This document shows positions 1 through 57,969 of a stretch of DNA of 57,969 bases, in pieces. The translations under genes and the position numbers were made by a program. Every line of letters starts with the position of its first letter. Within the stretch, counting starts at the first letter, position 1. Under the pieces are notes generated by a model. It searched no databases, was not told the DNA's origin, and was given only the letters and a program-made list of their open reading frames with translations. Source of the stretch: a virus; the IMG/VR virus record IMGVR_UViG_3300027740_000002, positions 1 to 57,969 of that record, one strand, 5' to 3'.

Positions 1-127
1 GATTGCGTCCAAAAGCTGCTGAATTTAATCGCTACAAGGATTAATGAGCGGCCATCCATGATTAACACAGAAATCGTGAACACATTGATCGGGATCGCAT
101 CAAACCGAGATGGGCTTTTAGCTTCAC
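1..127. repeat. Terminal direct repeat, left copy (identical to 57843..57969)
   Basis: Read directly: bases 1-127 recur base for base at 57843-57969. This implies circular closure or terminal redundancy with a unit length of 57842 bp. Confidence 0.95.
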
Positions 128-153
128 TGAAAGAAGAAAACAGAATTTTTTAA
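1..153 (+). CDS. 3-prime end of the junction-spanning ORF (hypothetical protein; 5-prime part at 57726..57969)
   Basis: Frame 1 is open from base 1 to TAA at 151-153. It continues the frame of the ORF that starts at ATG 57726 through the repeat. Confidence 0.5.
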   Translation, partial: DCVQKLLNLIATRINERPSMINTEIVNTLIGIASNRDGLLASLKEENRIF

Positions 154-156
154 TTT

Positions 157-1356
157 ATGCCTGACACACTCGAAGCCCCCGCGCCAGCATCGTCTGGCGG
201 AATTGACGCCATGGTTGACGCCAAGTTTGCGCCGCCTGCCGCGCCAACGTCCGCTCCTGAAACTCCTCCGGCTACGCCATCAGAGACGCCTGCCGCTCCA
301 AAGGTTGAGGCCGCGCCAGATGCGAAGCCAAAGACCGGATTCGACTCTCTGGAAGAAGACTGGACGCCACAGCTTGAGGCGAAGCTTCGCAAGCTTTATC
401 CCGAAAGCAAGATGTGGAAGGTTAAGGATTTTGTCGAAAAGAAATACCAGACCAGTGAAACCGTATTGAAGGCCAAACTTGCCGATTTTGAAGCGCGTCC
501 GAAAACGCCAGCCAACGACGAGAAGGTTAAGGCATTGGAGGACCGCATCGCCGAACTATCCGAAGAAGGCAAGACATGGCGGCAGCGCGTCGAGGAAGCC
601 GATTACACCCGCTCCGAGGAATACAACACGAAGTACGTCACGTCGTTTCGCGCCGAGGAAAAGCGGGCGTTCGACGAGGTAAAGAATCTCACCGTATCGT
701 TTACCAATCCCGAAGGTGAGGCGCAGACCCGGCAGGCAACCGAGAATGATTTCCGCAAGGCGATGGCGTTGCCCGCCAATGAGCAGGACGATTTCATTCA
801 CGCCACCTTTGGAAAGTCAGCGTGGCGGGTCATCAATCGCATCAACGAACTGAATCGCATCCGTGAATCAGCCGGTCAAGCCGTGGCCGATCACGCGGCA
901 AACTTTGAAAAGAACAAGGTGGAGCGCGAGCTTGCGACCAAGCGCCAAGAGCAGGAATACAAAGGCTACTTCACCGAGGCTTTCAAAGGGCTTTCGAGCG
1001 ACCCTGACTTGGGCAGCTACATCAGCGAGTCCGAGGCCGACCCCGAAGGGACGGCGTTGCTCAAGGCCGAACTGAACAAGTTCGACAGCTTCAAAACCGA
1101 GATGGCGAAGATGCAGCCCAAGGATCGGGCGGCGGCAGTGGCTTTGGTTCGCGCCCGGTTTGGTGGAGCGCCACGAGCGATTGCCGAACTCAAGAAGGAG
1201 CGGGCCAAGATTGTGTCGCTAGAAGCCGAGCTTGCGAAGTTTCGCGGGGCTGACCCAGGAGCGCCGGTTAAGACGGTTACGGGCGCGACTCAGACGGTCG
1301 AAGCCAAGGGGATTGATTCGATGGTTGGCGCTTTGAAATGGGATGGGGGCAAGTGA
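157..1356 (+). CDS. Putative scaffolding protein
   Basis: 399 aa with a Pro/Ala-rich N-terminus followed by long charged, coiled-coil-like sequence (KALEDRIAELSEEGKTWRQRVEE). Lies two small ORFs downstream of the portal candidate across the circular junction. Confidence 0.5.
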   Translation: MPDTLEAPAPASSGGIDAMVDAKFAPPAAPTSAPETPPATPSETPAAPKVEAAPDAKPKTGFDSLEEDWTPQLEAKLRKLYPESKMWKVKDFVEKKYQTSETVLKAKLADFEARPKTPANDEKVKALEDRIAELSEEGKTWRQRVEEADYTRSEEYNTKYVTSFRAEEKRAFDEVKNLTVSFTNPEGEAQTRQATENDFRKAMALPANEQDDFIHATFGKSAWRVINRINELNRIRESAGQAVADHAANFEKNKVERELATKRQEQEYKGYFTEAFKGLSSDPDLGSYISESEADPEGTALLKAELNKFDSFKTEMAKMQPKDRAAAVALVRARFGGAPRAIAELKKERAKIVSLEAELAKFRGADPGAPVKTVTGATQTVEAKGIDSMVGALKWDGGK

Positions 1357-1373
1357 AAGTCACTCCGATCAAT

Positions 1374-1592
1374 ATGACCAGAAAATTTCTCATCGCTCTC
1401 GAAGCCGTCTCAAATTGCGGATACACCTCAAAAGGGAATAGCGTCCTAGAATTGGGCGAAGGGTTTCTTATATCCACTGACAACGTGGACAAGGTAAAGC
1501 AGGAATACTGTAACCGAGCATCTAAAATTCTCGATAGAATTTTCCCGGTTTCGCAGTGCATGGTTTTTGCGATTATTCCATTGGAGGCATGA
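1374..1592 (+). CDS. Hypothetical protein
   Basis: ATG at 1374 within ORF 1338..1592. Its stop overlaps the next start (ATGA at 1589). Confidence 0.45.
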   Translation: MTRKFLIALEAVSNCGYTSKGNSVLELGEGFLISTDNVDKVKQEYCNRASKILDRIFPVSQCMVFAIIPLEA

Positions 1593-1795
1593 ACCTCGCC
1601 GACCGCTACATCCCTGTCGAAGAACTCCTCAAGGTTCAAATTCCACCAGTGAGTCAGATTATTACACGCGGCAACAAGGTGCGGGTGCAAAATACACTTT
1701 GGGAGGTTGTCTCAACGAATGATAAGAACGGCACCGCATCAATTCGGCTGGCGGGCGTGTTTCCGGCGAAGGTGGAGACGGTTGAGGGGAATTGA
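1589..1795 (+). CDS. Hypothetical protein
   Basis: ATG 1589 is ATGA-coupled to the previous ORF; 68 aa. Confidence 0.45.
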   Translation: MNLADRYIPVEELLKVQIPPVSQIITRGNKVRVQNTLWEVVSTNDKNGTASIRLAGVFPAKVETVEGN

Positions 1796-1799
1796 GAGT

Positions 1800-1979
1800 A
1801 TGGAAATCAGACATCAAGTTCACGATTTGAAAGACGTGTTGGCGTATTTCGAGAAAGGCTTCACGAAGCGCCCGCAGGATAAAAGCATTCGCGTTTTGAA
1901 TCGCTACGTGGACACGGCCAAGCAGGTCGTGATTTTCGAGATTGCGACTGAGCCGATGCCAGACAACCAACCCGGCTGA
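1800..1979 (+). CDS. Hypothetical protein
   Basis: ATG 1800 (MEIRHQVHDLKD...), 59 aa, in frame with track ORF 1707..1979. Confidence 0.4.
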   Translation: MEIRHQVHDLKDVLAYFEKGFTKRPQDKSIRVLNRYVDTAKQVVIFEIATEPMPDNQPG

Positions 1980-1983
1980 TTTT

Positions 1984-2316
1984 ATGACCGAATCGAAAAT
2001 GCGAGAGTTGGACGAAGAAATGCACCGCATTTGTGGATGGGTGTTTGACGAATCCAGAAAGTGCTGGCATCGCGGAGGATTTTGGACAGCCGATTCTGGT
2101 AACTACACCACCGACCCCGCCGCTGCGATGGAGGTTTTAGAGAAGTGTTTCCCTGAGCTTGAAAGCATTGAAATTTGGAAATCGAGAGATGAGTTCTTTG
2201 TCTCATTTTCAGGGCGAAAATATGGGTGTTATGAAACTGCGATGCAAAAAACACTTCCGCTCGCCATCTGTGATTTTGCTAGGAGAAATTCAGACAAAAT
2301 AATCGCCCTCCAGTGA
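1984..2316 (+). CDS. Hypothetical protein, resembles phage ABA-sandwich-domain proteins
   Basis: ATG 1984. Pattern ELDEEMHRICGWVF...DPAAAMEVLEKC...LPLAICDFA recalls that small phage family. Recalled from memory, not searched. Confidence 0.4.
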   Translation: MTESKMRELDEEMHRICGWVFDESRKCWHRGGFWTADSGNYTTDPAAAMEVLEKCFPELESIEIWKSRDEFFVSFSGRKYGCYETAMQKTLPLAICDFARRNSDKIIALQ

Positions 2317-3923
2317 GTTGTTTCTGCCAGACCTCGAAACACGGTGACATCCTGAGCATTTTGCCGATGCTCTATCACGAATTTTTAACCTATGGGAGTA
2401 AACCGAATTTGGTTGTCTCAAAACAGTATCGCCAGATACCAGAGGCGATACCCTACATCAACCCGATCATTTACGACGGCGATCCTTTCGATCTTGAGGG
2501 GGCTATTAAATTCGCAAAGTCGAAATGTGACGATGTAAAAGTTACAAATCTTCACGGCATGGGCTTCAACTTCCAACATCGCCATCCGTCGTATCAATAC
2601 GATCAATGGGAGCGGGCTGGGTATTTGGACAAGTGGGATACGTTGCCTTTAATTCTGCCGCGTCAAATTAAAGGAAGCCTTCAAATCCCCGACGTGCCTT
2701 TCATCATCTTCGGCGACCATTCGCAAAGCTCTCCATTTTTCCATAAAGAGGATTTGGCGACCGCCTTGCAGGAAAACTTTCCGTCTTGGCTCATGGTGCG
2801 ACTTAGTTCTGTGCGGGCATCGCACCCGCTGGATTTATTGGCGCTCATGGACAAGGCGGATTTAATCATCTCGGTTGACTCCATGCAGCTTCACATGGGA
2901 AAGGCCACCACCACGCCGCTGATTGCACTCGTATCCGACCAGCCGACACGTTGGCAAGGCAGCGCCTACAGCAAGCGATTTGCCCTCCATTGTCGCTACG
3001 GTGACTTTCCGCGCCGCAAAGATGAGATTGTCCGCGTGGCGAAGAATTGCATTTCGGGGAAGCCTCAATTGGTGGCAACCCCGATGGACACCATGAAGGG
3101 TGGTTACAACCCGAGCATAATCCAGTTCGGAGATAAACCGATAAGCGTTCACAGGTACCACCCTAAACGCGCATGGCCGACCCGACTCGCGATCAATGAC
3201 GGCCAGACGAGCGACATTCTGTTTCCCGCCGAACTGGACGGCATCTCACTGGAGGACGCCCGCCTTTTCATTCATCAAGGCAAGCTGATGATTTCCTACG
3301 TGCTGGCGAAGTCGCGGCCCGTCAGCAACCAATTCCATTGCGTCATCGGTTACGGAATGCTCGTCCAGCGCGAAGGAAAGTGGCACGTCGAGAAGCACAT
3401 CCAACCCAAGTTCCGCAATAACGACTGGAGCGGCATGGTGAAAAATCTTTGCCCGTTTGAACACGACGGAAAGATTCATTTTATCTGGGGGAACTCACTC
3501 AACGAGCAAGTGGTTATCGAAGTTGACGGCGATAAGGTGACTCAGGAATACAGGTCGCCCGAACCCAAGTGGGCTTACGGCGAGATTCGCGGTGGCGCAA
3601 TCGTGAGGCACGGCGACAAGTTGCTGCGCCTCTTTCATTCGCGGACTGGCGCGGTTGGATACGGAGCGCATGGGACGTTTCAGTATCATGTGGGGGCTTC
3701 GTTAATGGAGGCGACTCCACCGTTTAAGACTGTGGCGGTGAGCAAGTGGCCGATCTTGAGCGGGGACGAAAGGTATGTGCCGGGATGTCATTCGTGGAAA
3801 CCGAATGTGGTATTTGTGGCCGGAGCAGTTAATGAGAGTTTCAGGCCGTTGCAGATTTCAATTGGAAGAAATGACAGCAGCAGTGAAATCGTGAAGCTCC
3901 AAGAGAGTGATTTGAATTTATGA
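2313..3923 (+). CDS. Two-domain glycosyltransferase: N-terminal GT9 (heptosyltransferase)-like domain plus a C-terminal beta-rich domain of uncertain family
   Basis: GTG start overlaps the previous stop (GTGA). Segment HPLDLLALMDKADLIISVDSMQLHMGKATTTPLIALVSD matches the GT9 C-domain signature. The C-terminal half (GGYNPSII..., GKLMISYV, GKIHFIWG, GGAIVRHGDKLL) looks like a beta-propeller. Confidence 0.5.
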   Translation: MSCFCQTSKHGDILSILPMLYHEFLTYGSKPNLVVSKQYRQIPEAIPYINPIIYDGDPFDLEGAIKFAKSKCDDVKVTNLHGMGFNFQHRHPSYQYDQWERAGYLDKWDTLPLILPRQIKGSLQIPDVPFIIFGDHSQSSPFFHKEDLATALQENFPSWLMVRLSSVRASHPLDLLALMDKADLIISVDSMQLHMGKATTTPLIALVSDQPTRWQGSAYSKRFALHCRYGDFPRRKDEIVRVAKNCISGKPQLVATPMDTMKGGYNPSIIQFGDKPISVHRYHPKRAWPTRLAINDGQTSDILFPAELDGISLEDARLFIHQGKLMISYVLAKSRPVSNQFHCVIGYGMLVQREGKWHVEKHIQPKFRNNDWSGMVKNLCPFEHDGKIHFIWGNSLNEQVVIEVDGDKVTQEYRSPEPKWAYGEIRGGAIVRHGDKLLRLFHSRTGAVGYGAHGTFQYHVGASLMEATPPFKTVAVSKWPILSGDERYVPGCHSWKPNVVFVAGAVNESFRPLQISIGRNDSSSEIVKLQESDLNL

Positions 3924-4354
3924 AACCATCACAAATGACAGAGATTGCCATAACATTGCTAGGGGGCTTAAACACGACTTTTGATGCCGATCCTCCCTGC
4001 AAGTCGGAAGATGCCTCCGAGCAGAAATATCTCGATAGATTCTCTGCGCTGGAATTGAGTGGCGACCAAGCATACGAAAAGGCGAAGTTTTTCAAGGCCG
4101 CTACAGCAGACAGCGTCCAGTTTTGCACCGCCGGACTTAGATACATGGAAGCGCCAGAGGTTTTTATGGCGGAGCAGCTTTACAGGTTTAAGAGGGTTAT
4201 TGAAATCGAAATTGGAAAAGCTTCCGAGGAAGCGAATTCTTTTAAGCTCGTGGCAAGAAACAAAGCAGAAGTTTACGGCTCGTTTCGCTTAATTATCACC
4301 CCGGAGCGATTCTTTCATTTTGAGCAAAAAAGCAATCTAGCTTTCATGATTTAG
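3920..4354 (+). CDS. Hypothetical protein
   Basis: 144-aa ORF, ATGA-coupled start. Confidence 0.55.
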   Translation: MKPSQMTEIAITLLGGLNTTFDADPPCKSEDASEQKYLDRFSALELSGDQAYEKAKFFKAATADSVQFCTAGLRYMEAPEVFMAEQLYRFKRVIEIEIGKASEEANSFKLVARNKAEVYGSFRLIITPERFFHFEQKSNLAFMI

Positions 4355-4393
4355 CATTGACATAATTATTTCAAGAAAGTAGGATTTGAGCCT

Positions 4394-4672
4394 ATGAGCG
4401 AACCCAAAGGCAATGAACCGGCGTTTCCAATTTCAACATCCGTTGTTGAGCGATTCCGTCCAGAATCAGGAATCGCCGACAAGCACTATCCGGGACAAAC
4501 CTGCAATGGCCTCTCCAAGCGCGAATACTTTGCGGCGATGCCGCTTACCGAGACAGAGCTTTCAATGCTGAAAGCTGCGTACGATTCCCAAACCCAGGAA
4601 AAATCTTACACCTTGCAATCGCTGCGATTTTTCCATGCCGACAGAATGATTGCGGAAAGTGAGAAGGTATGA
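4394..4672 (+). CDS. Hypothetical phage protein (REYFAA-motif family)
   Basis: 92 aa. The GLSKREYFAAMPL motif is common in small phage proteins. Confidence 0.55.
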   Translation: MSEPKGNEPAFPISTSVVERFRPESGIADKHYPGQTCNGLSKREYFAAMPLTETELSMLKAAYDSQTQEKSYTLQSLRFFHADRMIAESEKV

Positions 4673-5100
4673 GCAATCAAGCGTGCTGTTCACATTCCAA
4701 AGTTGACCGGATTACAATTGACCACCCGGGAGGCACTAAATCCGAACGGTGGATTTGTCCTGATTGCAGCACGAACTTCTGGCCGGAAGGAACGGACATG
4801 CACATTAAAAAGCGCCGGGATATGTTTGCGGCGGCGGCGTTGACGGGGATGCTGGCAAACGGCGCGACAACCCCGAGGGTTGGAGACTTGACCACGCCAT
4901 ACTGCGCTGAGGCGTCCGCTTGGATTGCTGAATTGCTGCTGCGAGAATTGGAGAAGAACACGCCAGCCATATTAAGCCCTCACGCGCTGGCGCTATGGGA
5001 TAAATTCAATCGTATTTGGGACGGCAAGGCCGTTGGCCCGGAGTACGATGAAGCCTACCGAAAAGCCTGCAAAACAATTCCAGAAGGAAGATTGCCATGA
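4669..5100 (+). CDS. Hypothetical protein with an N-terminal Cys cluster
   Basis: 143 aa, ATGA-coupled. Contains CCSH...CPDC and RRDMFAAAALTGML. Confidence 0.55.
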   Translation: MSNQACCSHSKVDRITIDHPGGTKSERWICPDCSTNFWPEGTDMHIKKRRDMFAAAALTGMLANGATTPRVGDLTTPYCAEASAWIAELLLRELEKNTPAILSPHALALWDKFNRIWDGKAVGPEYDEAYRKACKTIPEGRLP

Positions 5101-5243
5101 AAACAAATCAAGAAGAACTCAGGGTTGGAAGCCCAGTAAGCTACCGCAGATTCATCAGACTTGAGCGCATCAATCCGATGGGGCAACACGAAACTGTTGA
5201 GCTTGACCACGAAGCGTTGGACATGGTTGTTGAACTGCCATGA
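5097..5243 (+). CDS. Small hypothetical protein (48 aa)
   Basis: ATG 5097 overlaps the previous TGA. Translated by hand to TGA at 5241-5243. Below the track size cutoff. Confidence 0.35.
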   Translation: MKTNQEELRVGSPVSYRRFIRLERINPMGQHETVELDHEALDMVVELP

Positions 5244-5274
5244 AAGAAATGCTCGAATTGAATGCGAAGTTACC

Positions 5275-5880
5275 ATGAAGTGTTTTCAAAAAATAATCGA
5301 GTCCAACCCGAAGCAAGATGGGTGGTGTACTCTCAATAAAGCCATCACGTTGGCGGTTCTCGTTGGAACGCTGCGCCCAAAAGTTTCGATTGAGATCGGA
5401 ATCTATGCCGGAAAATCACTTACGGCTCTCGCGCTGGCCCATCAAGAGGTTGGTGGAAAAGTAATTGGAATTGATCCATGGAGCGTGAAGGATGCGGTTG
5501 TTGGCTACACCGGAGAAAACGAAAAGTTTTGGAACAATCAACCCAACTTAGATCGAGTGAAGGGGGAAACATTCAAGTGGATCGGACTTCTAGGGGTTGC
5601 TGCTTGGGTTGAGATTATTCAAAAGTCTTCGGACGACGTTCATCCGGTCAAATGCGGGCTGCTGCATGTGGATGGCCAGCATACGCTTCAGAGTTTGGTC
5701 GATGTTAAGAGGTTCACGTTCGAAATGGACTACGGCTCGGTCGTCGTGATGGATGACGTGAATTGGAAAAACGACGGCGAGGCGCATGTGCAAACTGCCG
5801 TGCAATGGCTTTTGGATAACGGCTGGGTGAAGCTTTACGATTTGGAGGAGGGGGCGGTTTTTCAGAGGGGAGTGATTTGA
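5275..5880 (+). CDS. Class I SAM-dependent methyltransferase (Methyltransf_24 / TylF-like, sugar-O-MT type)
   Basis: ATG 5275 in ORF 5161..5880. Motifs SIEIGIYAGKSLTALA, GKVIGIDPW and LLHVDGQH...VVVMDDV. Confidence 0.6.
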   Translation: MKCFQKIIESNPKQDGWCTLNKAITLAVLVGTLRPKVSIEIGIYAGKSLTALALAHQEVGGKVIGIDPWSVKDAVVGYTGENEKFWNNQPNLDRVKGETFKWIGLLGVAAWVEIIQKSSDDVHPVKCGLLHVDGQHTLQSLVDVKRFTFEMDYGSVVVMDDVNWKNDGEAHVQTAVQWLLDNGWVKLYDLEEGAVFQRGVI

Positions 5881-6998
5881 AAACCTTTCCCCTTACAGTC
5901 GGGATGACCCCGGCATTTCGTCTTGGCGGGAACGACGATTGGCTTTTGCTCGCCCAACTTCGATGTCTTTCCGAACAGGAGTTCAAGGACTTCGACGTTT
6001 ACTTGATTGATCCCCACTATCAGAAACGCAAGGGTTATATCCCAGAACTGGCGGAGAGATACAAACTTTCGATAACGCATTTGCCATACACGCCAAATCT
6101 GCGCGTGGCGAAGCGTTTGGATTGTGCGTGTTTTAATGCGCCGTATTTATTTTCAGAGTCTCCAAAGATCGTGCGCTATTCGTGCTGGCGGTTTGTGCGC
6201 CCCCAGTTCACCAAGATTTGTGTCGAGTCAAAAACGAGCGTTGATTTCTATTTTCACAACGTCGAAGCGCCAAACCGTGACTCCATGCACCCCGTAACGA
6301 ATCACGATGCTCGAATTTGGAATTTAGGTTCGGACGAAGTGAAGTGGGACTTGATGCCGACGAAGGCCGGTCAACCCGGAGCAAGCTGGGGTGAGTCCAG
6401 CGACGTTGACGCACCGCCAGCGCTGTTCCCGCTCAATTGTTATGGCAACTACATGGTGCCCCGCGAGGACTGGCTGAACATCAACGGTTGCGACGAGGCG
6501 ATATTCGCGTCCGAACATTGGGAGGATCAAGACTTTTGCCAGCGGGCTAACAACGCCGGAATGGTGGCGTGGCGAAAGTCGGGGCAGATGTATCGCTTTC
6601 ATCACCTATACGGAGGAGGGGCGGGGCGGGCAAACGAGACTCCCGACTTCGGCGAGTTCAAAAAGATTTGTCCGAAGTGTGAGGCTGTCGAGTACACGCA
6701 AAAGCCACAACGCCGGGAATTATTGCGGCGCATCCGAGCTAGAGAGATTTCAATTCCAGTTCCGCAGGTCTGGGCTTGCAACGAGTGCCTGTATTGCGGG
6801 CCGGTATTCCATGCCGACGAAGGCGAGTATCACCAGCATTTGAAGCGCAACAAGATTACGCGGGCGAATGTGATTCCGGGATTTATGCTTGGCCGCAACC
6901 TCCGCACCCTTGCCGCCGACATGGACGGCAAAAGCCTGCCGGAGAAGGTGGAGATTTTTAACAGGAGCTACGAAAACGAGAGGTATTATCAGGTATGA
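5877..6998 (+). CDS. GT-A fold glycosyltransferase (GT2 / Glyco_transf_7C-like) with a C-terminal Cys-rich tail
   Basis: 373 aa, TTG at 5877 or ATG at 5904. NCYGNYMVPREDWLNINGCDEAIFASEHWEDQDFCQRANNAG matches the GT2 C-terminal signature. Tail contains CPKC...CNECLYC. Confidence 0.5.
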   Translation: MKTFPLTVGMTPAFRLGGNDDWLLLAQLRCLSEQEFKDFDVYLIDPHYQKRKGYIPELAERYKLSITHLPYTPNLRVAKRLDCACFNAPYLFSESPKIVRYSCWRFVRPQFTKICVESKTSVDFYFHNVEAPNRDSMHPVTNHDARIWNLGSDEVKWDLMPTKAGQPGASWGESSDVDAPPALFPLNCYGNYMVPREDWLNINGCDEAIFASEHWEDQDFCQRANNAGMVAWRKSGQMYRFHHLYGGGAGRANETPDFGEFKKICPKCEAVEYTQKPQRRELLRRIRAREISIPVPQVWACNECLYCGPVFHADEGEYHQHLKRNKITRANVIPGFMLGRNLRTLAADMDGKSLPEKVEIFNRSYENERYYQV

Positions 6999-7180
6999 AA
7001 AAATTAAAAGTTCCGATTTGCGCTACCATCACAACCGCAATTTTAATTCCCGCTCTTTTTTGGATTGGGGGATTTGATTTCAATCAGCGTGGAGAAAGGG
7101 CTGTGCTGTGCGCCATTGCAACGGTAGTGTTTTCCGGGACGGTATTGTTACTTGCGACGGCTTTAAGGGACTTAGAATGA
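6995..7180 (+). CDS. Small membrane protein (two predicted TM segments)
   Basis: 61 aa, ATGA-coupled. Hydrophobic stretches ICATITTAILIPALFWIGG and VLCAIATVVFSGTVLLLATAL. Confidence 0.55.
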   Translation: MKKLKVPICATITTAILIPALFWIGGFDFNQRGERAVLCAIATVVFSGTVLLLATALRDLE

Positions 7181-7389
7181 TCCCACCCCTCACCAATGTC
7201 AAAAACGCCAAGTTAAACGCCGATGGCGGAGCGGAGGCATGTCCTGAGAATAGCTGCCGCTGCATCACTTGCGGCAAAGAGATGTCCGGTTTGTGGGAGA
7301 CTGTTTGCAGCAAATGTGGAGACACGTCTTGCTACGATCACTCATTTAATGATGGCGTCCATTGGTTCTGCACAAAACACAAGCCATGA
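7177..7389 (+). CDS. Cys-rich zinc-ribbon-like protein
   Basis: ATG 7177 overlaps the previous TGA. Sequence is MIPPLT...CPENSCRCITCGKE...CSKCGDTSCYDH...FCTKH. Confidence 0.5.
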   Translation: MIPPLTNVKNAKLNADGGAEACPENSCRCITCGKEMSGLWETVCSKCGDTSCYDHSFNDGVHWFCTKHKP

Positions 7390-7414
7390 CCCCCGCCTAA
7401 CCTACGATATAGAT

Positions 7415-7552
7415 ATGAAACACACGAAACACGAAAACAGAAAATCATTTCGCAAGTGGGCAATGCTCGGACAACGCATTGAAACCGAGGACATGACTCG
7501 CCTCAATAAACGCCGCGCCAAATCTAAATTCCCGTGGAATGTCGGAAGATGA
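7415..7552 (+). CDS. Small basic hypothetical protein (45 aa)
   Basis: ATG 7415 (MKHTKHENRKSFRKW...). Its stop overlaps the next ATG at 7549. Confidence 0.35.
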   Translation: MKHTKHENRKSFRKWAMLGQRIETEDMTRLNKRRAKSKFPWNVGR

Positions 7553-8142
7553 TCCCGCCACTAACAGATAGGATTTCGCTCCTTGAGCTAGTAAACTCCC
7601 GATTCCCCAACGGCGTCGGCGTGGAAATCGGAGTCGCGGGAGGTCACTTCACCAAGCAGATAGTGGCTACGTGGAAAAACTTTGAATCGCTTTACTGTGT
7701 TGACCCGTGGAAGCATTTCAAGGATGGGTACGATGATTCCTGCAACCTTTCTCAGCAAGTTCAAGATGAGAGGTTTCACCAGTTTGAAAAAGATTTCTAT
7801 GTAGAGACGCGCGTTAGGACTATGCGAATGATGTCTCACGAGGCTTGCAAGTGGTTTGGGCCAATCATTGACTTCATCTATCTCGACGCAAACCACAGCT
7901 TCGCCTCAGTCATGCAAGACCTCACTTGCTGGTGGCCGATCCTCAAACCCGGAGGCATCTTCGCCGGGCACGACTACTACGAAGGAAACCTCAAAGGCCA
8001 CGGCGTCAAGCTGGCCGTGGACGCCTTTGCCGCAGATCGTGGAATTGAGGTTCATAAGACGACCTCGGAGTTTTGCCGGGCAGAGGGGGTTTATGGGGCG
8101 GGGTGGGAGGGTTACAGTTTCGTGATGGAGAAGCTGGTATGA
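7549..8142 (+). CDS. Class I SAM-dependent methyltransferase (Methyltransf_24-like), paralogous in type to 5275..5880
   Basis: ATG 7549 (MIPPLT...). Motifs GVEIGVAGGHFT, LYCVDPW and IYLDANHSF...LKPGGIFAGHDY. Confidence 0.6.
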   Translation: MIPPLTDRISLLELVNSRFPNGVGVEIGVAGGHFTKQIVATWKNFESLYCVDPWKHFKDGYDDSCNLSQQVQDERFHQFEKDFYVETRVRTMRMMSHEACKWFGPIIDFIYLDANHSFASVMQDLTCWWPILKPGGIFAGHDYYEGNLKGHGVKLAVDAFAADRGIEVHKTTSEFCRAEGVYGAGWEGYSFVMEKLV

Positions 8143-8579
8143 AATACCGAGAAGAAATGATCGCCTTCGAGATGAACTATTGCCAGCACTACGGGCGAGG
8201 TAAGGGCGCTGACATGATTTGCAAGGCTGGTATGGACTTAAAAACCATCAAGAAAGTCGCGACTGGCGAGAAAGGCATAAAGTGGGGTCCGTGCATAGAA
8301 GGTCACACACTTTCAAACCCGAACGAGCATTGCCAGCATTGGATTAGGCGAACCAGAGAGCAGGGCGAGAAGCGGGCTGATTCAATGGAGAAATCATTTC
8401 GCATGATGGATGTCGTAATGCCAGTCGTTGACGAATGGCGGAAAAAACTACCCTTCGGCAAATCCGAAGTTATTGAATGCCCCGAGTGTAAAGGAAAACT
8501 TCACCTGTCGCAATCGTCCTACAATGGTCACGTTCACGGCAAATGCGAAACTCCGAACTGCGTTTCGTGGATGGAATAA
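8139..8579 (+). CDS. Cys/His-rich hypothetical protein
   Basis: ATG 8139 is ATGA-coupled. Contains CQHYG...CKAG...CIEGH...CQHW...CPECKGKL...HGKCETPNCVSW. Confidence 0.5.
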   Translation: MKYREEMIAFEMNYCQHYGRGKGADMICKAGMDLKTIKKVATGEKGIKWGPCIEGHTLSNPNEHCQHWIRRTREQGEKRADSMEKSFRMMDVVMPVVDEWRKKLPFGKSEVIECPECKGKLHLSQSSYNGHVHGKCETPNCVSWME

Positions 8580-8593
8580 AACTTTCCTTTGAC

Positions 8594-8615
8594 AGAATCA
8601 CGAGTCTGTGATTCT
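8594..8615 (+). promoter_or_regulatory. 8-bp-stem palindrome just after the stop of the GT/MT island
   Basis: AGAATCAC-gagtct-GTGATTCT, 15 nt after the stop at 8579. No T-run follows. It overlaps a TTGACA hexamer at 8589-8594. Confidence 0.3.
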
Positions 8616-8814
8616 CTTGCGTTGCCGTTAATAACTCGAAAAGGCATTCGAGCGGGGCAGGATTCCGAAAAATCGCGCCATCCAAAAGCTGTCGTAGAGA
8701 GAGTAACTGCAACTGACAGCGGTTCTGATTCCTCATCAGAACAGTATCCAAGATAAAACGTAAACCCGTCCCGTCGTGCCTTTGGCCGATGCGACACAAC
8801 TCGATTTATTTTGT

Positions 8815-10161
8815 ATGGCTTTTGCATGTACGCCCGCTCAATTCATTTCTAACCTTGGCTCCCTTGCGCCGCACTTTGACGAAGGCTGGTTGCATGACTG
8901 GTCGGCGGTGGAGAATGTGTTTAACGGCAAACACCTGACAAGCACATGGGCGCTTGGCACTGGCGATGCCCATATCCGCACGCGGATTACCATTGGGTAT
9001 CCCAACCTGACGGCGCCCAAGGCCCAGATCAACAGTAGCAACTGCGCCACCGACCCTTGCAGCCCGCCAACCGATCATGTCTCCTTCGGCACGAACCGCA
9101 GCGAACACTTTATGACGCAGTGGGCGAAGAATACGCAGCCCTTCTGTATTACCCAACTGCGCTACCAGTACGATCCCGCTGGCCAGTTGAAGGAAATCAT
9201 CGAAGGCTTGCGGAAGATTCCCAAGATGGAGACGGCAAACTTCATCCGTACCCGCGCCCTCACTCTTTCCGAAAGTGTGGCGATTGCCGGGCCGGTTACG
9301 AGTGGCATCCCCAACACCTTCGTCCCGATCATCAACACCAACATTGATAACGAGGCGGTCACCATTGATTTAGGCAGCGCGGCGGCATTGCCAACAAGCC
9401 GGTTGACCTTCCCTTATCTCGACTGGATTACGGCGGTTACGGACTTGAGCGGATACCACGAGAAGCCATCAGGGTTGGCACCCGGCATATTCAATCTCAT
9501 CACTGACCGCTTTGAGTGGTTCAATCTTACAAATGGCAATGCCAGCATGAAAAACATGATGGCGCTGACCGAGGCGGGACAGGCGTCCGGCCTTTACAAG
9601 ATCGGCCAGGGGATTCAGACCCCGTTTGGAAACTATGCGCCATCAATTGACCATTACCCGATGCGATTCCAACTGATGCCGGGCGGCTCAGGTGGGTTAC
9701 TTAGCCGGGTGGAGCCGTTTTTTAACGCGCAGGATGGCACGACTGGCACGCGGCAGAAGGCGAATCCGGCATGGATCGCGGCAGATTACCAGTTGAGCTT
9801 CATCTGGCATCCAGAGGCGTTCATGGTTCACATGCCAGCCTTCGGTAAGATTCACCCGCTGGTGCCGTCCATCAATTCGGCCATGTACGGAAAGTGGCGC
9901 ACAGTGAACGATCCGGTGATGATTTACGAAAACCCGGACGGCACTACTTGCACGATGAACAATGTTGACCTCAACAAGTTCTATCTGCGCGTCAACTTCG
10001 AGATGGGCGCGGAGTACATCGAGCCGAACATGATTCTGCCGATCCTGCATCGGACTGGTTCGAGCCAGTTGCGCGCGATTACGAATGACATCCCGTGCGG
10101 GGCTGGTCAGGCGTATGTCGCTCAGTCCTACGACGACACGCCGATCATGTGCGAGGTCTAA
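8815..10161 (+). CDS. Putative major capsid protein
   Basis: About 449 aa (ATG 8815; alternative GTG 8776). Preceded by a 235-bp structured untranslated region and followed by a 12-bp-stem hairpin. Sits downstream of portal and scaffold. No motif-level proof. Confidence 0.45.
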   Translation: MAFACTPAQFISNLGSLAPHFDEGWLHDWSAVENVFNGKHLTSTWALGTGDAHIRTRITIGYPNLTAPKAQINSSNCATDPCSPPTDHVSFGTNRSEHFMTQWAKNTQPFCITQLRYQYDPAGQLKEIIEGLRKIPKMETANFIRTRALTLSESVAIAGPVTSGIPNTFVPIINTNIDNEAVTIDLGSAAALPTSRLTFPYLDWITAVTDLSGYHEKPSGLAPGIFNLITDRFEWFNLTNGNASMKNMMALTEAGQASGLYKIGQGIQTPFGNYAPSIDHYPMRFQLMPGGSGGLLSRVEPFFNAQDGTTGTRQKANPAWIAADYQLSFIWHPEAFMVHMPAFGKIHPLVPSINSAMYGKWRTVNDPVMIYENPDGTTCTMNNVDLNKFYLRVNFEMGAEYIEPNMILPILHRTGSSQLRAITNDIPCGAGQAYVAQSYDDTPIMCEV

Positions 10162-10171
10162 GCGGTTTGCA

Positions 10172-10202
10172 TGGATGCGCCGGAAAGCCTCCGGCGCATC
10201 CT
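10172..10202 (+). terminator. Strong hairpin after the capsid candidate (terminator or mRNA stabiliser)
   Basis: GGATGCGCCGGA-aagcc-TCCGGCGCATCC, a 12-bp perfect stem starting 12 nt after the stop. No clear T-tract. Confidence 0.45.
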
Positions 10203-10335
10203 CAAACAACATGTTTCCACGTTCTGCGGACAATAATAGAAACACAAGTTGATTCACCGATTCCAAATTGAATACCTATATCGGCGTAGGTTCTGTCGGT
10301 TGGCTAACAGCCAATGAGAAGTAAATATCAATAAA

Positions 10336-10605
10336 ATGGCCATAGAAAAAACATACAGCCCATTCTCTGCCCCACCTCCCGAAGCCATGGACGCCCCGGA
10401 AGTGGACGAATCCGGGGCGCAGCCGTTGTCGGCATCGCTTCTTGGTGGCAGAGAGGTTAGCGAGGGGGATGTTGTTCGAGTACGAGTTGTTAAGCCTGTC
10501 GGCGAGGATGGTATGTGGCTGGGTGTTTACGACGAAGGCGGCAAGCCAAAGCCCAGCCGTCTTGGAAACGAGATGGCTTTGGAAACACCAATGGAAGGAA
10601 TGTAA
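10336..10605 (+). CDS. Hypothetical virion-module protein
   Basis: 89-aa ORF following the capsid candidate. Confidence 0.5.
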   Translation: MAIEKTYSPFSAPPPEAMDAPEVDESGAQPLSASLLGGREVSEGDVVRVRVVKPVGEDGMWLGVYDEGGKPKPSRLGNEMALETPMEGM

Positions 10606-10608
10606 TTT

Positions 10609-11001
10609 ATGCCCGAATGCACAATTGACACGTTTTTTACCGGACAAGCCTGCTTTATCCCCTTCGCTGGCAGCGAGGACTTGAAAAGCATCCTGATTTA
10701 TCTTTCCGCCGTCGAACTGGCTGCCGTTGGCGGAACTGACTACACCGAGGAGCTTGGTTCTGGCGGAGATTTGATGGCCGACGCGACATGCTTCCTGAAT
10801 CTCGATCTTCAAACGTGTCTGCCACCGATTCCGTATCTCGTCGTCGCCTACAACAACGCCGTGGCAGCCGGTGGTTCGCCCGTCAGTTCGCGCACGGAAT
10901 TAGCTACAGCCATCGCGTGCAACAAGAATTTCACGCCCGGGCAGCACGACGCGCAACTGCTCTGGCTGACGTGTCAGCTTGGGTCGCATACCGGCGAATA
11001 A
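10609..11001 (+). CDS. Hypothetical protein with two degenerate copies of the Cys-motif module
   Basis: 130 aa. N-terminal copy CTIDTFFTGQAC...SEDLKSILIYLSAVEL; C-terminal copy AIACNKNFTPGQHDAQLLWLTCQL. Confidence 0.55.
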   Translation: MPECTIDTFFTGQACFIPFAGSEDLKSILIYLSAVELAAVGGTDYTEELGSGGDLMADATCFLNLDLQTCLPPIPYLVVAYNNAVAAGGSPVSSRTELATAIACNKNFTPGQHDAQLLWLTCQLGSHTGE

Positions 11002-11007
11002 AAAATC

Positions 11008-11262
11008 ATGGCATGTCCAGACATCTCAGTAATCCAAGCCGCCGCGTGCGTCAGTGAGATTGGTCGCGTCACTGACGAGATCGAGCTTTTACAAATCACC
11101 GCGCAATCGGCTTTGGCTTGGGCGCAGGCCAACAACCCGGGCGTGGACTATTCATTGTCGGCAATTGAGGAGCGGGCCTGCACGAGTGGAATTGGCTGGG
11201 AGCAAAGCGAAGTGAATTTGCTTCGGGTCATCGCTCAAAATCTTTGCGACCGAATTACCTGA
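11008..11262 (+). CDS. Hypothetical protein made of two copies of the Cys-motif module
   Basis: 84 aa. Copies are MACPDISVIQAAACVSEIGRVTDEIELLQITAQ and ACTSGIGWEQSEVNLLRVIAQNLC. Confidence 0.55.
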   Translation: MACPDISVIQAAACVSEIGRVTDEIELLQITAQSALAWAQANNPGVDYSLSAIEERACTSGIGWEQSEVNLLRVIAQNLCDRIT

Positions 11263-11265
11263 CTT

Positions 11266-11847
11266 ATGGCCTGCGAACTTTCAGCAATCCAATTGGCGGC
11301 TTGCTTGTCGGGCATCGGCAAAGAGCAGTCTAAAATAAAACTACTCCAGATAATTGCCCAGCTTACTTGTGAGGCTTCGGAGGGCGGCGGTGGGGAGTCT
11401 GAGATATTTATTTCGTCGCTGTCAGCGTCAGCAGTTTTGGCTGGCGTGGCAAGCGATGCTGTAATGTGGACAGTAACAATTCCAGGGGGAACACTCGGTC
11501 CTAATGGATGGTTGGAATGCCACGTTATCAGGACTCAAACAGGTGCGGCGACATTGCGATTCAAGCTGAACAGCACCGACATAATGGAGCCATATACCGA
11601 CACACCAGCCTCCGCTGTTTTAGTGCGGGCATTCAATTGCCTGCATTCGAACACAGTCAAGGCGTGGGCACCGACATCGCTCGGGGCTGGCACTGCCGAA
11701 ATACCTTGGATAAACGGCGCGGGAGCGCCAAGCTCGGCAAGCGTTGATACTTCCGTTGACTCTGTTTTTACGATCACTGGGACCATACCGGGAGCAACAT
11801 CATTGACAATTGAAGCGGCGCAAATAAGAGCATTTTACGGAGCCTGA
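11266..11847 (+). CDS. Fibre-like protein: Cys-motif N-module + Gly linker + beta-rich C-domain
   Basis: Starts MACELSAIQLAACLSGIGKEQSKIKLLQIIAQLTCEASEGGGGE, followed by a unique 150-aa domain. Confidence 0.55.
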   Translation: MACELSAIQLAACLSGIGKEQSKIKLLQIIAQLTCEASEGGGGESEIFISSLSASAVLAGVASDAVMWTVTIPGGTLGPNGWLECHVIRTQTGAATLRFKLNSTDIMEPYTDTPASAVLVRAFNCLHSNTVKAWAPTSLGAGTAEIPWINGAGAPSSASVDTSVDSVFTITGTIPGATSLTIEAAQIRAFYGA

Positions 11848-11851
11848 CTTT

Positions 11852-12589
11852 ATGGCGTGCGACCTGACAACCATTCAGACTGCCGCTTGCGAGAGCGGTA
11901 TCGCCAAAGAACAGTCTAAAATCAAGCTGTTGCAGCTTATCGCGCAACTCACCTGTGAGGCTGGCGAAGGTGGGGGCGGAGGCGCGGCAGTCTGGGGCGG
12001 GATTACGGGCACACTCTCAAATCAGGTTGATCTTCAAGCGGCGCTGGATGCGAAGCTGAATCTCTCTGGCGGTCAACTTACCGGCAACCTCACCTTTAGC
12101 GCGGACAACACTCTGGACATCGGGGCGTCTGGCGCAACCCGTCCTCGTCGTGGTTATTTCGGAACGGAGGTTGTTTCGCCGCTGTTTACAGGATCGCTAA
12201 CCGGCGCATCCTCGCTGAACGTCTTGAAGGCGGGCGATACGATGACGGGATTGCTGACCATCGCACAGGCGACAGCCAACACGAGCGCATTTGTTTCGAC
12301 GGGATATTCACTGACGGGGGCGAATGCTCAATCGCTACTGAGTCTGGCGGGGACTTGGAATACGAGCGGGGCGCCTGTGGCCTTGCGACTAGCAATCACT
12401 GACACAGCCAGCGCCGCGACATCAAAATTCCTAGAGCTGCTTGGGGGCGCTCTGGTACCGCACCGACACCTCCAACTACGAACGCGGCGCGCTTCAAACG
12501 GCGGCGGGACAGGTGATCGTTGCGGCGGAAACGGCAGGAACCGGGACAGACGACATTGGCGTAACCCTTACACCCGCTGGCGCTGGTAA
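11852..12589 (+). CDS. Fibre-like protein, N-terminal part (frame A); runs into Arg-rich out-of-frame-looking sequence after 12445
   Basis: Starts MACDLTTIQTAACESGIAKEQSKIKLLQLIAQLTCEAGEGGGGG, then fibre-like LSGGQLTGNLTF...GDTMTGLL. The last 48 codons (PHRHLQLRTRRASNGGG...) look non-coding. Confidence 0.5.
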   Translation: MACDLTTIQTAACESGIAKEQSKIKLLQLIAQLTCEAGEGGGGGAAVWGGITGTLSNQVDLQAALDAKLNLSGGQLTGNLTFSADNTLDIGASGATRPRRGYFGTEVVSPLFTGSLTGASSLNVLKAGDTMTGLLTIAQATANTSAFVSTGYSLTGANAQSLLSLAGTWNTSGAPVALRLAITDTASAATSKFLELLGGALVPHRHLQLRTRRASNGGGTGDRCGGNGRNRDRRHWRNPYTRWRW

Positions 12590-12884
12590 TATCAGTCTTA
12601 ATGTTGGGGTCAATAACAACGCCAGCGGATTCAAGCACGCGAGGATCACAACAGGTTCGGTCGGGGCCGGATCAACAGTGTTGGTGACAGTCACATGGAC
12701 AACCACATTTGCCGACGCGAATTATAGTGTTACGGCTGCGGTAGTTGATGCCACCACCAGTTCTCTGTCCCTGTCCGTGGTTCATGTTGAGAGCATCACG
12801 GCCAGCGCCGTGACGGTGCGGGTCTTGAATAATGCCGTTGGCTCCTTGACCGGCGTATTGCACGTCATTGCCGTGCATGATTGA
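12441..12884 (+). CDS. Fibre-like protein, C-terminal part (frame B, +1 relative to 11852 ORF)
   Basis: No ATG; the frame opens at 12435. LWYRTDTSNYERGAL...VTVTWTTTFADANYSVTAAVV is typical of a fibre distal domain. Confidence 0.5.
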   Translation: MGALWYRTDTSNYERGALQTAAGQVIVAAETAGTGTDDIGVTLTPAGAGNISLNVGVNNNASGFKHARITTGSVGAGSTVLVTVTWTTTFADANYSVTAAVVDATTSSLSLSVVHVESITASAVTVRVLNNAVGSLTGVLHVIAVHD

Positions 12885-12898
12885 TAGAAAGGCAAACA

Positions 12899-13240
12899 AT
12901 GATCACATTCACAATAGACTTCACCGGGACCGTGACGGCGGATGACCAGCTAGCGGCCCGTCATATTATTTTCTTGGAGAACCAACGCCGCGCCGCCTTG
13001 ACGCCTCCGGGAACGCCACTGCCAACCGCAACCGCGCTGAACGTGCGCGACAGTTATCTGGAAGTCCTGACGGCGACTCTGACATCAGCGCATGTGAGCT
13101 ACATCGCACAGGCCAAGAGCGCATCAGGTGCGGACGTGCGATTCACCGCCGCAGGATTGGAAGCTATTCGCGCCAACCTGACAGCCCGGCTCAATGCGGG
13201 ACAAACAGAAGCATCCATAATTGCGGACACAGCATCCTAA
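12899..13240 (+). CDS. Hypothetical protein
   Basis: ATG 12899 with GAAAGG upstream; 113 aa. Confidence 0.5.
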   Translation: MITFTIDFTGTVTADDQLAARHIIFLENQRRAALTPPGTPLPTATALNVRDSYLEVLTATLTSAHVSYIAQAKSASGADVRFTAAGLEAIRANLTARLNAGQTEASIIADTAS

Positions 13241-13241
13241 A

Positions 13242-13403
13242 ATGACCATCAATCTGACCGACAAAGAGGCCGAAACCATCCTGCAATTCGTGGACATTGG
13301 ATTGAAGCAGGAGGGCATGAAGGCTATCGCGGCGGCCACCATGATTATCCAGAAGATTGCGGAGGCGCAGAAGCAGCAGCCGGAGTCTCCGCCAACTGGG
13401 TAA
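13242..13403 (+). CDS. Small hypothetical protein
   Basis: ATG 13242 lies directly after the previous TAA; 53 aa. Confidence 0.4.
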   Translation: MTINLTDKEAETILQFVDIGLKQEGMKAIAAATMIIQKIAEAQKQQPESPPTG

Positions 13404-13453
13404 TTCACCGTATTTACTGGAAATAAACCGGATGCAGCCTTACAAATAATGAA

Positions 13454-13675
13454 ATGGTCGAACGTCCAATCAACGAACGAGTTAGGACCTTGGAGGTTCA
13501 AATGAGCCGGATCGTGTCTGACATTGAAAGCGAGAAGGGAACCCGCGCCCGCGCCAACATAGACCTTGAAAGCCGCATGAGAAGCGTCGAGAGGGCGTAT
13601 TGGAAGGGGGTTGGGGCAATCATGTGTTTTCAGGTTGTTCTAGGGGTCATTATTGCCATTGCCAAGTTAAAGTGA
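13454..13675 (+). CDS. Coiled-coil protein with a C-terminal TM segment (holin-like or membrane lysis accessory candidate)
   Basis: 73 aa with a C-terminal hydrophobic stretch, GVGAIMCFQVVLGVIIAIA. Lies at the end of the late operon. Confidence 0.4.
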   Translation: MVERPINERVRTLEVQMSRIVSDIESEKGTRARANIDLESRMRSVERAYWKGVGAIMCFQVVLGVIIAIAKLK

Positions 13676-13707
13676 TACTCTCGGGGACGGTTAAACCTAT
13701 CAAACCT

Positions 13708-14151
13708 ATGAAAAAACTCAAAATCGTCTCCGTCGCCTTCTGCATGGCCTTCACTCTGTACTGTGCCGTGACTTACATTACAGGTTGCACCGTACCACAG
13801 GTTGTCACCAATCCTGATGGCACCGTTTCAACGAATCAGGTTGTTGATCCCAGGGCCATAACCGTTATTGAAACCACGCGGGCGGTCAACGTGGCCACAG
13901 GTCAGGTCAACCCATACTCCCCACTTGTGGAAATCGGACTGGGGACTGCCGCGCTCGTTCTTGGTTGGTTCGCCAAACGAAAGAACGACGAGAAGAACGG
14001 AGTTCAATCCCAGTTGGTGTCGGTCATCAAGGGAGTCAACAACGCGGACGATGCCAAGGTGAAGGAACAAATTCTTTCTCAGGCTTCTACCGATGGCGTT
14101 GAAACCGCACTGAATAAGACTGTCAAAGGCGTCGAGAGCGGACTGCTTTAA
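13708..14151 (+). CDS. Lipoprotein with an additional TM segment (unimolecular-spanin-like topology)
   Basis: ATG 13708. Signal peptide with lipobox (YITGC), a later TM segment (IGLGTAALVLGWFA) and a charged tail. Last gene before the terminator. Confidence 0.4.
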   Translation: MKKLKIVSVAFCMAFTLYCAVTYITGCTVPQVVTNPDGTVSTNQVVDPRAITVIETTRAVNVATGQVNPYSPLVEIGLGTAALVLGWFAKRKNDEKNGVQSQLVSVIKGVNNADDAKVKEQILSQASTDGVETALNKTVKGVESGLL

Positions 14152-14172
14152 TTTGGTGGTTGGTGGATTGGG

Positions 14173-14202
14173 AAGCCCTCTCTTAACCGGGAGGGCTTTT
14201 TG
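14173..14202 (+). terminator. Rho-independent terminator closing the + strand late block
   Basis: AAGCCCTC-tcttaaccgg-GAGGGCTT followed by TTTTG, 22 nt after the stop at 14151. Confidence 0.7.
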
Positions 14203-14355
14203 ATTTGAAGTGGCTTAACACAGACCCAAGCATGTACAGGCTCGCCATAAAGTAGCAGAAACAGGAGAACCAACCACCTGAAATAGATGCCAGAATCGCA
14301 TACAGAAGTGCTGTTATTTGGCCGATGTCTGATTGGCTCCAAGTTGAATTATTTT

Positions 14356-15072
14356 TCATAGCTTTACCTCCACCCGAAACGAAGCCACTGCTTGATTTGT
14401 GTGTAAAAACCCATGCAACTCCCCATCACCAACAAACTGCCCCAAGGTCTGCCACGTCGTCAGGTTGGTTGAGACTTTTACGAGGTTGGTCTTTCCAAGC
14501 ATCCCATACGCCGAAACCTGCCAGCACTGAGGCGCGAGGCTGATATAGAAGGGGGTCACGCCTGTAGCCTCGTTGGACGGCCTGCTCTCAGTGCCGTCAG
14601 CAAAGTAAGCGACTACGGCAGCAGAATAGCTCACACCCTCCTCTAGACCCTTTATCGTGGCATTGGTGACGTTACCAGCATCCGCCGAATAGAAGTAAAC
14701 CATCGGTGTAACTCCGTAGTAAATCCGATAGCCAGCCACGCGAGGATCGGCGTAAGCACTCCACGCCAGAGACAGGCTTCCGCGCTTGATGACCGGGGCG
14801 GCTGCGGCAATAGACACCGGAGCGGACGTTCGGATAGTCAAAGTCACTGGATTGGTGTCTGCGGGGGCTGTAAGGGCCGTCCTGACGGTCGCCCGCTGCG
14901 ATTCCACGGCCAGGATCACCGCGCTGGTGCGAGGCATTGGAGGCGTCGGCGCTACCTTGGACGACGAACAGCCAACCATAACCAAGAAAGTCCCGACGGC
15001 AAGGAACATGGCTCCAGCCAACATTTTGCAACACCAGAGCCATTCGTCAGCGAGAGAAAAGTATCGCTTCAT
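14356..15072 (-). CDS. Secreted lipoprotein with a fibronectin-type-III-like domain
   Basis: Start MKRYF at 15072. Lipobox LVMVGCSSS. FN3-like LAWSAYADPRVAGYRIYYG...IKGLEEGVSYSAAVVAY. C-terminus is STNLTTW...FRVEVKL. Confidence 0.6.
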   Translation of the reverse strand: MKRYFSLADEWLWCCKMLAGAMFLAVGTFLVMVGCSSSKVAPTPPMPRTSAVILAVESQRATVRTALTAPADTNPVTLTIRTSAPVSIAAAAPVIKRGSLSLAWSAYADPRVAGYRIYYGVTPMVYFYSADAGNVTNATIKGLEEGVSYSAAVVAYFADGTESRPSNEATGVTPFYISLAPQCWQVSAYGMLGKTNLVKVSTNLTTWQTLGQFVGDGELHGFLHTNQAVASFRVEVKL

Positions 15073-15326
15073 AATCTTAACGCTTTCTGCTCCAATCGGC
15101 AACGCTCCCGCCCCGACATGAAAGACCATATCACGGTTTCGCGCACAATTCGCTCGTCGTCTATCACGATGATCCTGCGGGCGATCTTGGTAGGATATTG
15201 TTCGGCGGTCAACGTAGCCAGTTTGTCGCGCCGCTCGCGGTCAAGCTTCCAGCGGGCGTTTGCCATTCTCCGTCCTCGTTCTCTAGCAGCCTTAATTTTA
15301 CGACGAATCCTAAATGATTCAGACAT
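15069..15326 (-). CDS. Basic hypothetical protein
   Basis: 85 aa, ATGA-coupled to the downstream lipoprotein gene. Confidence 0.5.
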   Translation of the reverse strand: MSESFRIRRKIKAARERGRRMANARWKLDRERRDKLATLTAEQYPTKIARRIIVIDDERIVRETVIWSFMSGRERCRLEQKALRL

Positions 15327-15374
15327 AAATAGATGTTTGGAATTCCTATTTGCCTCTAGTTGTATATCTACTTG

Positions 15375-15581
15375 TTAGGGTGCTTCGCCACAGGTGATAT
15401 TTGCCGCTTTGATTACCCGGCGGCGTTCTTCGTCATTCAGGTGCGCGATTGAGTTCACCACTTTTGAGTATGCGATGAGCATGGTTCGTTGACGCACCCT
15501 AACCACGCGCTGGACCAGAACCGGCTTCCCGCGTTTCAGTTCGGGAGCGCGTTTGCCTGTCTTGAGGTTTTTCTTCTTCAT
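15375..15581 (-). CDS. Hypothetical protein
   Basis: 68 aa, ATGA-coupled to the upstream ORF. An alternative internal ATG is at 15482. Confidence 0.45.
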   Translation of the reverse strand: MKKKNLKTGKRAPELKRGKPVLVQRVVRVRQRTMLIAYSKVVNSIAHLNDEERRRVIKAANITCGEAP

Positions 15582-15640
15582 ATGTTTTTGGGGTTGCGGC
15601 CAGCCGGTCGGTCAGCTTGGTCGTTCAGCAACTTCTCCCA
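15497..15640 (-). repeat. Junction element, degenerate copy
   Basis: Forward strand reads CCCTAACCACGCGC ... AGCTTGGTCGTTCAGC. Brackets the start at 15581. Confidence 0.5.
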
Positions 15641-15913
15641 GAAGTATGGCCCTCGGTTCATTTTGCGATTCGCGATACACGTCAGGCACGATTTCCATTT
15701 CGCTTCGGTGTAGATTCGTCGCACCGCGTGCGTTGCCACCCCTCCACAAAAGTCGCAGGTTGGCGAATGGGTTGCCGAACCATTCGCTGATGCGCGACTC
15801 GGCTGGGCGCAGGCAGTTTCAGAGGTTTCCGCTTCGTTCACATGGTCAGGCATCATTGAGTTCCTTTCGGTTTTGCCGCCGAGCCGCATAGCTCCCCGTT
15901 CGGCATCACTCAC
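15578..15913 (-). CDS. Hypothetical protein with CxxC pairs
   Basis: 111 aa. Contains CDFCGG...CLTC. Confidence 0.5.
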   Translation of the reverse strand: MSDAERGAMRLGGKTERNSMMPDHVNEAETSETACAQPSRASANGSATHSPTCDFCGGVATHAVRRIYTEAKWKSCLTCIANRKMNRGPYFWEKLLNDQADRPAGRNPKNI

Positions 15914-16082
15914 CCGCGCTGATGACGATGCAGTTGATGTCCTCGATTTTGGTTTCCGATACCTTGACCGGCAGCGCGTGCATTTCGCCTGGCATGTCGA
16001 ACACCGGAACAGCGATTACCGCCCTGATGTCAGGTCCGGCGAGTAGTTCACGAGCTAGTTCGTGTGATGTTTTGTATGTCAT
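15906..16082 (-). CDS. Small hypothetical protein
   Basis: ATG 16082 (MTYKTSHELAREL...). The track ORF extends to a GTG at 16133. Confidence 0.4.
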   Translation of the reverse strand: MTYKTSHELARELLAGPDIRAVIAVPVFDMPGEMHALPVKVSETKIEDINCIVISAGE

Positions 16083-16101
16083 ATCCGTGCTGCCGAACCA
16101 A

Positions 16102-16425
16102 TCAGTCCAGCGAAAGTGGCGGGCGGTCGCCACAGGTTTTAGTTGCGCCAGCGACCGCCACTTCGCTGACTTCTGCGTTAGCCGACTCGCGCTTTTTCAT
16201 GGCGATGTCTATTGCCGCCCGCAGATTTCGGTGGCATCCAGCGCCCGCGCCGAGCGAGTTGCCTTTTGTGTAGATGACCCATGTGTATGATTCGCCGTCC
16301 TCTGGCGCTTCCACGTCTGCTCTGTTTTCGATGAGCCAGTTCAGACGATTTGTGTCTGGAAGGTTCAACCGTCGGCTAACCATGCGGTCGAGCCAATGCC
16401 GGATTGCGTCTCGGATTGTTCTCAT
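16102..16425 (-). CDS. Hypothetical protein
   Basis: 107 aa. The start lies inside junction element copy 16374-16482. Confidence 0.5.
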   Translation of the reverse strand: MRTIRDAIRHWLDRMVSRRLNLPDTNRLNWLIENRADVEAPEDGESYTWVIYTKGNSLGAGAGCHRNLRAAIDIAMKKRESANAEVSEVAVAGATKTCGDRPPLSLD

Positions 16426-16482
16426 AAGGTTTCTGGTTGGCGTGAGCCACTGTCCCGGCGTGGCTCACCTTTGTCGTTAGGC
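16374..16482 (-). repeat. Junction element copy
   Basis: Forward strand reads GGCTAACCATGCGG ... GTCGTTAGGC. Contains the 9-bp perfect hairpin GTGAGCCAC/GTGGCTCAC and the start at 16425. Confidence 0.65.
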
Positions 16483-16734
16483 CAACCGAGGCGCGTGTAT
16501 GCGTAACAGTTCAGCCACTTCGGGGATTCGTTCTTCCAGCGTCTGCCATTCGTATGACGGCAGCGCAAAGAACGGCTTCACATTTCCTTTGCGGAGTTCA
16601 GCTATTGCAGTCAGCCAGGCTTCGGCTAGCGGCACATGTTCGTCAGCCAGCATTTGGAGTGATTGTAGCGCCGGGTCGGGATGGCCTAACAAGGGCGCTA
16701 CAGCGAACCCGGCGATTGACGATTCAGGTTTCAT
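16477..16734 (-). CDS. Hypothetical protein
   Basis: 85 aa. The start lies inside the junction element, and the stop is the TAA of a GCCTAACG motif. Confidence 0.5.
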   Translation of the reverse strand: MKPESSIAGFAVAPLLGHPDPALQSLQMLADEHVPLAEAWLTAIAELRKGNVKPFFALPSYEWQTLEERIPEVAELLRIHAPRLA

Positions 16735-16778
16735 AAAGCTTTGGTTTCAGTTGAGCGACCCTAGCTTGGTCGTTAGGC
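16684..16778 (-). repeat. Junction element copy
   Basis: Forward strand reads GCCTAACAAGGGCGCTACAGCGAACCCGGC ... GAGCGACCC ... GTCGTTAGGC. Brackets the start at 16734. Confidence 0.65.
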
Positions 16779-16943
16779 GTGCTTCGCCCACAGCATGAGT
16801 CCACCGAGCACCAGAGCACCGATGCAAGCAGCCCACATGATTTTTGGGTTTCGGCGTTCAGCCGAGAGCCATCCGAGCCACGCAGTCACCGCACAGGTGA
16901 CGAGCCAGCCCCATTGGAAGTATGCGATTCCGATTTCTTTCAT
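16773..16943 (-). CDS. Small membrane protein (two TM segments)
   Basis: ATG 16943 (MKEIGIAYFQWGWLVTCAVTAWLGW...IGALVLGGLMLWA). The track ORF extends to a TTG at 17015 inside the junction element. Confidence 0.5.
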   Translation of the reverse strand: MKEIGIAYFQWGWLVTCAVTAWLGWLSAERRNPKIMWAACIGALVLGGLMLWAKHA

Positions 16944-16967
16944 GTTGGTTTTGTGTTTGAGACGCAC

Positions 16968-17059
16968 GCCTAACCATGCGCTCCAGCGAACGGCGGCATC
17001 GCGTCTCAGTTTCAATCGGTGCGCCTTGTGTGCCGGGTCGCTGAGTTCCGGCGTTAGGC
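16968..17059 (-). repeat. Junction element copy
   Basis: Forward strand reads GCCTAACCATGCGCTCCAGCGAACGGCGGC ... GCCGGGTCGCT ... GGCGTTAGGC. Confidence 0.65.
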
Positions 17060-17224
17060 ATCACCGCGCTTTTGGTCGTGATGGACATGATAGACATGCA
17101 CACAGTCGAGTTTGACTTTTTCGAGCACCGCGATGAGGTCCATGATTCGCAGATCGGATTCCTCAGTGTAGCGATTGATGAGATTATGAAGCTCATGTTC
17201 GAGTTGTTCGGCGGCTGGAGTCAT
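17054..17224 (-). CDS. Small helical hypothetical protein (56 aa)
   Basis: Hand-translated: MTPAAEQLEHELHNLINRYTEESDLRIMDLIAVLEKVKLD...GDA. The ATG overlaps the TGA of a 22-codon uORF. Below the track cutoff. Confidence 0.4.
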   Translation of the reverse strand: MTPAAEQLEHELHNLINRYTEESDLRIMDLIAVLEKVKLDCVHVYHVHHDQKRGDA

Positions 17225-17289
17225 ATTTGTATTTCGATGTTGATGCCTAACCGTGCGCGAACCGGCGGTGTAGTCTCAGGTTGTTTCAT
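17221..17289 (-). CDS. 22-codon upstream ORF embedded in a junction element
   Basis: ATG 17289 in the context AACCTTATGAAAC, encoding MKQPETTPPVRARLGINIEIQI. Its TGA overlaps the next ATG. Confidence 0.25.
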   Translation of the reverse strand: MKQPETTPPVRARLGINIEIQI

Positions 17290-17347
17290 AAGGTTATGGT
17301 TTGTCCTCAGCCCCAGTTCGCCGGGTCGCTCACGCAGGTCGTTAGGT
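17245..17347 (-). repeat. Junction element copy
   Basis: Forward strand reads GCCTAACCGTGCGCGAACCGGCGG ... GCCGGGTCGCTCACGCAGGTCGTTAGGT. Brackets the uORF start at 17289. Confidence 0.65.
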
Positions 17348-17364
17348 GTCAAGAGTCGCCATAG

Positions 17365-18240
17365 CTAGCGCCCAGCCCATTTCGGCAGCGCGATCTTCCG
17401 CACGCCAGATAAATATCCCGGCCAACGATCCTCCTTCACGCATTTGGCGTAAGCAAGGAGGAGTCTGCGCCATTCTTGATAGCCCGCGTTTTGCGCGTCT
17501 TGATCCAATTCAAATTGACAGGCGTCGAACGGCTCTGAATCGTCGAAGGGGACGAATACAAATCGCGATGCGCCGGTGATTGCAAGGTAGCTCATCATCT
17601 GGACGTGGTAGCCGAAGGTCGCGCAGGACTTCCCAAAATCCCGCTCGTTGGCCTCGCCCGGCTGAACCTTCTTGGGATCGAAAATCCAAGTCTGGTTGTC
17701 GGTGGTGTTTGCCACCAAATCGCAGCGGCATTTGAGCATCAATCCCGTCTCCTCGTCGCGCTTGAAAAACGAGACTTCGGTTTGTCCGGTCTTGAGGGCA
17801 GAGCCGAATTCGGGAAGTGCCAGCATTCGCTCCCGAATCATTGGCAGCTTGTTTAGCTGTTCTTGGGTCATTACGGGGCGGTCTTGGTGGCTGGCGATCC
17901 ACACCTTACAAGTATCAGAACTGCCGTGCCATGGCTTCGTCACCAACTTGCCTCGAATCTCCGCCTCGTAGGTTTCAGGGCGAAGGTGGTAAGCCGCGTG
18001 CAGCAAATCGGGTTGCAGAATAGCGCAGTGAGCGACGGTCCCGAATTCCATATCCGCCGTGGCCTCTTTCTTTTTGCGATGCTTGAAATGCAGGGGCGTC
18101 GAAGCCTCGTGGAATTCCCAGAGGAGGGATTTAGATACCGCGTTAGCTGAGTGGTAAATTTCAGCGGGCAGGTCGGTAAAAACTCCCTCGGCGGGGTTGG
18201 TGGGGTCGAAGGTCACAGCTTTGTATTTATCCACGGCCAC
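17365..18240 (-). CDS. PD-(D/E)XK exonuclease (DUF3799 / RecE-like), partner of RecT
   Basis: 291 aa. Contains FGTVAHCAILQP and CRCDLV...IFDPKKV (D...D-x-K). Lies two genes downstream of RecT. Confidence 0.7.
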   Translation of the reverse strand: MAVDKYKAVTFDPTNPAEGVFTDLPAEIYHSANAVSKSLLWEFHEASTPLHFKHRKKKEATADMEFGTVAHCAILQPDLLHAAYHLRPETYEAEIRGKLVTKPWHGSSDTCKVWIASHQDRPVMTQEQLNKLPMIRERMLALPEFGSALKTGQTEVSFFKRDEETGLMLKCRCDLVANTTDNQTWIFDPKKVQPGEANERDFGKSCATFGYHVQMMSYLAITGASRFVFVPFDDSEPFDACQFELDQDAQNAGYQEWRRLLLAYAKCVKEDRWPGYLSGVRKIALPKWAGR

Positions 18241-18473
18241 ACTTCTTTTCCGAACACCGCCTCAATTGCCACTTCCTGAATGTAGTGGCCGAAATCTTCA
18301 TCCGCCCCACCCTCGGCGAGCGCGGCGATGTATTTTTCGCATAGCTCCAATAACGGCTTGAAGTCGGGATTTTCGATCCGCTTGGGAAGCGAGTGAACCG
18401 CCTCAACAACCCTCCTTGCTTCAAGCTCGCGCTCCAAATCTTCTGTTTTGAATTCTGAGAGAGTAACTTTCAC
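18213..18473 (-). CDS. Hypothetical protein
   Basis: 86 aa, between RecT and the exonuclease. Confidence 0.5.
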   Translation of the reverse strand: MKVTLSEFKTEDLERELEARRVVEAVHSLPKRIENPDFKPLLELCEKYIAALAEGGADEDFGHYIQEVAIEAVFGKEVWPWINTKL

Positions 18474-19525
18474 GCTTCCCCCTTAATGGCTTTCAACATC
18501 GCCCCCGCCGCGTTGATGTTGCTGGTTAGCGCCGTCACCTTCCCCGGCAGCAGGTCGGCCAACTTGTCGCCCGCAGTTTCCGGCTTGAAGCAATTGCCTT
18601 TCGACACGCAAAAGGCCAGGACTTGAGATTCGGTAACGCCCTTGGCTGTCATGGCGAGCCGCAGGGCGACGAATTCAGGGCTTTCGCCGTCAACGACTTC
18701 CTCAAACGAAGGTTCTTTGGAAGTGACGCCAACTGCGGCAGCAGGAAACGGCGCCGGTCCTGGAACCGGCACAACCTCGGCCTCGACCGGATTTTTGATT
18801 TCAAGGCCCGGTGTGGTGAATTTTGCCATTTGCGGCGGCTTGGCTTTCTTGGGGGCTTCTGGTGCTACAAATACGGGCGGCAATTCCAATTCCCCAACCG
18901 GCTTGGATCGGGCGAACCGTTCCTCTTCGCGAATGCGGTCGGCGTCGTCCTCTGTAATGACGCCCAAGACAATCTCCGGCTTGTGCCGCCGCGCCCATTT
19001 CGTCGCCCCGGTGTAAACCAGCTTTTGCATTGGGTCTTTTGTCCACATGGAATTTTGCGTCCGCGCCTCTTTGACGCTGACCGTCACCGTCCGGGCCTCC
19101 TGCTCACCCTCAAAACGACCGGAAACAGTTACCTCCAAATCGTCGCCTTTCTTGTCGTTGAAGGTGTAGGAGAGCTTATCGGCAAGGCCAGCACGGGCAT
19201 TGATGACGGCGGCGAGGAGCTTGCCTTGGAATCCCAGCTTGCCGCCGACTTCGTAAGTCTCGGGCGCGACGGCGAAGGGATCAAAGCCCCAACGGATTGC
19301 TTGATTGACGACCAGGAAGCAGTTCGCGGCGGTTTGATCGGCGCTGTCACCCTTGAGATGCTTGGGGATCAAGCTGGCGCGGGCCATCATTTGAGCCACG
19401 CGGTAGCAGTGCTCAAACTTGGCGGTGTCCATCATGTAGCTGATGGCTGAATCGTCTTGAACAATTTTGACTTCGCGCTTCGGCTGGACTGCTACGGCTG
19501 TAGTTGTGGTTTGTGTGTCAGACAT
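18470..19525 (-). CDS. recT: RecT-family single-strand annealing protein
   Basis: 351 aa. RVAQMMARASLIPKHLKG...CFLVVNQAIRWGFDPFAV...GKLGFQGKLLAAVINARAGL is RecT-like. Confidence 0.75.
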   Translation of the reverse strand: MSDTQTTTTAVAVQPKREVKIVQDDSAISYMMDTAKFEHCYRVAQMMARASLIPKHLKGDSADQTAANCFLVVNQAIRWGFDPFAVAPETYEVGGKLGFQGKLLAAVINARAGLADKLSYTFNDKKGDDLEVTVSGRFEGEQEARTVTVSVKEARTQNSMWTKDPMQKLVYTGATKWARRHKPEIVLGVITEDDADRIREEERFARSKPVGELELPPVFVAPEAPKKAKPPQMAKFTTPGLEIKNPVEAEVVPVPGPAPFPAAAVGVTSKEPSFEEVVDGESPEFVALRLAMTAKGVTESQVLAFCVSKGNCFKPETAGDKLADLLPGKVTALTSNINAAGAMLKAIKGEA

Positions 19526-19623
19526 ATATTCGGATTGTTTTTCGGTTTTCTAAAATTGTTGCCGCCCGTTTAGCGGTTGTGTTTCCCGCGCACAGATTGG
19601 CTTTGGAGTTGCATTATGTTCTG

Positions 19624-19872
19624 TCACGGGCGGCAGTTTGTTTTAACGCATAGAGCTTCCCGCAGTGCCGTGACCGAACGGCGAGCCTCAATTCCTCTCT
19701 GGTGTTCCGCGTCTTGCAGCGGACTTATGCAAAGATTCCCTATCGTCGGTTTCCGGTAGCGTGTTAGACAGCCCGGAAGTTCCCTCGGGAGCAGCGCAAC
19801 CCCTTGCGGAGCGTGGATAGAATTTGCGCGTGTTTTCATTTTGACTCCGATATTAACTGCGGGGAAAATCAT
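19624..19872 (-). CDS. Doubtful ORF upstream of recT (may instead be a structured leader)
   Basis: 82 aa, ATGA-coupled to the HTH gene, Arg/Cys-rich. Ends inside a 9-bp inverted repeat. Confidence 0.3.
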   Translation of the reverse strand: MIFPAVNIGVKMKTRANSIHAPQGVALLPRELPGCLTRYRKPTIGNLCISPLQDAEHQRGIEARRSVTALREALCVKTNCRP

Positions 19873-20054
19873 TTATCATACTTCCTCAAACACCGCTCAC
19901 AGCGATGCTTCAAATCAGGCAGGCCGCGCTTGACGCGCTGTTGCACCGCCTGAAACGTGATGCCGTAAAGACTGGCGATGTCGCGGTTGTGACTGCCCTT
20001 GGCCTTGAGTTTCAGGATCGTCGGCAGGGTTAGGGTTTTAGTTCCTTTGGTCAT
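19869..20054 (-). CDS. Small helix-turn-helix DNA-binding protein
   Basis: 61 aa. NRDIASLYGITFQAVQQRVKRG is an HTH of the sigma-70 region 4 / resolvase type. Confidence 0.55.
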   Translation of the reverse strand: MTKGTKTLTLPTILKLKAKGSHNRDIASLYGITFQAVQQRVKRGLPDLKHRCERCLRKYDK

Positions 20055-20120
20055 TAGCTTTTGAAAATTACAATCGCACTCGGAAACGGGGCGCTGTTTT
20101 TATGTCCGCTTGCGTGTTCA

Positions 20121-20663
20121 TCAATAACTCGCCTTGTAAAATGCCGCCGTCGTGCTGGCCGTATTTGTTTCGCTCCAGCTAAAATGTGAGGGATCATCAG
20201 TGATGGTGTCTCGCAAAACCCAGTCAACGAGGTTGGTTGACTTCCAGATTTTAATCGGAATGGCGGGGATGTAAACGCCCGGATTGTCCGCGCTTTGAAC
20301 CGTAGCTCCTACCGCTGAAATCGTCTGGACTGAATTTGTTTTAGGCGGACACGCTGCCGCCGCTGCCGCTGCGCTTGTGTAGGGGCCAGATTGAACACTC
20401 CAATCATTCGCGGCTCGCTCGGTGCGGCTGGCATTCGACGGGAATACGTTCCCGTCCTCGTCTTTGACGCAGTAGTATTTCGGGCGGCAGGTTTTTAGCA
20501 TCCAGATCACCACCCCGCCAACGATGGCGCCACCACCAACAAGGCAGATGGCCATGACAGCCGATTGCGGCTCGTTTGGCCCCGGCTCTTTGGGAACGGC
20601 GTTGAGGTCAAGCGGCGCGGCAATCATGGCGCCGCACAGGGTTAGAGCAATTAGCTTTTTCAT
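20121..20663 (-). CDS. Secreted/membrane protein
   Basis: ATG 20663 (MKKLIALTLCGAMIAAPL...), a second TM segment (AVMAICLVGGGAIVGGVVIWML), and the C-terminus STNLVDW...AAFYKASY. Confidence 0.55.
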   Translation of the reverse strand: MKKLIALTLCGAMIAAPLDLNAVPKEPGPNEPQSAVMAICLVGGGAIVGGVVIWMLKTCRPKYYCVKDEDGNVFPSNASRTERAANDWSVQSGPYTSAAAAAAACPPKTNSVQTISAVGATVQSADNPGVYIPAIPIKIWKSTNLVDWVLRDTITDDPSHFSWSETNTASTTAAFYKASY

Positions 20664-20869
20664 TTGTTTGTCGGGTTGTAGGTTGTCGTATGTTTTCGTA
20701 ACTCCGCATCCAAAAATCTTTCGTTGCGCCAAGCTTGGGACAGGGCTGAAAGCAAAAACACGATTAGTCCAAGCATTAACAGGAACACGGCGACCGTCAG
20801 GTGGTTTTCGGTTTTGGTGTTCATGCTTTTGATTTATTGAAACTAGAATGTCATTTGTGATTGAGTTTG

Positions 20870-21220
20870 TCAAGGTGTGTTTTCAAAAATAAGTTTGCCC
20901 AGTGAGAGGCTGTTTTTCCCGCGTTTCCAATCGCGATAATTCCCGGTGGCGCGCAACCACTGAACGCATTTGGTTTTGGATCCCTCGCAAAGAATTTCAC
21001 CGTTGATCTTGTTGTCAACCTGCCAGAGCTTGCCGGTATTGAGCATTTGCAGCCGCTTTATTTGTGCCGTCAATTCATGCCAGCCGTGTAATTGTCTCGC
21101 GGCCTCACGATGAGTGTGGCGGGATTGACAGGACGGATATTGGACAGCCTCGCGCTCAATAAAGAGGCGGAGGCTGGATTTCCTTTTTAGCAAGTCGCAA
21201 AGCTGATGATTGGTATTCAA
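20870..21220 (-). CDS. Hypothetical protein
   Basis: 116-aa ORF. Confidence 0.5.
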   Translation of the reverse strand: MNTNHQLCDLLKRKSSLRLFIEREAVQYPSCQSRHTHREAARQLHGWHELTAQIKRLQMLNTGKLWQVDNKINGEILCEGSKTKCVQWLRATGNYRDWKRGKNSLSLGKLIFENTP

Positions 21221-21438
21221 GGTTTGGTTTTGCTGCCCTCGAAAGTATTTTCGTAACCGACGGCCCAGGCTTCGTGCAAGTCATCCTCGGTATCCACGCC
21301 GTAAGGGTTGGGAGTTTCCTCGAAACATTCAGGATCGGAATCGTAGCTGCGGGCATCCAGCAGGCCCGAATTCATTCCCCGTTCTTCGGCCACTCGGATT
21401 TCCCAGGGCTTGCAAGGGCGGATTATTTTGTTTTTCAT
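21217..21438 (-). CDS. Acidic hypothetical protein
   Basis: ATG 21438 (MKNKIIRPCKPWE...). Its stop overlaps the next start. Confidence 0.45.
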   Translation of the reverse strand: MKNKIIRPCKPWEIRVAEERGMNSGLLDARSYDSDPECFEETPNPYGVDTEDDLHEAWAVGYENTFEGSKTKP

Positions 21439-21442
21439 AAGT

Positions 21443-21853
21443 TTAGAAGCGGTCAACGAAAACCACCCGACCATAGTCGCGCAAATTTTGCAAGACGCTG
21501 CGGACTTGATAATCGGCGAAAGCCCAGCGTTCCAAGATCGGCTGGTGGAGGTCTTTGCCGCCTGAATGTCCGAAAATCACGCTACCGAAAATTCCCGGCT
21601 TTGAATTTGCCGCAACTTCAATTTCTTCAATGGTCATTTCGTCGCCCAGAATTCCCAACATCGGCGCGGAGGTTAAATCACCAGTGTTCATGGGATTGAT
21701 CCATTCAAGCTCCTTGCGGGTCAGCGGCTCCAAGAAGTCAGTCATTGTTAAGTCTTGGTGGATGTCGTCGCCCAGCTCATAAAGGATGCGCTGTTCGTCG
21801 TCAGAGATTTTAATCGTGAGCTTTTGGCGGTCAGGTGAGATCGTGTGTTTCAT
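21443..21853 (-). CDS. Hypothetical protein
   Basis: 136-aa ORF. Confidence 0.55.
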   Translation of the reverse strand: MKHTISPDRQKLTIKISDDEQRILYELGDDIHQDLTMTDFLEPLTRKELEWINPMNTGDLTSAPMLGILGDEMTIEEIEVAANSKPGIFGSVIFGHSGGKDLHQPILERWAFADYQVRSVLQNLRDYGRVVFVDRF

Positions 21854-22209
21854 GGCGTGAGTTTGTGAAGATTGCCGAGCAGCTTGGAAAGTCTGGCATT
21901 GTTTATCGCGATAAAGTCAACCGATCCACCGCAAAGGATAATATACTCCGCCTGTTCAAGATAGCTAAGGCGGGCGCTCTTGTCTGGCGGGTTGGCGCTG
22001 TAGTTTACAAGCCGTTTTGCCAGTGCGTGACAAGAGAATCCATTGGGGTGAGATGCCAAGACTGTGCTTGAATCGCCGCAGATGTAACACAGGTGATGGG
22101 TATCCGCTTGTTCGTCAGCCACGACCTGCAACACGCCATCTTGAAATGAAATTGGATTGAGGATTTCAGGACTGCTAGAGGAAAAGATTGCGCCGCCGAT
22201 GTTTTTCAT
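21850..22209 (-). CDS. Hypothetical protein
   Basis: 119-aa ORF, ATGA-coupled. Confidence 0.55.
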   Translation of the reverse strand: MKNIGGAIFSSSSPEILNPISFQDGVLQVVADEQADTHHLCYICGDSSTVLASHPNGFSCHALAKRLVNYSANPPDKSARLSYLEQAEYIILCGGSVDFIAINNARLSKLLGNLHKLTP

Positions 22210-22210
22210 A

Positions 22211-22642
22211 TCAATTCTCAGTCAGGCGTTCAAACTCCCGGCAAACTTCCTCGCCAGCGTACCATGCCAGCGCATTAAGCACGCCCGCCCCGTCATCTTT
22301 GCCAGCGTAAAGCGCCAGCCCAATTTCTGAATCAGTCGGCTTGGTACCATTACGGAAACATCCGAAGCCTTGAATCATTTCGGTTGCGCTCGTTCCAAAA
22401 TCTTGCGCCTGACTTTGCGCCATTTGCTGAATCGCTTCACGGTTACGTTTAGCGAAAGCCTCCGTCTCTTTTGTGTAAATGAAGCCATGGAATCCGCCAT
22501 CAATCCCGCCCCGGCAAACGTCCAAGGCGCATTCAGTAAAGCTTCCCCAGCCTCCAAATTGCCGCACGACAGCGCGGACGAGGCTCTCGGGAATGTTGGT
22601 TTGGTCAATCAGGGTTGCGAGTTTTATTTTTGTTTCGGTCAT
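22211..22642 (-). CDS. Hypothetical protein, first gene of the - strand early block
   Basis: 143-aa ORF adjacent to the divergent control region. Confidence 0.55.
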   Translation of the reverse strand: MTETKIKLATLIDQTNIPESLVRAVVRQFGGWGSFTECALDVCRGGIDGGFHGFIYTKETEAFAKRNREAIQQMAQSQAQDFGTSATEMIQGFGCFRNGTKPTDSEIGLALYAGKDDGAGVLNALAWYAGEEVCREFERLTEN

Positions 22643-22671
22643 ATTCTTACTCTCTTTCCTTTAGTTGTTTT

Positions 22672-22713
22672 TGTCAACATAGTATTTGACATTTAATTTT
22701 CAATGGTTAGGAT
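22672..22713 (+). promoter_or_regulatory. Divergent control region: palindromic TGTCAA-N8-TTGACA plus a sigma70-like promoter for the + block
   Basis: TTGACA at 22686-22691, a 16-nt spacer, TAGGAT at 22708-22713, then an AAGGA Shine-Dalgarno sequence and ATG 22735. Confidence 0.45.
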
Positions 22714-22734
22714 GGGGGCGAAGGAAATAAAATT

Positions 22735-23064
22735 ATGAGTGAAACGAAATACACGCCGGGGAAGTGGATTAACAAAAACGGCAACATCTCAGGGGAATGG
22801 GAAGGAGGCAAAACAATCGGGATTGCTATTGTTGGAGTCACCCGATTTTGTGGCGATGATTCAGGCAGTCCAAACGATTTGAGGATGCGGCGGGAAGATG
22901 AAGCCAACGCCCGTTTGATTGCGAGTGCGCCAGAGCTTTTAGAGTTGGTTTGTGAAATCAATTTCTGGCTTGCAAATCCAGACTTGTCTCCGGGCGTAAT
23001 CGGGGCTTACAAACATGATTGCGAACTTGCCATCGCCCAAGCCACCGGAAAGGCGGAGAAGTGA
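22735..23064 (+). CDS. Conserved phage protein (ANARLIAxAPELL family)
   Basis: 109 aa. YTPGKW...EANARLIASAPELLELV is a recurrent phage motif of unknown function. Confidence 0.55.
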   Translation: MSETKYTPGKWINKNGNISGEWEGGKTIGIAIVGVTRFCGDDSGSPNDLRMRREDEANARLIASAPELLELVCEINFWLANPDLSPGVIGAYKHDCELAIAQATGKAEK

Positions 23065-23297
23065 TAACGCTCCGCAAAGCCGCTGAGAATTGCCTTTACG
23101 ATTGCGCGGTGCGAATTGTCTCCGGTGACGAATCAGCTTGGAAACTGGTAGATAGAATCGAGAGACGCTGGCACATGCAGGGCGCCACAAGTAATCATGT
23201 GAACCGGATGAGAGCCAGTCAAAGAGCGTTCAAGATTGCGGAGTCGAAGCGGCATGATTTTATTTATCCTGACCGGCTCTCGTATCTTCACAGGTGA
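23061..23297 (+). CDS. Hypothetical protein
   Basis: GTG 23061 overlaps the previous TGA. Confidence 0.4.
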   Translation: MITLRKAAENCLYDCAVRIVSGDESAWKLVDRIERRWHMQGATSNHVNRMRASQRAFKIAESKRHDFIYPDRLSYLHR

Positions 23298-23344
23298 AGA
23301 ATCGAAGGCCCCGCGTCAGACCGGGTGAATGGAAATAAAAGAGC

Positions 23345-23644
23345 ATGAAACCGTTTCTGGTAGAGATCAAAGCCACTCCTAACAATATCCACCGCATTCA
23401 ATACGGCACTGACTTCGCTTCCGTTGCGCTCATGGTTCAGAACGGAAAGCTTCCCATTCATGGGGTGCGCGAATTGAATGAAGTGGAGCGCCATGATTAT
23501 CAGCGCGGTGGCGTTCAAATTGGATTGCAGAACATTTTTGGGAGCGTTATCACTTGGGAACAAATCAAAGACAAGGCACATTTATACGTAGCTTCGATCC
23601 ACCGGCGAATATGTCCAGCTTTGCCGCGTGGTGAAGTTTATTGA
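23345..23644 (+). CDS. Hypothetical protein
   Basis: 99-aa ORF. Confidence 0.5.
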   Translation: MKPFLVEIKATPNNIHRIQYGTDFASVALMVQNGKLPIHGVRELNEVERHDYQRGGVQIGLQNIFGSVITWEQIKDKAHLYVASIHRRICPALPRGEVY

Positions 23645-23740
23645 CGGCGGCGAATTGAACGAGCCAGTCTTTGCCTGCCGGATACCAAGCATGGCGGGCA
23701 TTGAACACCGAACCACTGAGGAACTTTGCGATTTTTGTTT

Positions 23741-23944
23741 ATGAAATTCTCTGATTCCTCGAATTCAACCGGCGCAACACGGCTTTACAATGAGCTTTAC
23801 GAGTTGGTTGAATCTTACCTGACAACACCAAACACAAACCCACGAATCGAAGATCACTACAAAGCTTTGGTCGCTTGGTTTGTCAGGAACAAAAGACCGG
23901 ATGGAAGCGAACCGCGTCCGGTTTCGCCAGGTGGAGCGTTATGA
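23741..23944 (+). CDS. Hypothetical protein
   Basis: ATG 23741; 67 aa. Confidence 0.45.
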   Translation: MKFSDSSNSTGATRLYNELYELVESYLTTPNTNPRIEDHYKALVAWFVRNKRPDGSEPRPVSPGGAL

Positions 23945-23952
23945 ACAAGATT

Positions 23953-24016
23953 AAGCCCCGCATTGGCGAGCAATCGTCATTCATGCTCCGCGTCTGAACG
24001 ATGCGGGGCTTTTTAT
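23953..24016 (+). terminator. Terminator-like branched hairpin with a T-tract
   Basis: AAGCCCCGCAT (23953-63) pairs with ATGCGGGGCTT (24001-11), followed by TTTTATT. An inner stem GAGCA/TGCTC is present. Confidence 0.45.
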
Positions 24017-24108
24017 TGTACGGAGGAAAGCCAATGAAATGACGGGAAGCCAACTGGATTTACCGCGATGATATTGACTCGCGGTATTCAATCGGTTATC
24101 GGTTGCTT

Positions 24109-24456
24109 ATGCCGGTATCCGAAGCATCAAAAAAGCACTGGTTCACCCCCGCAATTGCCCGCGAAATGGCCGCTAGAGGCAATCAGGCGCGATGGTCGCG
24201 GAGTGAGAAGTTGCCCGAACATGGCTCGCCAAATCCGCGAATCACGGAAGATGATCCCAGGCACAAGACAACGCTCGCCCAAATTGATGACTTAGATAAG
24301 GAATATCGCAAGGCCGAGAGCTTGGCCGACAAGTTGAAGATTGCGGGCATCAAAGAGAAGCTCTGGCGATTGCTTTACCCATCGCCCGGCTCTCTCAAAC
24401 CAAAGCAGCCAAAGCCCGGACGCTCCAACGCCACAATAGACCCTGAACCAGTCTAA
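24109..24456 (+). CDS. Basic hypothetical protein
   Basis: ATG 24109; 115 aa. I weighed a small-terminase or DNA-binding role but cannot support either. Confidence 0.45.
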   Translation: MPVSEASKKHWFTPAIAREMAARGNQARWSRSEKLPEHGSPNPRITEDDPRHKTTLAQIDDLDKEYRKAESLADKLKIAGIKEKLWRLLYPSPGSLKPKQPKPGRSNATIDPEPV

Positions 24457-24533
24457 TCGCCCGCGACTCTAACCCTCGGGGGAAATCAAGTCGCGTCCTG
24501 GATGATCCTTTGATGCCGATTAGTACGGACTAA

Positions 24534-24746
24534 TTGTTCCACGGATGTTCCACAGGCTTTTCGGCAAAGTTATTCACAATCCGAAATCCTAATTGTTAGA
24601 CAACATGAAAGTAGCTAGATAAATGAATTACAATCTACGTTATCTTCTATTGTGGTGTTGAGCCATGACACCACAAGACCGATTTCCTTTCCTCCTTGGA
24701 TAGTTATTCACAAGTTATTCACACACTGTTCCACAGATGTTCCACA
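24534..24746. other. Candidate replication origin: DnaA-box-like iterons flanking an AT-rich spacer
   Basis: TTATTCACA three times (24570, 24704, 24715). TGTTCCAC(A/G) four times (24535, 24546, 24727, 24738). All lie on one strand around the AT-rich segment 24595-24660. Confidence 0.5.
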
Positions 24747-25055
24747 GACATAGAGAACCATATCCGGCGCACTGGCGAAATGGTATCGCGCTCTATGTCC
24801 TCCTGGCTGGTGATCTACCACAGGCCAGAGAATTTTCTTTGTGACTCCCAAGGGCCGGGGCCGGAGGGTGTCCACACCACCCACCCCGGTAGCCCCCTTT
24901 TCGGGCGGGGAGGAGGGTAGGAGTCCCCTCCCTTAAACGAACCTCATTTTCCAAACTTTTCGGGGTACAGTTAATCGCCGTTTTTAAGGGGGGGGTGCTA
25001 TGTTGACCCTACTTTCAAAAACACCTATCAAATTCCTTAGCAAAACGACGAGTTT

Positions 25056-25523
25056 TTAAGGCTTAACTGTACCCTTTAGACTCGCCTTGTAAGACTGCTT
25101 TGCTTCCCGGCGTCTTTTTTCGCTGCATTCGTCGCAGCATCTTCTACGTGGTTCGATGAACCGCTTTTGGCAGTCTGGGCAGAGTCGGTTTCCGGTAATC
25201 GCTCCGGTTTTCATTCGGTATTCGTGAGCGCCGTCGGCCCATTCGGATTGGAGTTTTGCTTCGGTTCGGGAGTCTGTGTGTTCGGGCTTTCTGGGCAGGA
25301 TGCACTGCTCGAAGTGCTGGCAGCGTTTGATATTTCCGATCAACAGGCATGGCTGTCCTTCGACTCGAAATCGAACGAGGCTTCCGTTGTTCTTGATCGT
25401 GATTCCGAGGCAGCCTTGGTCGGAGTAGCAGTCGCATTGGGCTTTCGCCATTTGGTGAGGGTTCACAATTTTGTTGAAAAGAGTCACCCTGTCGTTGCTG
25501 TCGAAGTTGTGAAGCCGTGACAA
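25056..25523 (-). CDS. Cys-rich protein with a C-terminal zinc-ribbon and basic tail (possible regulator)
   Basis: 155 aa. Contains CDCYSDQGC...CPDCQKRF...CCDECSEKRRRE. Confidence 0.5.
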   Translation of the reverse strand: MSRLHNFDSNDRVTLFNKIVNPHQMAKAQCDCYSDQGCLGITIKNNGSLVRFRVEGQPCLLIGNIKRCQHFEQCILPRKPEHTDSRTEAKLQSEWADGAHEYRMKTGAITGNRLCPDCQKRFIEPRRRCCDECSEKRRREAKQSYKASLKGTVKP

Positions 25524-25529
25524 CCCGTT

Positions 25530-25745
25530 TCAGGGTGACTCGAAAGATTGACCGGCTTCACGAGGCTGATCGTCTCGCGGTGCGGTTTTCGAGTCAACGG
25601 TTTTTGTCCTTGTCCAAAACTTTGAACGAGATGGAGCGAAGCGATCTGGCGTGACCTGCAACCGAGGCTCCGCTGCTTCTGTTTTTGTGTTTGTAGTTGC
25701 CTCTGCCTCTGAGAGCGTTAGGACGTTAGGTTTTGTAACAATCAC
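25530..25745 (-). CDS. Hypothetical protein
   Basis: 71-aa low-complexity ORF. Its first codons overlap two CGTTAGG repeats. Confidence 0.35.
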   Translation of the reverse strand: MIVTKPNVLTLSEAEATTNTKTEAAEPRLQVTPDRFAPSRSKFWTRTKTVDSKTAPRDDQPREAGQSFESP

Positions 25746-25785
25746 GATTTCTAACGGACACTAACGGAATATCGTTAGTCTAACG
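25716..25785. promoter_or_regulatory. Operator-like cluster: six copies of CCTAACG/CGTTAGG
   Basis: CGTTAGG at 25716 and 25724, CTAACGG at 25751 and 25761, CGTTAG at 25773, CTAACG at 25780. Lies immediately upstream of the promoter. Confidence 0.6.
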
Positions 25786-25794
25786 AAATAAGTA

Positions 25795-25822
25795 TTGACG
25801 GTTGGTTTTTGGTCTGTAATAT
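25795..25822 (+). promoter_or_regulatory. Sigma70-like promoter of the replication block
   Basis: TTGACG, a 16-nt spacer, TAATAT. ATG 25830 begins 8 nt after the -10 element. Confidence 0.6.
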
Positions 25823-25829
25823 CGCTCCA

Positions 25830-26030
25830 ATGATCCAGAAAATAACCAACAAATACGGGCTTAAAGGCAAGATTTGTCCATTTTGTCATACGCCCGTAAA
25901 AGTCGGTGATTTTTTATGGTCAACGGTAAGTTCAAATCAGGTTTTCGTCTGCGAGTCGTGTCTGTCGCGGGGTTTGAAAATACTTCTGGGAGTCTATCTC
26001 AACCTGTCTCAAAGAAAGGAGTCGAACTGA
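25830..26030 (+). CDS. Small zinc-ribbon protein
   Basis: ATG 25830. Contains CPFCHT...CESC. Confidence 0.45.
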   Translation: MIQKITNKYGLKGKICPFCHTPVKVGDFLWSTVSSNQVFVCESCLSRGLKILLGVYLNLSQRKESN

Positions 26031-26031
26031 A

Positions 26032-26736
26032 ATGTACGGTAAATTGTTTGAAAGAATGTACACGGGATCAATGATGGGATCGGGGGCCATGATGTTTGCG
26101 GTCTGGCCCTACATAATCGCCCACATGAAACCAAACCGGGATCGGACGGTTTTCACGGTGGAATTGAACGCGGCGCTAATGGCGGTTTTGATCGGGGAGG
26201 ACGAGGCGGAAATCGCCGACATTATCAAGCAGTGCTGTGAGCCTGATTTGAAGTCCAGGACACCAGACAAAGAGGGCAGGAAGTTGATAAAGTTAAGCGA
26301 GTATCTTTACGAAGTCGTGAACGGAAATGTTTACGATCAAATCAGGCGGGCCGAGGATTTGAAGGAAGGCAACCGGCGCCGCCAAGCCAAGTTCTACCAA
26401 AAGAAAACCTCCGAAAATGGAGCGCCTGAACCGGCCACTCCGCCCCCCGAAAAACCCGCAACCTTCCCCACAAATATCGACACTGAATCCTTTTCCGAAG
26501 CTTGGAACAAATGGCTCGGACACCTGAAACAAAAACGCAAACCCGCGACCGCCCACGCCCAAGAACTTCAACTCAAAAAGCTCGCCAACATGGGGGAGAA
26601 AAGGGCGATTCAGACCTTGTATCACTGTATCGAGAAAGGCTGGCAGGGGATTTACGAGCCGGGCGAAAACTCCAACCACGAAACATCCCCCTCCCAACTT
26701 TCCGACGCCGAATTAGTCCGGCAGGCACAGCTTTAA
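26032..26736 (+). CDS. Putative replication initiator / replisome-organizer-like protein
   Basis: 234 aa, immediately upstream of dnaB. The C-terminal F..AW..W......K...IEKGWQGIYEP resembles DnaD/organizer C-domains. Confidence 0.45.
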   Translation: MYGKLFERMYTGSMMGSGAMMFAVWPYIIAHMKPNRDRTVFTVELNAALMAVLIGEDEAEIADIIKQCCEPDLKSRTPDKEGRKLIKLSEYLYEVVNGNVYDQIRRAEDLKEGNRRRQAKFYQKKTSENGAPEPATPPPEKPATFPTNIDTESFSEAWNKWLGHLKQKRKPATAHAQELQLKKLANMGEKRAIQTLYHCIEKGWQGIYEPGENSNHETSPSQLSDAELVRQAQL

Positions 26737-26749
26737 TCGGGACTCCAAA

Positions 26750-28072
26750 ATGGCAAAACCCCGACCGTCTCCCGACCGTCTGCCACCGCACTCCGACGAG
26801 GCTGAGGCGGGCGTTTTGGGTTGCATCCTGATCGACCCAATCGCCTGTCTGGACATCTGCGCGGAAACCATGAAGGCGGGCGAGGCTGTGTTCTACGCAC
26901 CGCAAAACGGAATAATTTACCGGGCGATGGTGGCGCTGCAAGACGACCTTTCAGATATTGACCCGATCACGATTCACGAGAAGTTGAAGGGGTGGGGGAA
27001 ATCGGCTGAGGTTGGAGGATTGGAAACAATCTTGAAACTCCAAAACGAGGCGGTGTCGGCAGCCGCCATCCCGAGCTACATCGAAATCCTCAACAAAAAG
27101 TTTCAGCTTCGGAATCTGCTCAAGGCGTGTACGTCCGCGACCGAACAAATTTTTGAATGCAGCGGCGAAGTGGATTCCATCATCAGCTACGTCGAGCGGA
27201 ATATATTGTCAGTCGAAAAGAATGGAGTGAAGCCGACATTGGATTCTGTGGCGGCAGGGAATCGCATGATTGACGACCTGGAGCGCCGGATGAATCTAAA
27301 TGGGAAACTTTCTGGACTTGATACCGGGTTTTCAAAACTCAACTACATGACCCAAGGTATCCAGTACGGCGAGCAGATGATTGTAGGAGCGCGGCCCTCC
27401 CAAGGCAAAACCGCACTCGGTCTGACGATCTTGACACACGCTGGATTCTCGGGAGTGCCATGTCTTTTCGTATCCCTAGAAATGTCAATCGAAGCCGTCA
27501 TGCGCCGAATGTGTTCGTTCAAAACAAGAGTGCCACTGAAAATAATTCGGGAGGGAACTTACGACGATGGGGCAATGGCTAAGTTCGCAATTTTCAGAGG
27601 CCAGTTAAACAAGGTGCCAATCTTTTTCGCCGACGGCGTGGACGGCTACGGCATCCGCGAGATCGCCAGCAGGATCAACCGCATGGTTTTGAAGCACGGT
27701 ATCCGACTGGTCGTGATTGACTACCTGCAAAAAATAAAAGCCTCGGAAAAACAGGAGAAGCGAACGTACGAAGTCGCGGAAGTCAGCCAAAGATTGAAGG
27801 CGCTGGCTCACAACAACAACGTGGCGATGATAACGCTGGCCCAACTCAACCGCGATAACGTGAAGGGAGAAAAAAAAGAGGCTCGCGCTCCCCGGCTGTC
27901 TGACCTTGCCGACTCAGGACAGATTGAGCGCGATGCCGACGTGGTGGGATTGATTCACCGGGAAGGCAATAACGCGAAGCTGATAATTGCCAAGCAGCGC
28001 GACGGGGAAGTGGGAAGCATTCCGCTTTATTTTGACGCGACTTACGCTCAGTTCATTTCAATGGAGGAATAA
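26750..28072 (+). CDS. dnaB: DnaB-family replicative helicase
   Basis: 440 aa. LPPHSDEAEAGVLGCILIDP N-domain, Walker A GARPSQGKTALGL, VVIDYLQ and LAQLNRD. Confidence 0.9.
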   Translation: MAKPRPSPDRLPPHSDEAEAGVLGCILIDPIACLDICAETMKAGEAVFYAPQNGIIYRAMVALQDDLSDIDPITIHEKLKGWGKSAEVGGLETILKLQNEAVSAAAIPSYIEILNKKFQLRNLLKACTSATEQIFECSGEVDSIISYVERNILSVEKNGVKPTLDSVAAGNRMIDDLERRMNLNGKLSGLDTGFSKLNYMTQGIQYGEQMIVGARPSQGKTALGLTILTHAGFSGVPCLFVSLEMSIEAVMRRMCSFKTRVPLKIIREGTYDDGAMAKFAIFRGQLNKVPIFFADGVDGYGIREIASRINRMVLKHGIRLVVIDYLQKIKASEKQEKRTYEVAEVSQRLKALAHNNNVAMITLAQLNRDNVKGEKKEARAPRLSDLADSGQIERDADVVGLIHREGNNAKLIIAKQRDGEVGSIPLYFDATYAQFISMEE

Positions 28073-28111
28073 TAAACCAAAAAACAAAAACAATGAAAGC
28101 ATACCAGAAAG

Positions 28112-28294
28112 TCAGGGCGACTTCCTTTTCCATTTCCGAGTATGCACACTTCCGCGCTGCCTCGGTTGTCCATGCGTCGTCAATCCCGCCTCAAGATTCT
28201 TGATCTTGTATTTGTTCTTCTGAAAATCCTTGGGCAGTTCGGGCTGGACGCTCACGACGAAGCGAGCGAAGGCGGGGTTGATGGGTGGGGTCAT
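28112..28294 (-). CDS. Small basic hypothetical protein
   Basis: 60-aa ORF. Confidence 0.35.
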   Translation of the reverse strand: MTPPINPAFARFVVSVQPELPKDFQKNKYKIKNLEAGLTTHGQPRQRGSVHTRKWKRKSP

Positions 28295-28491
28295 TTGAGT
28301 TTGGTTTCCAGAGCGTAGAAAATATCCTCCTCGGCAAGCTCCCAGCCGCGCCGCATCAAAAACCCGCTGATGGCGGTCCTTGTTGCCGGATCGGGAACGG
28401 CGGCGACGTACTCTGATTCGGTCATTGGCCAGACATCACGAGGCCACGGGCACATCGGCCACCAATCAGGTTTGTTGTTTTTCTCACTCAT
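28291..28491 (-). CDS. Hypothetical protein
   Basis: 66-aa Trp-rich ORF, ATGA-coupled. Confidence 0.45.
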   Translation of the reverse strand: MSEKNNKPDWWPMCPWPRDVWPMTESEYVAAVPDPATRTAISGFLMRRGWELAEEDIFYALETKLK

Positions 28492-28633
28492 GATAATTTT
28501 CTTAAATGCGCGTCTCCGAAACCCTCACCAACTCCGAATACGTCCCCCGCATCCTCGAACTCGAAGCGCAGGGCGCGGGTTTATTTTACGGTGAAGGTGT
28601 TGAATCACAGCAGCGGCTACGAAATTGCGTACG

Positions 28634-28864
28634 CTATCCATAAATGTCCCGCCAATCCCCGTGCTGAGGAGGAGCTTTGTAATTTGGATCGTGCTGAATT
28701 GCAATCAGCCTTTCCGTTTGGCGACGACACTCCTCGCTAACCCATTTCATTGTCGCGTCCTGACCGGCCTTGAAAATTTCTGCGTCACGCTTCTCTATCA
28801 GCGGCAATCGCTGCTCCGCCGGAGTTGAGTTCAATTCCAGCATAAAATCTTGTGAGCTTTTCAT
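28634..28864 (-). CDS. Hypothetical protein
   Basis: 76-aa ORF. Confidence 0.45.
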   Translation of the reverse strand: MKSSQDFMLELNSTPAEQRLPLIEKRDAEIFKAGQDATMKWVSEECRRQTERLIAIQHDPNYKAPPQHGDWRDIYG

Positions 28865-29229
28865 AAAAACTCCTCCGGCAGCACACAGTTCTTTGGCGCA
28901 TCTTTGAACATTGGGGCGATGTCCTTGGGGGAGTACCCGGCCAAGTCAGTACCTACGGCGGTAACGAGGAATGTCGTCTCGGGATGTTTCTCGGCGTAAT
29001 TGATAAACCAGTCAACATGCGCGTGGATTTGATCCAGCGGCAGGACTTTTAGCTGATGGTCTTTCGTGGGGATCGCGTAGGAGTTTCCGGTGGGGCCGAA
29101 GCCGACACCGTAAACCGCGCCCCAATTTTTAGCCGCCGCAAGCGCCGCGCCACGGCCATGCCTTCCCGCTAAATTGCTTCCGAAAACAAACACATGATTT
29201 CCGTCGTTCATTTCTTTCGTGTAGGTCAT
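28861..29229 (-). CDS. Conserved phage protein (FGSNLAGRHGRGAA motif family), function unknown
   Basis: 122 aa. FVFGSNLAGRHGRGAALAAAKNWGAVYGVGFGPTGNSYAIPTK is a recurrent phage family. The fold assignment is not verifiable here. Confidence 0.5.
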   Translation of the reverse strand: MTYTKEMNDGNHVFVFGSNLAGRHGRGAALAAAKNWGAVYGVGFGPTGNSYAIPTKDHQLKVLPLDQIHAHVDWFINYAEKHPETTFLVTAVGTDLAGYSPKDIAPMFKDAPKNCVLPEEFL

Positions 29230-29666
29230 AGCTGCTGTCTCCCATATTCCAGAATCAAAAGCGCGTCAGCAGTTTTCAATGTGACATCACACGTCGGAAA
29301 AAGCTGTTGGGCCTTCGCCTTCAAATGGGACTTCCAAGCGTTGCCGTGATCTTTCTTTTTACCAAGCGCCAACGTCTTTTGCCAAGCGGCAGGCCGAACC
29401 TCAATCACGCGAAACGACAGCGCGGCGAGGCACCCCTGAATCTGCCCGAACGATTGACCGAACGAAAACATAGCGCCCGCGCCCGCCATCGGAATGAATC
29501 CAACCACTTGCTCAAGATAGCAGTGCCAGTAACCGTTCGCGGAAAGCTCGCGCAGCTTTGTCACAAGGTCGCCCAATGTGGCTGGCATTGGAATAGCGGT
29601 GGTCACTTCGCCATCAGTGAAGGCAATTCCGCCGTTGCATCCGGGATCAATCGCGATTTTTTTCAT
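29226..29666 (-). CDS. RuvC-like Holliday junction resolvase
   Basis: 146 aa. IAIDPGCNGGIA, YLEQV, PAAWQK and KTADALLILEY match the phage RuvC pattern. Confidence 0.7.
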   Translation of the reverse strand: MKKIAIDPGCNGGIAFTDGEVTTAIPMPATLGDLVTKLRELSANGYWHCYLEQVVGFIPMAGAGAMFSFGQSFGQIQGCLAALSFRVIEVRPAAWQKTLALGKKKDHGNAWKSHLKAKAQQLFPTCDVTLKTADALLILEYGRQQL

Positions 29667-29885
29667 TCAATTTTTCTCATTCTCCTCATGCGCCCTGCAC
29701 ATCTCACACTTCCACTCAAACTCCCCCCGCTCGAAATTCATCTCGATGATGTCGTTGTGAAGATTGGATTCTTTCGAGACACCCACTGGCGCCGGCTGCT
29801 CGACAACACCCTGCGCCCGCGCCTTATCACACCGCGCCTGCATCGCTAAAAATTCTGCTTGGGAGATTCTCATTAGTTCTTCCAT
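29667..29885 (-). CDS. Small protein ending in the duplicated NFERGEFExKCEMCRAHEENEK module
   Basis: 72 aa (alternative ATG at 29873). The C-terminus is encoded by the 71-bp repeat. Confidence 0.5.
   Translation of the reverse strand: MEELMRISQAEFLAMQARCDKARAQGVVEQPAPVGVSKESNLHNDIIEMNFERGEFEWKCEMCRAHEENEKN
29671..29741. repeat. 71-bp direct repeat, copy A
   Basis: 69 of 71 positions identical to 30230-30300. Confidence 0.9.
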
Positions 29886-30226
29886 TTTCCCGTTGCGCGA
29901 AGGAGTGCTTCACAGAGTTCGGCTGGAGTGGCTGTTAAAGTTTTGGCAAACGAGTCTGCTGCCATATTCCAACCTTCATACCAATCCTCGCCATAGCCCA
30001 GGGCCTCGGCCAACCATTCTCCGAATAGCATTTTTTCGGATTCTGAATGCTTTTGAATCAGCGGAATTATGGCATCGTATGAAGTTAGGTATGCTGGCAC
30101 ACCCTGATACTTCATAAGCCCGCATGGCGGGTAGCCAACGAGTTGACCGTCGAGCCTGCCGGATTCATGGACGTTTAGCCATCCGTCCAAGTCGGCCAGC
30201 GCCTTAACTTGATCTTCGGGTTTCAT
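29873..30226 (-). CDS. Hypothetical protein, ABA-sandwich-like
   Basis: 117 aa. Contains LDGWLNV...SYDAIIPLIQK...ATPAELCEALLRATGKW. Confidence 0.45.
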   Translation of the reverse strand: MKPEDQVKALADLDGWLNVHESGRLDGQLVGYPPCGLMKYQGVPAYLTSYDAIIPLIQKHSESEKMLFGEWLAEALGYGEDWYEGWNMAADSFAKTLTATPAELCEALLRATGKWKN

Positions 30227-30393
30227 ATTTTTTTCTCATTCTCCTCATGCGCCCTGCACATCTCACACTTGCGCTCAAACTCCCCCCGCTCGAAATTCAT
30301 ATCGGGGTAAAACGGCGTCTGGCAATCCTCACATTCGGCGGGTTCTTGCTCGAAAGATTCATCAGGGCGGGGTGGGGCAAAGCGGGAAGTCAT
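30223..30393 (-). CDS. Small protein ending in the duplicated NFERGEFExKCEMCRAHEENEK module
   Basis: ATG 30393 is ATGA-coupled to the upstream ORF; 56 aa. Contains CEDC plus the repeat-encoded tail. Confidence 0.5.
   Translation of the reverse strand: MTSRFAPPRPDESFEQEPAECEDCQTPFYPDMNFERGEFERKCEMCRAHEENEKKI
30230..30300. repeat. 71-bp direct repeat, copy B
   Basis: 69 of 71 positions identical to 29671-29741. Confidence 0.9.
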
Positions 30394-30866
30394 AGCTGTC
30401 CTTCTTTGAGATGCTTCACCACTTCCAAAATCACATGCGGTTTCGGATCGCATTTAAGAATCTCGCTCAAGTCTTTGACGAGGCAATCAAACCAGCAGGA
30501 GTTGTTGGAGGCAACTTGTTCGGCGGCGTGAAGTTTGTCCTTCATGTCAGCCACAAGCTGCTTTAGCACTTCAAACGAATCATCCTCGCCTTCGTTTCCG
30601 GTCAATTCAAAAACAAGTCCGTCCCAAGAGAGAATTCGTCCCGCTAAATCATCGCGCTCTTTGAGCAACTCCCGATAGTTTTCAGGATGATCTTCAAGCA
30701 GGCGCACAAGCTCTTTTGACTCGATCAACTCGCGTTCAAGATTGCTCGCAAAATACCTCCACTCAGCATTTGAATGATGGCAGATTTCAACTCCATCTCC
30801 AACGTTGGGCTTGGAAAATCCGAAGGCAAATTTATCTGTTAGCGGAGTCGCCGTTTCAGGGTTCAT
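30390..30866 (-). CDS. Hypothetical protein
   Basis: 158-aa ORF. Confidence 0.55.
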   Translation of the reverse strand: MNPETATPLTDKFAFGFSKPNVGDGVEICHHSNAEWRYFASNLERELIESKELVRLLEDHPENYRELLKERDDLAGRILSWDGLVFELTGNEGEDDSFEVLKQLVADMKDKLHAAEQVASNNSCWFDCLVKDLSEILKCDPKPHVILEVVKHLKEGQL

Positions 30867-31093
30867 ATAAAAGACTCCAACAGTGATCCAGGGGCTTCGG
30901 CTGTGAAGCTAGAAGGATAAGCTTCGCCGTCTTTTGCGTCTATTTTAAGGCGGTGGAGTCCATCGGAAAAAGATATAACGGTTCCAGAACACCCACTCCA
31001 AAGGTGGGGGCGTAAAATAATCACGCTCTCCCCGTCCGCAAACTTTCGCGGTTCGACATTCTTGGTTTCCGGCTTTCGTTTCACTCCCACCAT
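30863..31093 (-). CDS. Hypothetical protein
   Basis: 76-aa ORF, first gene of this - block. Confidence 0.45.
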   Translation of the reverse strand: MVGVKRKPETKNVEPRKFADGESVIILRPHLWSGCSGTVISFSDGLHRLKIDAKDGEAYPSSFTAEAPGSLLESFI

Positions 31094-31165
31094 CCTATCG
31101 AATGAAAATAAAAGTTCAAGAAATATCTTGAAGTATTGTGACGGGGTGGTAGAAGTGGGGGCGTA

Positions 31166-31609
31166 ATGTTTCTTAAAAACTACACCAGTGAAGTGCCGGT
31201 TCAGAAAACCATTTCCAGAATCGAGCAGCTTTTGGCGGAGTCGGGAGCTTCAAATGTCAGCAAGGACTACAAGGATGGAAAGATCGTAAGCCTGATGTTC
31301 ACGGTCGAACTCAACGGGCGCTTCATTAACTTCAAAATGCCAGCGGACTCCGGCAAGATTTTCGAGGCGATGTGGAAAAAGGTTTCCCGGCCTCACAGCG
31401 GAACTCGAATTAAAATCGCCGAACAATCCGAGCGGACTGCATGGAAGTTATTGCAAGACTCGCTCGAAGTGGAATGCACCCGGCTCAAACTCCAGCAAAC
31501 GGAGTTCATGCAGGTCTTTCTTCCGTACGTTTGGGATGGCGAGAAAACTTTTTACGCCGCGCTCAAAGAATCAAACTTCAAAAAGCTGCTACCAGCATCA
31601 TCCGAATGA
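31166..31609 (+). CDS. Hypothetical protein
   Basis: 147-aa ORF. Confidence 0.55.
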   Translation: MFLKNYTSEVPVQKTISRIEQLLAESGASNVSKDYKDGKIVSLMFTVELNGRFINFKMPADSGKIFEAMWKKVSRPHSGTRIKIAEQSERTAWKLLQDSLEVECTRLKLQQTEFMQVFLPYVWDGEKTFYAALKESNFKKLLPASSE

Positions 31610-31797
31610 AAATCAGAGAGTGGCGTAACGATGCGTGGTGGCTTTGCCAAAAATACTGTTATCCTGGATCAATCCCGGTCGTCGAAAAAGCCTTGGCCCA
31701 CGGCTACCAACTTGGATTGAAAGACGCGACGGAGGAATATCGCAAGGCGATTGATCGCGAGGCTGAACGAAAACGGTTAAGCAATCAACAGAGATGA
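31606..31797 (+). CDS. Hypothetical protein
   Basis: ATG 31606 is ATGA-coupled; 63 aa. Confidence 0.45.
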   Translation: MKIREWRNDAWWLCQKYCYPGSIPVVEKALAHGYQLGLKDATEEYRKAIDREAERKRLSNQQR

Positions 31798-31800
31798 CTT

Positions 31801-31986
31801 ATGACCCGCGACGAACTGATTGAAGAATTGAAGAAGATTCCGACGAACGGAACAGTTTTGGTTCGGGTCGCGTATCAGGGGCGAGATGGATTTGGAATGA
31901 GGAGCGGAGTAAGGTTGAGTTTTGTTGGAATTGAACAAATAATTGCGTTTCCAAATCCGGTGATTTTAACCGAAGAAACGCGATGA
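31801..31986 (+). CDS. Hypothetical protein
   Basis: 61-aa ORF. Confidence 0.45.
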   Translation: MTRDELIEELKKIPTNGTVLVRVAYQGRDGFGMRSGVRLSFVGIEQIIAFPNPVILTEETR

Positions 31987-32246
31987 AGAAGTACACCCAT
32001 AGAAACCAAATCCTAACCGACATTGACCACGCTCACGCAAAAATCTCAATGGCTAAAATTGTCGCGCAAGAACATCTCGACGCCGAATCGCTTCTGACCG
32101 GCACGACCGACCTTTCGGGATTGCGCCTGCATCGCGAGGCTGCGGATAAACAATTTCGGAAGATCAAACGGCTGGAAAATGTCCGGCTGAAAAATCTGGG
32201 CGAGAAACTGGCGGAGATGGATACGGTACCGATGGAGGGAGTATGA
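31983..32246 (+). CDS. Hypothetical protein
   Basis: 87-aa ORF, ATGA-coupled. Confidence 0.5.
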   Translation: MKKYTHRNQILTDIDHAHAKISMAKIVAQEHLDAESLLTGTTDLSGLRLHREAADKQFRKIKRLENVRLKNLGEKLAEMDTVPMEGV

Positions 32247-32563
32247 CTGATCGCGAGGAAGAACTAGAGAGGGAAATGAACGAGGCCATAGAATACCTCA
32301 TGGCTATAAATGCCGTGCATGGAATCCGTGTTCCGCTGGAGAAAAAGATTTCACTTTTGGATGCCTTGATATTTATCAGGGGAAAATACGAGAAGAACTT
32401 TCTTGATTGGCAATTAAGCACCCATAGATGTTGCGAGCAGATTGGGAAAATTAACCAAAAGCTCTCTGATTCAAAGAGGGAGTGCCGACAACTTAAACGG
32501 CAACTAAAAAAGCTAATCAACCCACTACATACCTCGCCGGAGTCACATTCGTCACATTCTTAA
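32243..32563 (+). CDS. Hypothetical coiled-coil protein
   Basis: 106-aa ORF, ATGA-coupled. Confidence 0.5.
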   Translation: MTDREEELEREMNEAIEYLMAINAVHGIRVPLEKKISLLDALIFIRGKYEKNFLDWQLSTHRCCEQIGKINQKLSDSKRECRQLKRQLKKLINPLHTSPESHSSHS

Positions 32564-32798
32564 TCACGCCCAACTCAATCATGCGCTGAATGCGATGATG
32601 GGCCACGTCGGGCTTACAACCAGCGGCCACCCCCAAATCTGAGGCGGTAAATCCACGACCCCTCCGACGCTCGCCGCCTTTTCCCCGGCCACGTTTTTTA
32701 AGCGCAATCGCAGCCGCAAGCATTTCCGCCAGTTTCTTCGTCAAAGGCCGATGGCCTTTGCCGCCGCAACAACCGCATTTTACTTCTGGTTGACTCAT
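32517..32798 (-). CDS. Winged-helix DNA-binding protein with an N-terminal CGCCGG cluster
   Basis: 93 aa. FTASDLGVAAGCKPDVAHHRIQRMIELGVIKNV is wHTH-like. Confidence 0.5.
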   Translation of the reverse strand: MSQPEVKCGCCGGKGHRPLTKKLAEMLAAAIALKKRGRGKGGERRRGRGFTASDLGVAAGCKPDVAHHRIQRMIELGVIKNVTNVTPARYVVG

Positions 32799-32809
32799 TT
32801 AGTTCAAGA

Positions 32810-32837
32810 TTTTAGGGTTTGAAAGAAAAATGTCAAG
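32810..32837 (-). promoter_or_regulatory. Sigma70-like promoter for the 32798 gene
   Basis: Minus strand reads TTGACA, a 16-nt spacer, TAAAAT. ATG 32798 starts 12 nt after the -10 element. Confidence 0.6.
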
Positions 32838-33042
32838 AAGGGAAGTGGGCGCACTTCGGTTTACCCGGATTGAACATGGTCTTAGCACGCAATTCTGCTT
32901 GTTATCGAGTTTTCGGATGCGCTCACTCAAAAAGTGCGCTGGCGACATAGCCGTTAGACTTCACGTTTACCGCGACATAGCCGTCGCACGGTGGAGCCAT
33001 GCAGCGGGAGTATCCGTGCCAACCATGCAGCCATCGCAAAAA

Positions 33043-33270
33043 TCACATCTCCCTTTCCACCATCCAAGCCTTATACCGCTGCACAAACGCCTCGTAAGAT
33101 TCCTGCGCGTTGGATTTGGGAACGCCCCGGTCGTGCCCGTTAAGCTGGCACTGGCGATTGCCGCAATACATTGTAATCTCACGATTCTCCGACATGAGAA
33201 TGTGGGCGTACAGTGTGTGGTAACACGCGGGGCATTTTAGGGAGTGGGCGCTCATTAAATTTATTGCCAC
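33043..33270 (-). CDS. Zinc-ribbon protein
   Basis: 75 aa. Contains CPACYH...CGNRQC. Confidence 0.5.
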   Translation of the reverse strand: MAINLMSAHSLKCPACYHTLYAHILMSENREITMYCGNRQCQLNGHDRGVPKSNAQESYEAFVQRYKAWMVEREM

Positions 33271-33414
33271 TACTTTAGTCTAGTGGCCAGACCTGCATTT
33301 TGTTCACTCTCACCAGGCGATTCTCATTGATGTTACTATTTACTCCACATGATGCAGAACATGGCTGGATTCGCACCAGCAACTCCCGGTTGACATTGAT
33401 ACCCCTACTAAAAT

Positions 33415-33491
33415 TGGTCGCGGGTCTGAGATTTGAACTCAGTTTTTAGAGCTTCGTAGCAATAATCGTTGATTATTCGACGATACCTGCG
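33415..33491 (-). other. tRNA-like element (canonical T-arm, acceptor stem and encoded CCA; non-canonical D and anticodon regions)
   Basis: Minus strand reads CGCAGGT...CTGAG-TTCAAAT-CTCAG-ACCCGCG-A-CCA, 77 nt. The acceptor stem pairs at 6 of 7 positions. No 5-bp anticodon stem can be drawn. Confidence 0.35.
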
Positions 33492-33639
33492 CCTAGTTTT
33501 CATCAATGTCTCGACTCGGCACGCCCTGCGAAGCAATTATCGAGAAACTTCTTCGCATTGAACTTGGCTCTGGTGGTTCGGACAGCCTATGTTTCCGCCA
33601 CGCGCTCTTGAAATTAAAATATCAAACGTGGCGCGGTTG

Positions 33640-33822
33640 TCAAACTTTAATGAGATTGGCCGGTAGCAAATTGTAATAGTGCTTAACCTCGCGGTGGGGA
33701 ACGCCCTCAACAAGAAACTCTCCACATAGCGATTCAAAGTCTATCGATCCATCCTCGCGAATCGGTGGATTCGGATACGATTCGAGAAACCAATCAATCG
33801 CGGATTGTTCGGGAGTTGTCAT
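33640..33822 (-). CDS. Hypothetical protein
   Basis: 60-aa ORF starting 4 nt after the terL stop. Confidence 0.45.
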   Translation of the reverse strand: MTTPEQSAIDWFLESYPNPPIREDGSIDFESLCGEFLVEGVPHREVKHYYNLLPANLIKV

Positions 33823-33825
33823 ATT

Positions 33826-35712
33826 TCAAACTTTTACCAGTTGGTTCGCGATTAGATCGTCCATTTCGCGTTTGGCCTCGATTTCCAGCCAGGAGGGGCG
33901 GGAGGATTTTTTGAATGTTTCCGGATTGGCAACCTTATCAATCATAAAACCTCTCCGTCGCGCTCCCTCAATTCCAGTAACAAGCATGTCGCTAAGATCG
34001 GGACTGACGCCTGTGCGCTCCCGAAGCTCGTCCTTGGTTTCAATTTGGATTTTATCCTGACGAACCTTTCTCCACTCGCGGGGTTGGGCATCAAGAACGA
34101 TTTCAAGCAATAGTCCGCGCATTTGGTCAGATTCAATTACGTAATGGGCGCTCATCCATAACTCCGTGACGAAATTCAAAAATGCTTCTTTGGCAGTCTG
34201 GAGTCTCCGTTGATTTGTTTTCTTGTCCACGGTGTAAAGGTCTGGGCCAGCCGGTCTTTCGGTTGGCGAGCCGCCAAATTCCAAACTGTTTACGTCCGTA
34301 CTCCAAATGCGCCCCAAGCTGATTGCCAAAGTGCCACGACCGTCAAAAAAGAAATCCTTCGGCATGACTCCAACCGATTCCATTTTCTGTTTGCAGTAAT
34401 GGGCAATTTGCTCCTCCGCAGTGATGTCTTTGCGAATAACGATTGGCACAAGCCACATTTCACGAAACTTAATCCGAGTCTTGCCATCAACGCATTTTCC
34501 GAACTCCAACCATCCGAGGGGGCAGCGGTCTGATCCGGTCCCGCCGTACGCGGCATCCAACATTCCAATGCTGGTAGTTTCACCCTCCCACGCCACATCG
34601 TCGAAGGCGTGATAGATGTCGCATAATTCCTTGGTGATGATTTTGAAGGCGTCCAAACCAAACTTGAAAGTGCCGCGTCCGTTCGACCAATACGATTCAG
34701 AGCCGGGCGTGTATTTTGCCAGCTTGTGAGGTCCTGCCAGTTGCGACCAGCGCGGTCGGTCAACCGGAAAGGGGCTATTCGGACCATCAAATGAATCAAG
34801 GTTTACGCAGACACATTGAACTGGATGCTTGGGGTGCTTCTTGCATTTCCACACCTGAGTTTTACCAGACTCAACTGTTGCCTCCGGGATTGAACCCCAT
34901 CCATTTTCAGGCTCAGACACAATATCCAGAGGGTTGTCTCGAACCGACGGGTTGGTGTTTCCGATAAACACGCACCGATAAAAACGACGAGACTTGCCGC
35001 GCTCGATGGGGTCTGGATGATCTTGGGGATAGACGCCGCCCATTATACCAGAGCCGTCGTCGTTGCTGATGAGGTTGTCCTGACCTTGGAGGATACTAAG
35101 TTGCATGAACTGAAACTCGTCCGCAAGGCACCACACCCGGCGATTCTTGCGCCCTGAGTATTTACCCATGCCGACAAAAACCCCAGAGGAAGTTTTACAG
35201 GCAACTCCGAGCAAACTGTTGCGAATATCGCGGGCGCTCTCCTCCTCGACGTTGGTATTCGTGATGACGCACTTGCTGTCAACGGGGTTGCCCGGAAACC
35301 AATCGAAGTTTTCCGAAGCGCGTTTCCACATCATCGTTGTCTCGCCGTAAATGCGCGAGCGAAGCCCCTCCATGTCCGTTGAACTCATAATGACCGAAGT
35401 GCAATCCGGCCAGCACGACCAATCCATGAGCGCGATGCGAGACACCGTGCCAGACTTCCATGAAGATGCAGGACCGACGAGAGACGTGAATGTGTTCTTG
35501 ATAATGTTTTCAAGAATCAAATCTGTCCACCAAGTTTGAGAATCTTCCGGCCAGAGCAGCGCCCAATAATTTTTGAAGTGTTGCATCAGTCCAAGCCCGC
35601 GAACCTTTCCGTCCTTGGACGGGTAGTAACCCCCGTAGCGGAGCATCTCGCGTTCTATCTGCGCGTCGTCAAGATCGTCGGGCCATTTGATTTCGTAGCG
35701 GATTCTCGGCAT
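33826..35712 (-). CDS. terL: Terminase large subunit
   Basis: 628 aa. Walker A-like GPASSWKSGT, Walker B VWCLADEF, and a later acidic nuclease-type segment MLDAAYGGTGSDRCP. Confidence 0.8.
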   Translation of the reverse strand: MPRIRYEIKWPDDLDDAQIEREMLRYGGYYPSKDGKVRGLGLMQHFKNYWALLWPEDSQTWWTDLILENIIKNTFTSLVGPASSWKSGTVSRIALMDWSCWPDCTSVIMSSTDMEGLRSRIYGETTMMWKRASENFDWFPGNPVDSKCVITNTNVEEESARDIRNSLLGVACKTSSGVFVGMGKYSGRKNRRVWCLADEFQFMQLSILQGQDNLISNDDGSGIMGGVYPQDHPDPIERGKSRRFYRCVFIGNTNPSVRDNPLDIVSEPENGWGSIPEATVESGKTQVWKCKKHPKHPVQCVCVNLDSFDGPNSPFPVDRPRWSQLAGPHKLAKYTPGSESYWSNGRGTFKFGLDAFKIITKELCDIYHAFDDVAWEGETTSIGMLDAAYGGTGSDRCPLGWLEFGKCVDGKTRIKFREMWLVPIVIRKDITAEEQIAHYCKQKMESVGVMPKDFFFDGRGTLAISLGRIWSTDVNSLEFGGSPTERPAGPDLYTVDKKTNQRRLQTAKEAFLNFVTELWMSAHYVIESDQMRGLLLEIVLDAQPREWRKVRQDKIQIETKDELRERTGVSPDLSDMLVTGIEGARRRGFMIDKVANPETFKKSSRPSWLEIEAKREMDDLIANQLVKV

Positions 35713-35726
35713 TTGAAATTATTATG

Positions 35727-36173
35727 TCAGGGTTCTTTGTATTTCGCAATAATTCTGCCGACGCTCCATCCGGCGTTTATTTTTCTTATGACAGTGTAGT
35801 ATGGAACCCCGATTTCGTGCGCCCAGTCTTTTGCACATTGAGTTCTCCCCATGAATTCAGAAAAAACATTTGTTCTGCGATTTCGAGACTGCTGGCGAAC
35901 TGTGGCCCAAACAACATTTCCAGGCTCGTAATTTCCACTGTTGTTTTTTCGCTCAACTTGAAGCTTTGGAGATGGCGACAGACCGATGTGATTCAAAAAC
36001 TCAAGGAAGGATGTTCTCCACTCTTTGCACATGGAAATTCCACGTCCTCCGTACCGAGGATAGGACTTTGAAGTTTTGAGATAGCATCGGTCTTTAATTG
36101 ATTTCCACGCCCGATACTCTTTGGTTCTTTTCCTGCCAGAAGTTGCTCCATGCTTGCGATTGTATTGGCTCAT
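35727..36173 (-). CDS. DNA-binding protein of the YGGRGI / GW-HTH phage family (often labelled HNH- or AP2-like); no HNH catalytic motif seen
   Basis: ATG 36173. Contains EYRAWKSIKDRC...YPRYGGRGISMCKEW...NYEPGNVVWAT..QQ.RNRR and a C-terminal CAKDWAHEIGVPYYTVIRKINAGW. Confidence 0.45.
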   Translation of the reverse strand: MSQYNRKHGATSGRKRTKEYRAWKSIKDRCYLKTSKSYPRYGGRGISMCKEWRTSFLEFLNHIGLSPSPKLQVERKNNSGNYEPGNVVWATVRQQSRNRRTNVFSEFMGRTQCAKDWAHEIGVPYYTVIRKINAGWSVGRIIAKYKEP

Positions 36174-36329
36174 AACAAACAAAACCCACAGACCTAAAAG
36201 CCCGATGGAGACGGGTGCTGACCTCGCGGTTTAAGCAGTCTGTGGAAATTTGTTTATTCATCTCGCATGGCCTTTTAAGCCAAGGCGATTCTAATTGACT
36301 ATGGTAGCCGCGCAAGTGATAAATCAATC

Positions 36330-37232
36330 GTGAGCGATGCCTTTGATTGCTGTGCCCCATGTCAGCCCGTTGTAACTAACGTCCCCGGAACCGCCGGTAG
36401 CGACGGGGCCGCAGGAGCCGCAGGCGCGGACGGTCTTTCCGTGTTCACTCTCTCCACCGCCAACGCCACCTTCGCCGATGCAGTGGCCACAGTTCAAGTC
36501 GCGGTCGTCAGCAACGCGATGTTTGTCATCGGTCAGACCATCTTCGGCGCTGACCCCTCTGGCGGCACTGACCATGGGACATTCGAGTTAATTGACAAGA
36601 CCGGAACGACAGCCATGGGATTGCGCTACACAGCCGCTCCGGGCGACACCGCCGCTCCGTTCACAATCGGTTCAGGCGGTCAGTTTACTTCGGTCGGGGC
36701 AACGGGTGCGCTTTCTGCGGCGCTTCCGACTGCCGTTGATTACAGTGCGCTCACGACTGCTGGAGCGGTGGATAACCTCGTTGTTGCTGCTGGTGTCGGC
36801 GTCACCACTTTAATGTTTCACATCAACCTCGTCGCGCTTACGGCTGCGGCTGCGAATCTGATGTCGAGCTACGTGCCCGGCTACGCCTTCAAAATTCTTG
36901 CGGTTGATTTCGTGCCAACCACGCTTGGAGTCGGCGCAGGGGCCACAATGAGTTTGAATCTCGAAATTGGCGGCACGAATGTTACTGGAGGCGTGGTTAA
37001 TCCAACTGAGGCGAACACGGCGACTCTTGGAACATTGGTCGCGGGCACGGCGGTAACGGCGGCGAATGTCGGCACGGCGGCTCAGGTGTTAGAAATTGAA
37101 GTAGCGGCGGGCGGAACAATTTTCACGGCAGGGCAGGGCACGTTGCTGGTGAAGATAATGAACATGGACACGGCTAACGCTGTCGCATCGCTGGCCGATC
37201 ACATCAACGATTTAATCACCAGCCTGACTTAA
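36330..37232 (+). CDS. Virion protein with an N-terminal Cys cluster and a short collagen-like segment
   Basis: GTG start. DCCAPCQ followed by six G-X-Y triplets (GTAGSDGAAGAAGADGLS), then an Ala/Gly/Thr-rich beta-type sequence. Confidence 0.5.
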   Translation: MSDAFDCCAPCQPVVTNVPGTAGSDGAAGAAGADGLSVFTLSTANATFADAVATVQVAVVSNAMFVIGQTIFGADPSGGTDHGTFELIDKTGTTAMGLRYTAAPGDTAAPFTIGSGGQFTSVGATGALSAALPTAVDYSALTTAGAVDNLVVAAGVGVTTLMFHINLVALTAAAANLMSSYVPGYAFKILAVDFVPTTLGVGAGATMSLNLEIGGTNVTGGVVNPTEANTATLGTLVAGTAVTAANVGTAAQVLEIEVAAGGTIFTAGQGTLLVKIMNMDTANAVASLADHINDLITSLT

Positions 37233-37233
37233 C

Positions 37234-39771
37234 GTGGCCGACACAACCCCATTCCGCCCCGCTACTATTTACGATTCAGTCAGCGTCCTGACGGGCGGCA
37301 TGATGAGTGGAATGTTGCCACTCCTAATCGAAAAAACCCAAGCCTCCTATCTTCAAAACGTGACCGTCCGCGACGGCTACGCTTCGCCCCGGCCTCCGTT
37401 TTCAAAAACGCATCTGACGATAGTTTATCCTTCGCCCGAAGTTCAGACCGCGATTGAGGAGGGATTATTTCAGGGCGCCATGCCGACGCCGTACCGTTCG
37501 GACTCCGGCGAGACTTCGCAAATCGCGGCCATCAGTGGCAAGCTCTACAAGTTTCTGACGGTGGGAAATGTCATCACGGTTTCCGACATCAGCATTCCGG
37601 GCGATCCTAATCCTGCGACGGCGACTCAAGCCTGGTTATGGCAATCGGAGAACTTCGTCATCGTCAACGACGGCATCAGTCTGCCGATTTTTTACGATGG
37701 TAATAGCAGTCGCAGGAGTTTCGGGCCAACGACACTGCTTGCTACTCAGGATGCCGGGTCGGTTGCAAAACCAACAGTGATTGGAAATCAGGTCACGCTG
37801 ACTTTACTCGCGCCCTACACCGGACCCTACAACGTCCCCGTTATTATTGATGGCGAGTTTTACCAACCAATCTCCAACGCGGCGGGCTATCTGGTTGACG
37901 CGACCAATTACACCGCGACTCCGGGCGAGGCGATAGCAGTTGGCGATCAAGTGATAATTCGGGGAGATGTTTTCGGGGTTCAAGCGACGAACCTGCCTCT
38001 TGGGGGCGTGGCAGGAACTCACGCTGCGGGCACATTGCTTTTAACACTCACATTGACGCTACCGTTCACCGGAGGCGCCGGAGACCTGGTAATTATTTTA
38101 GGAAAGTTATATGCGGCGGAATCAATCGGCCCCGGCAACTTCGTATCGGTCAGAAATACCCAGTCAGTTACGATTGCCCCCGGCGACAGCATCCCGGCGC
38201 ATACGATTTTAATCAAGGGCGCTTCGACAACCCCGAACGTCGTTGTTGGAAGCATCGCTCCCGCGAGCGCGACGGTTGCTCCCGCGCAAGGTGGCACGGT
38301 TCAACTCACTTTGGACACCGCTTACTCCGGCCCCGACAATCAGCAAGTTTTCATAAACAACAAGCAGTACACCATAAAAGCCGTTCCTGCTCCTCCGGGC
38401 GGCACGAGCTTAGTTGTAATCAATCTCTCCAACGTCACGTCGGGAAACTTAATCAGCGCGGTCATAATGTCCGTTCCTGAACTTCCTGCCGGTAGAATGG
38501 GCGCCTACGGTCACGGCCAAAACTGGGTTTCGCTCGTGGACGGAGTGAGCTTTCTTCCCAGCGACATTTCTGGCGGGCCATCCGGGACGGAAGCGTATCA
38601 ACGTCGTGATGCCGTTCTCAAGACGACCCTGACAACCTTCGGAGGCGGCAACTTCCGCATTCCGTCGGCAGGCGACACGATTACCTCAATGACGTTCGCG
38701 GCGATACTTGATGTTGCTTTAGGCCAAGGCCCGCTCATGGTTGGAACGGCCCGTTCAATTTTTAGCTGCATCGCTCCGGTCAACCCGGAAAACCTTGCGG
38801 CGATCATTCTAAAAGGCAGTCCGATTCTCACCGAAGCCCTCAAAGGTCGCGGCCCACTCGCCCAAAACTCGACGATCAACGTCAACAGCGACATTCAATT
38901 CAGGTCAACGGCAGGATTGGGTTCGCTGATTCTGGCCCGCCAACAATTCACGTCGTCGTTGAATGGCAACACCCCCATCTCTGAGGAAATGGTTCGCGTG
39001 TTCAACAAGGACGACCAGCAGCTATTGCCCTACGGCAGCGCAATCAATTTCGACAACCGCGTTTTATTCACCGCCTCTCCACAGGCATCCTCGCAGGGGG
39101 TATTCCACACAAGTTTGGTCGCAATGAATCTGGACGGCCTGAGCAGCCTGCGCGGAAAAGAGCCAGCCTGCTACGATGGCCAGTGGACGGGCTTGAACAC
39201 CCTGCAATTGACGCAAGGGCTATTCAACGGGACGAGCCGCGCCTTTGCGTTCACCTTTAACGTCACGCTGTCAAAAATCGAATTGTACGAGTTGCTTCCA
39301 ACTGGCGACCAACATTTCGACAATGGCAGCGTGCCCATTTCGGCCATCATCGAAACGGCTTCGATGTTCAATCAGGATGTCAAACCGCACGAGGTATTTT
39401 TGCAACTCCTGAACGGGGAGCTTGCGGTTGACCAGATTATCGGGACGGTCAGGTTTCAGGTGTTCTACAAGCCGGATCAATACGGTGGGTATGGCGACGA
39501 AACGTGCTGGGTGCCGTGGCATGACTTCACTATTTGCGCGGCGGCGGGATCGAAGCCACTTTACTTTCCAAGGATCGGATTTGGCGAGCCACAGAGCGCG
39601 ATTTGCAACGGCTCACTGGACGCGCCAGCAAGATTTGGCCGGACGTTGCAGGTAAGGCTGCAAATTTCCGGCTATTGGCGGATGTTGAATCTGAGAGTCG
39701 CTGCGGTGACGCAACCAGTGCCGCAGTTCCAGAGTCCGGTTTGCAATGTGAGTGAGACTGTTACAAGCTAA
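37234..39771 (+). CDS. Large tail structural protein (tail-tubular / nozzle-like candidate)
   Basis: 845 aa, GTG start 1 nt after the previous stop. Call rests on size and position in a podovirus-like module. No motif proof. Confidence 0.4.
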   Translation: MADTTPFRPATIYDSVSVLTGGMMSGMLPLLIEKTQASYLQNVTVRDGYASPRPPFSKTHLTIVYPSPEVQTAIEEGLFQGAMPTPYRSDSGETSQIAAISGKLYKFLTVGNVITVSDISIPGDPNPATATQAWLWQSENFVIVNDGISLPIFYDGNSSRRSFGPTTLLATQDAGSVAKPTVIGNQVTLTLLAPYTGPYNVPVIIDGEFYQPISNAAGYLVDATNYTATPGEAIAVGDQVIIRGDVFGVQATNLPLGGVAGTHAAGTLLLTLTLTLPFTGGAGDLVIILGKLYAAESIGPGNFVSVRNTQSVTIAPGDSIPAHTILIKGASTTPNVVVGSIAPASATVAPAQGGTVQLTLDTAYSGPDNQQVFINNKQYTIKAVPAPPGGTSLVVINLSNVTSGNLISAVIMSVPELPAGRMGAYGHGQNWVSLVDGVSFLPSDISGGPSGTEAYQRRDAVLKTTLTTFGGGNFRIPSAGDTITSMTFAAILDVALGQGPLMVGTARSIFSCIAPVNPENLAAIILKGSPILTEALKGRGPLAQNSTINVNSDIQFRSTAGLGSLILARQQFTSSLNGNTPISEEMVRVFNKDDQQLLPYGSAINFDNRVLFTASPQASSQGVFHTSLVAMNLDGLSSLRGKEPACYDGQWTGLNTLQLTQGLFNGTSRAFAFTFNVTLSKIELYELLPTGDQHFDNGSVPISAIIETASMFNQDVKPHEVFLQLLNGELAVDQIIGTVRFQVFYKPDQYGGYGDETCWVPWHDFTICAAAGSKPLYFPRIGFGEPQSAICNGSLDAPARFGRTLQVRLQISGYWRMLNLRVAAVTQPVPQFQSPVCNVSETVTS

Positions 39772-39776
39772 GTCCT

Positions 39777-41789
39777 ATGGCAACCTTCGATGCCCACACC
39801 AACCTGGCCCTCGCAACGGTAGCGGTGGCGCCGTCTCCTGCGCTATCAGGAACGAGTTTGATTATCACGGCTGGGTTCGTGTCGTTATTTCCGGCAGTGC
39901 CTTTTAATTGCACAGTCTGGCCATCAACAGTAAGCCCCACAGCCGCCAATGCCGAAATCGTCCGCGTAACCAATATCGTTGGCGACATCTTCACCATCGT
40001 CCGCGCCCAAGAGGGAACCACCGCAAAGGCCATCGCTTCCGGCTACCGCATCGGCAACACCGTTACAGCAAAAGTTTTCACCGACATTGAAAATCAGGCG
40101 ATCTTTTCCATCTCTGCCGGGACGACTAATGCGACCGGCAATCAGGTGGTTTTTGCAAACTCAAACGGCGTCACCTTTGGAGCGAGCAATAATTCCATCA
40201 CAGCAAGTTTTTCTGGCGGAGGAGGGGGCGCGGCAATTTCTGCCGGTGCGAATTCTCAAAGCACCGGCACTGTAATTTTCTCCAACAGCAACGGCGTCAC
40301 TTTCGGGCTATCCAATAACGGCGTGCTGACCGCCTCGGTCGGAACCGCCGCAGGGGGAAACTCCGTCAACTTTTCAGCAGGGACGACGAGCAACAATCTT
40401 GGCTCAATCGTGTTTTCCAATTCGGGAGGGGTCAGCTTCGGATTAAACGGCTCGACCTTGACCGCCAGTGTCGCGGCAGGCGGCGCAGCGGGTTCAATCT
40501 CGGCAGGAACTACGAATGTCGCTCTCGGAGAAGTCGTGTTCTCAAATTCCAATGGGGTTACTTTCGGACTCAATGGAAGCACTCTCACCGCCGCACATGA
40601 CGGACTGACCTCTCAAAGCAACCAAGCTTTCTCCGCGCAAGGAGGCAGCAGCGCGTTTCAGACGCTCAATTTTGCCAACTCCAACGGCATCACGTTTTCA
40701 AACAGCGGCGGATCGGTCGTGGCCTCGCACAACGGCCTGACCAGCCAGAGCAATCAGGCGGCATCGGCCTCCAACGGATCGTTCGCGTTTCAAACTTTGG
40801 GATTCAGCAACGCCAACAACGTGACGTTTGGAACGTCGGCGGGGAGCATAATTACAGCGAGCGTTGCTGCTGGCGGAGGAGGGTCGGTCAATTTCAGCGC
40901 GGGCACGACCTCCAACAATCTTGCTTCGATTGTGTTCAGTAATTCCAACGGGGTTACATTCGGATTGAATGGCTCAACAATTACCGCAAGCGCCGCCGGA
41001 GGAACAGCGGCGGCGGCCAGGGTCAGCTATTTTGAACCGTTTGCACTGATTTCAACCGCCACCGCGAATGTCAACAATTCACAGCTTTATCTGGCGCGAT
41101 TCAACCTCCCCTTTGAGATGAGCAGCGCGTATGCGAAAATGCTGGTTTCAGTTTCATCCAACACATCAAACATTGTAAGCAATGCGACCTTCGCGTCGGC
41201 GACCGCAGGAATTGGCCAATCCTATACTGGCTATCTTTATTCGCAAGGGACCGGCGCCAACTCAACCAATCTTGAACTTGTTACGTCAGCGTCAGCCCTG
41301 TATAGATTCGAGAACCAGTTGACCATCACAAACGGAAGCCAGTGGACGGTCACGCGCGCCGCCACTTGGCAGGCGGGAACAATCAGTTCATCCGGGAGCG
41401 AAAGCTACGCAATAAGCTCAAGCGTTTACAATTTAACCGTAACGACGGGACTGATGGCGTCAATTACAGGGTTTAAGTTTTTTGATCTTCCGATGGTTCA
41501 GGCCGCCATGACTGCGGGTCAGTATTGGGTTGGCGCCCGCATGTCCAGTGCCGCGACATCCTCCGGCGATGTATCCGCACTGATAAATCCCAGGGCCATG
41601 GTTACAAATATAGCCTTTGTCAACCAAGCTGACATTCGCAGCGTTGTAATGGGAAACGATGGAACGGCGAGCGATCCCGCTATTATGGGCGGCGGATTTT
41701 TCACCACTGATGGGGCGACCATTGCCTTGTCCAATTTAACCGTGCTGGGATCAAACCGGCGTCTGTATTTCAATTTGACCGGCCAATGA
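39777..41789 (+). CDS. Tail fibre / spike with seven tandem repeats of about 43 aa
   Basis: 670 aa. Fibre-type N-domain (AEIVRVTNIVGDIFTIVRAQEGTTA), then repeats of the form xSAGTTxxxLGxxVFSNSNGVTFGLNGSTLTAS. Confidence 0.6.
   Translation: MATFDAHTNLALATVAVAPSPALSGTSLIITAGFVSLFPAVPFNCTVWPSTVSPTAANAEIVRVTNIVGDIFTIVRAQEGTTAKAIASGYRIGNTVTAKVFTDIENQAIFSISAGTTNATGNQVVFANSNGVTFGASNNSITASFSGGGGGAAISAGANSQSTGTVIFSNSNGVTFGLSNNGVLTASVGTAAGGNSVNFSAGTTSNNLGSIVFSNSGGVSFGLNGSTLTASVAAGGAAGSISAGTTNVALGEVVFSNSNGVTFGLNGSTLTAAHDGLTSQSNQAFSAQGGSSAFQTLNFANSNGITFSNSGGSVVASHNGLTSQSNQAASASNGSFAFQTLGFSNANNVTFGTSAGSIITASVAAGGGGSVNFSAGTTSNNLASIVFSNSNGVTFGLNGSTITASAAGGTAAAARVSYFEPFALISTATANVNNSQLYLARFNLPFEMSSAYAKMLVSVSSNTSNIVSNATFASATAGIGQSYTGYLYSQGTGANSTNLELVTSASALYRFENQLTITNGSQWTVTRAATWQAGTISSSGSESYAISSSVYNLTVTTGLMASITGFKFFDLPMVQAAMTAGQYWVGARMSSAATSSGDVSALINPRAMVTNIAFVNQADIRSVVMGNDGTASDPAIMGGGFFTTDGATIALSNLTVLGSNRRLYFNLTGQ
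40107..41001 (+). repeat. In-frame tandem coding repeats (7 copies, 42-45 codons each)
   Basis: Repeat starts fall at about aa 113, 155, 200, 242, 286, 330 and 374 of the fibre protein. Confidence 0.8.
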
Positions 41790-42511
41790 AACCAGCGATA
41801 ATTTTGCCATATTCTCCGGGTCATCAGAACGCCGATTTGAAGAAGGCTAATGAACGGCTTTCGCAATCGAAGTCTTACAAGAATCTTTCGACGGTGATTG
41901 TCACACCGACGCGGGGAGGGAGGAGTTTGACGCCGAGATGGGTGAGCGCGATGCAGGGGTTGATGAGGCCGATGAATAATCCCACGGTCGGGCCTATCTT
42001 CATCTCAGGTTTGGAAGTAGGGGCAGCGTTTAACGCGGCGGTTGAAATGATTTTGGCGAGTCCTGTTTTGAGCAAGTTCAAGTACATGCTCACGGTCGAG
42101 GACGATACGGTGCCGCCACCTGACGGACTATTGAAGCTCTACGAGAGCATTGATAAATACGACATCGTTGGAGGTTTGTATTTCACGAAGGGCGAGGGAG
42201 GGCAACCAATGCTGTACGGCGATCCTGATGTTTCTCCGTTAAATTTTATCCCACAACTGGTCAAGGAAAACCAAGTCCAGCGAGTCAATGGAACTGGAAT
42301 GGGATTCTCTCTCATTCGCTTGGAATTGTTCAAGAAGTCAAAACCACCGTACTTTGAAACCAAGCAAAGTTGGGACCCGAATGTTGGAACTCAGTGTTAC
42401 ACTCAAGACCTTTTCTGGCACGAAAAGGTGATTCGATCCGGTGGGAAAATCGCCGTGGACAACCGGGTAAAATGCGCTCACCACGATGTCGAAAACGATT
42501 TTCTTTGGTAA
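41786..42511 (+). CDS. GT-A fold glycosyltransferase (GT2-like)
   Basis: 241 aa, ATGA-coupled to the fibre gene. LSTVIVTPTRGG, a DxD-type motif in YMLTVEDDTVPP, and IVGGLYF. Confidence 0.55.
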   Translation: MKPAIILPYSPGHQNADLKKANERLSQSKSYKNLSTVIVTPTRGGRSLTPRWVSAMQGLMRPMNNPTVGPIFISGLEVGAAFNAAVEMILASPVLSKFKYMLTVEDDTVPPPDGLLKLYESIDKYDIVGGLYFTKGEGGQPMLYGDPDVSPLNFIPQLVKENQVQRVNGTGMGFSLIRLELFKKSKPPYFETKQSWDPNVGTQCYTQDLFWHEKVIRSGGKIAVDNRVKCAHHDVENDFLW

Positions 42512-42513
42512 AT

Positions 42514-43065
42514 ATGGCAAAAATAAAAGCAATCAAACCACCAATCAAGCTCGACCTTGGCGCTGGCCGAAACCCTCAACCGGGATTTACCAGCGTGGAC
42601 CTGTTCGCCCCCGGAGTGGATGTTAAACTCGACCTCACCAAGTTCCCGTGGCCGTGGAAAGATGAGTCTGTCAGCGAAATCCATTGCTCTCACTTTGTTG
42701 AGCATCTCGACCAAGAGATTCGTCCGAGATTCTTTGAGGAGTGCTGGCGAATAATGAAGCCCGATGCGATCATGCGCGTCATCACTCCAAGTCACAAAAG
42801 TGAAAGGGCGCTGGGCGATTGCTCTCATAAATTTCCACCCGTCGTCGCGATGTTTTATCTCTACTTGCACAAAGGTTGGCGAGAGGCTAATAAATTAAAT
42901 TATGGATATTACGACTTGCGTTGTAACTTCGACAACCAATGCGGCCCCTCTGACATTTCCCCTGACTTCGCGAGCCGAAACCACGAGACTCAAATGTTCG
43001 CGCTTCGGCATTACCACGAAACGTATTCGGATATGTGGGCCGTTCTAACCAAGCGCCCGCTGTGA
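42514..43065 (+). CDS. Class I SAM-dependent methyltransferase (Methyltransf_11/23-like)
   Basis: ATG 42514. Contains KLDLGAGRNPQPGFTSVD, SEIHCSHFVEHL and RIMKPDAIMRVITP. Confidence 0.6.
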   Translation: MAKIKAIKPPIKLDLGAGRNPQPGFTSVDLFAPGVDVKLDLTKFPWPWKDESVSEIHCSHFVEHLDQEIRPRFFEECWRIMKPDAIMRVITPSHKSERALGDCSHKFPPVVAMFYLYLHKGWREANKLNYGYYDLRCNFDNQCGPSDISPDFASRNHETQMFALRHYHETYSDMWAVLTKRPL

Positions 43066-43069
43066 TTTT

Positions 43070-44899
43070 ATGTTCGGAGAATTTGAATTTGGCACAGGGC
43101 TGTTTGGCGACGGCGCAGGGGCGCCGATTCCGCCGACTCCAACGCCTGTCACTTTCCAACGCCTCCGCGTCGAATGCAAAACCAACGACTGCGCCGGAAT
43201 CGCGGCGGATGCCACTTTCTACTCACTTGACAACCCTCCTGCCGCCATCGCCGAAAACGAATCGTGCCTGACGAATGATTGCACTGGAATCGCACCCGAC
43301 GCCGAATCGTTCTCACTTCAAGACGCGCTCTTTTTTAACGGCACTCCAGTAACGGTGGTTATCACCTGTCCGGTTGGCGGGATCGGTTGCATTCCAGGCG
43401 AGCCGGTGGTTGTCACCTATCCTCCGGGGACATTTATTTTCCCCGACGTTCCCCAGACTCCCGGGCAACCCATCACTCTCTGCCTGAAAGGGTGTCAGTC
43501 CACGGTCTGTCGGACACTTCCCGCCGATGCTACCACGGCCCAGATCAACGCGGCGGTTGCGGCCATTATTCAAGAGGTTGCGACCCAGCAAGCCCAGTGC
43601 GATTTCCTGCCTCCAAGTTATCCATTCGGAACGTCAATTTCGCTTGGAGACTTCGATAGTTACGCCTGCATCAATTCTTCCTTCGGAGACACGATAGCGG
43701 CCTCCGTGAGTCCGGGCACAAGCTATCCAGTCACGTTTGGGATTATTGGAGGGGCGCTTCCGACCGGGATAACGATGATTGCCAATGTCGGAACTTTGGC
43801 GGCATTCGCTGGCACGCCAACCGTTGCTGGGAATTACAATTTCACATTGCGCGGCACGACCTCAGATGGCATTAGCGCAACGCGGGCGTATTCCATCAGC
43901 ATCGTGGGAATCACTACGTCGGCGACACTTCCTGACGCGACCATTGGCGAACCCTACTCCGTGACGTTGGCGGCGACGGGAATCAGTGGGACGTTGCTTT
44001 GGGGGATTGCATCGGGTTCGCTTCCACCCGGACTCACGATCAACACAGCAACCGGAGAAATCTCGGGCACACCAACGACCGACGATCCTTTTTCATTCGC
44101 CATCTTCGTTCAAAACAGCGATCAAGTTTGCGCCAAGGTGTTCACGCTGGACGTTGGAACGTGTTTGATAACCACGGCGTCACCGCTGCCGGATGGCACG
44201 GAGGATTCCCCTTACTCGACGACGCTCTCGGCAACCGACATTACCGGCACTTTGGTGTGGAGCATTATTGCTGGATCGTTGCCAACCGGGTTGACGCTCA
44301 ACGCGGCGACCGGAGAGATTTCAGGAACGCCAACAGTTGTCGAGACTTCCAATTTTACGACTCAAGTGGTAAATGGCAGCGGGAATACTTGCTCAAAGGC
44401 GTTCGCGCTGGAGGTCACCGCAGCCAGTGTTTGCCCTGATTGGACACAGCTTTCATGGAACGATAATGGGACCGACTATGCCATTGTTCAGTTTGGTGGA
44501 GGGGTCGCATCTTTTAACCCGGCAGGCGTTGGTATAACCGATTCTTTTTCTGCATCAGCATTTGCGGCAGCCAGTCCAGCATTTGCATTTGCGGCAAACA
44601 CCGGACGCATCACATACAACGGACCTGGATGCGACTGCATTTTTCACCTGGAGATTACTTCCGTTCCAAGTGCGGGGTCGGTTTCTGCATCTGCGGTTCA
44701 AAATGACAATCCTCCGGCCAACCTCCTTATCATTGATATGGTCGCACTCGGAGTAGGGACGCACGACCTGCCATTTACAATTCCAGACAGCGGCGGGGTT
44801 GACTCGCATATCAGTGTCCCTATGGCGGCGGATGCTAATCCGCCGGGAGGCGCACCACAGTCGCACATTTGGAGCGCGTCAATCAGCAATGCGCCATGA
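43070..44899 (+). CDS. Virion surface protein with a Cys-rich N-region and repeated putative Ig (He_PIG-like) domains
   Basis: 609 aa. Three units of the type LP.G..Y...L.ATG..G.L.W.I..GSLP.GLT.N..TGEISGTPT. Confidence 0.55.
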   Translation: MFGEFEFGTGLFGDGAGAPIPPTPTPVTFQRLRVECKTNDCAGIAADATFYSLDNPPAAIAENESCLTNDCTGIAPDAESFSLQDALFFNGTPVTVVITCPVGGIGCIPGEPVVVTYPPGTFIFPDVPQTPGQPITLCLKGCQSTVCRTLPADATTAQINAAVAAIIQEVATQQAQCDFLPPSYPFGTSISLGDFDSYACINSSFGDTIAASVSPGTSYPVTFGIIGGALPTGITMIANVGTLAAFAGTPTVAGNYNFTLRGTTSDGISATRAYSISIVGITTSATLPDATIGEPYSVTLAATGISGTLLWGIASGSLPPGLTINTATGEISGTPTTDDPFSFAIFVQNSDQVCAKVFTLDVGTCLITTASPLPDGTEDSPYSTTLSATDITGTLVWSIIAGSLPTGLTLNAATGEISGTPTVVETSNFTTQVVNGSGNTCSKAFALEVTAASVCPDWTQLSWNDNGTDYAIVQFGGGVASFNPAGVGITDSFSASAFAAASPAFAFAANTGRITYNGPGCDCIFHLEITSVPSAGSVSASAVQNDNPPANLLIIDMVALGVGTHDLPFTIPDSGGVDSHISVPMAADANPPGGAPQSHIWSASISNAP

Positions 44900-44943
44900 A
44901 CAATGATTGCCAGATTTGAGGAAAAGGAGTATGGAGTAAGCAG

Positions 44944-45972
44944 ATGAGCGCCTACCAATACACCCTCGCCGACGCCAGAGCCGACATCGGAATCAGGAAC
45001 ATCGCGGCGTCATGCGCGAACGGAGATCAGTTCCGGGATTTGGTAAACCGCGCCACACGACGACTCATCAAGAGAGGAAGTTGGTTCGGCACGTCGGTCT
45101 TGATGAAGCTTTGCACCAACGGATGTTCAGTTGTATTTCCACGACAGGTCGGAACAGTGATGGGGCTGCGTCTCTGTCGTTCGGGCGCGATGGAAATCCG
45201 AAACAACTGGTGGGCAATTGTATCTCCCGGATGCGGCTACGGATCGGATTTTGGTGGAGGCTGGGGTTATGGCTACGGCGGCAGCGCGTATTCAACCGAC
45301 GTTAACACTGTCCCGATCTTCAATCAAGTTTCGGGCAACACCGGAAAGCTCATCAGATACCACGTTGTCGCGGCGGCTGACATCGGAAAAAAAATTACCA
45401 TCTACGGAAAGAAATACGGAGGGCAACCACTGCAAGAAGAAGTTGGTGGAATCATTCAAAACGGACTGACAATTACGGCGGCAGTCCCCCTTGCCCAAAC
45501 GACAACCCTCGTCACCAAGATTGACTCGGTGACTCGCGAGGCGACTTCAAGCCCGGCGTACCTCTACGAATATGACCCGGCAACGACGCTGCTGAGAATG
45601 TTGGCCTCCTACGAACCGGGAGAGACGAACCCGAGCTACCGGCAGATGAAGATTCCACAGCTTGCTTGTGCGTGCCATTCGACAGATGAGAACGGCGTCA
45701 AGACGTGGCACATGGAGGCGCTGATAAAACTGGCCTACATCCCGGTCGTCAAAGACAACGATTTTCTCCTGATTTCAGACTTAGACGCGCTGGCGATGGC
45801 AATCCAAGCCATAAAAGCCCGCGAAGCGAATGACGTACAGCTTGCGGAAGCTCACTTCTTGTCTGCGATACGCGAGCTTAATTTCGAGGATCGCGACAAA
45901 TCTCCAGCGGACCAACTGAGCGTTCGCGTCTCAGTCAATGGGCCGAACTACTGTCTCCAAAGTTTATATTAA
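44944..45972 (+). CDS. Virion structural protein (adaptor-like candidate)
   Basis: 342 aa with AGGAG upstream. Call is by position only. Confidence 0.4.
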   Translation: MSAYQYTLADARADIGIRNIAASCANGDQFRDLVNRATRRLIKRGSWFGTSVLMKLCTNGCSVVFPRQVGTVMGLRLCRSGAMEIRNNWWAIVSPGCGYGSDFGGGWGYGYGGSAYSTDVNTVPIFNQVSGNTGKLIRYHVVAAADIGKKITIYGKKYGGQPLQEEVGGIIQNGLTITAAVPLAQTTTLVTKIDSVTREATSSPAYLYEYDPATTLLRMLASYEPGETNPSYRQMKIPQLACACHSTDENGVKTWHMEALIKLAYIPVVKDNDFLLISDLDALAMAIQAIKAREANDVQLAEAHFLSAIRELNFEDRDKSPADQLSVRVSVNGPNYCLQSLY

Positions 45973-45980
45973 GGAACAAA

Positions 45981-46460
45981 ATGGCTTTCGACATTTCTCG
46001 TTTTCTACCGGGCTTCAAGGGCAACCTCGCCTCCGCAGAGGGCAACATCGGCCAACTCTTGAGCGGTCAGCCCAGCACTGGCCCAGCCCGCTCTAAGGCC
46101 GCGTACTTCGGCGCGACGAGTGGTATGCCAAATTCAGGAGTGTCGAATGCGCTCGGCTACGATCTCTATCAACAGGACGCCGCAAAGAATCAGGAAGTTG
46201 GTTTTGACCAACTGATGAAACTTATCACCAGCACTCCCGGCAACGCCTTCGCCGATCCATCGCAGCAATTCGAGCAGGACCGATACAGTCAGGAATTCAA
46301 CGACCGGCGCCGTCGCGAGGAATTGGCGCGACAGGAGGCAGCAGCGGCACAGTCCCGGCTTAATCGCCCAAAGCTCGCCAGCGGACTCTATCGCCTGCCG
46401 GGGCAAGATACGCCTATGGGCACCTCAAACCTTTCGGTATTGCCAGCGTGGGCGCGTTGA
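45981..46460 (+). CDS. Internal virion protein candidate
   Basis: 159-aa low-complexity, Gln/Ala-rich ORF that precedes the giant ORF. Confidence 0.4.
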   Translation: MAFDISRFLPGFKGNLASAEGNIGQLLSGQPSTGPARSKAAYFGATSGMPNSGVSNALGYDLYQQDAAKNQEVGFDQLMKLITSTPGNAFADPSQQFEQDRYSQEFNDRRRREELARQEAAAAQSRLNRPKLASGLYRLPGQDTPMGTSNLSVLPAWAR

Positions 46461-46463
46461 TTT

Positions 46464-47300
46464 ATGGCTGAACTCCTTGACCCATTTGAACGCGAAATCC
46501 GGCGAACGCGCTCGCGAGTGCCGTTGTCGCCAAATCTGCAACGCGCCTTCGACGATGACATGGGGCGGGCGCTTGCTGAGTTTGAGGCAAGGACCTCGCG
46601 CCCGAGAGCCTCCGCGTCATTGACTGAGGCGGACATTGCTCAGAACAAGCTCTCCGATGAGTGGCGAAAAAACCCATCGGCATTCCCCAAAGATTTCGTG
46701 CCGTCATGGACGATTGGTCGTGAAGGTCCGCAACTTACCGCGCAGGGCCGAATGGACGCTGGAATTCCCGACCCAGAGAACCCGGAGGCCGTTCGGCAGG
46801 AGTTGATTGATCCTTTGATGGGGGCTTATGGGATGGATGAACTGAGTTCGCCAACGCGGGCCAGACCAATTCAACCTCGCACTTTCGAGATGGGTAACGA
46901 GTTGGTACAGATTGACCCACTTAGCGGGCAGGCTAAGTCGGTTTATTCGCGTCCTCAAGTCACCCCAGAACTAACGCCAAGGCAAAAGCTGGAATACAGC
47001 GACCTTCTAAAGCAGCGCCAGACCTTGATGGGGAAACAATTTCAGACGGCAGCGGACAAGGAAAGGCTTGGGATTTTAGATACGCAAATAGCGTCATTTT
47101 TCACACCCAAACAAGAAGCCACAGCCAGCCCAACATCCGCTAAAGCCGAGCCTGGCATTTTCATGGGCGATCCCCTGCAACAGCCCGCGCCGACCGCGCC
47201 TTCCGAGGCGCCAACGATTACTTCCAAGCAGCAATTCGATTCGCTTCCAAAGGGCGCGACTTACATCGGCAGAAATGGAAAGCGGTATCGCAAGCCTTGA
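46464..47300 (+). CDS. Internal virion protein candidate
   Basis: 278 aa with a disordered-type composition. Confidence 0.4.
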   Translation: MAELLDPFEREIRRTRSRVPLSPNLQRAFDDDMGRALAEFEARTSRPRASASLTEADIAQNKLSDEWRKNPSAFPKDFVPSWTIGREGPQLTAQGRMDAGIPDPENPEAVRQELIDPLMGAYGMDELSSPTRARPIQPRTFEMGNELVQIDPLSGQAKSVYSRPQVTPELTPRQKLEYSDLLKQRQTLMGKQFQTAADKERLGILDTQIASFFTPKQEATASPTSAKAEPGIFMGDPLQQPAPTAPSEAPTITSKQQFDSLPKGATYIGRNGKRYRKP

Positions 47301-47455
47301 CGCGGCGGAAAGTTTGAGATAAAAGTTTCAATGGCTCTGTGGTGTAATGAAGGAGTTTACTAAATGCCTTCAACTTGCGACCAAGTAATCGCAAGGAACA
47401 TCCCGACTTGAAACTCGGGGTTGCTAGATAAATCTGGCCGGAGCCACCAATTTCA

Positions 47456-50400
47456 ATGCCACTCAAAGACGAATGGGGCGGAGTCGAGGTTGCCGAACTT
47501 GAAGATGAGTTCGGAGGCGTGGCAATTGACGATGACGATGGTTTTGGTGGCGTACCTTTGGATGAGACGGAAACTGCCCGTCCCGATTTTCTGTCCGACA
47601 TGGGATTGGCCCGCGCTCCCATTCTCCCGATTGGCGAAGCTCCGTTGCCGCAGATGGACCCGTCTGGAATGGCGTTCACTCCTCGCGACGGCGGAGGATT
47701 CAACTTTGAGGGCGGACAACCCCCAGAAGAATCGCTTCTAGGCACAGCCAAAGAAGCACTGCTTTCCCCATTCACGCTTGCTGGTCGCGGCTTGAATGCG
47801 GCCTACTCCGATCTTGGGGCTGGGATTGGAACTGCCGCTGCCGGAAATTTGGATGCCTACATGGAGCAGGGCGGCAACTTGGCCAACTTCGTTCAAGACC
47901 CCTTCGGAGAGCAAGGGCCAACCCCGCAACAAAAAGTATTGGCTGATATTTCACGCAGCAATCCGGCGACGGCGACAGTTGGGAAGATTGCGGGCGGCTT
48001 GGTGGAATCAGCCCCGTTACTTGCGGTGATGCCGCAGGGCGCGCTAGGGAAGCTGGTCGCTGCCGGATTCACTGCCGACATGATCGCGCACGCTCCGCAG
48101 GCTTTTAAGCGAATTGCCGACCAAATGTATAAGCCCGAGGCAGAGCGCAACATGGACAACCTTACTTCCGCCCTTGCCGAAATCGCGCAGACAGCGGTAT
48201 TCGCGCCTTTGGCTGGGGCGCACGCGGGCGGGAAAGTTATCGGAGAGCGGGTTGCCCCCAGGCGGGAAGTTATTCGAGAGCTTGCGAACGAACTCCGCAA
48301 GAATCCGTTTTCAGACAAGCCAATCGCCCCACTGCCAAGACCTGAGAGGCAGGACCGAAGATTAAACCTTCGTCTTGACCAAGGCGAGAACATCCTTGGA
48401 ACTCCCGAGCTTCGAGGCTTGGCCGACCGCGCCTTGGAGCAAGGGCCGAATCCTCCATTGGCTCGTGGTGAAGTTTCCGCGCTCGAAAGAATTCGGCAGG
48501 AGTTGAATCCGCCACCCCAACTTGAGATGGTCGCGCCAACTAGATTGGCGGAACGCACCCGAGAAGCTGGGGAAACTACAGTGCGCCCCTCGGTAGAGGG
48601 GCTGAAAGTTGAGCCAGGATTTGAACGCGGAGCGAGCGACTTGCTTTTAGAGCGCCCCAACCCATTCTTCGACCGCGCCAGCGAAGCCGAAGGTCTTGGC
48701 CGCACATCGACCGCGCCAACAGTTGAGAGCATTCGAGCGCAACGGGGGGCGGAATCGAAGGCTGATCCGGTATCCGCAATGGTTGAAAAACTTAACCAGC
48801 GCAAAGAAAAGGTCAGCACTGACGACGTTGTTGATGTCGGAATTCAAGCAAAAGGAGTCTCCGATTTACAAGCATTGGCGGACGGCTGGAAGAAGTGGAA
48901 AGCAGACCTTACCGAAGCCAAGGCAGCGGCCTCAAAAGACCCATCGAAGATGGCGGCTTACGGAGCGATTGCCCAGCGGGGGCAGTTATATCGAGAGGCG
49001 ATTGAGTCCGCCACGAACAGCGGCAGCCACAAAATAGAGAATCGGATTGGTCGCGAGAAAAACCTTCCCGAACCAAAATTGGACTGGAAAAAGAATCCCG
49101 AAGTCGCGGCATGGCTCAAAAAGAACGGCGAGCAGCTTGGGATTGATGTCTCAGAAATAAAAGTGCCGGAGGTTAAGGCCGTGCGAAGGGCCACTTCACC
49201 AAGCGAACGCACCGCTCAAGAACTCGCTGACATCAAAATCGAAAACATCGGCGAATTATCCAAAGATTTGCCGGGTTATCTTTCCCGCGTCACCGAGGAA
49301 TTGGTTCACTTTGCGAGACAGGCAGCTAAAGACCCCGAGCTTCGCCCCGGACTAACTAGGGCATTTGAGAACGTGGCGAAGGCGGCACAAGAGCAGGGAG
49401 TTTCATTGGAAAGCCTGAACAAGAATCTGGCGAACGAGATGAAGCTGACCTACGGCAGCAACGCGGCGGAAATGGCGGAGAGTTTTTTTGGAAAGCCATC
49501 CAAAGCCGCACTAGAACCAACCCTTGAATCCACCCCACTCGACCCGCAATCGGGACGCTCCGTTTCCGAGACTCAGAAGTTTTTAGACCGGGCAAACCTT
49601 TGGGCGGACGAAATTCTTAATCGTGATCCCCGAACTCAAACACGAAGCGGACTCGACCCCGCGCAGGAAGCGCAACGCATCGCCGCGATAACCATCAAGG
49701 GCGCAGTCCTGATTCGCGATGGCGTTACCAATTTCAAAGAGTGGTCGTCTCGGATGATCGAACAATACGGCGAAGGAATACGAAGTCAGCTTAATGACCT
49801 TTGGGAGAAAGCGAATAATTATGCAAAAAGCACAGGCGGATTGGAGCCAAAACCAGTATTGGGAGGTCCGCAGGTACAACGAGGCGCTGAGAGTGCCCGG
49901 ATTGAACCGCAGACACCAACCATCGAAGGCGGTCCCGAGCGAATGCGCCAAAGCGCAGCCCGCGCCACAACCAGCGAAAACGTCCCCGCGCCAGTCCAAG
50001 AGAGAATCGCGACTGCGCCCGAAAGCTTTTACGAAAGCCAGAAATACAAAAGCGTCGAAGAAGCGGTAGCCGCCGCCCCCGATGCCGAGCTTGCGGCAGT
50101 TCCAAAGAGCAGCAACTTTTACGTCGCCTCCCGATTGGAACTCAGCCGCCGTCTGTTCGCCGAAGGTAAACTTGAGCAAGGCTACGAAGTTTTCAAAGAA
50201 GTTTCCAAGCAAGGAACTGAGTGGGGGCAGAACATCAATCAGTTCAAGATGCTCAAAGGCACAACCCCGGCGAACATTATTGATTTGGTGAACCAAGGCT
50301 TGAAGGAAGGCGGTCGCGATCCTCTTACCAAAAAGCAGATGGAGGATTTGGCGGGTGTTGCCGACAAGAGCATTGAAGCGAACAAGAGCCTCGAAACCGC

Positions 50401-52405
50401 CAAGAACGAATGGCAGAAGAATCCGACTGACGGCAACGCGAAGAAGGCGCAGGACTTACTCGACGCCGCGAACAAGGCCGATCTTGAGACGCAGCGGAAG
50501 ATGAACAGCTACAAGGTCAAGAACTGGCCGCAGATGCTCAAGACGTTCGCGCAGGGCAATCCGCTCACACCAATCTCGCACGTCGCAAACTTTGTGGGCA
50601 ACACGCTTGGCGCGGCGATGGAGGGCAGCAGCCGCAGCGTGGCTAACATGATTGACGCGACCCGAGCCATGCTGTCTGGTGGCGAAAGAAAGGTGATGTC
50701 GCAACCGATAGCTGGAAGTGTTGCGGCAACAAAAGGATTTGGTGTCGGATTAAAGAAAGCTCCCGGCATTCTCGCCAAAGGTTCAGGCGACACCATCAAA
50801 GGTGAGTATCGCGCCGGGCTTCAACCGCTGCGCTCGCTCGCCAAGGCATTTGCCAAGAATCCCGACGTGCCGACTGTTGGCGGGAAAGTCCCCATCAATG
50901 AGCGCGTCCGCATGGCCGTCGAAGGCACATTTGGAATCGCGCCGGAGGCGATGTTGCGCTTGCTCTCTGCGGCTGACAAACCGGCGTATGAAGCCGCCCG
51001 CGCCCGCCTGATTTCCGAGCAGTCGAAAATAAAAAACATTCCAGCGAAAGACCGGGCGATGGCGCAGAAGTTCCCCGAGTTGTTTTTCGACAAGGAAACG
51101 CTTAAGCAAATCAAACTGGAATCGGCTGACGCCATTTTCCAGCGGCCCAGCAAAGCGATTGATTACCTCCAATCCATGATTCGGGACAAGGGTGGAGACT
51201 GGGGCGACCTGGCATTTACCATGATGGTTTCGCCCTACAAGCTGACGCCTTGGAATCTGGTCGTCCGCACTCTCCAATACAATCCACTGATTGCGGCGGC
51301 AAAGACGGCACTGGAGGCCAACAAGGGCAACACTCGCGCTGCCGAGATAAGTGCGGGGCGTATGGTGGTCGGAAGCCTCCTCTATGGAGCAGGATATTAT
51401 CTCTACCAAAACGGATTGATCGGACCTTCGCTCGAAGGCCGCAACGAATCCCAGAAAGCGCGGTTGCTGTCTGGCGAAGTGCTGCCACCAAATCACGTCA
51501 ACGTCAGCGGATTGGAACGCTCCATTGCCGGTGGCGATCCTGCATTCAAGCCGGGCGACGAGACGGTTGACCTGACACGCGGCGGCGGCGCGGCTGGTGC
51601 AATCCTTAGTTCGGTCGCAAACATTGGCCGCAAGATGGAGAAGAAGCCTGAATCTGGCGGGGGCGAACTTGCGGCCTCTCTCGTGCGCGACGGTGTTTTG
51701 GAACAAGCCAACTTCACTATCAATCAATCCTTCTTGAAGGGTGTCACCGGAATGCTGGACGCCATTCAAAACGGCAATCTTGGCCCTTACGTTCAGGGCG
51801 TGGAGAACATGATTCTTAATGTCGGCACTCCGAACACACTGACCGCGATAAGCCGGGCAACTCGCGAAACCGCGCCCGACATGAAAACCGATACGGTCGC
51901 ACAGGAATTTGGAAACGTCGTCCGCAACCGATTTGGAATTCTTGGCGCTGATGACTACCTTCCGGCCAAGCGCGACCTGTTCGGCGAGCCGATGCCGCAG
52001 ACTCCCGAAGGCCGAAACGCCATTCTGTATCACCTGTTCGACATCTCGAAAGGGCGTCAAGTCACAGACGATCCCGTCAAGCTGGAGCTTTACCGGCTGT
52101 GGCGAAGGACGGCTAGCAGTGAGGTGATTCCCTCCATACCCGAGCGCCAAATCACAGTGGACAAAAAGACCTATCCACTTCCGACGCTGCTGTATTCCAG
52201 ATTCGCCGAACTGGTAGGCAAAGAGCGCAAGGTTGTTCTGGATGAGATTGTCAAAAATCCAGAGTTTAACGGACTTTCAGACGAGGCTAAGATTTCGATT
52301 CTTGAAAAGGTTTATCGTGCTGGCGCAGAAACCGGCAAGCAGAAATTCCTATCTGAAAGCTTCGATAAATTAACGCCAACACAAGAGAGGGCTGGGTTCA
52401 AATAA
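47456..52405 (+). CDS. Giant internal virion / DNA-ejection protein candidate (1649 aa)
   Basis: Longest ORF in the window, at the position that gp16-like core proteins occupy in podoviruses. I recognised no catalytic motif. Confidence 0.45.
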   Translation: MPLKDEWGGVEVAELEDEFGGVAIDDDDGFGGVPLDETETARPDFLSDMGLARAPILPIGEAPLPQMDPSGMAFTPRDGGGFNFEGGQPPEESLLGTAKEALLSPFTLAGRGLNAAYSDLGAGIGTAAAGNLDAYMEQGGNLANFVQDPFGEQGPTPQQKVLADISRSNPATATVGKIAGGLVESAPLLAVMPQGALGKLVAAGFTADMIAHAPQAFKRIADQMYKPEAERNMDNLTSALAEIAQTAVFAPLAGAHAGGKVIGERVAPRREVIRELANELRKNPFSDKPIAPLPRPERQDRRLNLRLDQGENILGTPELRGLADRALEQGPNPPLARGEVSALERIRQELNPPPQLEMVAPTRLAERTREAGETTVRPSVEGLKVEPGFERGASDLLLERPNPFFDRASEAEGLGRTSTAPTVESIRAQRGAESKADPVSAMVEKLNQRKEKVSTDDVVDVGIQAKGVSDLQALADGWKKWKADLTEAKAAASKDPSKMAAYGAIAQRGQLYREAIESATNSGSHKIENRIGREKNLPEPKLDWKKNPEVAAWLKKNGEQLGIDVSEIKVPEVKAVRRATSPSERTAQELADIKIENIGELSKDLPGYLSRVTEELVHFARQAAKDPELRPGLTRAFENVAKAAQEQGVSLESLNKNLANEMKLTYGSNAAEMAESFFGKPSKAALEPTLESTPLDPQSGRSVSETQKFLDRANLWADEILNRDPRTQTRSGLDPAQEAQRIAAITIKGAVLIRDGVTNFKEWSSRMIEQYGEGIRSQLNDLWEKANNYAKSTGGLEPKPVLGGPQVQRGAESARIEPQTPTIEGGPERMRQSAARATTSENVPAPVQERIATAPESFYESQKYKSVEEAVAAAPDAELAAVPKSSNFYVASRLELSRRLFAEGKLEQGYEVFKEVSKQGTEWGQNINQFKMLKGTTPANIIDLVNQGLKEGGRDPLTKKQMEDLAGVADKSIEANKSLETAKNEWQKNPTDGNAKKAQDLLDAANKADLETQRKMNSYKVKNWPQMLKTFAQGNPLTPISHVANFVGNTLGAAMEGSSRSVANMIDATRAMLSGGERKVMSQPIAGSVAATKGFGVGLKKAPGILAKGSGDTIKGEYRAGLQPLRSLAKAFAKNPDVPTVGGKVPINERVRMAVEGTFGIAPEAMLRLLSAADKPAYEAARARLISEQSKIKNIPAKDRAMAQKFPELFFDKETLKQIKLESADAIFQRPSKAIDYLQSMIRDKGGDWGDLAFTMMVSPYKLTPWNLVVRTLQYNPLIAAAKTALEANKGNTRAAEISAGRMVVGSLLYGAGYYLYQNGLIGPSLEGRNESQKARLLSGEVLPPNHVNVSGLERSIAGGDPAFKPGDETVDLTRGGGAAGAILSSVANIGRKMEKKPESGGGELAASLVRDGVLEQANFTINQSFLKGVTGMLDAIQNGNLGPYVQGVENMILNVGTPNTLTAISRATRETAPDMKTDTVAQEFGNVVRNRFGILGADDYLPAKRDLFGEPMPQTPEGRNAILYHLFDISKGRQVTDDPVKLELYRLWRRTASSEVIPSIPERQITVDKKTYPLPTLLYSRFAELVGKERKVVLDEIVKNPEFNGLSDEAKISILEKVYRAGAETGKQKFLSESFDKLTPTQERAGFK

Positions 52406-52478
52406 CCCTTCCCCAAATCCCAAAACCTTGATATTATTTGTTCAATAACTTTATGGCCTACAAGAAACGCAAAAAGAA

Positions 52479-52871
52479 ATGAAGCTTGTTCCGAAACTTC
52501 CTCATTCACCTTATCCGCCGCAGGGAGGTTACAGCTTCCTTGATCCCCGCACGGGAATGAGCTTCGACGGCCTCCATGGTAACGTCGAATCAACTGCCCG
52601 GAAGGTCGTCGCTCATCGAGTCGCCAACCCCAAACTGTATCCCGAAGGCGGCGGAGGCTTGGACGAAACGATTCAGGAAATCTACGCGCAAAAGAACGCG
52701 ACTCACCCACATCTTTTTTTAGGAGGCCCGGAATTGAAGCTAGGACAGCAACCGCAGGCGGCTACGGTTTGTGCTTGCGGCTCTACAGAGTTCGTCGAAA
52801 TTCTGTGCAAAACGTGCGGATCAAGGGTGGTCACAGGTCGCAAGTGTGCGAAGTGTGGGAAAAAGGTATGA
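52479..52871 (+). CDS. Hypothetical protein with a C-terminal zinc ribbon
   Basis: 130 aa. Contains CACGS...CKTCGS...CAKCG. Confidence 0.5.
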   Translation: MKLVPKLPHSPYPPQGGYSFLDPRTGMSFDGLHGNVESTARKVVAHRVANPKLYPEGGGGLDETIQEIYAQKNATHPHLFLGGPELKLGQQPQAATVCACGSTEFVEILCKTCGSRVVTGRKCAKCGKKV

Positions 52872-53080
52872 ACATCTCGGCGGACGAACAACACAAAAAC
52901 AAAGTCCGAGATAACGACAAATGGTTGTTTCAACTGCGTTGCAGGCGGGATCGAATCAAGAAGTTGATTAGAAAAAATGACTCATACGATGTAAAAACAC
53001 TCCTTGAGGCAGAGGGACACTACGTTGACGCCATGATACATTACCGTGAGCACCACGTTGAAATTAAACTGCAAGAATGA
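52868..53080 (+). CDS. Hypothetical protein
   Basis: ATG 52868 is ATGA-coupled; 70 aa. Confidence 0.45.
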   Translation: MNISADEQHKNKVRDNDKWLFQLRCRRDRIKKLIRKNDSYDVKTLLEAEGHYVDAMIHYREHHVEIKLQE

Positions 53081-53448
53081 GCGTTATGAACTCCATCAAA
53101 CAACTCTGGGGCGGCGCAGTAGAGATTTTTGAATGGCTTCGCGCTGGAGGCAACGTCGTCACGTTTAAGGAGGCGCAGTGGCGGACGAATGTTTGCAACA
53201 CTTGTAGTAAAAACGTCGAGGTCGGAAAACTAAAACTGTTCATCGCGTGGTTCGTCAGGAAGTCGCTCGAATTAAAGAACCGAACCAATCTCAGGACTCG
53301 CGATGCTGGCTCATTGGGTCAATGTCAGGATTGCGGGTGCGTTTTGCGAATTCTAGTGCTTGAGCCGCAGGATCGGATAGAGCCGTTTTTGACTGACGGG
53401 GATCGCGGGCGACTCCCTTCGTTCTGCTGGAAATTGAAGAAACCATGA
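53077..53448 (+). CDS. Cys-rich hypothetical protein
   Basis: 123 aa. Contains CNTCSKN...CQDCGC. Confidence 0.5.
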   Translation: MSVMNSIKQLWGGAVEIFEWLRAGGNVVTFKEAQWRTNVCNTCSKNVEVGKLKLFIAWFVRKSLELKNRTNLRTRDAGSLGQCQDCGCVLRILVLEPQDRIEPFLTDGDRGRLPSFCWKLKKP

Positions 53449-53703
53449 AGTTTATAGACAGAACAGGAATCAAAGTCGGTAGGTTGACCGTATTAAAATA
53501 CGATTGCAACAAACTTGGAGCAGGCCAACAATAAAAGAAACAACAGGCGGCATTTGTTCAACGGAGAATCACTTACTGCTGCGGCGTGGGCTAGGAAAAT
53601 ATCTGCCCCAAGAGATCGCATATACCGGAGGCTTGCAATGGGATGGTCAATCGAAAGAACACTAACAGAACCAGTTCACAATAATGCAGGAACTTACGCA
53701 TGA
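53445..53703 (+). pseudogene. Possible split or decayed gene of the GRLTV... / GW-HTH family (29-codon ORF 53445..53534 plus TTG-start ORF 53515..53703 in the +1 frame)
   Basis: MKFIDRTGIKVGRLTVLKYD matches the family N-terminus. LFNGESLTAAAWARKISAPRDRIYRRLAMGWSIERTL matches its C-terminal HTH. The Cys-rich middle is missing and the two halves are in different frames. Confidence 0.35.
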
Positions 53704-54746
53704 ATAAAAAACTTCTAATAGTTTTACCGGCCTGCGCGAACGACGGAGTTCTTGCAGAGAGGTTGTTGGATTTCGTTTACAAACTCAATAGCAAGAAGCC
53801 AGTCGGTCATTTGTTGATAGTTTCTAACTCAGATTTGCATCAAGAATTAAGAACTCGCCTCCGCGTCACCGCAGAAATGGCTTTCGAGTCTGTAACCGAA
53901 ACCGTCGCGCCTGTTGTGGATGCGGGACTAAGGAACTCCAAATTTCACCAACTCAACAACCTGTTCCGCCACGCCGCACTGACGGCGCAATCAAACTTCC
54001 GCTGGCCGTGGTTCTGGCTGGAGCCGGACTGCGTTCCGGTTGCCGCTGATTGGATTGCCCGTATCGCCGAAGCCTACGACGCGCAGCCGAAGAAATACAT
54101 GGGGTTGCTATCCAAGGCCGAGAAGCCATTCATGGCGCGTTGCGGCGTTTACTACCCGGTTGCCAGCTACGAACTGGACAAGTTTTTGCAGGGCGACGCG
54201 CCGTTTCCTCTGGCGACTGCGGAGAAAGTTATCCCGAGCGCGAGCCATACCGACTTGGTGCAATATCTCAACCTCGAAACGCCGGAGGATTTGGCTAAGA
54301 TTTCGACCAAGGCGGTTGTTGTTCACGGCGACAAGCTGGGGTTGTTTGCGGAGAATTTTATTTCAGACTACCATGAAACAATTGATTGTACGAATTTGAC
54401 AGCCGAGCAATGTTCTAAACTGGCAGAAAAACATGGACTGGTTTGCGCTGTAGATTGGTCACAGCCCATGCAACCCCAAGAAATCGCGAAGGAGATTTCC
54501 GATCATATTGACAAGGTAGAATTAGATCGCTACGCCACGCTTTCAATTGAGGAGATGGCGCAAACCAAGATGCCGATTCACTTGGCCGCTCAAATGAGAG
54601 AGATTGAAGCCGACAAACTGGCCAAACAGATGCCCCGCCTTTCTCGTCGCCAAAAGCGGGAATTGATGCAGAAGCCCAAGCATTCCAAACTGGATTGTGT
54701 TGCAACTGAGGGGTGTAAGAGTTCTATTGAGACGGCAACGCCATGA
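53700..54746 (+). CDS. Putative glycosyltransferase-like protein (GT-A-like, weak)
   Basis: 348 aa. LLIVLPAC..., then WPWFWLEPDCVP (acidic EPD at the position of a DxD-type motif). Assignment is tentative. Confidence 0.35.
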   Translation: MNKKLLIVLPACANDGVLAERLLDFVYKLNSKKPVGHLLIVSNSDLHQELRTRLRVTAEMAFESVTETVAPVVDAGLRNSKFHQLNNLFRHAALTAQSNFRWPWFWLEPDCVPVAADWIARIAEAYDAQPKKYMGLLSKAEKPFMARCGVYYPVASYELDKFLQGDAPFPLATAEKVIPSASHTDLVQYLNLETPEDLAKISTKAVVVHGDKLGLFAENFISDYHETIDCTNLTAEQCSKLAEKHGLVCAVDWSQPMQPQEIAKEISDHIDKVELDRYATLSIEEMAQTKMPIHLAAQMREIEADKLAKQMPRLSRRQKRELMQKPKHSKLDCVATEGCKSSIETATP

Positions 54747-55069
54747 AAGAGCCAACCCCAGAACAATGCACGAACCGAGAAAAGGTTTTTGACAAAGGCG
54801 GGCGGCATGGCTTCGCTATCTGGTATCCTCAGATGGGCGGCTATCATGGAAGGGCGGTTGCCGTCTTTGACAAGACGTGGACGGAATACGAAAACAGCAC
54901 TGCCGGAGGCTGTGTTGATGTTTACGTCTGGCACAACGGAGACTTTCCTTTTCACGAAGGCGAAAAACCGGCGATAATTCATCATTGCGATCCCCAGCAG
55001 TTCATTGAGTTCGGTAAAGACCTCAAAGAAATAAATGATGCGGGGAAAGTGATCGGCAAAGAAGCATGA
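54743..55069 (+). CDS. Hypothetical protein
   Basis: 108-aa ORF, ATGA-coupled on both sides. Confidence 0.5.
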   Translation: MKEPTPEQCTNREKVFDKGGRHGFAIWYPQMGGYHGRAVAVFDKTWTEYENSTAGGCVDVYVWHNGDFPFHEGEKPAIIHHCDPQQFIEFGKDLKEINDAGKVIGKEA

Positions 55070-57417
55070 GCGCCCAAATCAAAAACACCCCCGATTACGG
55101 TACGCCCCAAGCCGTCCTCGCCGCCATTGAGTTAATGCAGGTGCCAGAGCGCGTCCGCGCTGGCAACCGCGCCAAGATTGACAATCTCGCCCAGGGGCAG
55201 TTGCCGATGACGCCCGAGCAACAGCGCGAGAATCAGTCGAGCGTTAACGTCAACTGGGGGGAGATGGGAAAAATCATCCGGGAGGCAACCGGGATTGTAA
55301 ACAACGCCTTCCTCCACAAAGACAATTACGCGACTTATCGGCTTACCAAAGGGGAAATTGAGAAACGGGAGGAAAGGAGCCATGGGGTCACTGAGGAAGT
55401 TAATGACATCAAGCAGGGATTGGACAACTTTTTTCGACTGAGAAATCGCAATGGTACTCTGGTGTTGCATGGCATCGGCGCGCTCATGTGGACGACTGGC
55501 TTCGATTGGATGGGGCGTTTCATGCCATTGGAGGATTTACTGGTACCGACCAGCTCACTCCAGGGCTTCGCCAACTGGACGAACTTCGCTGCCAACCTTT
55601 ACCTGACTCCATCCGAGTTAATAAAGATGACTCACGAAAACTCCAATGAGGCGTCGGAGGCGGGCTGGAATCTTGCGGCAGTGCGGAAAGTCCTCGACGT
55701 TTACGGCAAGCTAAACGAGAACCCCAACAATTACCACTGGTGGGATCAACCAGAAAAGATGGTAAGCCACTGGCGAGAGAATCAAGGCGCTTACGACTGC
55801 GACAGCGTTCCCAAGGTCAATCTGGCCTGCCTCTACTACAAGTCGCAGGATGGCAAATGGTATCGCAAAATCGTGCTGAAAGACGTTGAGGCTGGAGAAG
55901 GTGTTACCGGAATAAAGCTGGCCGACGAGTTCATTTTTGACAGTGGCAAGCGCGTTTTTGCTGAGGACATCACGCGCATCCTGCATATCCAGTATGGCGA
56001 CTGCAATCCCGTTCCGCCTTACACTTATCACGGCACGCGGGGGCTTGGGGAGTTGCTGTTTGCGCCGGTTCAATATCTAAACCTGCTGCGGTCACAGTGG
56101 TTTCATCATGTGATGGAAAGTATGATGATGGGGCTTCGAATTTCCAATCCTGCCGACCGCGACCGTCCAAAGCTTGTCCATCTCAAACCAAACTTTGTAT
56201 TGGATGATGGAGTTTCGATTATTCCACAGGACGAGCGCCATCAAGTTGACCCGCGCTTGGTAGAGGGTGCGATGTCGGAGAGCCGCCAGCTACTTTCCGA
56301 ATCCAGCGCATCCTACGTGCAAGACGTGGACAACGGGACGAACCGCGAACAGACGTTGGGCGAGGCGCAAATCAAACTCCAGAACGCGAACAAGATCGTC
56401 AGCGTGATGATGGACACGCTGTACAAGTTGGAAACCTATCGCGAACAAGAAGAATTTCGCAGATTACTGCTGCCTAATAGCAGCAATGCCGACGCCAAGA
56501 GGTTTCAAGCGAAGTGTAAGGCGTTAGGAATTCCACCCGAACTAATGAAGCCGGAATGTTGGAAGATTGAAATTGAGCGGGTGGCCGGCGGCGGTGATAA
56601 AACTTTGGCTTTGCAGGAAAACATGATGATGATGCAAAACCTTCCACACTACGATACCGAATCCCAGCGGGTCATCATCCGCGATTTCACCGCAGTAGTT
56701 AAGGGCGATTGGAACAAGGCGAAGATGCTGGTTCCAAACAAGAAAGCAGAGGTCACTCGCGGTTCGATGGCGGCAGATGAGACGTTCCCGAACTTGATGC
56801 TGGGGACTCCGGTTGGCCTGCGCGAAGGAATAGAGCAACAGGATTACATCGCCGCCATGATGGAGAAAATGGACGCCGTGATTCAAAGAATCGAAGCGAC
56901 CGATCAAATGGGAACTCCACAAGATGTCATCGGACTAAAGATGGTGGCGGAGGACATCGGCCAGCATCTCGCATTGATGGCTCAGGATCAAAACAACAAG
57001 GAATTTGTCACGGCGGTTGGCAAGGAACTCGGGAAGCAAATGAACTTGGTCAAAGCGTACGAGCAGAGGCAGTCCGAGAAGTCGCAGGAAGGGCAGCAAG
57101 ACCCCGAGGCCATGCTGAAACTCCAGACCGACCAGATGGCCGCACAACAGAAGATGCAAAACGCGCAAGCCTCGTTTGAACAAAAGATGCAGCAAAGCGA
57201 AGCCAAGTTTTCCCAGAAGATTCAGCAGTCGGAGGAACAGCAAGCCGTCAGCGTCAAGCAAATGCTCGACGAGGCGCGATTGGAAATCGAAACCATGCGG
57301 ACGAAGGCCATCACCGAAATTACGGCGATGCAGGCCAAGACCGAGGCGGAGATTTCGGCGATGAAAGAGAAGGCCGCTGCCGCTCCGGTTGAAAAACCGG
57401 ATTCAAAACAAACTTGA
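55066..57417 (+). CDS. Portal protein (with a Gln-rich coiled-coil C-terminal extension)
   Basis: 783 aa. Overall layout and the C-terminal QMAAQQKMQNAQASFEQKMQQSE tail resemble T7-type connectors. Lies upstream of the scaffold across the junction. Confidence 0.6.
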   Translation: MSAQIKNTPDYGTPQAVLAAIELMQVPERVRAGNRAKIDNLAQGQLPMTPEQQRENQSSVNVNWGEMGKIIREATGIVNNAFLHKDNYATYRLTKGEIEKREERSHGVTEEVNDIKQGLDNFFRLRNRNGTLVLHGIGALMWTTGFDWMGRFMPLEDLLVPTSSLQGFANWTNFAANLYLTPSELIKMTHENSNEASEAGWNLAAVRKVLDVYGKLNENPNNYHWWDQPEKMVSHWRENQGAYDCDSVPKVNLACLYYKSQDGKWYRKIVLKDVEAGEGVTGIKLADEFIFDSGKRVFAEDITRILHIQYGDCNPVPPYTYHGTRGLGELLFAPVQYLNLLRSQWFHHVMESMMMGLRISNPADRDRPKLVHLKPNFVLDDGVSIIPQDERHQVDPRLVEGAMSESRQLLSESSASYVQDVDNGTNREQTLGEAQIKLQNANKIVSVMMDTLYKLETYREQEEFRRLLLPNSSNADAKRFQAKCKALGIPPELMKPECWKIEIERVAGGGDKTLALQENMMMMQNLPHYDTESQRVIIRDFTAVVKGDWNKAKMLVPNKKAEVTRGSMAADETFPNLMLGTPVGLREGIEQQDYIAAMMEKMDAVIQRIEATDQMGTPQDVIGLKMVAEDIGQHLALMAQDQNNKEFVTAVGKELGKQMNLVKAYEQRQSEKSQEGQQDPEAMLKLQTDQMAAQQKMQNAQASFEQKMQQSEAKFSQKIQQSEEQQAVSVKQMLDEARLEIETMRTKAITEITAMQAKTEAEISAMKEKAAAAPVEKPDSKQT

Positions 57418-57450
57418 CAAATAATTCTCAATCGGTAGGTTCGTGACGCA

Positions 57451-57720
57451 ATGAACACGCTTTCCGCCCGCGACAACTTTCACAAGACGCACAACGAAAA
57501 ACAGCGTTCGGATTTGTCGGCGCTGGTTAATTCGACCGAAGTAAAGACCGTGATGATTTACGCCGTCGCGCAAATGGTGGACTTCGGTTACTCCAAAGAG
57601 GCGCTGGCTGGTGCGGTGGCTTTCCGGCAACTCATGCTTAACATTGCCGAGCCAGTGGCGGTTGCGAGCGACTTCAAGCCAATGACAATGGACCCCGTTC
57701 CAACTCCTGACGGACGATAA
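57451..57720 (+). CDS. Hypothetical protein
   Basis: 89-aa ORF after the portal gene. Confidence 0.5.
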   Translation: MNTLSARDNFHKTHNEKQRSDLSALVNSTEVKTVMIYAVAQMVDFGYSKEALAGAVAFRQLMLNIAEPVAVASDFKPMTMDPVPTPDGR

Positions 57721-57725
57721 TTTTT

Positions 57726-57969
57726 ATGCAAGAACCGCCGCCTCAAGTTCTCATCGCCATCAGTTATTACGAACGACTAAAGGCTTCCGATGCTCTTTTG
57801 CGAGACATTGCAAAAGAAAATGCGACCAGCGTGTTCGCGGTGGATTGCGTCCAAAAGCTGCTGAATTTAATCGCTACAAGGATTAATGAGCGGCCATCCA
57901 TGATTAACACAGAAATCGTGAACACATTGATCGGGATCGCATCAAACCGAGATGGGCTTTTAGCTTCAC
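57726..57969 (+). CDS. Hypothetical protein, 5-prime part (continues through the repeat to the stop at 151-153 of the circle)
   Basis: ATG 57726. Open to the window end. The frame matches frame 1 of bases 1-153, giving about 90 aa in total. Confidence 0.5.
   Translation, partial: MQEPPPQVLIAISYYERLKASDALLRDIAKENATSVFAVDCVQKLLNLIATRINERPSMINTEIVNTLIGIASNRDGLLAS
57843..57969. repeat. Terminal direct repeat, right copy (identical to 1..127)
   Basis: Same 127 nt as the window start. Confidence 0.95.

Follow-up and report, generated by a model that had tools for sequence, protein, structure and literature searches.

What are the repeated elements of about 100 nt that lie between small early genes of this phage, and does their arrangement tell us how those genes came to be there? 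The original prediction, made on the window (the whole stretch of viral DNA analysed here, 57,969 bp), had offered three answers: a hairpin for RNA processing or control of translation, a boundary for the exchange of gene cassettes, or paired binding sites for a protein that would also recognise a cluster of CCTAACG motifs at 25716-25785. We find that these three ideas are only partly supported, and that the one about cassettes comes closest.

We searched the window with R1, a covariance model built exclusively from 18 attCs that flank integron integrase genes (intI) in Verrucomicrobiota MAGs and whose alignment shows compensatory changes at 15 of 22 pairs. R1 recovers exactly seven sites, each at full length and on the - strand, with scores of 65.6 to 24.6 bits and E values of 1e-13 to 6e-4; the next best match in the window has E 0.03. 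Matches of this strength lie well outside what chance would give. The phage thus carries seven full attC-like elements, packed into 1.85 kb, plus one terminal half-site, also on the - strand. The five copies described originally all exist (the covariance model merely sets the 5' end of E at 15629 instead of 15640), but the count was too low, since F, G and the half-site had been overlooked. The spacing of about 280-310 bp reported for the last four copies holds (288, 281 and 296 nt from start to start for A-B-C-D) and continues along D-F-G-E with 299, 279 and 275 nt. The sites and the two backbone genes on either side of them, with R1 scores, are as follows.

17365 to 18240, - strand: gene for a PD-(D/E)XK exonuclease (DUF3799), backbone, upstream of the array
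17245 to 17347, - strand: site A, immediately following the exonuclease gene; 103 nt; arms ACCTAAC...GTTAGGC; L box degenerate, with about 5 nt of its 3' half missing; 25.9 bits, E 3e-4, full length
16968 to 17059, - strand: site B, 92 nt; GCCTAAC-UCS-CTCAGCG...CGCT(G)GAG-CGCATG-GTTAGGC; 55.8 bits, E 2e-11
16684 to 16778, - strand: site C, 95 nt; 5' L half rearranged, with GGGTCGCT in place of AGCGACCC; 24.6 bits, E 6e-4
16374 to 16482, - strand: site D, 109 nt; variant 3' arm GTTAGCC; 65.6 bits, E 1e-13 (7.5 bits on the + strand)
16092 to 16183, - strand: site F, 92 nt; 5' arm GGCTAAC, the exact complement of the variant 3' arm of D; own 3' arm GTTCGGC; 40.1 bits, E 1e-7
15774 to 15904, - strand: site G, 131 nt; arms GCCGAAC...GTTCGGC, the 5' arm being the exact complement of the 3' arm of F; 39.2 bits, E 2e-7
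15497 to 15629, - strand: site E, 133 nt; arms GCTGAAC...GTTAGGG; 34.6 bits, E 3e-6
15374 to 15380, - strand: terminal half-site H; its CCCTAAC is exactly complementary to the variant 3' arm of E; the array ends here, with AT-rich sequence beyond
14356 to 15129, - strand: gene for an fn3-containing protein, backbone, downstream of the array

The elements have the features by which attC sites are known, i.e. an R box, an unpaired central spacer, an L box with an extrahelical base and a variable terminal structure, and their lengths (92-133 nt) fall inside the attC range of 57-141 nt. As had been noticed from the letters, the end arms are inverted repeats and the inner blocks AGCGACCCGG and CCGG(G)TTCGC base-pair. 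The conserved AAC and GTT triplets are present in all seven sites. The arms of A, B and C fit RYYYAAC/GTTRRRY fully, and those of D, F, G and E deviate at one or two degenerate positions (GTTAGCC, GGCTAAC, GTTCGGC, GCCGAAC, GCTGAAC), with variants that are also found in intI-linked arrays. In B, D, F, G and E the geometry agrees at 8 of 8 points, a single bulged base lying 3 bp away from a spacer of 5-6 nt, which is the geometry of validated attC bottom strands (we used the validated sequences of PMC9892861, Table S3). Along its whole length, site B shares 82% identity with bacterial attCs of the loci L050, L055 and L057, while the copies in the phage are 57-82% alike among themselves. The L box is degenerate in sites A and C, which may be inactive. 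Counting plain RYYYAAC...GTTRRRY pairs (4 in the window versus 1.6 in shuffles) is weak by itself, and we do not rely on it; no tRNA or tmRNA was found. Taken as a sequence family, then, the repeated elements are best described as integron attC sites and are candidates for recombination. The family itself is resident in chromosomes of Verrucomicrobiota (Limisphaerales/Pedosphaera-type), where R1-type attCs flank intI at 80 bacterial loci.

Inverted repeats at both ends and a uniform size of about 100 nt would also suit insertions of the MITE or REP kind, and a dense cluster in a divergent regulatory region has the hexamer CTAACG in common with them, as would be expected if the elements were operators for a phage protein that binds there too. 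The arms themselves speak on this point. The 3' arm of one element and the 5' arm of the next, that is, the two arms separated by a gene, are complementary at 48 of 49 bases, including four variant arm pairs, whereas the two arms inside the same element match more poorly (42/49); only 12 of the 5040 possible orderings do as well as the observed one. The same rule is obeyed in the intI-linked bacterial array L054 (7,7,7,7,7 across genes versus 4-6 within) and in the viral arrays L107 and L105. Such matching, the signature of chimeric sites, is classical for integron cassettes, and it points to past site-specific crossovers. It is also the opposite of what the terminal repeats of a transposon display, so that we reject the idea of MITEs; moreover, no target-site duplications were found at the elements and no transposase in the 58-kb window. 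As for the operators, the cluster at 25716-25785 is real (6 of the 18 CTAACG/CGTTAG hexamers of the window lie within 70 nt), but R1 does not recognise it as an attC (8 bits, E 5). We therefore give this pair of readings hardly any credence, the least of those considered here.

The genes between the sites can be listed in the same way; the strand margins come from a 3-periodic Markov model of the coding strand (96.9% accuracy in cross-validation).

17054 to 17224, - strand: g56, 56 aa; stop codon TAA in the 5' arm of B
16773 to 16943, - strand: gTM, predicted membrane protein of 56 aa, in frame with a TTG at 17015 in the apex of B; stop codon TAA in the 5' arm of C; - strand favoured by 3.1 bits
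16477 to 16734, - strand: g85, starting at the apex ATG of C; stop codon TAA in the 5' arm of D
16102 to 16425, - strand: g107, starting at the apex ATG of D and reading through F; - strand favoured by 15.4 bits
15906 to 16082, - strand: g75, 58 aa from an ATG at 16082 (the listed ORF starts at GTG 16133); - strand favoured by 9.5 bits
15578 to 15913, - strand: g111, with a probable start at a pair of ATGs in the apex of G; - strand favoured by 8.3 bits
15375 to 15581, - strand: g68, running from an ATG in the apex of E to half-site H

None of these ORFs has a match in Pfam or PHROGs, and a function could be given to none of them. All of them lie on the bottom-like strand of the attCs, which is the strand of the R1 model. 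In the transcript every attC is followed by an ORF, whose start codon comes from the apex of that attC in four to six of seven cases. The Markov model favours this strand in 7 of 8 gaps. For g56 and g85 it is backed by homologs in the same frame, and for the five cassettes lacking homologs it comes from the statistical model, at modest margins of 3-15 bits. Comparing the longest ORFs of the two strands is misleading here, because the long open frames of the + strand read through the attCs, and plain codon log-odds were unreliable for the gap between A and B, so we replaced them by the Markov model and the evidence from homologs.

Bacterial arrays are built the other way round. All 229 bacterial attC matches lie on the strand of intI and 5' of it, and in bacterial arrays of the same attC family the ORFs are on the opposite strand in 76 of 92 gaps. 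In a canonical array the ORFs occupy the top strand of the attC and each attC follows its gene, which is not what the phage array presents: with the bottom-strand geometry on the coding strand, all of its ORFs are inverted relative to bacterial arrays. This systematic inversion of genes, combined with start codons inside the attC, is an architecture unlike that of bacterial arrays.

One could argue from this arrangement that the elements act mainly as RNA, either as processing sites of the RNase III type on the early transcript or as hairpins that link the end of translation on one ORF to its start on the following one, at the apex ATG. Indeed, the strand that forms the hairpin is the mRNA strand. 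In B, C and D the upstream ORF stops at the TAA within GCCTAACG, as originally described, and this stop lies in the 5' arm. The apex motif AACCTTATGAAAC is present in A, D and C, with TTG replacing its ATG in B, and an apex ATG or TTG opens the downstream ORF, or overlaps the preceding one as ATGA (the end of g111 and the start of g68, inside E). The case of g85 goes in the same direction, since in its conserved homologs P0070-P0072 the protein starts about 20 aa further on, immediately beyond the attC, leaving the apex ATG as the only upstream in-frame start. Folding against shuffled controls, a check that had been recommended, comes out well for A (z = -4.4), but B to D (-0.7 to -1.8) and E (+0.6) fold no better than shuffles; RNA folding by itself is weak evidence for the elements. 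Nothing relevant was obtained from Rfam at gathering thresholds or at E <= 10, although Rfam holds no attC family in any case. In bacteria the family is antisense to the cassette ORFs, and its conservation cannot therefore be for a function on the mRNA; the original observation that the reading frame through the element varies (A versus B, D versus A, B and C) also stands. We consider it very unlikely that an RNA hairpin is what these elements are in the first place. A secondary effect on translation is possible, given that the hairpin strand is the mRNA strand and that ORFs start at the apex ATG, and an RNA role could have been added in phages, but this does not explain the identity of the element.

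If the elements are attCs, where is the integrase? No tyrosine recombinase was detected among the ORFs of the window by Pfam scans, and a six-frame tblastn of the 57,969 bp revealed no similarity to IntI (best E 0.67). The window does not contain a complete integron (intI, attI and array), for it has no intI. An attC array of this sort, with at least two clustered attCs and no intI nearby, corresponds to a CALIN, here in a phage. The host is likely to belong to Verrucomicrobia, judging from an exonuclease homolog with 54% identity that is named Pedosphaera and from the taxonomy of the IntI relatives. It is thus likely, as far as the sequences allow one to say, that a phage devoid of an integrase of its own carries a row of swappable small-gene cassettes like those maintained in its probable Verrucomicrobia hosts.

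Comparison with relatives shows where the cassettes vary. In L001, whose exonuclease is 83% identical in amino acids, DNA homology with the window is lost exactly over the array; the homology shared with relatives ends where the exonuclease gene does and picks up again at the gene for the fn3 protein. Other sets of genes occupy the same locus in L013, L014 and L017. The array fills the one hypervariable slot in the early operon of this phage lineage. No such elements were seen in the distant exonuclease relatives L002-L009 (25-31% identity), blastn of the region against GenBank phages gave no match, and a protein-pattern scan of JGI metagenomes with the exonuclease alignment confirmed no relative.

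A single cassette, g56, is common to the arrays compared; no other was found. Its protein is encoded identically in L010 (95% identity in nucleotides), a 95% identical homolog exists in L018, and a third, 81% identical in amino acids, sits between two attCs of the intI-linked array L021, about 500 bp from an integrase gene that scores 431.8 bits on the TIGR02249 integron integrase model (cutoff 265). Across the three phage contexts homology opens at GGTT(A/C)GGC and closes at GCCTAACG. The block shared with L010 and L018 is thus bounded at both arms, and neither attC body clearly travels with it. The downstream side in L010 fits a crossover at the 5' arm, while the upstream junction keeps only the 3' arm; in L018 about 15 nt of the upstream attC are kept and the downstream attC resembles B only in its first 31 nt. 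Which of the flanking attCs moves with the gene is ambiguous from the three contexts. A crossover of the bottom strand at a single arm would bring one attC body along, so this pattern counts against the integron reading.

The pattern is less surprising if the repeats are substrates for shuffling by homology or annealing, with the phage's own recombination proteins doing the work and no integron integrase involved. RecT and the PD-(D/E)XK exonuclease are encoded immediately upstream of the array, copies that are 57-82% alike would be similar enough for annealing within the arms, and blocks bounded at both arms are not predicted by IntI crossovers at one arm. Against this, breakpoints ought to be scattered if homologous exchange took place inside 100-nt repeats, whereas the variant 7-mers change together across genes down to the single base, in just the way seen in intI-linked bacterial arrays, and the family of the elements accompanies intI in so many bacterial loci. 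Shuffling by annealing alone is, in our opinion, improbable, although it is the least improbable of the three alternatives.

This last alternative resembles what is known of PeSLs in T4-type phages, which the original prediction had invoked for the exchange of cassettes. PeSLs are repeated intergenic stem-loops found on either side of small early ORFs in a hyperplastic region; they include an early promoter and are proposed to allow modular shuffling; we know of no dedicated family of site-specific recombinases for them. The phage elements differ in being members of the attC family and in having no promoter-like site, which counts against shuffling of the PeSL type: no sigma70-like promoter or terminator was found in the elements on the coding strand, and no sigma70-like site on the - strand between 14300 and 20000, in a scan for promoters of that type. 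The idea of a boundary for cassette exchange was thus essentially right, with attC sites as the boundary, but the PeSL model is not the best fit. In T7, too, hairpins are conserved between early genes, as intergenic RNase III sites of the transcript; the elements described here, by contrast, are defined at the DNA level and are also antisense to genes in bacteria.

The closest known systems are integrons. CALINs are attC clusters that have no integron integrase (Cury et al. 2016, PMC4889954), and the phage array shares with them the RYYYAAC/GTTRRRY arms, the box structure, the 57-141 nt length, at least two sites within 4 kb without intI, small promoterless ORFs and chimeric sites; it differs in having its ORFs on the bottom-like strand and start codons within the attC, in residing on a phage and in the degeneracy of 2 of 7 sites. 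Qi et al. (2023, PMC9892861), in the first report from phages, described 17 CALINs in 10,705 phage genomes, and IntI1 recombined 5 of the 6 phage attCs tested. Their arrays are likewise without intI, in apparently virulent phages, and hold cassettes of no known function; one class of cargo, DNA methyltransferase, recurs in the related array L018, which bears an N6_N4 DNA methyltransferase cassette. The differences are these. The attC family of the present array can be traced to integrons in the chromosomes of the phylum that probably hosts the phage, one cassette is common with an intI-linked array, the array sits in a hypervariable slot of a phage lineage, and, finally, the arrays of PMC9892861 are typical and co-oriented, with no inversion reported, whereas this one is wholly inverted relative to the direction of its genes. 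The sedentary chromosomal integrons of Verrucomicrobiota (L021, L025-L104) have the same attC family, in types of 93, 99, 108 and 126 nt, the same GCCTAACG...GTTAGGC arms, the same cassette spacing of 250-550 bp and the same chimeric-arm rule. Their arrays lie 5' of intI with ORFs that mostly point away from it, whereas the phage array has no intI and uses the other attC strand.

Altogether, we think it highly probable that these are integron attCs of the Verrucomicrobiota type and that 15374-17347 is an intI-less CALIN whose cassettes would be moved by a host integrase acting in trans. The array, of seven to eight small cassettes, is inserted in the early operon of a phage of about 58 kb, between the RecT/exonuclease genes and the gene for the fn3 protein. 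Single-stranded attCs would fold into hairpins made of R box, unpaired spacer and L box with extrahelical bases, the integron of the host chromosome would provide the integrase, and this enzyme would cut the conserved 7-mer arm. Cassettes could then be excised or inserted, which would leave related phages with differing small early genes at one locus. From the sequences compared, we infer that recombination is carried out by the host IntI and is still going on; neither a circular cassette nor another order of the array was seen for this same phage.

A more specific scenario, to which we would give somewhat less than an even chance, is that the phage lineage keeps a pool of inverted, attC-first early genes that is reshuffled via the host integrase, and that bacterial integrons in turn capture phage genes, which then lie backwards in the array, as in L021. 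A homolog of g85 occurs in L110 in an operon without any attC. In the same scenario, and just as tentatively, early genes such as g56 and g85, which other phages also have as plain operon genes, would have gained host-type attCs, with the bottom strand on the mRNA and the start codon in the apex.

Integrons are viewed as platforms for gene capture in bacteria. Here, homology of the attCs and a shared cassette tie a phage array to integrons in the chromosomes of the phylum to which its host probably belongs, and the hypervariable slot suggests that phages can borrow the recombinase of their host to diversify small early genes, a class that often counters host defences. For the annotators of phage genomes, such elements would otherwise pass for unknown repeats and gene starts would be set wrongly. 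Finally, genes known both with and without flanking attCs are concrete material for studying the origin of cassettes, and if the inverted pool is real, these pairs of cassette and non-cassette genes would make the birth of cassettes directly approachable.

The palindromic elements of the window are members of a known family of integron attC sites, so that the original prediction was right in substance when it listed, among its three options, a recombination boundary for cassette exchange. They lie on the minus strand, 3' of the genes for RecT and an exonuclease, as imperfect palindromes of about 100 nt alternating with short ORFs. All five copies first claimed are present, but that count was incomplete, two full copies (F and G) and one half-site (H) having been overlooked:

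18470-19525, minus strand: RecT gene, upstream of the array
17365-18240, minus strand: DUF3799 PD-(D/E)XK exonuclease gene, upstream of the array
17245-17347, minus strand: element A
16968-17059, minus strand: element B
16684-16778, minus strand: element C
16374-16482, minus strand: element D
16092-16183, minus strand: element F, full copy
15774-15904, minus strand: element G, full copy
15497-15629, minus strand: element E
15374-15380, minus strand: H, terminal half-site CCCTAAC

The anatomy first described holds: we find the arms GCCTAACG ... GGTTAGGC, the mutual complementarity of the inner blocks, the stop codon that the TAA of the 5' arm forms in three of the copies, the apex motif AACCTTATGAAAC and the spacing of 280-300 nt between copies. 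The idea that these elements fold better than shuffled RNA stands clearly for copy A (z -4.4), but not clearly for the other four tested (B -0.7, C -1.7, D -1.8, E +0.6). An Rfam search with the elements gave no match, and the GenBank phage collection no DNA match to the region. The interior of F contains, at 16114-16163, a 17-nt inverted repeat (82% complementary, 16-nt loop) which is its terminal stem; on the plus strand a T-rich tail comes next, and 16116-16133 was flagged as terminator-like.

The closest IMG/VR relative (L001; exonuclease 83% identical in protein) is collinear with the window on both flanks. DNA homology breaks off where the exonuclease gene ends (17375) and restarts at about 14796 inside the gene of an fn3 protein; in place of the 2.2-kb element stretch of the window, L001 has only 0.58 kb, which holds attC-like remnants and a pair of unrelated small ORFs. 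Relatives found via the protein database (L013, L014/15/16 and L017; exonucleases 70-74% identical) each have a different gene set at this slot, with a recognisable element immediately 3' of the exonuclease gene in L014. These different gene sets indicate that the locus is the hypervariable spot of the phage lineage. In the early region of L013, an IS1595-family transposase (Zn_ribbon_IS1595 + DDE_Tnp_IS1595) is inserted at 2225-3094. The final small ORF of the window before the fn3 gene (15069-15326, minus strand, just past the terminal half-site) encodes 85 aa, very basic and Arg/Lys-rich, with a negative coding score (-8.2 bits); it may encode a nucleic-acid-binding protein or be no gene.

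A link to integrons is provided by g56, the 56-aa ORF between A and B. A Logan contig (L010) encodes an identical protein at 95% nucleotide identity; all changes within the gene are thus synonymous, which confirms the reading frame. The homology block in L010 is 201 nt long and runs exactly from GGTTAGGC to GCCTAACG, with unrelated neighbours outside, and a 49.9-kb phage-like contig (L018) has it at 94%, its borders being identical but for a few extra bases. In four JGI contigs (L021-L024), a g56 homolog (81% identical) has on both sides ~100-nt elements built on the same plan, GCCTAACG-7 nt-CTGAGCCACCGCCG ... CGGCGGTTGGCTCCGG-CGACTG-GTTAGGC. In L021, 500 bp from this homolog, a 352-aa gene matches NCBIfam TIGR02249 "integron integrase" with 431.8 bits (E 1.6e-129; curated cutoff 265), and the contig holds a complete integron that comprises five attC sites, one cassette in duplicate (1-118 vs 1263-1384, 118 nt identical) and the junction GCCTAAC/AGATAAG beside intI; in L022 the g56-homolog cassette is followed by another attC instead of this junction. 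A run of ~30-nt tandem repeats (GGAACTACTTTGGTTCGTC...) lies 3' of the L021 intI, at 3480-3720. L010 also has a strong sigma70-like promoter (TTGACA-17 nt-TAATAT, 1891-1919) upstream of a 72-aa ORF whose TAG stop falls within the GGTTAGGC opening the shared block; a 541-aa gene that diverges from it shows weak similarity to window ORF 8776-10161 (22%, E 2e-14). Homologs of g85 (the ORF following C; L110, 1127-1327) and g56 (L019, 4001-4168) occur in ordinary translationally coupled operons without attC, so that both genes exist in cassette and non-cassette forms; the L110 homolog ends in ...GGCATAACTG, with an RYYYAAC-like 7-mer around its stop codon.

With the L021 integrase as query and one genome per species, we obtained 357 relatives, the best 80 of which are nearly all from Verrucomicrobiota MAGs (Verrucomicrobiae, Limisphaerales, Pedosphaera), in agreement with the phage exonuclease, whose sole named homolog (54% identity) is encoded in a Pedosphaera MAG. 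Upstream of those intI genes are arrays of 90-130-nt palindromes spaced 250-550 bp, including a 93-nt attC type (L050, L055, L057, L038) with 81-83% full-length identity to copy B. Some loci with Verrucomicrobia-type IntI and attC arrays (L050, L055, L059, L082, L052, L080) bear the MAG labels Klebsiella, Bifidobacterium/Bifidobacteriaceae or Akkermansia; the repetitive integron arrays have probably led to misbinning there, at least where the label is Klebsiella or Bifidobacterium/Bifidobacteriaceae.

Eighteen non-redundant bacterial sites, and no phage site, were aligned. Their consensus fold has an R box of 7 bp, an unpaired 8/6-nt spacer, 3 bp, one bulged base, 6 bp, a bulged T, 6 bp and a variable loop, with compensatory changes in 15 of 22 pairs. 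The covariance model derived from this alignment (R1), searched over the whole window with filters off, gave exactly seven significant matches, all full length and on the minus strand:

Significant R1 matches in the window
D: 65.6 bits, E 1e-13
B: 55.8 bits, E 2e-11
F: 40.1 bits, E 1e-7
G: 39.2 bits, E 2e-7
E: 34.6 bits, E-value 3e-6
A: 25.9 bits, E 3e-4
C: 24.6 bits, E 6e-4

The runner-up is B on the opposite strand (17.4 bits, E 0.03). R1 also detects sites in L018 (five) and in L014/15/16 (one), without exception on the strand that encodes the genes, and further sites in five IMG/VR contigs found by pattern scan (L105, 12; L107/L108, 9; L106, 3; L109, 2); its 229 matches in the 80 bacterial loci all lie 5' of intI and share its strand.

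The consensus of integron attC sites is RYYYAAC for the inverse core site and GTTRRRY for the core site. Both GCCTAAC and GTTAGGC, the arms seen here, fit it literally, the element length of 92-133 nt is inside the attC range, and a short ORF precedes each element. By itself the consensus is weak, a plain pair search giving 4 matches in the window versus 1.6 in shuffles. A 51-nt palindrome at 23763-23813, with perfect 7-nt arms ATTCAAC...GTTGAAT, fits it loosely; the attC model does not detect this palindrome, and a weak match adjoins it (23827-23879, 12 bits, E 0.6). Another region, 25716-25830, is dense in CTAACG/CGTTAG hexamers (6 of the window's 18 within 70 nt), with, on the plus strand, two direct GTTAGG, a 27-nt spacer, two direct CTAACGG and the palindrome CGTTAG-T-CTAACG. 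This cluster occupies the divergent intergenic region between minus-strand early genes and plus-strand genes starting at 26032 and resembles an operator set; the hexamer is common to attC arms, yet the model sees no attC there (8 bits, E 5).

Because integron recombination takes place within the core site, the variable bases that open a cassette belong with the inverse core site closing the same cassette, and not with the abutting attC. In the window, each 3' arm is indeed complementary to the 5' arm that follows it on the far side of the intervening gene:

Pairing of 3' arms with the next 5' arm
A, B and C, GTTAGGC, with GCCTAAC of B, C and D: 7/7, three times
D, GTTAGCC, with GGCTAAC of F: 7/7
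F, GTTCGGC, with GCCGAAC of G: 7/7
G, GTTCGGC, with GCTGAAC of E: 6/7
E, GTTAGGG, with CCCTAAC of H: 7/7

Complementarity is 48/49 across genes versus 42/49 within elements, and only 12 of 5040 element orderings do as well, all trivial permutations of identical arms. The intI-linked array L054, a positive control, gives 7,7,7,7,7 across genes versus 4-6 within; the viral array L107 gives 7 throughout across genes, and L014 (GTTATGC ... GCATAAC) and L001 (TTAGAGG ... CCTCTAA) follow the same rule. This pattern argues against both a transposon with its own inverted repeats and diffuse homologous exchange inside the repeats.

Judging from such signatures, recombination by a host integrase would be the best-supported mechanism. 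Were cleavage confined to the bottom strand, between RYYYAA and C, the attC preceding a cassette on the coding strand would be expected to travel with it. In L010 the downstream border of the g56 block agrees with this, the sequence turning into a different attC immediately after GCCTAACG, but the upstream junctions of L010 and L018 do not, since they retain no more of an attC than its 3' arm (L010) or about 15 nt (L018). Possible explanations are that the distal attC decayed, that top-strand recombination occurs occasionally, or that the adjacent RecT/exonuclease system contributes.

In the canonical layout, ORFs are on the attC top strand, opposite to the recombined bottom strand. Accordingly, bacterial cassette ORFs are on the strand opposite to the model strand in 76 of 92 inter-attC gaps (same strand 1, ambiguous 15). 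Validated attC bottom strands have one bulged base in the 3' half, 3 bp from the spacer (PMC9892861). The minus strands of B, D, F, G and E reproduce this geometry exactly (8/8, the mirror model scoring 5-7); A and C are degenerate. The genes are on the minus strand too, like the flanking operon: conservation supports this frame for g56, as do the conserved homologs P0070-P0072 for g85, and a 3-periodic Markov model fitted to the long genes of the window (96.9% cross-validated accuracy for the strand of 190-nt pieces) favours the minus strand in 7 of 8 gaps (sum +53.5 bits), the exception being the g56 gap, settled by homology. Naive comparison of longest ORFs is misleading in the window, plus-strand open frames running through the attCs. 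All phage cassette ORFs are thus inverted relative to attC polarity. L018 looks inverted too, as do, judged by ORF length, most of L105 and L107. Among the bacterial arrays inspected in detail, the only same-strand case is the L021 g56 homolog and its neighbour, as one would expect if a bacterial integron had captured a phage cassette.

Because of this inverted polarity, attC sits upstream of the ORF on the mRNA, which explains the "conserved start context" of the original prediction: the attC apex acts as ORF start. The apex ATG of C, D, G and E opens g85, g107, g111 and g68, respectively; that of A opens a 22-codon frame with an ATGA overlap to the g56 start, and the TTG of B is in frame with the membrane-protein ORF. 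The conserved g85 protein starts just past the attC, where the attC-less L110 homolog has its own ATG, so that in the window the apex supplies the upstream start. The apex motif is also present in two bacterial attCs (L071:3368, L034:7433). In L018, an N6_N4 DNA methyltransferase (4456-5166, 229 aa) is a cassette with its ATG within the preceding attC; methyltransferases are a cargo class noted in phage CALINs, attC clusters lacking an integron integrase (Qi et al. 2023, PMC9892861).

We found no tyrosine-recombinase domain among the substantial ORFs of the window, and nothing in six frames with the L021 integrase (best E 0.67). The gene content (DnaB, RecT, exonuclease, methyltransferases, large Ig-domain and tail-like proteins) and the ~58-kb contig, a size shared with L001 and L015 (L013, ~50 kb), mark the window as a phage genome. 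The setting is thus a phage CALIN, which is known, but described only recently: 17 were recorded in 10,705 phage genomes, and IntI1 recombined five of six phage attCs tested (Qi et al. 2023, PMC9892861). What is new is the architecture, with inversion of the entire array and with start codons located within the attC sites.

What the first reader, a model, noticed from the sequence alone, without database searches (positions are those of the whole stretch)
41786..43065. Second GT + methyltransferase pair translationally coupled to the repeat-rich tail fibre
Seen in sequence: the GT-A gene starts at an ATGA overlap with the stop of the 670-aa fibre gene, and a class I SAM methyltransferase follows 2 nt later. 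The next gene is an Ig-domain surface protein. The fibre repeats are packed with Asn/Ser/Thr, including many N-x-S/T tripeptides (NGST, NSN, NAT).

Inference: the enzymes may decorate the fibre or the Ig protein. That would be a receptor-binding structure carrying its own glycan-modifying enzymes in cis.
Basis: partly seen in the sequence, partly recalled or inferred. Interest (0 to 1): 0.7.

Follow-up and report, generated by a model that had tools for sequence, protein, structure and literature searches.

The report
Tail fibre with dedicated sugar-modifying enzymes
A phage tail-fibre gene is fused end-to-end with a sugar-adding and a methyl-adding enzyme gene, and the same trio recurs in about 190 other retrieved stretches from phages and tiny "CPR" bacteria, so the enzymes most likely decorate the fibre itself.

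Summary
The 670-aa fibre gene (39777-41789) ends in an ATGA overlap with a 241-aa gene (41786-42511). A 183-aa gene follows 2 nt later (42514-43065), then a He_PIG Ig-domain protein.

The 241-aa protein models confidently as a GT-A glycosyltransferase with an invariant E-D-D motif. Its closest solved structure is STIV A197. The 183-aa protein is a class I SAM methyltransferase. The fibre's N-terminal domain matches the tail-fibre anchor of podophage GP4.

The N-x-S/T count (18) is what the amino-acid composition predicts (15.9 ± 3.3), so it is not a signal.

The main result is comparative. Of 75 viral loci retrieved with the fibre repeats alone, 61 of the 63 with enough downstream sequence carry the GT, and 57 of those also the MTase. 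Of 50 loci retrieved with the GT alone, 40 carry a fibre-family gene. No other gene family is widely shared. The Ig protein is conserved only in close relatives.

The trio, without the phage anchor domain, also sits among housekeeping genes in Patescibacteria chromosomes.

Best reading (inferred, about 0.55): cytoplasmic glycosylation and sugar methylation of the fibre. This is a new variant of virus-encoded virion glycosylation.

The parts
39777..40106 (+). Fibre, N-terminal tail-anchor domain (aa 1-110)
   Evidence: AF2 pLDDT is about 90. The domain matches the 'putative tail fiber protein' of Ralstonia podophage GP4 (8jov_1) by fold (E 1.6e-4, TMt 0.67) and by sequence (E 2.7e-5). tblastn hits the N-termini of annotated tail fibre/tailspike genes of cultured phages.
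40107..41051 (+). Fibre shaft: 7 repeats of about 42 aa (aa 111-425). Consensus is ..SAGTT..G.VVF-S-N-S-N-G-V-T-F-G-L-N-G-S-T-L-T-A-S
   Evidence: In 800 unique units from related loci the conserved positions are F 89%, N 91%, N 97%, S/T 97%, F 96%, G 89%, T 88%, A 82% and S 86%. The AF2 monomer has low confidence here (pLDDT 40-55); a shaft that only folds as an oligomer is one possible reason.
41052..41789 (+). Fibre C-terminal beta-rich domain (aa 426-670) and stop codon
   Evidence: AF2 pLDDT is 70-85 with long beta strands. Fold matches are weak, to jelly-roll/lectin-like folds and the Bxb1 tail tip. Homologous domains lie upstream of the GT in 53/80 genome loci and 62/125 viral loci.
41786..42511 (+). 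GT-A fold glycosyltransferase, 241 aa, soluble; start overlaps the fibre stop (ATGA)
   Evidence: There is no hydrophobic segment of TM strength. It is the most conserved gene of the structural block: 68-70% identity in relatives where the neighbouring genes are 32-62%.
42514..43065 (+). Class I SAM-dependent methyltransferase, 183 aa, 2 nt after the GT
   Evidence: It follows the GT within 110 nt in 39 of 57 fibre-seeded loci. The GT and MT distance matrices correlate with r = 0.83.
43070..44899 (+). He_PIG Ig-domain protein, 609 aa. It is a neighbour, not part of the conserved module
   Evidence: Pfam He_PIG, E 3.4e-29, 3 copies. It is found only in the closest relatives (L003, L004, L005, L053, L082).
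2313..8142 (+). Context: the first sugar/methyl enzyme cluster. It holds 2313-3923 (GT9-like N-terminus), 5161-5880 (Methyltransf_24), 5877-6998 (GT-like) and 7534-8142 (Methyltransf_24)
   Evidence: Pfam. These are different families from the fibre-linked pair. Not analysed further.

Best explanation
The fibre gene, the GT and the MTase form one three-gene cassette. They lie in a run of same-strand genes (36330-47300) separated by at most ~45 nt, and the ATGA overlap and the 2-nt gap mean the enzymes are probably translated wherever the fibre is translated.

Proposed mechanism, all steps inferred:
1. The soluble GT-A enzyme has a DXD-type metal site (E105-D106-D107) and a conserved C-terminal His232. 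It takes a nucleotide-sugar from the host pool.
2. It transfers the sugar in the cytoplasm onto the fibre. The most likely acceptors are the conserved Ser/Thr of the ~42-aa repeat (the S/T in N-G-V-[ST]-F-G, or the T-A-S motif).
3. The class I SAM methyltransferase then O-methylates that sugar. Chlorovirus A064R does this on the capsid glycan.
4. The product is a glycan-coated, methyl-capped fibre shaft.

What is shown: the gene anatomy, the folds and motifs, the tail-fibre identity, and the very strong reciprocal co-occurrence of the three genes.

What is inferred: the acceptor, the donor sugar, the order of the reactions, and the benefit to the phage (stability, shielding or adhesion).
For: 1. 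Anatomy: ATGA overlap and a 2-nt gap.
2. Enzymes look active. The GT-A model has pLDDT 85.6 and its best PDB match is the viral GT A197. PTRGGR, EDD, QDL and H232 are invariant in 36 homologues. The MTase SAM motifs are conserved in 40 homologues.
3. Reciprocal linkage. Of 75 IMG/VR loci seeded only with the fibre repeats, 61 carry the GT downstream on the same strand. Twelve of the 14 without it have under 1.3 kb of downstream sequence, giving 61/63 informative loci at a median 38% GT identity. Of 50 loci seeded only with the GT, 40 have a fibre-family ORF.
4. In 21 of 60 loci the fibre stop lies within 60 nt of the GT start.
5. Clustering all ORFs of 128 viral loci finds only these three families widely shared, in 117, 93 and 78 loci. 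The next real family is in 14 or fewer. The contigs range from about 15 kb to 448 kb.
6. The GT is the best-conserved gene of the block (68-70% identity versus 32-62% for the other genes). That fits a conserved acceptor such as the repeat better than variable host glycans.
7. The trio recurs in Patescibacteria chromosomes without the phage anchor domain and without phage hallmark genes nearby. The link therefore does not depend on a virion or on an infection.
8. Precedents. PBCV-1 A064R combines a GT-A domain with a class I MTase that methylates the capsid glycan (PMC9614988). Mycobacteriophage virions are O-glycosylated by phage enzymes (as described in PMC12619734 and PMC11652166). The GT family is homologous to the cluster J phage Optimus gp12, which sits next to the capsid gene (hhalign 96.7%; context and PMC3706429).
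Against: - There is no direct evidence of a glycan on the fibre.
- Co-occurrence shows a functional link, not that the fibre is the acceptor.
- GT-A structural neighbours include polysaccharide and glycolipid enzymes (KfiA, B4GALNT1, Mnn9) as well as protein-modifying ones (LH3, COLGALT1, ppGalNAc-Ts), all at TM about 0.5.
- N-x-S/T is not enriched.
- The conserved Asn could simply be structural, for example in turns.
- Two fibre-seeded loci (L064, L123) have more than 9 kb of downstream sequence and no GT.
- A gene directly downstream of a fibre gene is also the classical position of a fibre-assembly chaperone.
- The Mantel correlations are also expected from shared ancestry.
Confidence: 0.55

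Rival explanations
1. Host-surface modification. The GT and MTase alter a host envelope glycan, such as an O-unit, capsule or wall polymer built on the cytoplasmic face, that is the fibre's receptor. This would mask the receptor on infected cells or debris. The enzymes travel with the fibre gene because enzyme and receptor specificity must match, as with seroconversion genes placed next to tailspike genes.
For: - The enzymes are linked to a receptor-binding protein.
- GT-A neighbours include polysaccharide-building enzymes: KfiA, heparosan and hyaluronan synthases, TarP.
- From general knowledge, P22, epsilon15 and Sf6 carry O-antigen-modifying genes near their tailspike genes.
Against: - The enzymes are soluble, with no TM segments, and there is no flippase or GtrA/GtrC-like partner in the cassette.
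- They sit inside, and are probably translationally coupled to, the structural-gene block rather than an early or lysogeny module.
- The conserved part of the partner protein is the repeat shaft, not a variable receptor-binding tip.
- The GT is more conserved than any neighbouring gene, across phages of very different genome size.
- The trio also occurs in cellular chromosomes, where receptor masking makes no sense.
Confidence: 0.15
2. Assembly factor. The GT-fold protein, with or without the MTase, acts mainly as a fibre folding or trimerisation chaperone. It occupies the position typical of tail-fibre assembly genes. Any enzymatic activity is secondary, transient or lost.
For: - The gene lies immediately downstream of the fibre gene and is probably translationally coupled to it. 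The same tight juxtaposition is seen in 21/60 loci.
- The AF2 monomer cannot fold the shaft, so help with assembly is plausible.
Against: - The catalytic signatures are invariant or nearly so: EDD, PTRGGR and H232 in the GT, and the SAM motifs in the MTase. This is not expected for a non-enzymatic chaperone.
- In 27 of 60 loci the GT lies more than 500 nt from the fibre.
Confidence: 0.1
3. Another target. The pair modifies a different molecule: another virion protein (capsid, the Ig protein), phage DNA, or a small molecule. Its linkage to the fibre would then be only inherited gene order.
For: - The window has a second sugar/methyl enzyme cluster next to the putative capsid region.
- The distant homologue Optimus gp12 lies next to the major head protein gene.
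- Virus-encoded GTs that modify DNA are known (cited in PMC12619734).
Against: - No other gene family co-occurs with the pair. The Ig protein is confined to close relatives.
- No nucleotide hydroxymethylase or similar enzyme was found among the replication-module ORFs scanned.
- The MTase lacks a conserved (D/N/S)PP(Y/F/W) motif.
- From general knowledge, the T4-type DNA glucosyltransferases are GT-B fold, whereas this enzyme is GT-A.
- There are no PADLOC hits.
Confidence: 0.1

Closest known systems
Mycobacteriophage virion glycosylation (Freeman et al. 2023, as described in PMC12619734 and PMC11652166) and the cluster J glycosyl-/methyl-transferase block (PMC3706429)
   Same: - Phage-encoded soluble GTs, together with SAM MTases in cluster J, are inserted in the virion structural gene block.
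- The GT here is a remote homologue of Optimus gp12 (hhalign 96.7%, E 4.5e-10).
- In both cases the proposed product is O-glycosylated virion proteins.
   Different: - The reported targets there are the C-termini of the capsid and tail-tube subunits, not a repeat-rich fibre.
- Cluster J has 5-6 GTs plus a kinase, whereas this is a minimal GT+MT pair.
- The MTase here is unrelated to Optimus gp14.
- I could not read the primary paper, so whether cluster J virions themselves were shown to be glycosylated was not checked.
Chlorovirus PBCV-1 A064R/A061L (PMC9614988)
   Same: A virus-encoded, cytoplasmic GT-A domain (DXD, Mn2+) works with class I SAM methyltransferases that O-methylate the terminal sugar of a virion-protein glycan.
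   Different: - It is a eukaryotic giant virus.
- Its glycans are N-linked, on the major capsid protein.
- The domains are fused in one 638-aa protein, and many more GTs are involved.
- There is no detectable sequence relationship. PBCV-1 Q98454 is only a structural neighbour.
STIV A197 (PDB 2c0n)
   Same: It is the closest solved structure (Foldseek E 2.5e-10, TMt 0.71, 20% identity; phmmer E 0.14). It is a minimal viral GT-A protein of about 200 aa.
   Different: It comes from an archaeal virus. I found no tool evidence for its substrate, and it has no adjacent MTase or fibre context that I know of.
Bacterial adhesin plus dedicated cytoplasmic glycosyltransferase pairs (AIDA-I/AAH, TibA/TibC, HMW1/HMW1C, serine-rich-repeat adhesins); from general knowledge
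   Same: A repeat-rich, Ser/Thr/Asn-rich surface fibre is encoded next to a dedicated soluble GT that modifies it in the cytoplasm before export or assembly. This is also the likely logic of the Patescibacteria copies of the trio.
   Different: Those GTs belong to other families (heptosyltransferase-like, GT41, GT-B). They have no obligatory MTase partner. No homology was detected here.
Phage serotype-conversion modules (gtrABC, O-acetylases next to tailspike genes); from general knowledge
   Same: Sugar-modifying genes are placed next to the receptor-binding protein gene.
   Different: Those are membrane proteins acting on undecaprenyl-linked sugars and are expressed from lysogens. The proteins here are soluble and embedded in the structural-gene block.

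Membership tests
GT-A fold nucleotide-sugar glycosyltransferase (GT2-like) | Single Rossmann-like alpha/beta/alpha domain with the GT-A topology | tested here: met
   The AF2 model has pLDDT 85.6 and pTM 0.83. 184 PDB chains score E<=1e-3; every listed hit with a named activity is a glycosyltransferase. BFVD hits are viral GT-A proteins.
GT-A fold nucleotide-sugar glycosyltransferase (GT2-like) | DXD-type metal/nucleotide-binding motif after beta-4 | tested here: met
   E105-D106-D107 is invariant in 36 homologues and directly follows strand 100-104.
GT-A fold nucleotide-sugar glycosyltransferase (GT2-like) | Score above the Pfam Glycos_transf_2 gathering threshold | tested here: not met
   17 bits against a 23.3-bit cut-off. 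There is no NCBIfam hit. It is therefore a divergent GT-A family (phrog_1574), not a curated GT2 member.
GT-A fold nucleotide-sugar glycosyltransferase (GT2-like) | Sugar-transfer activity, donor and acceptor | not testable with these tools
   Needs biochemistry.
Class I SAM-dependent methyltransferase (Methyltransf_11 type) | Motif I (GxGxG-like), an acidic residue at the end of beta-2, and a score above the Pfam threshold | tested here: met
   LDLGAG is present, with G18 invariant. D29 is invariant. Methyltransf_11 scores 21.8 against 21.2 bits, which is marginal. The family profile matches PDB MTase 3dli at 7.8e-7. Many homologues carry PF08241.
Class I SAM-dependent methyltransferase (Methyltransf_11 type) | Substrate class (sugar O-, protein, lipid or DNA) | not testable with these tools
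   Only a negative hint is available: there is no conserved DPPY-type motif.
Podovirus tail fibre (GP4-type N-terminal anchor) | N-terminal domain homologous to a fibre anchor seen on a tail in a solved virion | tested here: met
   8jov_1 'putative tail fiber protein': Foldseek E 1.6e-4, rmsd 2.3 A over 104 columns; phmmer E 2.7e-5. tblastn also hits annotated tail fibres.
Podovirus tail fibre (GP4-type N-terminal anchor) | Presence in the virion as a trimeric fibre | not testable with these tools
   The AF2 monomer model of the shaft has low confidence.
Phage-encoded virion glycosylation system (mycobacteriophage type) | Phage GT genes inside the structural module, homologous to those of mycobacteriophages | tested here: met
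   Location. Homology to Optimus gp12. Optimus gene context.
Phage-encoded virion glycosylation system (mycobacteriophage type) | Glycan covalently attached to a virion protein | not testable with these tools
   Requires mass spectrometry or glycan staining.
Cytoplasmic N-glycosyltransferase system (HMW1C/NGT, N-x-S/T sequons) | GT41 GT-B enzyme and sequon-rich acceptor | tested here: not met
   The enzyme is GT-A fold. The sequon count equals the composition expectation. The conserved Asn are not in sequons in about 70% of units.
Serotype-conversion gtrABC-type module | Membrane-embedded GtrA/GtrB/GtrC proteins | tested here: not met
   The highest 19-residue hydropathy is 1.49 for the GT and 0.74 for the MTase. 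There are no TM segments and no such partners in the cassette.
Known anti-phage defence or counter-defence enzymes (PADLOC) | Match to a PADLOC model | tested here: not met
   No hits for the GT, the MTase or the four enzymes of the first cluster.

The most novel reading that the evidence does not exclude
The fibre + GT-A + MTase trio may be an ancient, mobile 'glyco-fibre' cassette shared between two settings. One is the cell-surface fibrils of Patescibacteria (CPR bacteria, including Saccharibacteria). The other is the tail fibres of many unrelated phages, with genomes from about 40 kb to over 400 kb. Phages would have fused the cellular repeat/C-domain protein to a tail anchor, or cells would have domesticated a phage fibre. 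Either way the two enzymes were kept, because the fibre only works when glycosylated and methylated. If so, this would be, as far as my searches show, the first dedicated tail-fibre glycosylation system. It would also be a possible genomic marker for phages of CPR bacteria.
Probability: 0.35. Interest if true: 0.8.

Novelty: new variant of a known kind. Interest (0 to 1): 0.62.

Why it matters
Receptor-binding fibres decide phage host range, and they are normally treated as bare proteins. A widespread cassette in which the fibre carries its own glycosylating and methylating enzymes would have three consequences:
1. Fibre surface chemistry in these phages would be partly non-templated. That matters for host-range prediction, structure prediction and phage engineering.
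2. Phage-encoded virion glycosylation, so far shown on mycobacteriophage capsids and tail tubes, would extend to fibres and to a very large uncultured group. The databases hold more than 1100 GT homologues and more than 2200 fibre homologues.
3. The same trio in Patescibacteria chromosomes offers a testable entry point to the almost unknown surface biology of CPR bacteria, and perhaps to the phages that infect them.

The claim can be tested by co-expressing three genes in E. coli.

Tried and rejected
- N-x-S/T enrichment: rejected. Observed 18, expected 15.9 +/- 3.3.
- Ig protein as specific partner: rejected. It is not co-conserved.
- Curated family membership of the GT: Pfam is below threshold and NCBIfam gives nothing. 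Its identity rests on the structure model.
- Near-identical known phage: none (megablast against 50,697 phage records).
- PHROGs and Pfam on the putative terminase, portal, capsid and the 1649-aa protein: no hits. PDB sequence searches on the terminase and portal candidates: nothing. Those labels are therefore unverified guesses, and I use them only as context.
- Promoter and terminator scans around the operon: counts are not above the shuffled expectation. They say nothing for or against co-transcription.
- PADLOC: no hits.
- MTase versus Optimus gp14: not homologous, so only the GT links to cluster J phages.
- AF2 of the whole fibre: the shaft has low confidence, so no statement on repeat architecture or exposed acceptor residues is possible.
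- Prophage explanation for the Patescibacteria copies: checked in L142 and L134 and in 132 neighbouring proteins from 22 large contigs. The neighbours are housekeeping and surface-domain families, with no terminase, portal, capsid or integrase among the listed families. L134 does have a 1588-aa ORF downstream, so a degraded prophage cannot be excluded there.
- The primary paper on mycobacteriophage virion glycosylation (PMC10527164) is not held. It is cited only through papers that describe it.
- Full-text searches for a glycosylated tail fibre with a dedicated phage GT found nothing.


Full report
**1. Observation**

- The 670-aa ORF 39777-41789 ends ...CAA TGA. The ATG of the next ORF lies at 41786, giving an ATGA overlap.
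- That 241-aa ORF ends at 42511.
- An ATG at 42514, 2 nt later, opens a 183-aa ORF ending at 43065.
- A 609-aa ORF starts at 43070.

Both start codons are backed by the N-termini of many homologues (alignments A1 and A2). The longer TTG-initiated ORF at 42370 is not supported.

The 609-aa protein has three He_PIG Ig-like domains (E 3.4e-29).

A first sugar/methyl enzyme cluster does exist at 2313-8142. It contains two Methyltransf_24 proteins, a GT-like protein and a GT9-like protein. 'Second pair' is therefore accurate.

**2. What the three proteins are**

*GT.* Curated libraries barely recognise it.
- Pfam GT2 scores 17 bits, below its 23.3-bit threshold, and NCBIfam finds nothing.
- It does hit phrog_1574 (7e-12) and a PHROG glycosyltransferase family.

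The structure model settles its identity.
- An AlphaFold2 model built on 36 homologues is confident (pLDDT 85.6, pTM 0.83).
- It is a GT-A fold. The best solved match is A197 of the archaeal virus STIV (E 2.5e-10, TM 0.71 on the target).
- The next matches are collagen hydroxylysine glycosyltransferases (LH3, COLGALT1), mimivirus R699, KfiA and polypeptide GalNAc-transferases.
- In the viral structure library the neighbours are GT-A proteins of uncultured phages, PBCV-1 and Sulfolobus filamentous virus.

PTRGGR (41-46), E105-D106-D107 directly after beta-4, QDL (207-209) and H232 are invariant. This is what an active metal-dependent GT-A enzyme should look like.

*MTase.* The evidence for a class I SAM methyltransferase is as follows.
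- It has LDLGxG, with G18 and D29 invariant.
- It has SHFxEH and ECWRxLKPGG.
- It just passes Methyltransf_11.
- Its family profile finds PDB methyltransferases (3dli, 7.8e-7).

Neither enzyme has a membrane segment.

*Fibre.* It has three parts.
- Residues 1-110 fold confidently. They match the 'putative tail fiber protein' bound to the tail of podophage GP4, both by fold and by sequence (2.7e-5). They also match the N-termini of annotated tail fibres and tailspikes of cultured phages.
- Residues 111-425 are seven ~42-aa repeats.
- Residues 426-670 form a beta-rich domain (pLDDT 70-85) with only weak fold matches.

'Tail fibre' is therefore supported.

**3. The sequon argument fails**

The fibre is rich in N, S and T (35% together) and contains 18 N-x-S/T tripeptides. 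Shuffling the same residues gives 15.9 +/- 3.3 (p = 0.30).

Across 800 unique repeat units from related loci, the conserved core is F-[SA]-N-[SA]-N-[GN]-[VI]-[ST]-F-G ... [IVL]-T-A-S. The two near-invariant Asn are not followed by S/T at +2 in about 70% of units.

**4. The comparative result**

The GT has more than 1100 homologues, almost all 241 aa long. Many lie on 56-58-kb contigs, the same size as this window. The fibre has more than 2200 homologues. None carries an informative name.

*Seeding with the GT.* I retrieved 46 IMG/VR loci with the GT, to which 4 loci were added.
- The MTase is next to the GT almost everywhere.
- All other window genes are undetectable except in the closest relatives.
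- In those relatives the GT is the best-conserved gene: 68-70% identity, against 32-37% for the putative terminase and 43-61% for the neighbours.

*Seeding with the fibre.* I then seeded independently with the fibre repeat region only, which gave 75 loci.
- 61 loci carry the GT downstream on the same strand, at a median 38% identity.
- 12 of the 14 without it have under 1.3 kb of downstream sequence.
- Only L064 and L123 have more than 9 kb downstream and no GT.
- The informative fraction is therefore 61/63.
- In 21 of 60 loci the fibre stop is within 60 nt of the GT start.
- In 39 of 57 loci the MTase match starts within 110 nt of the GT end. Where the gap is larger, an HNH endonuclease gene is often inserted.

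*Other tests.*
- Conversely, 40 of the 50 GT-seeded loci contain a fibre-family ORF. Some of the rest have divergent repeats, for example 'GGSNISLS' in L028.
- An all-against-all clustering of every ORF in the 128 viral loci finds just three widely shared families: fibre (117 loci), GT (93) and MTase (78). The next genuine family is in 14 or fewer loci.
- Host contigs range from about 15 kb to 448 kb. The trio therefore sits in very different phages.
- GT and MTase distance matrices correlate strongly (Mantel r = 0.83). GT and the fibre C-domain correlate moderately (r = 0.45). Shared ancestry would also produce such correlations.

**5. The trio outside phages**

A scan of one genome per species found 80 loci. 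About 70 are in Patescibacteria MAGs (Saccharibacteria, Paceibacterota, Parcubacteria), including contigs of 0.4-1.2 Mb.
- GT and MTase are together in 77 of 80 loci.
- A protein with the fibre's C-terminal domain, and usually divergent repeats ('GGNNITLSQNGNAITIS'), lies just upstream in 53 of 80 loci.
- None has the phage N-terminal anchor.
- These proteins start either with a membrane anchor or with a conserved 'MTYLPPxNGGRIN'.

The neighbours are housekeeping genes plus surface-domain proteins. The housekeeping genes include release factor, FtsX/ABC, SHMT, pyruvate kinase and an ABC-ATPase. The surface-domain proteins carry Fn3-like, Big or WxL-interacting domains. No terminase, portal, capsid or integrase family appears among the listed families for 132 neighbouring proteins from 22 large contigs.

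In these bacteria the trio therefore looks like a chromosomal surface-fibre locus, not a prophage. One locus, L134, has a giant ORF downstream and could be a remnant.

**6. Interpretation**

The data show a three-gene functional unit with high confidence (about 0.8). What the enzymes act on is inferred. I favour modification of the fibre itself (0.55) for five reasons.
1. The conserved partner is the repeat shaft plus C-domain, not a variable receptor-binding tip.
2. The GT is more conserved than everything around it, which suggests a conserved acceptor.
3. The link survives in cells, where there is no infection to protect against.
4. The enzymes are soluble and made with the structural proteins.
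5. There are precedents. Chlorovirus A064R joins a GT-A domain to a class I MTase that O-methylates the terminal rhamnose of the capsid glycan (PMC9614988). Mycobacteriophage capsids and tail tubes carry O-glycans made by phage enzymes (PMC12619734, PMC11652166). Cluster J mycobacteriophages have a GT/MTase block between the capsid and connector genes (PMC3706429; Optimus), and the GT gp12 of that block is a remote homologue of this one.

The rivals are host-receptor masking (0.15), a mainly chaperone role (0.10), and another target such as DNA or another virion protein (0.10). The remainder is unassigned. Whether the MTase methylates the sugar or the protein cannot be decided. A paper on host-dependent tail-protein methylation (PMC13445384, abstract) shows that the second option is not absurd.

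**7. Novelty and verdict**

Virus-encoded virion glycosylation and adhesin-with-dedicated-GT pairs are both known, so this is not a new kind of system.

What appears new is a compact, very widespread cassette that ties a GT-A enzyme and an MTase specifically to a repeat-rich tail fibre, and its sharing with CPR bacterial chromosomes. Full-text searches found no description of it.

I rate it a new variant of a known kind, with interest 0.62. Its interpretation is right about the fibre, wrong about the Ig protein, and wrong to lean on N-x-S/T.

Noticed in passing
Genome loci L128-L207 (e.g. L142:7085-11351, L134:8248-11245): Patescibacteria/Saccharibacteria chromosomes carry the same repeat/C-domain protein + GT + MTase trio without the phage anchor domain. 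It sits among housekeeping and surface-protein genes. The fibre-like proteins have two N-terminal types: a membrane anchor, or a conserved 'MTYLPPxNGGRIN'.
   Followed up: partly
window 2313-8142: This is a separate sugar/methyl enzyme cluster upstream of the putative capsid region. It holds a 536-aa protein with a weak GT9 (heptosyltransferase) match, two Methyltransf_24 proteins and a 373-aa GT-like protein with CxxC pairs. The phage thus encodes at least 3 GT-like and 3 MTase-like proteins.
   Followed up: partly
window 11266-12884: Two adjacent ORFs (11266-11847 and 11852-12589) share a nearly identical ~45-aa N-terminus (MAC.L..IQ.AAC.SGI.KEQSKIKLLQ.IAQLTCEA.EGGGG). The second ends in an Arg/Gly-rich tail and overlaps ORF 12441-12884 in another frame. 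This suggests a frameshift, either programmed or an assembly error, in a fibre-like protein.
   Followed up: no
Related loci L014, L017, L037, L041, L061, L121 (about 720-850 nt after the GT start): A small HNH endonuclease gene is inserted between the GT and the MTase in several phages. This explains the larger GT-MT gaps.
   Followed up: partly
window 36330-37232: The first gene of the fibre block starts with a Cys-rich stretch and five collagen-like G-X-Y triplets (GTAGSDGAAGAAGADG). The rest is Ala/Thr/Gly-rich, with no family match.
   Followed up: no
window 33826-35712 (-), 55066-57417, 8776-10161, 47456-52405: The presumed terminase, portal, capsid and 1649-aa giant protein give no Pfam, PHROG or PDB sequence hits. 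A relative's giant protein carries LPD38, and another relative has a SU10-type portal after the GT-MT pair. The lineage is very distant from cultured phages.
   Followed up: partly
L003:3639-5423: A close relative (GT 70% identical) has a Gad2-domain gene and a GIY-YIG gene inserted between the homologues of 36330 and 37234. These are mobile or defence-type insertions inside the structural block.
   Followed up: no
L052 (MW202524.1, Manatee Spring podovirus) 482-9313: An annotated uncultured podovirus carries a 35%-identical GT flanked by two MTases. It is preceded by three more GT genes and a 598-aa hypothetical protein, so it has a larger version of the enzyme set.
   Followed up: no
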